From a virus (Duplodnaviria > Caudoviricetes): 33,894 nt of DNA. Each line of letters opens with the position of its first letter. The stretch's first letter is position 1. The notes beneath the pieces were generated by a model, which saw only the letters and a list, made by a program, of their open reading frames with translations, had not been told where the DNA came from and ran no database searches. The stretch lies in the IMG/VR virus record IMGVR_UViG_3300020045_006358, positions 1 through 33,894 of that record; one strand, written 5' to 3'. A program made the position numbers and the translations under genes. Positions 1 through 33,894 of this stretch are shown here, piece by piece.

Positions 1-940
1 TTTCGTGCCACATTTGGGTGGACGCGTCATAACACCATGTTTTTTTCGCAGTCGGGAAGGTCAGGGCATAGAAGGCGTGGCCGTCTTGCTGGTAAGTGTA
101 GGCCCGAGCGTCTGAGATGGTGGAATATTGGGAAATCGCGTATTCGATTGCGTGAGTGGAAATTCTAACAGGGGCGTAACCATTGGCCCGGTAGACAACA
201 CCCGTCCCACGGTCGTCGGCCCCCAGCCAAATCACTGAGTTATCGAGTCTGGCCACTGAATGTTTCGCAGCGCACCCCGTGTCAATGGTAGCGCCGCCTA
301 TTTTGGCAAATGGGAACGTAGCGTCCCCGGAATTATACCAAACTTCGGTATTTTTCTCGCCGAACAACCACAATTCCCCGTGTACGTTGAACGGGCGGAC
401 AAGATTATCTGATGACCCTTCTTTTGACGCGAAATCGAGCGGGTCAATTGCCATCCCATCAAGCACTCCGGTTATCCAAAACTTTTGCGTGTTGGGCTCG
501 TTGAAAACAAAGAACCCGCTGACCGTTGTGACCATATCCGAACCGGGAAAATCAACGTCTGTAATCTCTGCAAGGGTTGTGGTGGTTTTGTTATAAATAT
601 AGCCGGTTGGGTTGGTGGAAATAAAAATCTGGTACCCATTGTCAGACATAGAAACCGGGCCAACCCCGTCAATATCTCCAATCTCTGTTGCCACCCAACC
701 AGAGGTGACAGAGTAGAGCTTAGGGCCACAAACCACATAACCAACACCCCCGAGAGACAACATCCCCCGAATCGGAGTCGTGCCAATATTTACAAGCAAG
801 CGCGTCCCAGGTGTACGGGTGAAGTAGGCTGGCTCCTTCCCCCCAGACGGCACAACTTCGGGATACAGGTTTATCAGCCTGTCCGCCGCTGCGTTGACGC
901 TCCTTGCTTCATATGCTTGCCCGAGGATGGGGGTTTTCAT
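1..940 (-). CDS. P22 gp10-like packaged-DNA stabilization / tail hub protein, N-terminal ~313 aa, in inverted orientation and running off the window
   Basis: Manual translation from ATG 940: MKTPILGQAYEARSVNAAADRLINLYPE...ELWLFGEKNTEVWYNSG...GCAAKHSVA...RISTHAIEYAI...YTYQQDGHAFYALTFP...TWCYDASTQMWHE. Missing from the ORF track because it has no stop in the window. Confidence 0.88.
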   Translation of the reverse strand, partial: MKTPILGQAYEARSVNAAADRLINLYPEVVPSGGKEPAYFTRTPGTRLLVNIGTTPIRGMLSLGGVGYVVCGPKLYSVTSGWVATEIGDIDGVGPVSMSDNGYQIFISTNPTGYIYNKTTTTLAEITDVDFPGSDMVTTVSGFFVFNEPNTQKFWITGVLDGMAIDPLDFASKEGSSDNLVRPFNVHGELWLFGEKNTEVWYNSGDATFPFAKIGGATIDTGCAAKHSVARLDNSVIWLGADDRGTGVVYRANGYAPVRISTHAIEYAISQYSTISDARAYTYQQDGHAFYALTFPTAKKTWCYDASTQMWHE

Positions 941-1149
941 TAATAATTCCCTGCAAAGATGTTGAATCTTGCGGTTTTGTTTACCAACGATGTCGGCATA
1001 CTCAGCACGCTATCGTCCTGATTGATCCGCTTGATGTTACGTTTCGACGTGACGGCTATTCTCAAAACAGTCGGGGGCGGCTCCATGCCGTATTCTGGGC
1101 ACATTTCGCAAGCCAAGTTGTAACGATACGCCCTGTCGTACCCAGGCGG
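940..1149 (-). CDS. P22 gp4-like head-to-tail adaptor, C-terminal fragment (inverted)
   Basis: PPGYDRAYRYNLACEMCPEYGMEPP...SKRNIKRIN...FNIFAGNY; TAATG coupling to the gp10-like start; N-terminus lost at the 1145-1149 junction. Confidence 0.72.
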   Translation of the reverse strand, partial: PPGYDRAYRYNLACEMCPEYGMEPPPTVLRIAVTSKRNIKRINQDDSVLSMPTSLVNKTARFNIFAGNY

Positions 1150-1336
1150 ACATACCTGGAGCAATGAACGATGGGCCTCTATGGGGAAAATAGGGGAATA
1201 TTTCAGGCGGGTTTATTGGACACGGTGCGGAATGACCCTGAAACGCCGGGATAGGGTGTTTGAAATTAGCGGAACGGACCCGGTAAAGATCGCCATAATG
1301 GGCGCAGAGGCTTCGGTGAGGTTAGGTAATGCCTAA
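1145..1336 (+). CDS. gp10-like protein, C-terminal 63-aa fragment
   Basis: GGHTWSNERWASMGKIGEYFRRVYWTRCGMTLKRRDRVFEISGTDPVKIAIMGA, a typical gp10-family C-terminus, on the opposite strand to its N-terminus. Confidence 0.85.
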   Translation, partial: GGHTWSNERWASMGKIGEYFRRVYWTRCGMTLKRRDRVFEISGTDPVKIAIMGAEASVRLGNA

Positions 1337-1973
1337 GAGTATTCCACAATACACGGTTCCTATTTTGTCCCAGCAAGCCGGGGTGATAGCCCGTGAATGG
1401 TACTCGTGCTTGTCCGCCATAGCCAACCTTGTTGACGAGTATCTAATCGCGCCAGTGTGGGATGATGTTCAGTTCGTGATTTCTTCGGGGCGGGTGGCTG
1501 CGTCAAATGCTCCGACGTGGGAGGCGTTCACGACCAACACCAGCGAATATTCGTTCGCGGTGAATGATTATATCGACCTGGGCGCAAACGAGATCCCCCA
1601 TTCGTGGAAAGAGGGCACAGACGTTTACCCCCACATCCACATAACAACCAAGGCGGCGAATGCAACAGGGGCTAATAGGTTTGCTAAGTTCACGCTTTAC
1701 ATCGCATCGGCTGATGTTGGTTCGGTTTGGGCGGAAACGTCAACTTCTGCTGAACTCACAATCCCAACTGGGACCGCTGCACTGACGGGATTTTTGCTTA
1801 GTTTCCCAGCGGCGAGTTTCGCGGCGCACAAGATCGGGACTCAAATCAAAATCAGGGTGAAACGTATAGCGGCAACCGGGGGGACTGAATATTCCGGGAA
1901 TACTTTTGTAACGCAGTGCGGCATACACATTCAGAAGGACACAAATGGAAGCAGAAGCATCTCAGCAAAATAG
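1329..1973 (+). CDS. Putative virion tail protein following gp10
   Basis: 214 aa, overlaps gp10 stop; N-terminal IAREWY motif common in genes after gp10 in P22-like podoviruses; beta-rich C-terminal domain. Confidence 0.6.
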   Translation: MPKSIPQYTVPILSQQAGVIAREWYSCLSAIANLVDEYLIAPVWDDVQFVISSGRVAASNAPTWEAFTTNTSEYSFAVNDYIDLGANEIPHSWKEGTDVYPHIHITTKAANATGANRFAKFTLYIASADVGSVWAETSTSAELTIPTGTAALTGFLLSFPAASFAAHKIGTQIKIRVKRIAATGGTEYSGNTFVTQCGIHIQKDTNGSRSISAK

Positions 1974-2454
1974 CGAACTGCCCGAGGTCGTCTCGGGGGG
2001 ATTTGTGGCGAGGACCAGCGACGAGGCGGTGATATACGAGTTGTTGTGCCAGGATCTTGACCTGACAGATTTAGAAGTTAGGCTTGCCAAACTTCCGCAA
2101 ATTGAGGAGCAGGTTGACCATATCTTTTCGGGTGGTGTGTATATCAGGCAGCTCCACGTGCCGGATGGATCGTTGATTATTGGGAAGCGGCACAGGTTCG
2201 AGACGTGCAACATTCTGATGAGCGGGACAATGCTGCTTTATTCTGGAGAGGGTAGAGCGCCAGTTGCAATTACCGGGCCATATCAATTCACTTCCGCGCC
2301 GAATGTCAAGAAAATGGCCTATTGTGTCGGGGATTGCGTGTTTATGAACATCCACCCGACCGACAAGACCGACCTGGGCGAAATCGAGCGGGATTTTATC
2401 ATAACCGAGGATGAATTTTTAGAATTAGACGGGGGGTGCTTATGTCTTGGATAG
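1945..2454 (+). CDS. Cupin-like phage protein
   Basis: HIFSGGVYIRQLHVPDGSLIIGKRHRFETCNILMSG cupin-type motif; position just before ejection genes; start uncertain. Confidence 0.65.
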   Translation: MEAEASQQNSELPEVVSGGFVARTSDEAVIYELLCQDLDLTDLEVRLAKLPQIEEQVDHIFSGGVYIRQLHVPDGSLIIGKRHRFETCNILMSGTMLLYSGEGRAPVAITGPYQFTSAPNVKKMAYCVGDCVFMNIHPTDKTDLGEIERDFIITEDEFLELDGGCLCLG

Positions 2455-3089
2455 GCGTTGGCGTGGCAGCCGGGAGCGCGATTGCCGGTATTGCATCGGC
2501 CAGCAGTTCGGCCAGTGCTGCAAGTAAGGCGGCCAAATCATCCGCAGCGGCGGCGGCATATGCGGCACAGTTACAGGACCAGCAATACCAAACCACACGG
2601 GAGGATTACGCACCATACCGGCAGGCAGGGTATAACGCCCTAACGCAAATGCAAGCCCCGTCATTTTACAAGGATTTCAAGTATTCAAACATGACGTCTG
2701 ATCCAGGGTATTCGTTTCGTTTGAACCAGGGCCAAAAAGCGATAAACAACAGCGCGGCAGCAAGGGGTGGGCTCCAGTCCGGGAAGGCGCTCAAGGCGGC
2801 GGCGGCATATGGTCAGGAAATGGGGTCACAAGAATACAACAACGCATATAGTCGATATATGCAAAGCAAAACCCAAAACTTTAACCAATATGCCACGATT
2901 TCCGGATTGGGGCAAACGGCAAATGCTGCGACCACAGCTTCTGGGACAAACGCGGCAAACAATAACGCATTGTATGCCATAAACAACGCAACCAATCAGG
3001 GGAACTCATACCTCGCATCGGCAAATGCTTGGAATTCGGCATACCAGGGGATTGGTAATTCGTTGGGTGGGATGATGGCAAGTTATTAA
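2442..3089 (+). CDS. DNA ejection/transfer protein (P22 gp7-like)
   Basis: MSWIGVGVAAGSAIAG Ala/Gly-rich N-terminus; APYRQAG and DPGYSFRLNQGQKAINNSAAARGGLQSGKALKA motifs. Confidence 0.8.
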   Translation: MSWIGVGVAAGSAIAGIASASSSASAASKAAKSSAAAAAYAAQLQDQQYQTTREDYAPYRQAGYNALTQMQAPSFYKDFKYSNMTSDPGYSFRLNQGQKAINNSAAARGGLQSGKALKAAAAYGQEMGSQEYNNAYSRYMQSKTQNFNQYATISGLGQTANAATTASGTNAANNNALYAINNATNQGNSYLASANAWNSAYQGIGNSLGGMMASY

Positions 3090-3143
3090 TTCATTGAACG
3101 CGAGTTGCCCTTTTTGGGCGAAACCCTGTAATGTGGTGAAAAA

Positions 3144-4430
3144 ATGGCACTAATAGATTTTGGTTTGTTAGACACAAACGCCCCGGCACGGATAGCCAAC
3201 TCCATACAGGCTGGCAAGCAGAACGCCCTTGCAACGCAGCGGATGCAACAGGAAACCCAGCTTAACGCGCTCCAGCTCGACCGCGCGAAAAGAGATATGG
3301 GGGCCGATGACGCCGTACGAAACGCCCTTGCAAGCGGGGATCTTGAATCAGCAGCACAAACGCTCTTGAAGGGTGGGTATTATAAGCAGGCGCAGGAGCT
3401 TCAAAAACAGGCCGCAGAAAAAAAGGCGGCGAGGATTGGCGAGGCTAAACAGTGGATTGATATCACGAAATCTGCTCTTGATAGCGTGTATAACAACCCA
3501 ACACTTGAATCTGCCACCTCAGCGCTGGACTTCTTGGATCAAACCTTCGGGAACCCGCAGATAACCCAGCAGCACCGGGCCAACATTGCGAAGCTTGGGA
3601 ACAATCCCGAAGCGATTAGGCAGTGGGCGGGGCAGCTTATTTTTTCGGCTAAGGATGCACTACCGAAGACCCAATATGAGGACGTAGGTGACAAATTTGT
3701 CCCGCTCGAAACCAACTCGCTTGCTCCTGGGTATAGCCCCCAGCCGATTCAAAAAACGCTTACCCCTGGCGAACAAGCCAAGGTGGGCCGGGGCGAGTCT
3801 GGTGGAACGCCGTATTTTACCCCGGTTCAGTCCGGGCAGGGGGTATACGCATTTAACAATAGGACCGGCAGGATGGAGCTTGTGCAGGCTGGGGAAGGAG
3901 CTCCCGTTATCGGGTCGGCCAGCGATCCGGCATTACAAGGGAAAATTGCGGCGGCAAAAGAGGGCGGAAAGGTAGAGGCTGAGGCAAAAAGCAAGGCAAA
4001 GGTTGACCTATCCAAAACGGTGCAAGAAGCTGACCTGACCGTTAAACTTATAGATGATCTTTTAAACCATCCTGGGTTAGAGGCTGCCGTGGGTGCGTCG
4101 TCTATGCTCGGCACTCAAAAAATACCGGGGACGCATGGCAAAGACTTCATGAACCGACTTGATCAGCTTAAGGGCAAGCAGTTTTTGCAAGCGTTCCAGA
4201 CTCTCAAGGGTGGTGGCCAAATCACAGAGGCCGAAGGCCAAAAAGCCACAGACGCGATGAGCCGCATGAAAAACACCAGTAGTGAGGCAGAATTCAAAAA
4301 AGCTGCCGAAGAATTTAAGTCGATAGTGAAGAAGGGTGCAGACAGGGCGAGAGTTTTAGCCGGAGAAACGCCAACCGAATCAAAAAAACCGGGTAACGCT
4401 GTCGAAATAAAATTCATGGGGTTCGAATAA
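3144..4430 (+). CDS. Putative DNA ejection protein (gp20 position)
   Basis: 428 aa helical, Q/A/K-rich; FLQAFQTLKGGGQITEAEGQKAT motif; synteny. Confidence 0.65.
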   Translation: MALIDFGLLDTNAPARIANSIQAGKQNALATQRMQQETQLNALQLDRAKRDMGADDAVRNALASGDLESAAQTLLKGGYYKQAQELQKQAAEKKAARIGEAKQWIDITKSALDSVYNNPTLESATSALDFLDQTFGNPQITQQHRANIAKLGNNPEAIRQWAGQLIFSAKDALPKTQYEDVGDKFVPLETNSLAPGYSPQPIQKTLTPGEQAKVGRGESGGTPYFTPVQSGQGVYAFNNRTGRMELVQAGEGAPVIGSASDPALQGKIAAAKEGGKVEAEAKSKAKVDLSKTVQEADLTVKLIDDLLNHPGLEAAVGASSMLGTQKIPGTHGKDFMNRLDQLKGKQFLQAFQTLKGGGQITEAEGQKATDAMSRMKNTSSEAEFKKAAEEFKSIVKKGADRARVLAGETPTESKKPGNAVEIKFMGFE

Positions 4431-5923
4431 TGCCGATAGCTAAAGTGCAGCTTCAGGATGGTAGGGTTGCAAGGTTTGAGGTTCCGGACGGGACAACCCC
4501 TGAGCAGGTTGTTGGGTTCGCTTCAAAAATGGAATTCCCGGCCCCTACGGACACCGCCAAACCAGAGGCCAAAGAACAGGCCAAGCCCGAACGCGGATTT
4601 ATGCGGACTGTTGGGAACATTGGGGCGGTATACCCCGCCCTTGAGGCCGGGGCGCAGATGCTAACGTCTTCCATTGCCGCGCCGGTTGCTGGGCTGGCAG
4701 GGCTTGCCGCGCTTCCGTTTAGTGGTCTCCAAGGCGCGGATAAGACGGTCGCAGCGGTCCAGAACGCCCTCACATACCACCCAATGACTGAGCGCGGGAA
4801 AGAGCTTTCTGAGACGGCCTCAATCCCATTTAATGCCCTTGCCGATATAGGGCAAAGCGCCGGGGATGTTGTATATAGCGCAACGGGGAGCCCGAATGCC
4901 GGGGCTTTTGTGAGCTCAGCCATTCAAGCGGCTCCATTGGCGCTCGGGGTTAAGGGTCTTATACCTAAAAAATCGGCAGCATATACAGCAATTGAAGACG
5001 GGATAAACAAAGGAATTCGCCCAACCGTGGCCGGGAAACAGACCGCTGGGCAGAGGGCCGCATATATGGACCGCGCAAAGTCGGCGGTAGAAACCATAGC
5101 CGACAACAAAGAACGACTTGTATTCAAAGACAAGGACGGTTCGACGGTAGCCGGGGAACTCCCCAAAAACCTCGACCAGTTTTCACAGGCCATAGCGCAA
5201 ACAAAAAAACAGATTTTCGACGAATACGATTCGATGGCAAAAACGGCGGATTCGGGTGGCACAAACTTTGTCGACGCCACACGGGCCGCTGGGGAGCTAT
5301 CGGGGATAGTCAACAACAAAAACTTACAAACATTTTCCCCAGAGACAGTGCAGTACGCGACATCCCGTATGGAGGCCCTTAAAAACAGGGGAGAAATGTC
5401 ACTTTCGGAATCCCAAGATGCGATAGCCCTACTTAACCAGAGCCTGAAAGCGTATTACAAAGATCCGAGCCCGGCAACTCACGGAAGGGCGATGGTTGAC
5501 GAGTTGATAGCCAATAACCTTCGCAAAATGCAGGACGACGCAATAACTAACGGCGCGGGTCCTGGGTATCAGGCTCTTAAAAACAAATACGGTGCGCTGA
5601 GTACAATTGAAAAAGAGGTGAATCAAAGAGCGGTTGTTGATGCGAGGAAGAACACGGCCGGTCTTGCTGATTTCTCGGACATTTTCACAGCGGGGCAAGT
5701 GGTGGATGGCCTATTGACCGGCAACCCGGTGGGGGTCGCTCGGGGGCTCGTCGGTAAAGGCGTGGCGGGGGCTATAAAATCAATTAATAACCCGAACAGG
5801 CACATAAAAACGATGTTTAAAAAAGTCGACCAAGTAAAATCGGCTCAGCCGAAAAATGCCTTAACCAGCTTGCCGTATGTGGCAGCCGCATCACAAAACG
5901 CGCTTACAGACGGGGAGGAATAA
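4430..5923 (+). CDS. Putative DNA ejection protein (gp16 position)
   Basis: 497 aa; N-terminal DGRVARFEVPDGTTPEQV motif; Gly/Ala-rich hydrophobic segments; TAATG coupling. Confidence 0.65.
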   Translation: MPIAKVQLQDGRVARFEVPDGTTPEQVVGFASKMEFPAPTDTAKPEAKEQAKPERGFMRTVGNIGAVYPALEAGAQMLTSSIAAPVAGLAGLAALPFSGLQGADKTVAAVQNALTYHPMTERGKELSETASIPFNALADIGQSAGDVVYSATGSPNAGAFVSSAIQAAPLALGVKGLIPKKSAAYTAIEDGINKGIRPTVAGKQTAGQRAAYMDRAKSAVETIADNKERLVFKDKDGSTVAGELPKNLDQFSQAIAQTKKQIFDEYDSMAKTADSGGTNFVDATRAAGELSGIVNNKNLQTFSPETVQYATSRMEALKNRGEMSLSESQDAIALLNQSLKAYYKDPSPATHGRAMVDELIANNLRKMQDDAITNGAGPGYQALKNKYGALSTIEKEVNQRAVVDARKNTAGLADFSDIFTAGQVVDGLLTGNPVGVARGLVGKGVAGAIKSINNPNRHIKTMFKKVDQVKSAQPKNALTSLPYVAAASQNALTDGEE

Positions 5924-5928
5924 AACCA

Positions 5929-7098
5929 ATGGCTGAAAGAGTGGTTTCGCCGAGATATAAAGCAACAGACTTGGCCGGTGTCCCCCTATCTGGTGGGATG
6001 GTGTGGACCTATATGGCCGGGACCACATCCGCGGTAACGACCTATTCAGATCCTCAAGGCGTTACGGCGAATACAAACCCGATAATTCTTGACACCCTGG
6101 GTGAGGCGCTTATTTTTTCTGATGTGCCGCTTAAGCTTGTGCTTCAAGACCCGCTCGGGAACACGATCAGAACAGATGACAATGTTGAATCGTCCGGCTC
6201 TTCCTCGGGGTACTTTGTCACCGAAACCGGCAGTGGGAATAGTTATGTTGTGGCGCTTCCTGCTGCCGTTACAGGATATACAAACGGCCTCGCTATCCGG
6301 TTTATTGCGACCCACGGCAATACGGGGGCGTGTACTTTGAATGCGGGGTTCGGTGCCGTTGCGCTGGTCAACAAGTCCGGGGCAGCTTTTTCTTCGGGAG
6401 AAATCGCATCCGGTACACTCATGGATGTGGTCTATAGCGCCGGGGCCAACAAGTTTTATGCCACAGACAACAGCGCCGCAGTAGCAGCCCACGCTGCCCT
6501 CACCGTCGCCCACGGCGCAACCGTTGCCGCCACTCCCGACAGGGCTGTGCTTCGTGGCCCGGATGGAGCGATCGCCGCGTCTCAGGGTTTTTTTGAAACA
6601 AACCTCACATCCGGTGTAGGCATACGAATAGCGAGCGACCCAACTGACACGGGCGCAATTGTTCAATTCACCACCAACGATGGGGCCACACAGATCGGGC
6701 AGATAGCGATAAACGCAGACGGGGATATGTCCCTGTCGAGCCTGTCCGGGGCTATCTACCTTAATACAAAACTACTTAAGGCTTTTGTAGTTGATGAGTG
6801 GCATAGCGGGACGTCGTGGTATCGCAAATGGTCAGACGGCTGGGTTGAGCAGGGCGGGTGGGTCGAAACGGGGCTCCCGACATCTGCGATAAATTTTTTA
6901 GTACCGATGGCTGTGGGATGGAACGCGCAAATTACAATGGATCTGGACGGGAGCACCACAGGGGGTGATGTGGCGGGGAGTAAAATAACCAGCAAATCCA
7001 CAACCGGAATGAGTGTGACGACCGGATGGACAAATGCAACATCTTCAAACTCTGTGTTCTTTCCATTTCAATGGCGAGCCGAAGGGTTCGCCGTATAA
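5929..7098 (+). CDS. Tail fiber / receptor-binding protein
   Basis: N-terminal head-binding-like domain (GVPLSGGMVWTYMAGTT...ANTNPIILD); C-terminal WYRKWSDGWVEQGG...FQWRAEG tail-fiber tip motif. Confidence 0.8.
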   Translation: MAERVVSPRYKATDLAGVPLSGGMVWTYMAGTTSAVTTYSDPQGVTANTNPIILDTLGEALIFSDVPLKLVLQDPLGNTIRTDDNVESSGSSSGYFVTETGSGNSYVVALPAAVTGYTNGLAIRFIATHGNTGACTLNAGFGAVALVNKSGAAFSSGEIASGTLMDVVYSAGANKFYATDNSAAVAAHAALTVAHGATVAATPDRAVLRGPDGAIAASQGFFETNLTSGVGIRIASDPTDTGAIVQFTTNDGATQIGQIAINADGDMSLSSLSGAIYLNTKLLKAFVVDEWHSGTSWYRKWSDGWVEQGGWVETGLPTSAINFLVPMAVGWNAQITMDLDGSTTGGDVAGSKITSKSTTGMSVTTGWTNATSSNSVFFPFQWRAEGFAV

Positions 7099-7107
7099 GG
7101 AGGATGT

Positions 7108-7407
7108 ATGATAGGCACGAAAATCACAAGTGAACAGCCAGGGTACGCAGAAGCAGCGGCTTGGTGTACATCGAACGGGGCTTTTATTGAGCAGGTGGGT
7201 GATGATCTTTATGAAGTTAAATCCGTCCCAGCCCCGACGCCGGAAGAGCTGAAAGCCCAGCAAATTGCCACAATCAAAGCGCAACTTGCCGAACTTGATT
7301 CCAAGCGAATCCGTCCTCTCGCAGAAGGGGACGTTGAATATTTGGCCACTCTGAACGCTCAGGCGGTGGCCCTTCGGGCCGAACTTCAAGCATTGCAGGG
7401 GGTATAA
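7108..7407 (+). CDS. Putative tail fiber assembly chaperone
   Basis: Strong RBS (aaggagg); YAEAAAWCTSNGAFIE and PAPTPEEL followed by coiled coil; directly after the fiber gene. Confidence 0.55.
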   Translation: MIGTKITSEQPGYAEAAAWCTSNGAFIEQVGDDLYEVKSVPAPTPEELKAQQIATIKAQLAELDSKRIRPLAEGDVEYLATLNAQAVALRAELQALQGV

Positions 7408-7967
7408 TGGTACTTCTCATCTTCGCTGTAATGTTTGCATTTCTGAACCGCATCCGGGGTGGTGGGTATATCTTCGGGTGGAAACATCCCAATGGAGACT
7501 TTGCGGCAAAGCTCATTTCCGGCACGATTCTTGCCATTGTCGCCGTCCACGCTGGGAAAGGGTGGCTTGCTATCCCGGTGTGCCTCGGGCTCTATTTACT
7601 CGGGGAGTCCTTCGCCTGGGGCAAGTGGGTGGGGACTCTCGCCTATGGTGTCCAGGATAAGCGCACCGTGAAGGGTTGGGTGGAGTCCGGCATACATTGG
7701 GCCGCCGATGCGCTGTACGACGAAAACAGGCGCTTTATTGCCTATTCCGTTGTTGCTCTCGCTCTCAGGGGGATTGTTTGGTGGGTGCCGGTGTTCTGGT
7801 ACATCGCCACCCCCGATTTTGGGATTCTCGCCGGGGTGCTCATGCCTGCTTGTTATCTGGCCGCGCAGAAGCTTCCCGAACAGCATTGGGTGAATCGTTG
7901 GGGCCTTGGGGAAATCATTTATGGTGCTGTTTACGGAGCCTGTATCGGTGGCTTGTGGACTGTTTGA
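7407..7967 (+). CDS. Multi-pass membrane protein of unknown function
   Basis: 186 aa with several hydrophobic segments; FLNRIRGGG and GEIIYG motifs; TAATG coupling. Confidence 0.7.
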   Translation: MVLLIFAVMFAFLNRIRGGGYIFGWKHPNGDFAAKLISGTILAIVAVHAGKGWLAIPVCLGLYLLGESFAWGKWVGTLAYGVQDKRTVKGWVESGIHWAADALYDENRRFIAYSVVALALRGIVWWVPVFWYIATPDFGILAGVLMPACYLAAQKLPEQHWVNRWGLGEIIYGAVYGACIGGLWTV

Positions 7968-8116
7968 TTGATACGATTCTCGACCTTCTCCGGGAAGCGC
8001 GGGTGTTCATGCCTGACTGCTACCTCGGGCGCCTGGAAGACGCTGACACGATTTTGAAAGAGATACGGAGGGATCTTGAACGACGAGCAGATAAAATCAA
8101 TTCTGAAAGAGGATGA
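7964..8116 (+). CDS. Small hypothetical protein
   Basis: TTGA overlap with upstream stop; fills the gap before the lysozyme. Confidence 0.35.
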   Translation: MIDTILDLLREARVFMPDCYLGRLEDADTILKEIRRDLERRADKINSERG

Positions 8117-8498
8117 GGGTTTCCGGCTGATCGTCTACCCCGACACCGAAGGCGTCCCAACGGTGGGATGGGGCCATGCTGACAAATCCATGAAGCTCGG
8201 GGCATCATACACCCGGAAACAGTGCGACGACTTCTTCACCGCCGATTTTGCCATGGTGCTGAATGACTACCATGCGCTCGATCTCGCCCTTGACCCGGTG
8301 CGGCGCGGCGTGGTGCTGATGATGCTTTTCAATCTGGGGCTGACTCGATTGAAGGGGTTTCTTCTCTTTCTGAAACATGCTCGGGCTGGAGAATATGACC
8401 GGGCCGGGTGTGAAATGCTGAAAAGTAAATGGCGGAAACAGATAAAGAACCGCGCTCACCGAATGGCGGCGGCGTTCATAACCGGGGAGTGGGTGTAA
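8076..8498 (+). CDS. Endolysin, T4-like lysozyme (GH24)
   Basis: EDEGFRLIVYPDTEGVPTVGWGH catalytic E-x8-D-x5-T; MLFNLG and SKWRKQIKNRA motifs. Confidence 0.9.
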   Translation: MNDEQIKSILKEDEGFRLIVYPDTEGVPTVGWGHADKSMKLGASYTRKQCDDFFTADFAMVLNDYHALDLALDPVRRGVVLMMLFNLGLTRLKGFLLFLKHARAGEYDRAGCEMLKSKWRKQIKNRAHRMAAAFITGEWV

Positions 8499-8500
8499 AT

Positions 8501-8773
8501 ATGGAAATCACAACCATAACGGCCATAATTGGCGGTTCAATCACGGTCGGCGCGGTTGTCGGCTTGGCACTCAAGGGGGTCTTTGTGACTAAGGCGGAAT
8601 GTGAAAAACGGGTAGCCGGGTGCCAGGGTTCCGCAAAGGAAAACGCCGAAAAGATTGAGAAGAAGTTTAATTCTGTAGAGGAACGGCTTTCCCGAATGGA
8701 AGATTTCCTGACTGCAATCATGTTCAAACTCGGCATAAAACAGGACGATATGCCGCCGAAGGTAAGGGGGTGA
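8501..8773 (+). CDS. Single-TM coiled-coil protein in lysis module
   Basis: MEITTITAIIGGSITVGAVVGLAL transmembrane segment then coiled coil; between lysozyme and holin. Confidence 0.6.
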   Translation: MEITTITAIIGGSITVGAVVGLALKGVFVTKAECEKRVAGCQGSAKENAEKIEKKFNSVEERLSRMEDFLTAIMFKLGIKQDDMPPKVRG

Positions 8774-8774
8774 A

Positions 8775-9257
8775 ATGGATATATTCAGCAAAATAATGGA
8801 CGTTTTTAGCGGTGGGGCGGTTGGTACCATTGTTGACGCGGTGAAGACATATTTTCCCCCATCGATGACAGAGCAAGAGAAGGCGGCGCTTTCTGTCGCG
8901 CTCTCCAATGCGGAAATTGAAAAAATGAAGGCGGTGGCCCTTATCGCCAATGACGCCGACAAGGAATTCAATTCCCGTATCAAGGAAATGGAGGGGACTG
9001 CCACAGATTTAAAGTCAATCCCACTAATAGGGGCTCTGATGCTGTTTATCCGTGGGGCGCAACGGCCCATCTTTGGATATGCGACTATTTTCCTTGATTT
9101 CAAGGTTTTCGCTGGGGAGTGGAAATTGCCAGACGGCTCCCAGCAAGCGGCAGCGTTTTATATCATCAATCTTCTCGTGCTCGGTTTTCTGTTTGGAGAG
9201 AGGGCGGTTCAGAATGTGGCCCCGTATCTTACTCAATTTTTCGGGCCGAAAAAGTAA
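8775..9257 (+). CDS. Holin-like protein (GTA 3TM holin type)
   Basis: Amphipathic N-terminus, RGAQRPIFGY, VLGFLFGERA C-terminal motif. Confidence 0.65.
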   Translation: MDIFSKIMDVFSGGAVGTIVDAVKTYFPPSMTEQEKAALSVALSNAEIEKMKAVALIANDADKEFNSRIKEMEGTATDLKSIPLIGALMLFIRGAQRPIFGYATIFLDFKVFAGEWKLPDGSQQAAAFYIINLLVLGFLFGERAVQNVAPYLTQFFGPKK

Positions 9258-9511
9258 TGGGAGTTCATATCCAATGGATATCCGGAGTAATCCGCGCCGG
9301 GGAGAACCTGCACGAGTTCGGGGATGACTACGAGCTTGCCTGCTTCGTCCAAATAGTCGGGACCACGGCGCACATCGTCGGCATGAGTGGGCGGCTGACT
9401 CTGGCCGACACCCGGCTGGCCGTGGAGGAGTTCCGGAGGATGGGGCTGACGGCAATTGAGTTTGAACGGGTTAAGGACGGCGTGACTTCTTTTCGGAAAA
9501 TAAAAATATGA
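9257..9511 (+). CDS. Hypothetical protein
   Basis: TAATG and ATGA coupling on both sides; 84 aa. Confidence 0.6.
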   Translation: MGVHIQWISGVIRAGENLHEFGDDYELACFVQIVGTTAHIVGMSGRLTLADTRLAVEEFRRMGLTAIEFERVKDGVTSFRKIKI

Positions 9512-10983
9512 TTAAAGCTTTAGAAAATATCCCATCGGCCTACATCGCCGAAGACTTGGGCGACACCAAGCCGACCATCGTAATTGGTGGCAAGACGGAC
9601 AAGTTCGTCCCGAATGTCAACCTGTCGTTTAAGTGTGGGGCTGAGATAGAACAGTACTTCATAAATTTTAATCGCCCCGATGTGGTTGTTGACGATCAGG
9701 CGGAGGCCGCCGTTGATGGGACGGTTGCTCTTACTGTCGGGGAGCAGACCGATCTTTTTCACATCGATTCCGAAGGTCGGTTGAAGTGGGATATTATTTT
9801 TGACGAAAAGCCCAGCACCAATGTTTTTCGGTGGAAGATCAAGGGCTCTCCGGGCGTGGCATTCCACTATCAGGGCGAGCTCTCGCAAGAAGATATAGAC
9901 GGGGGATGTACCCGCCCAGATTGGGCCGTGGGGTCGTATGCGGTCTACGGGAACAAGTCCGGCAACGGGTTCTTGACCGGAAAACTCATGCACATTCCCC
10001 GGCCGTTCTGTGTCGACGCAAATGGAATAGAGCGGTGGGCCGATATCGTGATTGATGAGCCGTGGCTTACCATCACGATGCCGCAAGAATACCTTGATTC
10101 CTGCACGTACCCGATGCGATTAGATCCGACATTTGGTTACACCACGGCGGGGGCGTCTGGACTTACGTGTTCGGCAAATTACGTTACACTATCCGGCCCG
10201 ATGACTCTATCGGAGGCTGGGACCGTTTCGAGTGTTACCGCCAGAACTATGGCCGAAGGGGCGATGAATGTTCGTTTTGCGCTGTATTCTCTGTCTGGGT
10301 CTACATACACCCGCCAAGGTGAAATTTGCCCTGAATTTTCTCAAGCGTATGCAGATGGGTGGGCATGGAAAACAGCAGGGTACAACAGTGGCCCCACGCT
10401 ACAGGCGGGGAGTTATTATTTTGCACAGAACCATTCGGCAAGCCCTTATAATATAGCGTTCGACTCAACCGGTTCGCAAGTAACAAAGTATCGGGCGCAG
10501 ACGTATTCATCTGATCCGCTACCACCAAGCATAAGTTCCCCAACCGACTGGCAGACTGGAAAAACATTTTCGGTGTATGCCACGTATACTGCTTCCGGGG
10601 GCGGGACAACGTACACGCAGGCGTTGGCCGGGGCGTTCCCTGCTGCAAGTGGCACATTGTCCATGGAATCGGTTTTTGCCCAACTTTTGGCGGGTAGTTG
10701 CCCTCCCCCCACAGGTATTATCACGAAGCAGGTGAACAAGGTGTTGGCGGGGTCTACTCCCGCGCCAACGGGGGCTGTTATAAAGCGAACAAACAAGGCC
10801 CTTGCCGGGTCCGCACCATCACCAACCGGGGGGCTATCGACATCAACCGCGCTCAAGCAAGCAATAACAGGTGTAATGGGGACAATATCGGGTGGCGTAA
10901 CACATGTTTTAAATCCGATTGTTGTGGCGGCGAAGTATTTAAAGATTATTGGCTCACGCATGAAAAAAATAATAGGGGGTTGA
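9508..10983 (+). CDS. Large mosaic putative virion-surface protein
   Basis: 491 aa: acidic beta-rich N-domain (RPDWAVGSYAVY, YPMRLDPTFGYT), Ser/Thr/Tyr-rich middle domain, C-terminal LAGxxPxxTG repeats. Confidence 0.6.
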   Translation: MIKALENIPSAYIAEDLGDTKPTIVIGGKTDKFVPNVNLSFKCGAEIEQYFINFNRPDVVVDDQAEAAVDGTVALTVGEQTDLFHIDSEGRLKWDIIFDEKPSTNVFRWKIKGSPGVAFHYQGELSQEDIDGGCTRPDWAVGSYAVYGNKSGNGFLTGKLMHIPRPFCVDANGIERWADIVIDEPWLTITMPQEYLDSCTYPMRLDPTFGYTTAGASGLTCSANYVTLSGPMTLSEAGTVSSVTARTMAEGAMNVRFALYSLSGSTYTRQGEICPEFSQAYADGWAWKTAGYNSGPTLQAGSYYFAQNHSASPYNIAFDSTGSQVTKYRAQTYSSDPLPPSISSPTDWQTGKTFSVYATYTASGGGTTYTQALAGAFPAASGTLSMESVFAQLLAGSCPPPTGIITKQVNKVLAGSTPAPTGAVIKRTNKALAGSAPSPTGGLSTSTALKQAITGVMGTISGGVTHVLNPIVVAAKYLKIIGSRMKKIIGG

Positions 10984-11598
10984 ATGGCAAAAGAGCGACG
11001 CGACAAAGACGGCAAGATCAAAGACACATTTTGGCAGAAGTTTAAATCGTGGAGGTTGGGCCGAAAAATCAGGCTCGGGCACGTCCCCCGTGGGAGACAG
11101 GCGGCCGAAGTCATTAAGGCTATTAATGACACCTGCTCCGGCCTGTTCGGTGAAATATGGGGGCTTCTAAGCATCAAGGTTTTCCATGGCGACGGGACTG
11201 AAACAGATTACGGGGTGGTATCAACCCAAAAAGTGACCACTGCTTTCCGCGATAGGATGGTCGCGGCGCTTCAAAACTCTACCACATCCCCGATGGACGT
11301 ATTCAAGTATCACGGATGTGGGACAGGTACGACCGCCGAGGCAAACACCCAAACCGCGCTTGTTACTGAAGTCGGCTCTCGTGTGTCTGGAACTCAAGCC
11401 ACGGATGGGAACGCTTACGTTTACCGTTCTGTTGCCACGATTACGCCGGGTGGAGTCTATTCGATCACTGAGCACGGCTTGTTTTCTGCGTCCACTTCTG
11501 GCACTTTGATGGATCGGTCTTTGTTCACGGCTATCGGCGTAACGGCAACCGACAGCATCCAGTTTACCTATGATTGCACGTTTAGTGCGGAGGCGTAA
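10984..11598 (+). CDS. Putative virion structural protein
   Basis: YHGCGTGTTAEANTQTALVTE and ITEHGLFSASTSGTLMDR motifs resembling tail-collar-type phage proteins. Confidence 0.55.
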   Translation: MAKERRDKDGKIKDTFWQKFKSWRLGRKIRLGHVPRGRQAAEVIKAINDTCSGLFGEIWGLLSIKVFHGDGTETDYGVVSTQKVTTAFRDRMVAALQNSTTSPMDVFKYHGCGTGTTAEANTQTALVTEVGSRVSGTQATDGNAYVYRSVATITPGGVYSITEHGLFSASTSGTLMDRSLFTAIGVTATDSIQFTYDCTFSAEA

Positions 11599-11601
11599 AA
11601 A

Positions 11602-11916
11602 ATGAGTATGGAATATAGGCTTTTCCCATGTTCGCAATACTCGTGCCTGTCGTCTGGAATACTGTCGTCGTCTGGGGCGATAAAGGTGACTCCGGGGATT
11701 TTAGTTGGCGTCCTCGCCTATACCGACGGGGCCAATGATGTGACAGTCACCATTTACGACAATTCGTCTGCTGCGGCGGGAACCGTTCTGTCTAAAATTG
11801 TAGTCCCTGGGGCTGACAAAACGGGGGGAGAAGTAAACATTATGTGCGAGGCAAGAACTGGCATCTATATGAGCATCTCCGGCACCGGCGCAACAGCATT
11901 AATTAGATATGTGTAA
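11602..11916 (+). CDS. Small beta-rich hypothetical protein
   Basis: RBS ggagg; VTIYDNSSAAAGTVL and GIYMSISGTG motifs frequent in small phage proteins. Confidence 0.6.
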   Translation: MSMEYRLFPCSQYSCLSSGILSSSGAIKVTPGILVGVLAYTDGANDVTVTIYDNSSAAAGTVLSKIVVPGADKTGGEVNIMCEARTGIYMSISGTGATALIRYV

Positions 11917-11974
11917 TCGACCATCCTGGGGCGGCTAACTCAGCGCCCTTCAACCCAAAACAAGGGGAAGCCTG

Positions 11975-12742
11975 TTGAAAAAAAGAGTGCTGATTGTTGC
12001 GGATCTCCATTGCGGTCATCGAGTCGGATTGACGCCCCCGGAATATTGGTCTGCAAATTGCGGGGAGCCGTACCTTGAGATTCAAAAGGAAACATGGCGG
12101 CGGTACACCGAAATAATTAAAAACCTCGGGAAAATAGACATATTAATTTGTAATGGTGATGCAATCGATGGACCGGGGGCCAAGTCAGAAGCTACAGAAT
12201 TGATTGCCCCGGCAATCAACCGTCAGGTTGAAATGGCGGGGCAATGCCTCGAACTCGCTAAAGCCAAGCGGATTTTAATGTCTCACGGTACCCCGTACCA
12301 CGTTACGGCGCAGGATTCAGAGTGGGGTGTAGCGCAAGCCCTTAATGCAGAAATCCGGGGCCAGTTATTTCTTGATATCAATGGCGTCAACTTCGACATC
12401 AAACACGAGCCCGCATCAAAAAGCCAGCTTCCCCACATGCGGCCCGGTTCAATGGGCCGTGACTGGCTGTCTAATCTCGTCTGGTCGCTCGACGGCGAAC
12501 AGCCAAGGGCCGATATTTCAATACGTTCCCACGTTCACCACCATGCGTTTTGCGGGGCTAATGGCTGGTTAGGCATGACTACCCCCGCATTACAGGGGCA
12601 GGGGTCTAAGTTTGGCCGTAGGTGCTCCGGTCGGGTGGATTGGGGCTTAGTTTGGTTCGATATTTTTGACGATGGGAGCTATACATGGAAAGCGCACAGG
12701 GTCATCATGGAGTCTCAAAAACAGGTTGCGACAAAATTATAA
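11975..12742 (+). CDS. Calcineurin-like metallophosphoesterase
   Basis: ADLHCGH, NGDAIDG, HGTPYH (in place of GNHD), KH, RSHVH motifs in canonical order. Confidence 0.85.
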   Translation: MKKRVLIVADLHCGHRVGLTPPEYWSANCGEPYLEIQKETWRRYTEIIKNLGKIDILICNGDAIDGPGAKSEATELIAPAINRQVEMAGQCLELAKAKRILMSHGTPYHVTAQDSEWGVAQALNAEIRGQLFLDINGVNFDIKHEPASKSQLPHMRPGSMGRDWLSNLVWSLDGEQPRADISIRSHVHHHAFCGANGWLGMTTPALQGQGSKFGRRCSGRVDWGLVWFDIFDDGSYTWKAHRVIMESQKQVATKL

Positions 12743-12984
12743 TCCCGGCCCAGGAGGATGTTGTTTATTTTCCTCCGGCACGAGCCAAGGTCGAACAGGA
12801 AGCCAAGGTCTGCCCGAGTTGCGGGAGGCTGATTCATTTTACCGGGTTCAATAAGGACCTCGGGAAATACGATGGATTAAAGGCCACTTGCCGGGAATGC
12901 TCCAACGCCAGGGAGCGCGAACGGTACAGAGTTATTTTCGAGCGAAACAAGAAATGCCGCCCAGAGGCAAGGCCCGTAACGTGA
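12685..12984 (+). CDS. Small zinc-finger protein
   Basis: CPSC...FNKDLGKYDGLKATCREC, like the N-terminal Zn finger of phage HNH/endonuclease VII proteins but with no nuclease domain; start uncertain. Confidence 0.5.
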   Translation: MESAQGHHGVSKTGCDKIIIPAQEDVVYFPPARAKVEQEAKVCPSCGRLIHFTGFNKDLGKYDGLKATCRECSNARERERYRVIFERNKKCRPEARPVT

Positions 12985-13064
12985 CGGGTTAACATACCAC
13001 ACGGGACCCTGTGATATGATCCGAAGTGTGCATGGGCGGCAAGGGGTAATTTTGTGTTAAATTC

Positions 13065-13259
13065 CTATTTCCTCAAAAACCCAAATAGCTCTTCAAGCTC
13101 GCTGACGGGCTTCCGGTCGGCTCGGATTGCCCTAAGCTCTGCCCGCGCTTGATCGCAAGAGACCCCATGAGCTTCGGCAATCTGCCGAACCGTGGGCTTC
13201 AATCCCCTATCGTGGAACTGCTTGCAATACGCCTTGATTCTGGTTTGCAGTGGGATCAT
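13065..13259 (-). CDS. Small winged-HTH DNA-binding protein
   Basis: RBS aggagg; KPTVRQIAEAHGVS resembles LexA N-terminal PTVREIA motif; last gene of the early operon. Confidence 0.65.
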   Translation of the reverse strand: MIPLQTRIKAYCKQFHDRGLKPTVRQIAEAHGVSCDQARAELRAIRADRKPVSELEELFGFLRK

Positions 13260-13482
13260 TATGCGTCCTCCTTGTAATAACAAGACAATCAACCCAGACG
13301 GCTACGGCTTCGGCGGATTGGCTATCGTAGATGTTTTTTCCGTTTTCAATTATGTGGTATCGCTTGTCCTTATCGTCGCCCGCTAATTTAACAACGGCGT
13401 GAGACAGCCCCTTGTTTTTGCAGTATTTGGTGAGGCTTTTTTCCATATTGGAGAATGTGATTTTCATTTCGGGTGGGTTCAT
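13207..13482 (-). CDS. Hypothetical protein
   Basis: ATGA-coupled ORF in early operon. Confidence 0.55.
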   Translation of the reverse strand: MNPPEMKITFSNMEKSLTKYCKNKGLSHAVVKLAGDDKDKRYHIIENGKNIYDSQSAEAVAVWVDCLVITRRTHNDPTANQNQGVLQAVPR

Positions 13483-13670
13483 TTTTTGCTCCAAAGAGTA
13501 AGTTTAAAGATAAAATATAACGGGCCAACGCAGAGTAATGTCCCACTCAATCCGTCTCTTTCTACCGGGCCAAAGAATAGCCACATTCCGTATGTTTCAG
13601 GTTTGTCTGTGCGCACTTGCCAGCCAGACCGTGACCAGCGTAAAACATATGTCAATTTTGGAATTTTCAT
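13479..13670 (-). CDS. Hypothetical protein
   Basis: ATGA coupling at both ends. Confidence 0.55.
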   Translation of the reverse strand: MKIPKLTYVLRWSRSGWQVRTDKPETYGMWLFFGPVERDGLSGTLLCVGPLYFIFKLTLWSKK

Positions 13671-13912
13671 TCCCCCTCCATCCCCGCCATAAGCTCGCGG
13701 GCCGCCTGGTCGGCATCAACCACGCAAGAGTGTTGTGTGATCATCCCGAGAACCCGCTCGCACACCGCCCGAATCTTGGCGCTACGCTCTATCAGAGCAT
13801 CCCATAGGACAACCTCGGTGTCTGTTGCTGGGCGACACCAACCTCCATCGTTCCATACCAGAACATTAATTGTGCCTCTTTTTTCTATTATGAAATCCAA
13901 TAGATCATTCAC
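13667..13912 (-). CDS. Hypothetical protein
   Basis: 81-aa ORF in operon context. Confidence 0.55.
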   Translation of the reverse strand: MNDLLDFIIEKRGTINVLVWNDGGWCRPATDTEVVLWDALIERSAKIRAVCERVLGMITQHSCVVDADQAARELMAGMEGE

Positions 13913-14058
13913 GGTTTCACCCCCAGATTTTCATACAAAATATTCTTGTAGAACTATTTACCGTGCAATAATGAATGCACAGCGTTGGTTTTATCCCGAG
14001 ATCGAATTGTTCTTTATGATGAAACCAGAATCTCCACATTTTCACGGCTTCACCCCCA
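13908..14058. repeat. 18-bp direct repeat TTCACGG(T/C)TTCACCCCCA at 13908-13925 and 14041-14058
   Basis: Read directly; one mismatch; each copy spans a gene junction. Confidence 0.85.
13917..14045 (-). CDS. 42-aa hypothetical protein flanked by direct repeats
   Basis: Manual translation MKMWRFWFHHKEQFDLGIKPTLCIHYCTVNSSTRIFCMKIWG; GTGA overlap. Confidence 0.45.
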   Translation of the reverse strand: MKMWRFWFHHKEQFDLGIKPTLCIHYCTVNSSTRIFCMKIWG

Positions 14059-14296
14059 CCCGCCTACAGGAACTTGCCGCATCCGATAAAGTATCCCGGC
14101 AACATGGGTTAGTTAAGTCGGTCCGCAACGCCCGAACCGCCTCAACACAAGCCTTCTTCGTCTCCCGGATCGCCTCAGCCCGGACCTCTGCGGCGTGGGC
14201 GTTGAGCATTTCGGTAAGAGAATCTATTAACAGCTTGTCGCCATCAAAAAAGCATTCTGAAAGCCATCGTTTCGCCCGTTCTCTCGCGCTCGTCAT
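14042..14296 (-). CDS. Hypothetical protein
   Basis: MTSARERAKRW... ATGA-coupled start with ggagg RBS; the longer track ORF overlaps two small genes. Confidence 0.55.
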   Translation of the reverse strand: MTSARERAKRWLSECFFDGDKLLIDSLTEMLNAHAAEVRAEAIRETKKACVEAVRALRTDLTNPCCRDTLSDAASSCRRVGVKP

Positions 14297-14421
14297 TTTA
14301 TACGCCTCCCAATTAGGCAGATATTTTTGTTGATTGCTTCTAATTGAACCAACAATCCAACCAATAAAAGAATGATACATGCGAAGGCCACAGCACAAGA
14401 ATATACGATGAAGGTTGTCAT
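14293..14421 (-). CDS. 42-aa single-TM peptide
   Basis: MTTFIVYSCAVAFACIILLLVGLLVQLEAINKNICLIGRRIK; ATGA coupling at both ends. Confidence 0.55.
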   Translation of the reverse strand: MTTFIVYSCAVAFACIILLLVGLLVQLEAINKNICLIGRRIK

Positions 14422-14582
14422 TCCGGCACCTCCAGTTCTTCGAGATTTCTATCAAACAGACCAGCATCATACCCACGCTGAAAAACAGATAGTTGTTTTT
14501 CATCTGCGCTATGAGCGTGGCCACTTGTGATAGTAAGAATTTCCAAACACAGTTTTAGGCGATGTTTTAACGTAAGTTTCAT
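14418..14582 (-). CDS. 54-aa hypothetical protein flanked by direct repeats
   Basis: MKLTLKHRLKLCLEILTITSGHAHSADEKQLSVFQRGYDAGLFDRNLEELEVPE; ATGA coupling. Confidence 0.6.
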   Translation of the reverse strand: MKLTLKHRLKLCLEILTITSGHAHSADEKQLSVFQRGYDAGLFDRNLEELEVPE

Positions 14583-14603
14583 TCCGGCACCTCCATTTCT
14601 TCG
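14418..14603. repeat. 25-bp direct repeat TCATTCCGGCACCTCCA(G/T)TTCTTCG at 14418-14442 and 14579-14603
   Basis: Read directly; one mismatch; contains RBS GGAGG and ATGA overlap on the minus strand. Confidence 0.9.
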
Positions 14604-14983
14604 CGGATGTGGACGGTTTTGATGTGGCTGGCCTCATCTTTGTATTCATCACATTTGTCTTTTGTCTCAAAAATAAGACCATGTAATATTTTGCCTTCTC
14701 GTTCGTAGACGTTCAACCACCGCTCAAACACTTCCTTCCGCATCCGCTTCGGCTCAACATCCCCGCCGACGATCTCAGCGTCGGGCCAGTAGAGGTCAGG
14801 TTCCTCATCGGTTGTTAGATATTTCCCATCACGGGTATAGGTTATATCAACAGACGGAAAACGTATTAATACCGGATGATCTTGTCTATCGGCCGTGGTG
14901 GAAATAACCGTCCCAACCTCCCAAAATCTTCGGCTTCGCACCTCATCCCCAACCCGCAAATTGTCTTTATTTGGTCGTGCCAT
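14579..14983 (-). CDS. Hypothetical protein, paralog of 26178-26537
   Basis: RBS aaggagg before MARPNKD; LYWPDAEIVGGDVEPKR motif. Confidence 0.7.
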   Translation of the reverse strand: MARPNKDNLRVGDEVRSRRFWEVGTVISTTADRQDHPVLIRFPSVDITYTRDGKYLTTDEEPDLYWPDAEIVGGDVEPKRMRKEVFERWLNVYEREGKILHGLIFETKDKCDEYKDEASHIKTVHIREEMEVPE

Positions 14984-15183
14984 TGTCGGCCTCCTTATCT
15001 CTGGTTTTGAGCATAGCATCGGCACACTCGTAAGCCCACCGAGCAGCCAAATCTGCCTTGATGGTGTGCTGTTAGAATCCCGGTCAACGCCGCCATTGCA
15101 AGCTGGTCGCGGAGAGAAGCCATGCTCCCGTAGCTGAAAGACATCGGCATAACGTCTGGAACCTTAGAATCACTTGTTTTCAT
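14967..15183 (-). pseudogene. Frameshifted small phage protein (SLRDxxA...AYxxADAML family)
   Basis: SLRDQLAMAALTGIL in one frame and AARWAYECADAMLKTR in the +1 frame; span 217 nt. Confidence 0.6.
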
Positions 15184-15381
15184 CTCGCGCTCCTTATTTA
15201 TCAACGCTCCCTGGGATATAATATCCCGGAGAAGCTTTTTGAGTTGGTCTGACGTTGCCGGTTCGGGTTCATCGGTGAGTGCTCCACCCATTGTTACCAC
15301 GTCCTTGGCGATGCTGACCGGAAGAATTGCTGTCCGGACTGCGACTTTTGACACTTGGCTTCCGAAGTCAAATAGGCCCAT
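15184..15381 (-). CDS. Hypothetical protein reading in frame into the next gene
   Basis: RBS aggag; MGLFDFGSQVSKVAVRTAILPVSIAKDVVTMGGALTD; no stop before the downstream RBS/ATG. Confidence 0.5.
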
Positions 15382-15383
15382 TG

Positions 15384-15641
15384 TTATTCTCCTTTCGGTG
15401 GTTCGATTGATGCCCATAAGGTTGGGACTTCGTCACCGTCCAGCCGACCCGGATAAACAAAGTCGGCATAAAACCAATCATATGCTTCGGCAGAATCATC
15501 ATCGAGCTTTTCAAGCTCAGCATCGATGAGGAAATTCACAGGTGCATCCCACCTGATTAATAAATACCCGCAATCTTTGCGCCATCCCAATATTTCAGTT
15601 CCATCTTTTGGAGCAGTCTCAATCGGTTGCCATTCCATCAC
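15384..15641 (-). CDS. DUF551-like phage protein
   Basis: WQPIETAPKDGTEILGW...PTLWASIEPP signature. Confidence 0.8.
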   Translation of the reverse strand: MMEWQPIETAPKDGTEILGWRKDCGYLLIRWDAPVNFLIDAELEKLDDDSAEAYDWFYADFVYPGRLDGDEVPTLWASIEPPKGE

Positions 15642-15981
15642 TCGTCCCTTTCTTGGAAATTACCCTGGTTGAAATTATTTGGCTATCCACCCATGGAACA
15701 TACTCACCGGGGACAAAGGTTTTTGGAATCGTCGACAAGAGGCGCTTGGCGGCTTCGATTGCACGGCGCTCTGTTTCGGTGTCAACGCGATAAAGAGTTG
15801 CTTCACACACCACCCGAATATCATCCGGGTCCGGCGCATCGTCCAAATGGCAGTCGGGGTGGATGCCGTCGCACGGTAACTGACCTTTAGGACCATCTAT
15901 ATGGCCACAGATGGGAAATCCCATGTCTTCGTCGCGCTCAATACAGCCCCCGCAATGCTCAATCACGTTCATCTTCTTCAT
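15619..15981 (-). CDS. Cys-rich hypothetical protein
   Basis: RBS aaggag before MKKMNV; CGGC...C...IHPDCHL. Confidence 0.6.
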   Translation of the reverse strand: MKKMNVIEHCGGCIERDEDMGFPICGHIDGPKGQLPCDGIHPDCHLDDAPDPDDIRVVCEATLYRVDTETERRAIEAAKRLLSTIPKTFVPGEYVPWVDSQIISTRVISKKGTSDGMATD

Positions 15982-16054
15982 GGCGTCTCCTTTCTCCGCC
16001 CGTCGCGGTGCCAGGGCGGCGTCGTAGTGGTCGCGTTCGGTGCAGGAGCCGGGG

Positions 16055-16456
16055 TCAGAAGGGGATGCCCGAGTCATCTGCGGCCCCCCCTCCATATTCG
16101 GTTTGGGGTTCGTCGTTCTGCCGATCCTTGCCGCCCAGCATCTTCATTTCCTTGGCGATAACTTCTGTGACGTAGAACTTCTGCCCGTCCTTCTCATAGC
16201 TTCTCGTCTGATTCCTGCCTTCGATGTATATCTGGGAGCCTTGATGCAGGTACTTCCCGGCGATTTCGGCAAGGGCGCGGTAGAGGACGACTTTGTGCCA
16301 CTCCGTGGACTCTTTCTTTTCACCCGATGTCTTGTCCCGCCACGTTTCCGATGTGGCAACGGAGAGGTTACAGACCGCCGTCCCATCGGGGAAGTACGTC
16401 ATTTTCGGCTCTTGCCCGAGGTTCCCGACGATGATTGTTTTTGATACTGACGCCAT
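16055..16456 (-). CDS. ssb: Single-stranded DNA-binding protein
   Basis: GNLGQEP, ATSETWRDK, TEWHKVV, YIEGR and acidic DDSGIPF tail. Confidence 0.97.
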   Translation of the reverse strand: MASVSKTIIVGNLGQEPKMTYFPDGTAVCNLSVATSETWRDKTSGEKKESTEWHKVVLYRALAEIAGKYLHQGSQIYIEGRNQTRSYEKDGQKFYVTEVIAKEMKMLGGKDRQNDEPQTEYGGGAADDSGIPF

Positions 16457-16693
16457 TTACGCTTCCTTTCTTTCGTGCTTCGTTATCTCCAGCGACATCT
16501 TGCGCAGGAGTTTGATAAACGGTTCAATCTCGTCAAGATCAAACCTGATTTCGTGCCGATGGTCGTCATTGCCGTCTTGGGAAACCACGAGGAACTCCCC
16601 GCCGCACTCGTCATCTATTTCAATGTTAGTCACATTCTCGGCATAAATCGGGCCATCCCCACAGAGGATCATTTTTGTGATTCTTGTTTTCAT
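16457..16693 (-). CDS. Conserved-looking phage hypothetical protein
   Basis: TNIEIDDECGGEFLVVSQ motif; RBS aaggag. Confidence 0.65.
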   Translation of the reverse strand: MKTRITKMILCGDGPIYAENVTNIEIDDECGGEFLVVSQDGNDDHRHEIRFDLDEIEPFIKLLRKMSLEITKHERKEA

Positions 16694-16865
16694 GCCACAA
16701 CTCCTTTCATCCACCGCGCCACCCGCCGCCAGAACCCAACCCGGAACTTGGCAAGCTCTCGCCCCATGATTTTAAACTCCCGCTGAGTCAAGAAGCGCTC
16801 CGCATTGGCACCTGGGGCGCATTGGTGTGAGTTCGCACATTATTTCTCGCTCCTTGTTGTGCACA

Positions 16866-17729
16866 CTATTTGTCTACCTTCATGTCGATCATGGGGATAA
16901 TCCCGGTGGCACCACCCACCTGGGGCAGTTTGCCGTCCCACTTCTGGATGGACTCGTACTGCACAAGCGTTGGCGTGATGGAGTTGGATAGAAGTTTGTT
17001 TGCCTCGGCCTGTGCTTTCGCTCTAAGTAAGGTAGACTGGGCATCGCCATCAGCGATAGCAATCTTTTTCTTAGCCTCGGCTTCGGACATGCGGAGTTCA
17101 TTCTCACGCTGCTGGGCCTGTTGTGTGGCTGTGATTTTAGAGTTAAGCGCGGCCACCACCTGCGCAGGAAGACGCATTGACCCAACCAGATAAATCTTCT
17201 CAACGACAATGCCGATGTCTTTGACCTGATTCTTGACAATATCTTGGGCCTCGTTTATCAGCGCTGTTTTACCTTCACCATAAACCGACTCAACGGGATT
17301 CTTTGCCCCAACCTGGATCAGGGCGTCCCTGACCATGTTCCGGAGAAAGATATCTGTTATCTCATCAACGCCCTTGCGGTATTTCTGGAACACATCGCCC
17401 ACCTTGGCTGGATCAATATGATATGAAATGCCGATATCGGTATTTACATCCATCCCCTCCTTGGTCTGGAAGGTAATCGACTCGTTGTCTTTTGAACCTT
17501 CATCTTTTGAAGCAGCCCAGACATAGTTCTGAGTAAAGGTCGGGAACAAATAAAGCTCCTCATTTATACCTATCCAATACCGGCCAACCCCAAGAACTTC
17601 ATGATCAACCCCTTTTGTCCCGCCGAGGAGGTACACCTTGACCCCTACGTTACCGGCGGGGACCTTGGAACATGCGGAGAGCGAAACGAGTGCCATAACA
17701 GCCAAAAAGAACACGCAAAGTTTTTTCAT
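16866..17729 (-). CDS. SPFH/Band 7/prohibitin family protein
   Basis: Signal peptide with LSAC lipobox-like motif; KVPAGNVGVKV, coiled coil EAEAKKKIAIADGDA, QKWDGKLPQV. Confidence 0.92.
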   Translation of the reverse strand: MKKLCVFFLAVMALVSLSACSKVPAGNVGVKVYLLGGTKGVDHEVLGVGRYWIGINEELYLFPTFTQNYVWAASKDEGSKDNESITFQTKEGMDVNTDIGISYHIDPAKVGDVFQKYRKGVDEITDIFLRNMVRDALIQVGAKNPVESVYGEGKTALINEAQDIVKNQVKDIGIVVEKIYLVGSMRLPAQVVAALNSKITATQQAQQRENELRMSEAEAKKKIAIADGDAQSTLLRAKAQAEANKLLSNSITPTLVQYESIQKWDGKLPQVGGATGIIPMIDMKVDK

Positions 17730-17950
17730 TTTTCAGAATCCTCCAATTTGTTGGGTTTTGCGAAAAGGTTCTTCGCGGAAGAAAAAGCCGCCCTGCCGAT
17801 TGCAAAAATGGCGCAGTTACCAAAAATCAACAACACAAGCCCACCGATAACGGCGATGTCTGATTCAGCGCTAAACAAAAATGGAGCCACAACCCCGTAT
17901 AGTATTATGGCACACGATATTGTTAAAACTACAAGCAAGTATGGCTTCAT
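17726..17950 (-). CDS. Two-TM membrane protein coupled to SPFH gene
   Basis: MKPYLLVVLTISCAIILYGVVAPFLFSA; RBS aaggag; ATGA overlap with SPFH. Confidence 0.7.
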   Translation of the reverse strand: MKPYLLVVLTISCAIILYGVVAPFLFSAESDIAVIGGLVLLIFGNCAIFAIGRAAFSSAKNLFAKPNKLEDSEK

Positions 17951-17960
17951 CACAGCTCCT

Positions 17961-18230
17961 TTAAAGTTTGATAATCCCATATTCAACCGCCAGCCCGATT
18001 GTCCGGATGGCGTATATCGCCTGAGCGTTTCGGCCCTCTCCATGATCGTGCATCTCGCGGTGACAAGTGGCGCACATAGGCATTGAAGCATAGTCCGGAG
18101 CCTTGAGCCCTGCACCGGAGAATCCCCCGACACCCTTGATATGGTGCGGCTCACTCGGCCCCGGCTTATTGCAGACACAACATGGGAGCGTCCGGACGTA
18201 GGCCAAGTATTTCGGGTAGGAGCGTTTCAT
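17961..18230 (-). CDS. DUF968/HNH-like zinc-binding protein
   Basis: KYLAYVRTLPCCVC...PHHI...KAPD...PMCATCHREMH. Confidence 0.8.
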   Translation of the reverse strand: MKRSYPKYLAYVRTLPCCVCNKPGPSEPHHIKGVGGFSGAGLKAPDYASMPMCATCHREMHDHGEGRNAQAIYAIRTIGLAVEYGIIKL

Positions 18231-18231
18231 T

Positions 18232-18621
18232 TCACACCCATCTCCGGATTGTGCACCGAGCGTGCTCAACTCCATCTTTCATGAAAAAACTATCTTGAGA
18301 GCCAAAATAGAGATCCGGCTCCCACCCATCAGGGCGTTGATCGGTGGCGGCTATGGACGCTATTTGTTTTTTTGTTTTCCACTCGGATGGCGGCATGACA
18401 AATTCAAATTTCTTGTGTTCCATCGTCTTGCCAACTTTATCCAGCCCATAAGTCTCTGCGGCCGACATTTCTACGGAAGAAAGCCTACCGAATGCGGCGC
18501 AAGTATTTTCGGGAGAAACCAGACCCCTGAAAAATGTTATATTTGATCCGGAATCTTTTATTTCAATACTCAGGCCATCCGCAGACAAAAGCATCGTTAT
18601 TTTGCAGTCTTTAAGTTTCAT
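18232..18621 (-). CDS. Hypothetical protein
   Basis: ATGA-coupled, 129 aa. Confidence 0.65.
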   Translation of the reverse strand: MKLKDCKITMLLSADGLSIEIKDSGSNITFFRGLVSPENTCAAFGRLSSVEMSAAETYGLDKVGKTMEHKKFEFVMPPSEWKTKKQIASIAATDQRPDGWEPDLYFGSQDSFFMKDGVEHARCTIRRWV

Positions 18622-19079
18622 TCCACCATCGCCTCCGCCATATTTGAAATTTCTTCCGGTGACAATCTGGGCCAGTACTCCACGCTGATGAATGAACAAA
18701 TTTCAACCATCGTATCTCTAAAATCATATTCTGACATAGACTCAAAAGATAGGCTTTGCGGGGTGCGGTGCTCAACCATCCCCAACCCCTTGACCCTTAT
18801 CAGCGCAACGTCAGTGGAAACCCCACTCTCAATTTGGAGAAGTTTCAAACACTGGTGAGGGTCTACCCCCGAGAACCTTTCGATATTCTCCGAAACGAGC
18901 TTTCCGAGTGCATGGGCGAACCGATGGAAACCGGGGTTGCGCGGCTTGGCAATCTGAGCAAATACCAGATCCCCATGCTTCATTTTTGCAAGCGCCGCCG
19001 CGCTCGCCGAATCCGCCACAACAAGACCGGAGTTGGTTCGGGATTTTGCTACCCGGAAGGCGTATTTATTCTTACTCAT
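18618..19079 (-). CDS. DUF1367-like (NinB-related) protein
   Basis: KPRNPGFHRFAHAL and PQSLSFESMSEYDF motifs. Confidence 0.7.
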   Translation of the reverse strand: MSKNKYAFRVAKSRTNSGLVVADSASAAALAKMKHGDLVFAQIAKPRNPGFHRFAHALGKLVSENIERFSGVDPHQCLKLLQIESGVSTDVALIRVKGLGMVEHRTPQSLSFESMSEYDFRDTMVEICSFISVEYWPRLSPEEISNMAEAMVE

Positions 19080-19693
19080 GCCATCACCACCGATTTTTTA
19101 ATCAGGACAAGCTTTCTGAACTCATCAATTCTCTGGTCGATCATTTCAAATTCATCCGCCATTTCTAATTTTGTAACCCGGTAAACAATGAGTTGCTTTT
19201 CTTCTGGGAATTCAGAACAATACGAGACAAAATCAATCCACTCGCGCCCCGAAACCTTCAACTCTTGGGCGAGTTGCCAGCGGTATTTTGGATCATATTT
19301 CCCCCGCTCTTTCGTGGCATATTGAGTCGCACCGATCACACTCTTGATTTCTACCAGCCCATCATCGTAAACGTGTCCATCAGGGCTCAACCCAATATCT
19401 TCCCCGTGCATGTAATACCCGCCGTTGGAAACCTCACAAAAATAGAGATCTTCGTATTTCATCCGGGCTATAGGTTCCTGCAAGTGGCCCCGTTCCATGT
19501 GCTCGTTGGAGTATCCAGACTCTTGCTTCTGCCCGGTGATTTGTTCCAAGGCCACCCGAAGCGCGAGCTTATGAGCAGGTTCTCCGAAGGCTTTCCCAAA
19601 ATTTGCCATGACAATATGAAGTTCCGACCCGCCAACCCTGCCGACGCGTAACTGCTCCCACTCGTCCCCGTTCTGTTCAACGTCGATCCACAT
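19076..19693 (-). CDS. YqaJ / lambda-exonuclease family nuclease
   Basis: QNGDEWEQLRVGRVGGS, MERGHLQEP, SPDG, LVEIKS, WIDFVSY. Confidence 0.92.
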   Translation of the reverse strand: MWIDVEQNGDEWEQLRVGRVGGSELHIVMANFGKAFGEPAHKLALRVALEQITGQKQESGYSNEHMERGHLQEPIARMKYEDLYFCEVSNGGYYMHGEDIGLSPDGHVYDDGLVEIKSVIGATQYATKERGKYDPKYRWQLAQELKVSGREWIDFVSYCSEFPEEKQLIVYRVTKLEMADEFEMIDQRIDEFRKLVLIKKSVVMA

Positions 19694-19694
19694 A

Positions 19695-20219
19695 TCAACC
19701 CTCTGCTCCCGGCTCGGCTATAGCTTCTGTTTTAATTTTAGCCTTGTTCTCATCGGAAATAGTCATGCGCTTCTCAATGGCGTCATAGTTCCCGTCGCGC
19801 TTGTATGCCTCGATAGCGTTCTTCCATGCCTGGGTGTTGGGGTGGAGGTCGGGCTTGATCGTTCGTGGCTTCTCCGTTGAAATCCGCAAGCCCTCGACAG
19901 TATCCTTACCGAAGCGCACATGGTCATCGACATAGATTGTCACGGGTACGTTATTCCAGTCGTCAATAAAGGCCGACCCGGTAAGTTTTTTAAGGGTGCG
20001 GGAATTTGTGGCGTTCAAGATCATCGGCTTCAACGCCTCGCCGGGCCGGATCTCTTTTTCAGAGAAATATGCCGTGTTAAAAACGTCCTTGGTTTTCTTT
20101 GTCTGGTCGGGATCAAGCCGGACTTTAGCAATCACCAGAACTGTGGGCTCTACAATATCGGCGCTTGACAGATACGGGGAATCGAATGCCTTGCGGTAAT
20201 GTGTCTTGTTCTCGTTCAT
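19695..20219 (-). CDS. Uncharacterised protein in the ssDNA-annealing protein position
   Basis: Immediately upstream of the exonuclease; SPYLSSAD, KPMILNATN, FIDDW, EGLRI motifs; no RecT/ERF/Sak motif recognised. Confidence 0.6.
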   Translation of the reverse strand: MNENKTHYRKAFDSPYLSSADIVEPTVLVIAKVRLDPDQTKKTKDVFNTAYFSEKEIRPGEALKPMILNATNSRTLKKLTGSAFIDDWNNVPVTIYVDDHVRFGKDTVEGLRISTEKPRTIKPDLHPNTQAWKNAIEAYKRDGNYDAIEKRMTISDENKAKIKTEAIAEPGAEG

Positions 20220-20222
20220 CGT

Positions 20223-20507
20223 TTATCTCCATCCTGCGGCATCGCGCCGTTCTTCGTATTTTGCCTGTTCGTATTCGGCCAGCCGTTCGGCCTTGGCTTC
20301 CGCTGCAATTTTTGCGCGTTCCCATCGGATCTTGTCTTCGATGAGCGAGACAACCTTGTCTTTCAAGTCGTCCGATTCTATGACTTCGGCCTTGATATAT
20401 CCCAACATTGGCCCACCATCCCACTCGTAACCAACTACAATATCTTTCCCGCCCCACTGGATTGTGATCTCTTCCATCCCGCAATCTGTAATTGTTATTC
20501 CAGTCAT
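20223..20507 (-). CDS. Hypothetical protein
   Basis: 94 aa, C-terminal helix ending YEERRD. Confidence 0.65.
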   Translation of the reverse strand: MTGITITDCGMEEITIQWGGKDIVVGYEWDGGPMLGYIKAEVIESDDLKDKVVSLIEDKIRWERAKIAAEAKAERLAEYEQAKYEERRDAAGWR

Positions 20508-20534
20508 TTCTTATCCCCTATACGTTTTGCCAAA

Positions 20535-20693
20535 TCACGCCCCAGCCAGCCAAGCAAGGCCAGCCAAAAGGCCGATAACAAGACATAGAATAGTGGCATC
20601 CTTCGCTACCTCCATCGTGGTCTGTCTCGCCATTTTAAGAAATTGGGCCGCATCGTACAGCATAGGGCCGGTGATGGTTTGGGTGGGTTTCAT
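20535..20693 (-). CDS. 52-aa peptide with C-terminal TM segment
   Basis: Manual translation MKPTQTITGP...TILCLVIGLLAGLAWLAGA; ATGA overlap. Confidence 0.5.
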   Translation of the reverse strand: MKPTQTITGPMLYDAAQFLKMARQTTMEVAKDATILCLVIGLLAGLAWLAGA

Positions 20694-20887
20694 GCCGCCA
20701 CCTCAAACGCCTCGGCCTGTGCTTTGTCAACGATGGGCCGGAAGGTCTTCGACATGAAGTCCAGCCGGTCGCAGTAATTCGCCATGTCAAACGTCAGTGG
20801 GAGCTCGGCGGGTGACTCGGCAATGATCCGGGAAAGTTCTTCCTTCGCTGTGATGGTTCGGTAAAATGCGTCGATCAATGACTTCAT
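20690..20887 (-). CDS. Hypothetical protein, probable first gene of the early operon
   Basis: RBS aaagga before MKSLIDAFYR; ends EVAA. Confidence 0.6.
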   Translation of the reverse strand: MKSLIDAFYRTITAKEELSRIIAESPAELPLTFDMANYCDRLDFMSKTFRPIVDKAQAEAFEVAA

Positions 20888-21320
20888 GGAGGTTCCTTTC
20901 TTTTTGGTTTGCGGCCTCGGCTTCTTTCGCATTTCGCCCAACGCGCTGGTGATCGTTCGGGGCCGATAGTTTAATGACAGCCGCTTTCTGCTGAATGCCT
21001 CCGGTCCAAGGCGGATGTGGCTCACTCAGCATTTCAAAGATTTCCGGGGGATTCGTGGATTGCGAGGTTACGAGTTAACCCCCGGTCGGCTGAATTGCCG
21101 AAATCGTTATATTTTGTGTAGCCCCCGCCAGCCACCGGGGGCGTTATCTGACTTGCGGAACTTGCCCGGTGACTGGCCGGGTCTTTGAGGTTGGTTGCGG
21201 CTGGTGAAATTGGTATTGCGTCCCCATTCGGGGTGGCCTCCACCCCTTTCTGAATATAGGGTTTTAGCCGTTCTCCCAACGGCTCCAAATCAATGGGCCG
21301 TTTCGTGGGTTGATGGTTTG

Positions 21321-21349
21321 GTTATACGCTGACTGGCACATTTTGTCAA
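21321..21349 (-). promoter_or_regulatory. PL-like sigma70 promoter with operator-like site
   Basis: TTGACA-17 bp-TATAAC; contains ATACGC-N6-GCACAT. Confidence 0.85.
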
Positions 21350-21396
21350 TAGAAAAATGCGCGCATAGGCTTAATATTTATTTTTTACCTGGGGAA

Positions 21397-21789
21397 TTAA
21401 AAACGGGTAGAGTGTGGCTTTTTTCGGGTTGGGGTGGGAGGTGCTAACTTCGATTGTGATTTTAGCAAATATTTATTTCTAATATCTGTATATTTATATT
21501 GCATAGCAATAAGGGCCTTATTTTTTTTCAAAAGTTCCACTGATAGCTTGTTTATCTGCTCTATTAGGAGCCGTGTAACATCGGATTCTACACTCCCGCC
21601 CCGGTTGCAATATTTTTCCCACACTCTTTTTAGGTGGTTGTAAATTTCGGGGCCTGGGTTTTTTATTTTTCCGGTTTTGATCTTGCTTAGATTGTCGTGT
21701 TTGAAACCCTCTTGCCTGACAAGATCCGCCATTTTCATTTTTGCCGCTGAAAGTGTTTCTTCTAATAGTTCTCTGGCTGGTTTTTCCAT
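21397..21789 (-). CDS. CI-like repressor (XRE HTH plus coiled coil, no S24 peptidase)
   Basis: ADLVRQEGFKHDNLSKIKTGKIKNPG HTH; divergent from cro; AT-rich. Confidence 0.75.
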   Translation of the reverse strand: MEKPARELLEETLSAAKMKMADLVRQEGFKHDNLSKIKTGKIKNPGPEIYNHLKRVWEKYCNRGGSVESDVTRLLIEQINKLSVELLKKNKALIAMQYKYTDIRNKYLLKSQSKLAPPTPTRKKPHSTRF

Positions 21790-21807
21790 TCGACACCTCT
21801 TTTGCGC

Positions 21808-21836
21808 TTGACAAAATACGCTAATGGGCGTATGCT
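21808..21836 (+). promoter_or_regulatory. PR-like sigma70 promoter with palindromic operator
   Basis: TTGACA-17 bp-TATGCT; ATACGC-N6-GCGTAT inverted repeat over spacer and -10. Confidence 0.85.
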
Positions 21837-21843
21837 TGTATCC

Positions 21844-22029
21844 ATGAAACTACAAGACTACCTATCAAACACCGGCCAATCGATCCTTGCTTTCTCTAAA
21901 AAATCCGGGGTTATTCACTCAACCCTCTGGAGAATGATTAATGAAGGCAGAGAACCTAACTTCAAAACAATGCAGAAAATAATTGACGCCTCTGGAGGAA
22001 AGATCACCATAGCCGCCTATTTTGATTAA
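21844..22029 (+). CDS. Cro-like HTH regulator
   Basis: MKLQDYL...AFSKKSGVIHSTLWRMINEGREP...IIDASGGKIT; 61 aa. Confidence 0.85.
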   Translation: MKLQDYLSNTGQSILAFSKKSGVIHSTLWRMINEGREPNFKTMQKIIDASGGKITIAAYFD

Positions 22030-22058
22030 AATATGTTCCGCTAAATATGGTTTGTCAA
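22030..22058 (-). promoter_or_regulatory. Leftward promoter in PRE-like position
   Basis: TTGACA-17 bp-CATATT directly downstream of cro, pointing toward the repressor. Confidence 0.55.
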
Positions 22059-22107
22059 GTAAAAATTGTGTTTTTTTGCGTATACGCAAATTAATCAAGG
22101 GGATGCA

Positions 22108-22269
22108 ATGCGAGAAATAGCCAAAATTCAACTTGCCGCACTCACCGAATACGCCAAGCGGCTCGAAAAGGTGAGAAGGCCGGATAGCCCGTATCTGCAC
22201 GATGAGCTTTTTAGAATCGCCCGGATTAAGGCGCGAATTATCAAGGACAAATTAAGGGGTGCTGAATGA
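22108..22269 (+). CDS. Small hypothetical protein (cII position)
   Basis: RBS aagggg; ATGA overlap with initiator gene. Confidence 0.55.
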   Translation: MREIAKIQLAALTEYAKRLEKVRRPDSPYLHDELFRIARIKARIIKDKLRGAE

Positions 22270-23045
22270 GTGGGATGCCATGGTTCAGGATGTATTCCGA
22301 AATGATAGAAGACCCTAAGGTCGGGTCGCTTCAAGATGGTGAGTTTAGGCTATGGGTCGAGCTTCTTTGTCTCGCGTGTTTGTCCGGGGCGGATGGTGAT
22401 ACTCAAATGACAATAGAAGAGCTTAATTGGAAACTTCGAAGAAACGTTTCTGAAACGTTTCTGAAACTTCAATGTAACAATTTAGTTGTTTCATGCAACG
22501 TTGGTGGTCGAGAAACCGTCAAAATCACGAATTGGAACAAGCGCCAATACCCGAGCGACAACAGCACCAGCCGGGTTATAAAGTTCCGTAAAAACAACGC
22601 CATACCAACAAAAAAAGGAAACGTTTCAGAAACGTTTCTGAAACGGAAATGTAACGGTATAGATACAGATACAGATACAGATAATAAAAGACTCTTCGTC
22701 GGAGATTCCGACGAGGTGAGACTTTCTGAAATCCTTTTTTCAAAGATTCTCCTGAATAACCGCAATGCAAAAAAGCCCAACATCCAATCTTGGGCGAAAC
22801 ATATTGACCTGATGATTCGGGTGGACAAGCGGCCCCCGGCAGATATTGAGTCAGTCATTGTCTGGTGCCAGTCCGACACGTTTTGGATGAACAACATCCT
22901 GTCAACGGCGAAGCTCCGTGAAAAGTACGATCAACTTTCCTTGAAGATGGGGCGGAATATCCCACGGCCAACAATAGTCCCACCTACCGGCCCGGACGGT
23001 AAGCCAGAAACCCAAGAAGAACGGATAAGGCGGCTATGCAGCTAA
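22266..23045 (+). CDS. Replication initiator (O-like / replisome organizer)
   Basis: MPWFRMYSEMIEDPKV, ITNWNKRQY...STSRV, DTDTDTD linker, C-terminal FWMNNILSTAKLREKYDQL. Confidence 0.88.
   Translation: MSGMPWFRMYSEMIEDPKVGSLQDGEFRLWVELLCLACLSGADGDTQMTIEELNWKLRRNVSETFLKLQCNNLVVSCNVGGRETVKITNWNKRQYPSDNSTSRVIKFRKNNAIPTKKGNVSETFLKRKCNGIDTDTDTDNKRLFVGDSDEVRLSEILFSKILLNNRNAKKPNIQSWAKHIDLMIRVDKRPPADIESVIVWCQSDTFWMNNILSTAKLREKYDQLSLKMGRNIPRPTIVPPTGPDGKPETQEERIRRLCS
22441..22690. repeat. Iteron-type replication origin inside the initiator gene
   Basis: Palindrome GAAACGTTTC at 22441, 22452, 22618, 22629, in two 38-bp modules; followed by AGATAC repeats and an A-rich tract. Confidence 0.8.
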
Positions 23046-24367
23046 CAACCCCTCCACAGAACATCGACGCAGAGGAAAGCGTAATCGCCGGGTGCCTCAT
23101 GTTCCCGGAGTTCGCTTCCGGGTTCGCCGGGCTGATTAAGCCGGACGATTTTTACCGGACGCAGAATGGAGTGATATTCGCTGAAATTTGCAAGCTGGTT
23201 GAAAAGCGCCAACAGGTCGACGCGCTGATTATCTGCGACCGGCTCAAGGATGCGATATTTCCGGGGGATCTTGGAATAGCACAGTACATAGCCGAGGTTT
23301 CGACCGCCCCCGTGCCGAGCAACGCCGAACATTACGCTGGAATAATCAAAGACGCCTCCACCTCAAGAAAAACCATCCAGACCTGCCAGAAGGCAATTTC
23401 GGACCTGTCTTCCGGCGAACCCATAGCGGAGGTCATAAACAAGCTCCAGTCGTCCACGCTCGACTTAGGGGCAGATTCTGCCGACAAATTTTACACAATG
23501 GAGGATTTGGCGCACAGCAGTATCGAGCGATACGAGGCCATGAGAAAACAGGCTATATCAGAAAAGCGCATCAAGACCGGCTTCCATCTGCTCGACCACC
23601 TTACCGGGGGGATCTCCGGGTCGAAGCTGATTATCATTGCCGCCCGCCCAGGTGTGGGGAAGACCGCCTTCATGTGCAACTTGATCGAAAACATGGCGAA
23701 GGCCCGGAGGCGTTGCGGTGTCTTTGAGTTGGAGATGGACAAGGAAGAACTGGAAGACAGGTGGTTTTCGTCCCTGTCCGGCATCAATTCCGCAAGGCTC
23801 ACTTCGTCCCAAGAACTTACCCGTGGTGAGTGGGACGATATAAGCCGGGTAGCTGCGGCTAAGGCGTCGTGGCCGGTTATCCTTGATGATACCGGGGGGT
23901 TGACCATAGCAGAAATCAAGCGCCGATGCAGGAAGATGAAAAGTATGGGTGCTGAGATAATTTTCATCGACCAACTTTCCAAGATCAAGGGCAACCGGAA
24001 ACTAGATATTTTTGAGCGCAACACCGAGCACGTTGAAGAACTGGGATCGCTCAAGAAAGAGCTTCGGATTCCCATCGTCCTATTGGCCCAGCTCAACCGC
24101 GATCTCGAAAAGCGGCCCATCCATGAGCGCAAGCCCCGCCTGTCCGACCTGAAAAACACCGGCCAACTTGAGGAAGAGGGTGACATGGTTCTTTTGGGGT
24201 ATCGCCCCTGGTTGTACTCGCAGAAACCAGAGGATGAACCCAAGGCGGAGTGGGAACTCGCAAAACACCGAGGTGGCCCGATCAGCAATATGGAAATGGT
24301 TTGGGTGGCGAAACACGCCAGATTTGAAAACATAGCGAAGGAAGAATGGAGTGGAAAATACCAATGA
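23036..24367 (+). CDS. dnaB: Replicative DNA helicase, DnaB family
   Basis: PPQNIDAEESVI N-domain, AARPGVGKT Walker A, ELEM, LAQLNR, PRLSDLKNTGQLEEEGD, AKHRGGP. Confidence 0.95.
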   Translation: MQLTTPPQNIDAEESVIAGCLMFPEFASGFAGLIKPDDFYRTQNGVIFAEICKLVEKRQQVDALIICDRLKDAIFPGDLGIAQYIAEVSTAPVPSNAEHYAGIIKDASTSRKTIQTCQKAISDLSSGEPIAEVINKLQSSTLDLGADSADKFYTMEDLAHSSIERYEAMRKQAISEKRIKTGFHLLDHLTGGISGSKLIIIAARPGVGKTAFMCNLIENMAKARRRCGVFELEMDKEELEDRWFSSLSGINSARLTSSQELTRGEWDDISRVAAAKASWPVILDDTGGLTIAEIKRRCRKMKSMGAEIIFIDQLSKIKGNRKLDIFERNTEHVEELGSLKKELRIPIVLLAQLNRDLEKRPIHERKPRLSDLKNTGQLEEEGDMVLLGYRPWLYSQKPEDEPKAEWELAKHRGGPISNMEMVWVAKHARFENIAKEEWSGKYQ

Positions 24368-24831
24368 ATTGCATAGATTGCGGAACGAAGAAGTCAAGAT
24401 GCGTTGACACCCGAGCATTCAACATGATCGACGCCGACGGAGAAAAGGTTTGCGGAACTCGCCGGACGTATGAGTGCCGGGAATGCGATATCCGGTTTTC
24501 GACAGACGAGACATATTCCGGGATTGTGGCGTCCAGGGTGGGGCGTGGTGCTCATCTCAAGGCAACCACCAAACATGCCAGGTCAGACATTGCCCGTCAG
24601 GCGCTCAAGGGGAAATATGCCACGATGACCGACGAACAGAAAATCGAGATTGGCAAGCGACTCCAGGCGGGAAGAGAAAAAAAGCGCCAATATACGGCAA
24701 TCGGGAAAGTGGCACTTCAAGAGAACGCAGCCAGAGCCAGGGCCGCAAAAGTGAGCCCTCCCGACGATGTGGCCAAGGGGGTTGAGGCGTTTTTAAAATA
24801 CAGCGAACGATTGAAAGAGAGGGCCGCATAA
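24364..24831 (+). CDS. NrdR-type zinc-ribbon protein lacking an ATP-cone
   Basis: MNCIDCG...RCVDTR...TRRTYECRECDIRFSTDE matches the NrdR N-terminal pattern CxxC..V.DSR..RRRRECxxC..RFTT.E; the C-terminus is a basic helical region. Confidence 0.7.
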   Translation: MNCIDCGTKKSRCVDTRAFNMIDADGEKVCGTRRTYECRECDIRFSTDETYSGIVASRVGRGAHLKATTKHARSDIARQALKGKYATMTDEQKIEIGKRLQAGREKKRQYTAIGKVALQENAARARAAKVSPPDDVAKGVEAFLKYSERLKERAA

Positions 24832-25169
24832 TGCAAGGCATACTACACTCAACGCTATTTTTCACACAGGGCGAGGTCCAAGCCGAGAAGATTTTATGGG
24901 CCATGGTTATTGTCCAGGCCATCCAGGATTTAAAAAGCCCACGACGCGGCCCAATAGCCGAAGCGCACAGGCAGACGGCACGGGATTGGTTTTACAAAAA
25001 CAAGAGCCGGGAGCCTAAATCATTTCATTGGGTTTGCCGGATGCTGGGATTGTCAAAGAGCTATGTTTTGAGGAAGGTTGAAGATTTTGAACTGTCGGCC
25101 AGTTCTGTATCTGCAAAGGCGGGTTGGGCCAAACGGAGCCAAAACATGATTACCAGGAGGGCCGCATAG
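24831..25169 (+). CDS. Conserved-looking phage hypothetical protein
   Basis: LWAMVIVQAIQDL...ARDWF...SFHWVCRMLGL motif. Confidence 0.7.
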   Translation: MQGILHSTLFFTQGEVQAEKILWAMVIVQAIQDLKSPRRGPIAEAHRQTARDWFYKNKSREPKSFHWVCRMLGLSKSYVLRKVEDFELSASSVSAKAGWAKRSQNMITRRAA

Positions 25170-25348
25170 TGGCCCCAAATCAAGAAACCGCTCCAGAATC
25201 GATTTTAACTGGACTTTTCAACGCGGGGCGAATCCATGCCGGGGCTGGAGCGCAAAAGACGTTGTCTGACGAAGCTGGGCCGAAGGATTTGGGAAAATCT
25301 GCTGGAACATGGCCCGACTATTTCACACCACGGGAGGAAGGGCGGCAG

Positions 25349-25588
25349 ATGAAACGAAATGAGGCAATAGCCCTGATTTGTGCGGAGCTTGATAGAGCCC
25401 AAAGCCTCCATCCGACATTCCCGGTTGATACCGTCCACCAGGTCGCCGTTATGGTTGAAGAGGCCGGGGAAGCGATGCAAGCGGCGCTCAATCATGTTTA
25501 CCACGGCGGGCCGCTCGGTGCCGTGAAAACCGAAACCATCCACTCCGGGGCCATGGCGCTCCGGGTGTTGATGAATCTGGGGGTCTGA
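25349..25588 (+). CDS. MazG-like nucleotide pyrophosphohydrolase
   Basis: VMVEEAGEAMQAAL (EExxE) and KTETIHSGAMALR helices; RBS ggagg; possible in-frame N-terminal extension. Confidence 0.65.
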   Translation: MKRNEAIALICAELDRAQSLHPTFPVDTVHQVAVMVEEAGEAMQAALNHVYHGGPLGAVKTETIHSGAMALRVLMNLGV

Positions 25589-25625
25589 TGCCTGACGAAT
25601 CCGACATGGCGAACGACGAGGTAAT

Positions 25626-25925
25626 ATGATTTTAGATAACGACACCGTGGAGAAGGAAGTTAAAAGGCTTTTTCGGGAAATACCAGAATCTTCCCCGCTT
25701 TCCAAAGTTTGGAATTTACAGGTAATCCGCCTTCTCGACTCATTTGAGACTCTTGTGGGATGGTATTGTTCGGATCTTCCAGGATCAACGCTGGGGTTTT
25801 TTTTGGTGAACAGGGTGTTTGCAATAAAAATTCCAGGCAAAATAATGTGCGCGGACATCAAAACAATCTTTGACCGAATATGTATAAAAACAATCGCCTA
25901 TTATGAGTGGGAGCGGCTTTTTTAG
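25626..25925 (+). CDS. Hypothetical protein
   Basis: RBS gagg; 99 aa. Confidence 0.55.
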   Translation: MILDNDTVEKEVKRLFREIPESSPLSKVWNLQVIRLLDSFETLVGWYCSDLPGSTLGFFLVNRVFAIKIPGKIMCADIKTIFDRICIKTIAYYEWERLF

Positions 25926-25950
25926 TCAACCAACGAAAAACGGAGAGAAG

Positions 25951-26163
25951 ATGCACGGAATATTATGCAGCAACCGGGCCTATCACTTCCATGGCTGGAC
26001 GTTTGAAAACCACGCCTACCTCGGGCCGTGGCCTCTCAAAAAGAACGGAGATCCGAGGGAGCGAATGGGCCGGAGATTCCTAAAAATCTACGCCGAGTTT
26101 GACAAACTAACGAGCGCCGAACAGGAGGAATACCGGGTCGGAGGGGGATGTCAGACAATTTAA
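25951..26163 (+). CDS. Hypothetical protein
   Basis: RBS ggag; GWTFENHAYLGPWPLKKNGDPR. Confidence 0.65.
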   Translation: MHGILCSNRAYHFHGWTFENHAYLGPWPLKKNGDPRERMGRRFLKIYAEFDKLTSAEQEEYRVGGGCQTI

Positions 26164-26177
26164 CGAAAGGGGATGTG

Positions 26178-26537
26178 ATGGATTTTTCAAAAGCGCACGA
26201 GGGGGACACGTTGTGGGACAATTTGTATGGGGATTGTTTTGTTGTTGATGTGGAGGAGGCGGGATTGTGGCTTCGGAAGGGGTCGGGCCTCTGTATGGAA
26301 AATTTTTTCCGGAAAATAACCGGCAAAACCGATGCGGGGACACAGCTTTTATACTGGTCAAAACCCACTATTACTGGCGGTGACATTCCCCCGAAGAGGA
26401 CGGTCAAAAAGAAGGTTGAGGGGTTGGTTGTTGTCTTTAAAGACGGGGCAATGATGGTAAACGATATCGGCAAAAGATCATCCGACGATGTGGTAAAAAT
26501 AATCGCAATCTCAACCGAAATTGAGGTGGAGGAATGA
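26178..26537 (+). CDS. Hypothetical protein, paralog of 14579-14983
   Basis: LLYWSKPTITGGDIPPKR motif; ends EIEVEE. Confidence 0.7.
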   Translation: MDFSKAHEGDTLWDNLYGDCFVVDVEEAGLWLRKGSGLCMENFFRKITGKTDAGTQLLYWSKPTITGGDIPPKRTVKKKVEGLVVVFKDGAMMVNDIGKRSSDDVVKIIAISTEIEVEE

Positions 26538-26908
26538 ATTTATCAGATTATCATAGAGCGGCAACAGACCTTAATTTGCCGAGTGGGGTCGCCCACGTAA
26601 TAAGTAGCGCCAGCATACCAAAGGGTTATATTGCGGTACGAGATCTACGGCAAGCGAGTAGGTTTTACGTTATGATTGAGGAGGGGTTGTTGTTTTATTA
26701 TGACGTTTTAACAGCCCCAACTTTAAAAATAGGGGCGCACATATCAAAAAAACACGTTATGCAGCTGGGTACATATTGGGCGTGGGCTGAGTATGGGGGC
26801 GAACGGGCAATAAGTGCCATGCTTTTAAAACAGCGTGACATTCTCCGGGATAAGGCCCAGTGGTGGAAGAGACTATTACGGAAGGGGGCGCGGTGGGCGA
26901 TAAGGTAA
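26534..26908 (+). CDS. Hypothetical protein
   Basis: ATGA-coupled; 124 aa. Confidence 0.55.
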   Translation: MNLSDYHRAATDLNLPSGVAHVISSASIPKGYIAVRDLRQASRFYVMIEEGLLFYYDVLTAPTLKIGAHISKKHVMQLGTYWAWAEYGGERAISAMLLKQRDILRDKAQWWKRLLRKGARWAIR

Positions 26909-27315
26909 AAATCAAAATTGGCATCGACCCCGACATAGCCCGTTCTGGATATGCCGAAATGGTAAACGGGGCGCTGACCTGCATAACGACTATGTCATTT
27001 TGGCACCTATGCGATCTAATCAAAGAGGCGTCCAGAATATCAAGCGAACTCGTAGTCTATATCGAAGCGGGCTGGCTCCACCAAAAAAGCAACTGGCATG
27101 GTTGCCACGGAAATGTGGCCCAGAAGATTGCTAAAAATGTCGGCACAAATCACGCGGTGGGGAAGTTGTTTGTGCAATATTGCCAGCGCCACGAGATAAA
27201 ATATCAAGAGGTTTTGCCGAAAGGGAAGGTTGACGCCAAGGTTTTTAGATCAATCACCGGGTGGCCCGGTAGGACGAATCAGGAAGAGCGAGACGCGGCG
27301 ATGTTAATTTTTTAG
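26893..27315 (+). CDS. RuvC-like Holliday junction resolvase
   Basis: IGIDPD, VYIE and NQEERDAAML acidic catalytic motifs of the RNase H fold. Confidence 0.75.
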   Translation: MGDKVKIKIGIDPDIARSGYAEMVNGALTCITTMSFWHLCDLIKEASRISSELVVYIEAGWLHQKSNWHGCHGNVAQKIAKNVGTNHAVGKLFVQYCQRHEIKYQEVLPKGKVDAKVFRSITGWPGRTNQEERDAAMLIF

Positions 27316-27327
27316 CGGAGGTATAAA

Positions 27328-27405
27328 ATGACAAGAGAAGACATTGCATCAATGGCCGTGTTTGTCCTCGGGCTGGCGTTCCTTGCGCTGGTGGTGTGCA
27401 AATGA
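27328..27405 (+). CDS. 25-aa hydrophobic peptide
   Basis: RBS ggagg; MTREDIASMAVFVLGLAFLALVVCK. Confidence 0.45.
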   Translation: MTREDIASMAVFVLGLAFLALVVCK

Positions 27406-27566
27406 CCTGCCCAGACTGCCAATCCGAGATGGCACACATCGGCACCACGGCCAAGGGGGAGCATTACGAGTGCGTTAACTGTGAGAGGGTTACAACGGTT
27501 GTTGATAACCACGGCACAGCAAAACCAAAAGCTCTCGGTATGTCCCCGCCCCGGTATGGGCCTTGA
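27402..27566 (+). CDS. Small zinc-ribbon protein
   Basis: MTCPDC...YECVNC; ATGA overlap. Confidence 0.5.
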   Translation: MTCPDCQSEMAHIGTTAKGEHYECVNCERVTTVVDNHGTAKPKALGMSPPRYGP

Positions 27567-27660
27567 CGGCCTCGATAAGTGCGGCCTCCTCGGGAGGTAG
27601 AAATATCAGCACCTGTTTTTTCCCCGCCCGGTGCTTGTTCCGGTGTTTATCTTTTTCCAT
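27490..27660 (-). CDS. Ribbon-helix-helix-like regulator
   Basis: RBS ggagg; GKKQVLIFLPPEEAALIEAVK...TYRELLVLL. Confidence 0.55.
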   Translation of the reverse strand: MEKDKHRNKHRAGKKQVLIFLPPEEAALIEAVKAHTGAGTYRELLVLLCRGYQQPL

Positions 27661-27708
27661 GCAATCCTCCACGGCCCCGCCAGAATTGACGGGGCTGGTA
27701 TGGGGCTT

Positions 27709-27903
27709 TTATTTGTAGCAGGACAACGTGGCCCTATCGCCATTGATCGAGGCCAAAACAGCCTCAAAAACATCAACCCTCTCCTGGACCAATAACCCCA
27801 CCCATCGGGTTATTGGATTTTCGCTGGTAACAAGCTCGGCGGTTTTTGTCTGCCTGACAAGGGCGGCTTCTATCTCGCGCTTAAGTTCGCTCATTTTTTT
27901 CAT
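27709..27903 (-). CDS. Hypothetical protein
   Basis: 64-aa ORF in leftward cassette. Confidence 0.55.
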   Translation of the reverse strand: MKKMSELKREIEAALVRQTKTAELVTSENPITRWVGLLVQERVDVFEAVLASINGDRATLSCYK

Positions 27904-27963
27904 AGCATTGTTCCAATTCTGCCCGCAGGCGGTAAGCCCCCGTTGCCGGGGGCGGTGTGATTG

Positions 27964-28230
27964 TCACGCAACAACATGCCCATTGCGGACAATGGTGATA
28001 TTTTTACCGTTTTTAGCTCTTTCATACACGATGTCCCCGTATGTCATGGTGCTGTTCCATGCTGCGTATAAATTTTGGCCGGGTCCAATCTGATCCGAAA
28101 AAGGCACCATCACTTTTCGGCCAGATATACTCCCTGACATGCGGCTCCAACCCTCCACCATCCACCCTTTTTTACTCTGCCTAACAGTATATCCAGACCG
28201 GTCCCACTCGCGCGTGTATGTGTTTTCCAT
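27964..28230 (-). CDS. Hypothetical protein
   Basis: RBS gagggg; 88 aa. Confidence 0.65.
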   Translation of the reverse strand: MENTYTREWDRSGYTVRQSKKGWMVEGWSRMSGSISGRKVMVPFSDQIGPGQNLYAAWNSTMTYGDIVYERAKNGKNITIVRNGHVVA

Positions 28231-28249
28231 GGTCCACCCCTCCCGCCAG

Positions 28250-28678
28250 TTAGTCGTTATCGTTTTTTGTGTGCGGCTCGACGCTTGGGACAGCCCCCGC
28301 CCTGTTGTCTAACTCCGACGCCTCACCAGCGCCCACAGCCGCAAGCAGGCGAGCACAATTATCACAATAGTGGGCCTTAACCTGCACGGCCCGTCCGCCA
28401 AATCTGGTCCACTCGATTTGGGAGTATGCCGTCCGGATGTCAAGATTGGCTCCGCATCTCTCGCAATGCCCCGCATAATCGGAGTCCTCCATTTCCACCA
28501 CGGCCTCTATATTTTTGTAGCTGATAGGGGTTCCTCGCCCGGCGGCGGCCATTGCTTTTTTCATTTGCCTAAAAATCTGGTCATTAAACCAATCGATTTT
28601 AGGATGGGCCACAGTCTCAACGGTTCCATCCGGGCGCTTCACCGTGATTTCCGCTCTTCTCGGTGCTATCGTTTTCGT
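28250..28678 (-). CDS. Zinc-finger protein with apparent ACG start
   Basis: HCERC...YCDNC; AGGAG RBS 8 nt before in-frame ACG at 28678; first canonical start is GTG 28642. Confidence 0.65.
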   Translation of the reverse strand, partial: TKTIAPRRAEITVKRPDGTVETVAHPKIDWFNDQIFRQMKKAMAAAGRGTPISYKNIEAVVEMEDSDYAGHCERCGANLDIRTAYSQIEWTRFGGRAVQVKAHYCDNCARLLAAVGAGEASELDNRAGAVPSVEPHTKNDND

Positions 28679-28725
28679 GGCTCAATCTCCTGTTTGGCGT
28701 TGGTTTGTTGCTCACTGTTGATTAA

Positions 28726-28755
28726 TGTCTATCATGCGTAGTTACGCTATGTCAA
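28726..28755 (-). promoter_or_regulatory. Promoter of the leftward cassette with palindromic site
   Basis: TTGACA at 28750-28755, weak extended -10 TGaTAGACA, GCGTA-gt-TACGC palindrome in spacer, AT-rich UP-like tract. Confidence 0.55.
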
Positions 28756-28799
28756 ATAAAAAATGCAATTAATTTAAAAATAATTCAAAATAATTTTAA

Positions 28800-28847
28800 C
28801 CACAACATATTGTGATTCAACTATTGACAAACCACAACATCTTGTGG
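28800..28847. promoter_or_regulatory. Tandem NrdR-box-like operators
   Basis: CCACAACATATTGTGA (28800-28815) and CCACAACATCTTGTGG (28832-28847) versus consensus acaCwAtATaTwGtgt; 32 bp start to start. Confidence 0.8.
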
Positions 28848-28853
28848 TATAAT
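28824..28853 (+). promoter_or_regulatory. Late sigma70 promoter
   Basis: TTGACA-18 bp-TATAAT with TG extended -10, upstream of terminase genes. Confidence 0.88.
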
Positions 28854-28879
28854 ACAAACATAGTTAAAGTTTTACGAAT

Positions 28880-28953
28880 GCCGGGAGGAGCCCGACGAGA
28901 AAAATAAACCGCATGTGGCGATACTCGCTTCCGAGGCACTCCCGGTTTTTTTT
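28880..28953 (+). terminator. Attenuator/terminator-like leader hairpin
   Basis: CCGGGAG (28881-87) pairs with CTCCCGG (28939-45), followed by T8; long imperfect inner stem. Confidence 0.6.
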
Positions 28954-28992
28954 AAACAAAAAGCTTGGCTAACCTAAAACAGTTTGAGCGCC

Positions 28993-29271
28993 ATGGAAAA
29001 GTTAGAGAGCCGGAAAGAATTTAACAAAAGGAAAAAAAGTCCACAGCATGGGAAGCGTGGACCGGGGAAGGTGCAGCAAGAGTTAAAAGAGATGATCCTC
29101 AGCGCCCTCGATCAGTCCGGAGGAGTGGAATATTTAGTTAGACAGGCAGATCAGAACCCCAACGGATTCATGACCCTGCTGGGTAAAGTTCTCCCCCTCC
29201 AATTACACGGAGCCGGGAAAAGTGGCGAGTTGGTTATAACGATCACCAAGGCAGAGGCATCAATAATTTGA
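28993..29271 (+). CDS. Terminase small subunit
   Basis: LKEMILSALDQSGGVEYL...NPNGFMTLLGKVLPLQ motif; overlaps TerL start. Confidence 0.8.
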   Translation: MEKLESRKEFNKRKKSPQHGKRGPGKVQQELKEMILSALDQSGGVEYLVRQADQNPNGFMTLLGKVLPLQLHGAGKSGELVITITKAEASII

Positions 29272-30611
29272 CGTTTACCCCAACCCAAAAACAAGACGAG
29301 GCTTGGTCGCTTATGAGTGGCCCGGCTAAACACGTCATGTTGGTGGGTGGGTCTCGATCAGGCAAAACGTTTGTAACATGTAGGGCGCTGGCAATGAGGG
29401 CCCTGCTTGCCCCCAAGTCACGCCACGCCGTCCTCCGCTTCCGGTTCAACCACGTCAAAACCTCGATAGTATTAGACACATGGCCCAAAATGATGGGCCT
29501 GTGCTTCCCGGAAATCAAAGCCGAACTCAACAAAACCGATTGGTACGCAGAGTTTCCAAACGGCTCACAGGTTTGGTTCGGTGGGTTGGACGACAAAGAC
29601 CGCACCGAAAAAATCTTGGGGAACGAATACGCTACAATCTTTTTTAACGAGATATCCCAGATCCCTATCGGATCTAAAGACATGGCGCTGACCCGGTTAG
29701 CTCAAGCGTGTGACGTGCCAGCTGTTGGTAAGCAACTCCGGCTCAAGGCATATTACGACTGCAACCCGCCATCACAGGCGCACTGGTGTTACCAGCAGTT
29801 CGTCCGGGGCATTGACCCTGACTCTAAAAAGCCCCTGCAAAACAGGGCCGATTTCGCATGGATGCGGCTCAACCCCGCCGACAATATCAGCAACCTCCCC
29901 GCCGAATACATCAAGTCGTTAGAGTCAATGCCGGTCAGGATGCGCCAGCGTTTCCTTGAGGGCGTTTTTGCAGACGTGACCGATGGTGCGTTGTGGAATG
30001 TGGAGTCGATTGACTCTGCCCGCGAAGTCAACGGTAACCTCCCCGACATGCAGCGGATTGTCGTGGCCGTGGACCCATCTGGGAGCGGTGACGTTAACAA
30101 TACCGACGCGGACGCAATCGGGATCATCGTTGCCGGTCTCGGGTTAGACGGGCGCTGTTATATCCTGGAGGATTGCACGTGCAAATGTGGCCCCGCCGCC
30201 TGGGGAAACGTTGTTGCTACGGCATACGATAGACACCAAGCGGACCTGATCGTGGCTGAGAAAAACTATGGCGGCGAAATGGTGCGCCGGGTTTTACAGG
30301 TCGCGTCTCCGAATGCCCGGATCGAACTAGTTACGGCGTCCCGTGGCAAATGCGTCCGCGCAGAACCGATCAGCGCGCTCACCGAGCAGGGCAAAATTAA
30401 ATTTGCGGGGTATTTCCCGGAGTTGGAGGACGAGCTCTGTGGGATGACAATCAACGGATATATTGGGGAAAAATCACCGAACAGGGCAGACGCTTTTGTC
30501 TGGGCGGCGTCTAAACTGTTCCCCGGAATTATCCGGGGCGAAAAGAAACCCGCCCTAAAAGATAGACCATATATGGGGCATCAACAGGCGACGGGGTGGC
30601 TGGCGGCATGA
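29268..30611 (+). CDS. Terminase large subunit
   Basis: GGSRSGKT Walker A, IFFNE Walker B, DCNPP, nuclease VAVDPS and SPNRADA. Confidence 0.95.
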   Translation: MTFTPTQKQDEAWSLMSGPAKHVMLVGGSRSGKTFVTCRALAMRALLAPKSRHAVLRFRFNHVKTSIVLDTWPKMMGLCFPEIKAELNKTDWYAEFPNGSQVWFGGLDDKDRTEKILGNEYATIFFNEISQIPIGSKDMALTRLAQACDVPAVGKQLRLKAYYDCNPPSQAHWCYQQFVRGIDPDSKKPLQNRADFAWMRLNPADNISNLPAEYIKSLESMPVRMRQRFLEGVFADVTDGALWNVESIDSAREVNGNLPDMQRIVVAVDPSGSGDVNNTDADAIGIIVAGLGLDGRCYILEDCTCKCGPAAWGNVVATAYDRHQADLIVAEKNYGGEMVRRVLQVASPNARIELVTASRGKCVRAEPISALTEQGKIKFAGYFPELEDELCGMTINGYIGEKSPNRADAFVWAASKLFPGIIRGEKKPALKDRPYMGHQQATGWLAA

Positions 30612-32713
30612 CAAACGAAGATATCCTGAAACAGTGCCGAGAACGGCTCCCGATCGCAGTAGATGCGGTATCCCATTCGCGCCGGTATGAGTTGGACGAT
30701 TTGCGGTTTGTTGCTGGGTCCCCCGACAATCAGTGGCAGTGGCCCAATGACGTTTTAGGGACTCGCGGGTCTGTCCAGGGGCAGTCGGCTGGGGCGAGGC
30801 CGTGTTTAACGATCAACAAACTCCCGCAGCACGTCAGGCAGATCACCAATGACCAGCGGCAGAACAGGCCAGCCGGTAAGGTAATCCCCGTTGACGATCA
30901 GGCAGACGTTGAGGTGGCCGAGATCCTGGATGGGATAGTCAGGCACATCGAATACATATCCGACGCTGACGTGGCATATGACACCGCGTGCGAGTGTCAA
31001 GTACAGTTTGGTGAGGGATATTTCCGGATATTGACCGAGTATTGCGACGACACCACATTCGACCAGGATATCAAAATCGGGCGCATTCGCAACGCGTTTT
31101 CCGTCTATATAGACCCCAATATTCAAGACCCGTGTGGGAGCGATGCACGGTATGGGTTTATCACTCAAGACATCCCCCGCGACGAGTACGAGTCATCCTA
31201 TCCTGAGGCGTCTATCGTGTCGGCTATCGAGGCGCGGCATGGAGTTGGTGACGACAAACTCCGGCAATGGGTGACCGAGGAAACGGTACGTGTTGCGGAG
31301 TATTTCTATGTCGAGTCCAAGCCCCAGACCGTCAACCTCTACCCCGGCGGCGCCGTTGCGGTAAAGGGTACACCAGAGGATGTGGAACTGATCGCCCAAT
31401 GGGGCAAGCCGCTCAAGTCCAGAGAATCCGAATCCCGCACGGTCCAGTGGGTAAAAACCAACGGGTATGAGATCCTCGAGCAGTCGGAGTGGCCGGGGAA
31501 ATACATACCGATTATCCGCGTGGTTGGGAACGAGTACGAGGTGGATGGGGAGTTGCACGTTTCCGGGATCATCCGTAACGCTAAGGACCCCCAGCGGCTG
31601 TACAATTACTGGGCCTCACAGGAGGCTGAAATGCTGGCTCTTGCCCCCAAAGCTCCATTCATCGGGTATGCCGGTCAGTTTGAGGGGTTTGAGGAGAAAT
31701 GGAAGACCGCCAATACGGTCAATTGGCCATACCTTGAAGTCAACATGGACGCCACAGATTCCACTGGTGCCGCCCTCCCGTTGCCTCAACGGTCTACCCC
31801 GCCGATGCCCCAGACGGCTATCATCCAAGCGAAGATGGGCGCTGCCGAAGACATCAAGAGTGTAACCGGCCAGTATGACGCTTCCATCGGCGCTCAGTCA
31901 AATGAGAGATCGGGCAAAGCGATCATTGCGCGGGAGCGGCAAAGTGACACCGGGTCATATCACTACGTGGACAACCTTGCCCGCGCCATCCGGTACGGAG
32001 TTAGGCAGATCGTGGACCTCATCCCTAAAATCTACGATACGCAACGCATAGCCCGAATCGTGGGTATTGATGGTGAGGTGTCACATGCCAAAATAGACCC
32101 AACGCAGTCTGAGCCAGTACGAAAGTACCGAGACGCAAACGGATCAATCCAGAGCGTCTACAATCCGTCTATTGGCACGTATGACGTCCGAGTGTCCACA
32201 GGCCCGAGCTATATGACCAAACGTCAAGAGGCCCTCGACGCCATGACGCAGATTATGCAAGCCAACCCCGCCATATTCCAGATCGCCGGTGATTTGATCG
32301 TCAAAAACATGGATTGGCCCGGAGCCGAAGAGCTTGCGGAGCGGATTAAACGGACTATCGATCCCAAACTACTCGGAGACGACAAGGAAGGCCCCACGCC
32401 GGAGCAGATGCAGATACAGGCCATGGGGCAACAGATGGACCAAATGAAGCAGATGATCGACGGATTCCAGCAGTCCCTTGATGCCCGAGAGGTCAAAGTT
32501 AAAGAGTATGAGGCGGAAACGAAACGGATGCAGGCAGTGCAGGCCGGGATGTCTCCCGAGCAGATCCAAGAGATTGTTTTAGGGACTGTCCACGGGATGA
32601 TTACATCCGGCGATCTGATTGCCGAAACACCGCCCCGAGAGCCTGAAATACAGCCCGAACCCATGCAGGAGCCGATGCAGGGGCCTGAACCGCAACCCAT
32701 GGAGGCCATGTAA
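30608..32713 (+). CDS. Portal protein, P22-like
   Basis: RPCLTINKL, AKDPQRLYNYW, SNERSGKAIIAR, YVDNLARA, LIPKIYDT, GPSYMTKRQE. Confidence 0.95.
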   Translation: MTNEDILKQCRERLPIAVDAVSHSRRYELDDLRFVAGSPDNQWQWPNDVLGTRGSVQGQSAGARPCLTINKLPQHVRQITNDQRQNRPAGKVIPVDDQADVEVAEILDGIVRHIEYISDADVAYDTACECQVQFGEGYFRILTEYCDDTTFDQDIKIGRIRNAFSVYIDPNIQDPCGSDARYGFITQDIPRDEYESSYPEASIVSAIEARHGVGDDKLRQWVTEETVRVAEYFYVESKPQTVNLYPGGAVAVKGTPEDVELIAQWGKPLKSRESESRTVQWVKTNGYEILEQSEWPGKYIPIIRVVGNEYEVDGELHVSGIIRNAKDPQRLYNYWASQEAEMLALAPKAPFIGYAGQFEGFEEKWKTANTVNWPYLEVNMDATDSTGAALPLPQRSTPPMPQTAIIQAKMGAAEDIKSVTGQYDASIGAQSNERSGKAIIARERQSDTGSYHYVDNLARAIRYGVRQIVDLIPKIYDTQRIARIVGIDGEVSHAKIDPTQSEPVRKYRDANGSIQSVYNPSIGTYDVRVSTGPSYMTKRQEALDAMTQIMQANPAIFQIAGDLIVKNMDWPGAEELAERIKRTIDPKLLGDDKEGPTPEQMQIQAMGQQMDQMKQMIDGFQQSLDAREVKVKEYEAETKRMQAVQAGMSPEQIQEIVLGTVHGMITSGDLIAETPPREPEIQPEPMQEPMQGPEPQPMEAM

Positions 32714-33075
32714 TGAACGCTAATGACCTCGTAGGGCTCCTTTTCCTTGGGCGGGATGTCGCGCACTCGGTACACCTCAACACCCGCTCGTTTGCCAAGC
32801 ACAGGGCCTTAAATGAGTTTTATGACTCGGTTGTGGGGTTAGCCGACTCATTTGCGGAGACGTACCAGGGCCGGAACGGATTGATTGGTCAGATCAAGCT
32901 CCAGCCGGTGAAGCAGAAGGGGGACATTGTTGCTTTCTTGGAAGGGCAGTTGAAGGAGATTGAAGCAGGCCGGTATGAGGTTTGCCCCAAAGAAGACAGC
33001 GCATTGCAGAATATTATTGATGAAATTGTGGGGCTCTATTTGACCACGCTCTACAGGTTGAAGTTTTTGGCATAA
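32713..33075 (+). CDS. Ferritin/Dps-like small protein (DUF5856-like)
   Basis: HSVHLNTRSFAKHRALNEFYD...DSFAETYQG...LQNIIDEI...TLYRLKFL. Confidence 0.75.
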   Translation: MNANDLVGLLFLGRDVAHSVHLNTRSFAKHRALNEFYDSVVGLADSFAETYQGRNGLIGQIKLQPVKQKGDIVAFLEGQLKEIEAGRYEVCPKEDSALQNIIDEIVGLYLTTLYRLKFLA

Positions 33076-33131
33076 CCACGGCGAGACGCCGGTAACCGTA
33101 CTCTGACGGATATCAGAGGCAAGGAGGAAAA

Positions 33132-33737
33132 ATGGAAGACGAGATTCAAGAACAGGCGGTTGAACCAGTAGTTGAAGTGCAACCCGAAGTGGTGACGGAG
33201 ACCGTAGAAACTCCGGATGAAAAGTATGAGGAAAAAAAGTTCACACAGGCTGAGCTTGAGGAAATCATTAAAAAGCGCCTGGACCGGGAGCAGCGGAAAC
33301 GGGAACGGATCGAACAGACAAAGGCTTTAACCCAACCCACAGCACTGGACCCGAACACGTTTGACGACGTGGACAAATACGCCGATGCGCTGGCGGCCCA
33401 GAAGATAGCGCAGAGAGAAGCAACAGAGCAGACAGTTAGGGTGCGGGAGGCTTATTTCGAAAAAGAGGACACCGCGCGTGACAAGTACGACGACTTTGAC
33501 CAAGTGGCCTACAACCCGTCAGTCAGGATCACAGCCGACATGGCCGAGGCAATCCGGAACGCCGATGTCGGGCCGGATATCGCCTACTGGCTGGGGAGTA
33601 ATCTGAAAGAAGCCGAGCGGATTTCGAAGCTGCCCCCGTTACAACAGGTCAAGGAAATTGGAAAAATCGAGGCCAGGTTGGAAGACAAGCCACCCGAGCC
33701 AAAAAAAACAACTACAGCGCCGACCCCAATCAAGCCG
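33132..33737 (+). CDS. Capsid scaffolding protein, truncated by an inversion junction
   Basis: RBS aaggagg; manual translation MEDEIQEQ...KKFTQAELE...KYDDFDQVAYNP...GPDIAYWLGSN...EIGKIEARL...TTAPTPIKP. Confidence 0.85.
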
Positions 33738-33894
33738 ATGTGCGCCTGGTCCGTGATAGTAACGGTGGTGTACTGCTGGCTTTCGTCCTGCACTCCTAGC
33801 GCCGCGCCCTTGGTTACCAATGCGCGATCAGGCAACCGGACCTTCAACGTCGCGCCGATCTTGGCACCTTCTTTTGCAAAACTGTCGTCGTGCT
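33731..33894 (-). CDS. P22-like major capsid protein, internal N-proximal fragment (inverted)
   Basis: HDDSFAKEGAKIGATLKVRLPDRALVTKGAALGVQDESQQYTTVTITDQAHIGL. Confidence 0.85.

What the first reader, a model, noticed from the sequence alone, without database searches (positions are those of the whole stretch)
28800..28853. Tandem NrdR boxes over the late (terminase-portal-capsid) promoter: packaging possibly gated by the dNTP sensor NrdR
Seen: two 16-bp imperfect palindromes, CCACAACATATTGTGA and CCACAACATCTTGTGG, 32 bp apart. The second fills the spacer of a consensus TTGACA/TGgTATAAT promoter that points into terS-terL-portal. Known: NrdR binds paired acaCwAtATaTwGtgt boxes about three helical turns apart, represses ribonucleotide reductase genes when loaded with dATP/ATP, and releases when dATP is low. 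No RNR gene lies in this window. Inference: the phage borrows NrdR as a timer, keeping morphogenesis off while dNTPs are plentiful and switching it on once replication drains them. I know of no described phage late switch of this kind.
Basis: partly seen in the sequence, partly recalled or inferred. Interest (0 to 1): 0.88.

Follow-up and report, generated by a model that had tools for sequence, protein, structure and literature searches.

The report
NrdR operator on phage packaging promoter
This P22-like phage has a textbook binding site for NrdR, the bacterial repressor that senses DNA building blocks, laid over a consensus promoter that faces its DNA-packaging genes, and many unrelated phages carry such sites in front of head genes, so the host sensor likely holds virion production back until phage DNA replication lowers dATP or outnumbers the repressor.

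Summary
Confirmed: two 16-bp boxes (28800-28815, 28832-28847), linker 16, the second filling the spacer of a 12/12 sigma70 promoter facing terS-terL-portal. Both keep all six NrdR-critical positions. The same pattern precedes RNR genes in 45 of 80 prokaryotic loci, and its spacing in viral contigs peaks at 14-17 and 25-26 bp, the NrdR helix phase. Close TerL relatives lack the boxes (0 of 55). Unrelated phages have them: 21 of 55 viral box-pair clusters face terminase, portal, protease or capsid genes, against 10 of 70 plain strong promoters (p 0.003); no RNR faced away from a pair among the ORFs scanned. A phage sharing the leftward cassette (L476) has a weaker pair before its own late operon. 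New here: the phage encodes an NrdR-type zinc ribbon without ATP-cone (24346-24831) that keeps D15/R17; other box-bearing phages lack one, so host NrdR is the general binder. Repression and timing are untested, and a leader hairpin plus T8 may stop the transcript before terS. Not found in print (seven searches); this scan noted the same idea earlier on other genomes.

The parts
28800..28815 (.). NrdR box 1, upstream of the -35 element
   Evidence: C4, A6, A8, T9, T11, G13 all kept; 22.3 bits
28832..28847 (.). NrdR box 2, filling the promoter spacer; its end supplies the extended -10 TG
   Evidence: six critical positions kept; differs at 2 of 16 from the synthetic box bound at 46-91 nM in PMC13584703; 23.5 bits
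28824..28853 (+). Consensus sigma70 promoter TTGACA-18-TATAAT with extended -10, facing terS
   Evidence: 12 of 12, the only such site in 20000-33894; same box1/-35/box2/-10 layout as the prokaryotic nrdD-adjacent loci L409 and L380
28756..28799 (.). A+T-rich tract (93%), UP-element-like, between the divergent promoters
   Evidence: role inferred
28880..28953 (+). Leader stem-loop (arms 28880-28887 and 28939-28946) ending in T8; possible terminator or attenuator
   Evidence: -26 to -29 kcal/mol, z -1.5 to -2.4 by window, -0.5 for the whole leader; the T-run without the stem is shared with L001 and L002; inconclusive
28993..29271 (+). Probable terminase small subunit
   Evidence: phrog_11043, unknown function; overlaps the terL start; conserved before terL in L001 and L002; identity inferred from position
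29268..30611 (+). Terminase large subunit
   Evidence: phrog_979 E 2e-65
30596..32713 (+). Portal protein
   Evidence: phrog_156 E 2e-124
33132..33893 (+). Head scaffolding protein, cut by the contig end
   Evidence: phrog_8865 E 9e-27
24346..24831 (+). Phage protein P0001: NrdR-type zinc ribbon (about 24364-24510) plus basic helices, no ATP-cone; lies right after dnaB
   Evidence: PF22811 17.6 bits, below the cut-off; ESM Atlas 0.90 to a viral NrdR-like cluster (76); Foldseek top 10 all NrdR, E 0.02-0.27 (89); keeps both CxxC and R12, D15, R17, R26, R27, R37, loses R28 and R29
27312..28755 (-). Divergent cassette of small ORFs with its own -35 (28755-28750) and a separate palindrome in its spacer
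   Evidence: homologues of its first ORF in L476 and L477

Best explanation
The two boxes form a complete NrdR operator over a consensus sigma70 promoter facing terS-terL-portal, and host NrdR likely represses this promoter while dATP is high and would let go once phage replication lowers dATP or makes more operator copies than there is repressor, so that packaging genes would come on after DNA synthesis. Shown: sequence, spacing, overlap with the promoter, recurrence before head genes in unrelated phages. From established NrdR biochemistry: the dATP/ATP-loaded tetramer binds paired boxes three turns apart and kinks the DNA, the ATP-only form does not bind. Inferred: that the host has NrdR, that it binds here, that the transcript reads through the leader hairpin into terS, and the timing. 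The module looks acquired, probably as a ready-made nrd-type promoter, since the closest TerL relatives have an ordinary upstream gene in its place.
For: Six critical positions and the 16-bp linker match PMC13584703 and PMC12051234. Positive control: 45 of 80 prokaryotic loci with the pattern have NrdA/J or NrdD facing away within 1.6 kb. Viral spacing with gaps free to vary: 49 of 71 clusters at linker 14-17 and 9 at 25-26. 21 of 55 viral clusters face terL, portal, protease or capsid within 3 kb, against 10 of 70 strong-promoter controls (Fisher p 0.003; length-stratified OR 4.9, p 0.0015; in-phase pairs only 16 of 47, p 0.02). In complete records G013 and G017 the only boxes with at most 1 mismatch are the pair before the terminase genes. 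L476 (G006) repeats the layout: leftward cassette, weaker pair 32 bp apart, promoter, late operon with capsid gene. L171 has a 46 of 51 identical box-linker-box 1.5 kb before another terL. 5 of 79 metagenome loci from a looser pattern face head genes. No Q or other late activator among 58 ORFs.
Against: No pair in 55 TerL-related loci and no box in 5 whole related records, so it is not a conserved trait of this lineage. 34 of 55 viral clusters did not meet the strict head-gene test; several face ligases, NAMPT, primase, helicase or lie beside integrases, so viral pairs are not late-specific. The best predicted promoter faces the head gene in only 16 of 23 loci (p 0.09; RNR control 33 of 45). 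A hairpin plus T8 lies before terS. The phage encodes its own candidate binder (P0001). The host is unknown: no cultured relative above about 50% TerL identity.
Confidence: 0.6

Rival explanations
1. The phage's own sensor-less zinc ribbon P0001, made with the replication genes, works the switch: it would bind the boxes itself or pair with host NrdR ribbons and break the tetramer, releasing both the late promoter and host RNR genes.
For: P0001 has the NrdR ribbon fold and keeps the specificity residues D15 and R17 and 4 of 6 backbone arginines; two other viral ribbons examined lack D15. It follows dnaB, and no other late regulator was recognised. NrdR tetramers depend on ribbon-ribbon pairing (PMC9110341).
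Against: Box-bearing viral records lack such a gene: 1 of 48 had a short 19-position hit, 0 of 15 near-complete ones; promoter controls had 3 of 40, so co-occurrence here may be chance. The family match is below the cut-off, no relatives of P0001 were found, and two arginines of the RRRR motif are lost.
Confidence: 0.14
2. Decoy: the pair mainly soaks up NrdR as genomes multiply, which derepresses host RNR and raises dNTP supply for a phage without RNR; any effect on late genes is secondary.
For: No RNR among the ORFs scanned; near-optimal boxes; some viral loci carry several or tandem boxes (L118, L124, L125, L136); many pairs are not at head genes.
Against: A decoy needs no promoter, yet box 2 exactly fills a 12/12 promoter spacer; only one pair in 33.9 kb; a decoy does not predict enrichment at head genes.
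Confidence: 0.1
3. The promoter makes a short RNA of about 95 nt that stops at the hairpin and T8, as at lambda pR'/tR' (recalled); NrdR gates that RNA, and terS needs an antiterminator or another promoter.
For: Long stem closing right at T8; strong promoter at the lambdoid late position after rusA.
Against: Folding is weakly significant (z -1.5 to -2.4), the stem encloses about 50 nt, and the local hairpin alone is -4.1 kcal/mol; the T-run belongs to a leader shared with L001 and L002, which have no stem; no Q family hit; no Rfam match.
Confidence: 0.1
4. A captured nrd-type promoter used only for its strength; the boxes are passengers.
For: Same layout as nrdD-adjacent promoters; absent from close relatives.
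Against: Both boxes are intact while the neighbouring leftward -10 and start codon differ from those of homologues; the leader shows no other match to fetched loci; recurrence in unrelated phages.
Confidence: 0.06

Closest known systems
NrdR operators of bacterial RNR promoters (nrdAB, nrdHIEF, nrdDG, nrdJ; PMC13584703, PMC12051234, PMC9110341)
   Same: Two 16-bp boxes, six critical positions, 16-bp linker, overlap with the RNA polymerase site; layout matches nrdD-adjacent loci L409 and L380.
   Different: Lies in a phage and faces packaging genes. In E. coli and P. aeruginosa only RNR operons carry paired boxes (10.1101/2025.03.28.645925, passages). Binding not tested here.
Phage use of host regulators: LexA (GIL01 and others), Spo0A (phi29), CtrA lytic deferment (as described in PMC9437464, passages)
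   Same: A host transcription factor site on phage promoters ties the lytic programme to host state, arising independently in unrelated phages.
   Different: The signal would be the dATP/ATP ratio, which the phage's own replication changes, and the target is the late block. That paper does not mention NrdR.
Lambda and P22 late control (pR', tR', Q) and P2 Ogr-type zinc-finger late activators (recalled, from no call)
   Same: Strong promoter at the late position followed by a possible terminator; a small phage zinc-ribbon protein is present.
   Different: No Q or Ogr family hit among 58 ORFs; the site is an NrdR pair.
NrdR protein (PF22811 zinc ribbon plus ATP-cone), for P0001
   Same: Ribbon fold, two CxxC, D15 and R17.
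   Different: No ATP-cone, so no nucleotide sensing; a 7-residue longer loop; R28 and R29 replaced.

Membership tests
NrdR operator | 16-bp partial palindrome with C4, A6, A8, T9, T11, G13 | tested here: met
   both boxes 6 of 6
NrdR operator | Two boxes with a 15-16 (or 25-27) bp linker | tested here: met
   linker 16; viral spacing peaks at 14-17 and 25-26
NrdR operator | Overlaps the RNA polymerase site | tested here: met
   box 2 lies between -35 and -10, and the -35 lies in the linker; the promoter is a consensus match only
NrdR operator | Bound by dATP/ATP-loaded NrdR and repressed in vivo | not testable with these tools
   needs binding and reporter assays
NrdR regulon as described | Paired boxes control RNR operons | tested here: not met
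   downstream genes are terS, terL, portal; no RNR among 58 ORFs
NrdR operator | Host encodes NrdR | not testable with these tools
   host unknown; nrdR is in 77% of bacterial genomes (PMC13584703)
NrdR protein (P0001) | N-terminal zinc ribbon with D15, R17 and arginine cluster | tested here: inconclusive
   fold and key residues match but the score is below the Pfam cut-off and RRRR is half kept
NrdR protein (P0001) | ATP-cone | tested here: not met
   no ATP-cone hit at E 0.05; structural match limited to about 50 residues
Lambda-type Q antitermination | Q gene before the late promoter | tested here: not met
   no Q family hit among 58 ORFs; a divergent Q could be missed
Lambda-type Q antitermination | Intrinsic terminator in the late leader | tested here: inconclusive
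   not picked by the terminator scan

The most novel reading that the evidence does not exclude
A two-part late switch: host NrdR holds the packaging promoter shut, and the phage's own ATP-cone-less NrdR ribbon, made with DnaB, displaces or poisons NrdR. One protein would open the late operon and lift repression of host ribonucleotide reductase, making it a phage anti-NrdR.
Probability: 0.14. Interest if true: 0.88.

Novelty: new variant of a known kind. Interest (0 to 1): 0.72.

Why it matters
Small phages without their own RNA polymerase or sigma factor must time virion assembly after replication; the textbook answers are phage-made antiterminators and activators. A host dNTP sensor on the packaging promoter would be a different solution, in which metabolic state or genome copy number sets the switch. 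It recurs with several unrelated terminase types and would take the paired-box NrdR regulon beyond RNR genes. It is cheap to test, because NrdR proteins bind heterologous boxes (PMC13584703), so E. coli reporters suffice. The sensor-less phage ribbon is a concrete candidate for an NrdR antagonist.

Tried and rejected
Conservation in TerL relatives: none. The exact promoter-plus-box pattern had 0 matches in viral contigs. No informative DNA match of 27300-29000 in cultured phages, none for L119's region; the best cultured TerL is about 50% identical, so no host or model phage. Rfam: no real match. Sequencing runs: none was listed, no RNA holder listed. No relatives of P0001. Co-occurrence of phage ribbons with box pairs: not seen; two ribbon-bearing control records have single boxes but no pair within 2 mismatches. 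No complex model of the P0001 ribbon was obtained, so its dimerisation is open; a pass would in any case have leaned on solved NrdR structures. A leftward TTGAAT-16-TAAAAT over box 1 (9 of 12) is at chance level (16 found, 12.1 expected). A phage-specific repressor of unrelated type was rejected because the same site with NrdR spacing occurs across unrelated phages and at RNR genes. A packaging-site role was not excluded for other loci, but here the boxes sit on a perfect promoter.

Full report
What the window is. The window is a whole 33.9-kb linear virus record, about 90% complete. PHROG scans of 58 ORFs show a P22-like layout: ejection and tail genes, endolysin, a leftward recombination block, a divergent pair of HTH genes, initiator, DnaB, RusA-type resolvase, then terL, portal and scaffold; no RNR, integrase or Q-type hit. 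The host is unknown.

Observation. Both boxes are as reported, 32 bp apart with a 16-bp linker; the -35 lies in the linker and box 2 fills the spacer of the only 12/12 promoter in the 14 kb scanned. They are the only exact matches in the window and score 23.5 and 22.3 bits against 8.2 for the next site (matrix from pattern-selected boxes).

Is it an NrdR site? PMC13584703 (parts 1-2 of 4 read) names C4, A6, A8, T9, T11, G13 as the conserved positions and 15-16 bp as the usual linker, and shows that both boxes are needed; both window boxes keep all six, and box 2 differs at two positions from their synthetic box. PMC12051234 (passages) shows binding optima at 14-17 and 24-27 bp. As a positive control I scanned prokaryotic genomes with a two-box pattern and a free gap: of the 80 loci with flanks (120 returned, from 7 of 64 parts), 45 have NrdA/J or NrdD facing away within 1.6 kb (blastp clusters, representatives confirmed by Pfam) and one more has NrdB. 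The same pattern in viral contigs gave 124 loci from 24 of 64 parts; with the 23 loci these collapse to 74 clusters, and among the 71 with a member the linker is 14-17 in 49, 25-26 in 9 and something else in 13. Phage pairs therefore carry NrdR's helix-phase signature.

Relatives. In 55 of the 80 TerL-related loci (those with near full-length matches) up to 1.2 kb upstream of terL held no box with at most 1 mismatch; four had a lone 2-mismatch site. Five whole related records had none. The two closest (88% and 84%) share the 50-nt leader from the T-run to terS but have an ordinary co-directional gene upstream. The promoter module is thus an acquisition of this phage. The first ORF of the leftward cassette has two homologues. 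L477 has no pair. L476 has the same arrangement as the window: cassette and leftward promoter, a weaker pair 32 bp apart (2 mismatches each, one box lacking C4), a rightward promoter-like site, then HTH genes and a long operon with HNH and capsid genes.

What viral pairs face. For the 55 clusters with at least 1.5 kb of DNA I scanned most ORFs of 170 aa or more (some of the 154 listed were left out). 21 have terL, portal, protease or capsid facing away within 3 kb at E 1e-12 or better; three more pass looser criteria (L098, L146, L175). L081 and L110 are two sites of one phage. No RNR faced away from a pair; in the L085 family NrdD lies upstream, and the pair faces an NAD ligase. The control was a consensus extended sigma70 promoter in the same collection: 70 of 80 loci after dropping 10 same-contig duplicates, 81 ORFs of 200 aa or more, 10 hits. 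Fisher p 0.003; in-phase pairs only 16 of 47, p 0.02; records of 14 kb or more 10 of 36 against 2 of 41, shorter ones 11 of 19 against 8 of 29 (p 0.07), Mantel-Haenszel OR 4.9, p 0.0015. The size cut-offs differ slightly between the sets. Of 15 chosen records searched whole, the complete G013 and G017 have no boxes other than the pair before their terminase genes, and G009 and G010 have two pairs each in the packaging block; but complete G021 and G027 have theirs beside integrases. In a metagenome sample with a looser pattern, 28 of 79 loci face RNR-family genes and at least 5 face head genes (39 of 66 unassigned ORFs scanned). Against a simple late-promoter rule: other pairs face ligases, NAMPT, primase, helicase or Erf, and the best predicted promoter faces the head gene in only 16 of 23 loci (p 0.09; 33 of 45 for RNR; weights approximate and recalled).

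The leader. About 28860-28992 holds a stem closing at T8. Its significance is modest and the T-run is shared with relatives that have no stem, so termination is unresolved; it decides whether the promoter reaches terS unaided.

A phage NrdR-like protein. ORF 24346-24831 after dnaB has a weak PF22811 hit; its best natural PDB sequence match is S. coelicolor NrdR (E 0.04), the ESM Atlas places it at 0.90 next to viral NrdR-like ribbons, and a single-sequence model (mean pLDDT 63) returns NrdR for all ten top Foldseek hits, none below E 0.001. PMC9110341 (passages) assigns specificity to D15 and R17, backbone contacts to R12, R26-29 and R37, and tetramer formation to ribbon pairs; P0001 keeps all but R28 and R29 and has no ATP-cone. 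Such genes are not general partners of box pairs: 1 of 48 box-bearing records had a short hit, 0 of 15 near-complete ones, against 3 of 40 controls and 0 of 28 TerL relatives. Host NrdR is therefore the general binder, and P0001 is a local possibility.

Mechanism. [quoted passage not shown] Bound over the spacer it would block RNA polymerase. A phage without RNR draws on host dNTPs, so replication would lower dATP and multiply operators; both release the promoter after DNA synthesis starts. These steps are inferred.

Novelty. Seven full-text searches pairing NrdR with phage, prophage, terminase, late genes, zinc ribbon or phage infection listed no paper on NrdR control of phage genes; I saw listings and abstract starts only for those hits. 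The library lacks most subscription papers; Rodionov and Gelfand 2005 and all supplements were not seen and may list phage sites. 10.1101/2025.03.28.645925 (passages) finds paired boxes only at RNR operons in two species. Co-option of LexA, Spo0A and CtrA is known (PMC9437464, passages), so this is a new variant of a known kind. This scan's earlier notes describe the same idea on other genomes; I had reached my reading before that call and count them as no evidence.

Verdict. A real, well-formed NrdR operator on a packaging-gene promoter, part of a recurrent pattern; regulation untested. Interest 0.72.

Noticed in passing
window 24346-24831 (+): NrdR-type zinc ribbon without ATP-cone, keeping D15 and R17, directly after dnaB; no relatives found.
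   Followed up: partly
window 2-940 (-): The head-closure gene (phrog_578) runs opposite to the tail block that starts at 1329; an inversion or an assembly join. No end repeats in the record.
   Followed up: no
window 28676-28755 (-): The first leftward ORF has ACG where homologues L476 and L477 have ATG; its promoter has a palindrome in the spacer and a poor -10 compared with L476.
   Followed up: partly
window 28879-28908 (+): A nine-codon ORF with a GGAGGAG run lies inside the leader stem; possible attenuator peptide or chance.
   Followed up: no
window 32713-33075 (+): DUF5856 protein (PHROG label: starvation-inducible regulator) between portal and scaffold.
   Followed up: no
L085, L086, L088, L091, L100, L102, L138, L148, L152: Large phages with NrdR pairs facing NAD- or ATP-dependent DNA ligase, or PRPP kinase and NAMPT, rather than their RNR.
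   Followed up: no
L156:2864-2911: Inovirus-like contig with a box pair (linker 18) between a Zot-like gene and a replication gene.
   Followed up: no
L092, L101, L103, L111: Box pairs next to integrase genes or at contig ends, possibly near attachment sites.
   Followed up: no
L097, L110, L133, L175, L530: Box pairs directly before portal genes (in L110, L133, L175 and L530 between terL and portal), three with near-consensus promoters facing the portal.
   Followed up: partly
L476:3-347 (-): Small protein resembling the NrdD C-terminal zinc ribbon inside the operon that follows the NrdR-like pair.
   Followed up: no
L403, L431: Bacterial box pairs facing a PnuC-type transporter and a deoxynucleoside kinase, not RNR.
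   Followed up: no
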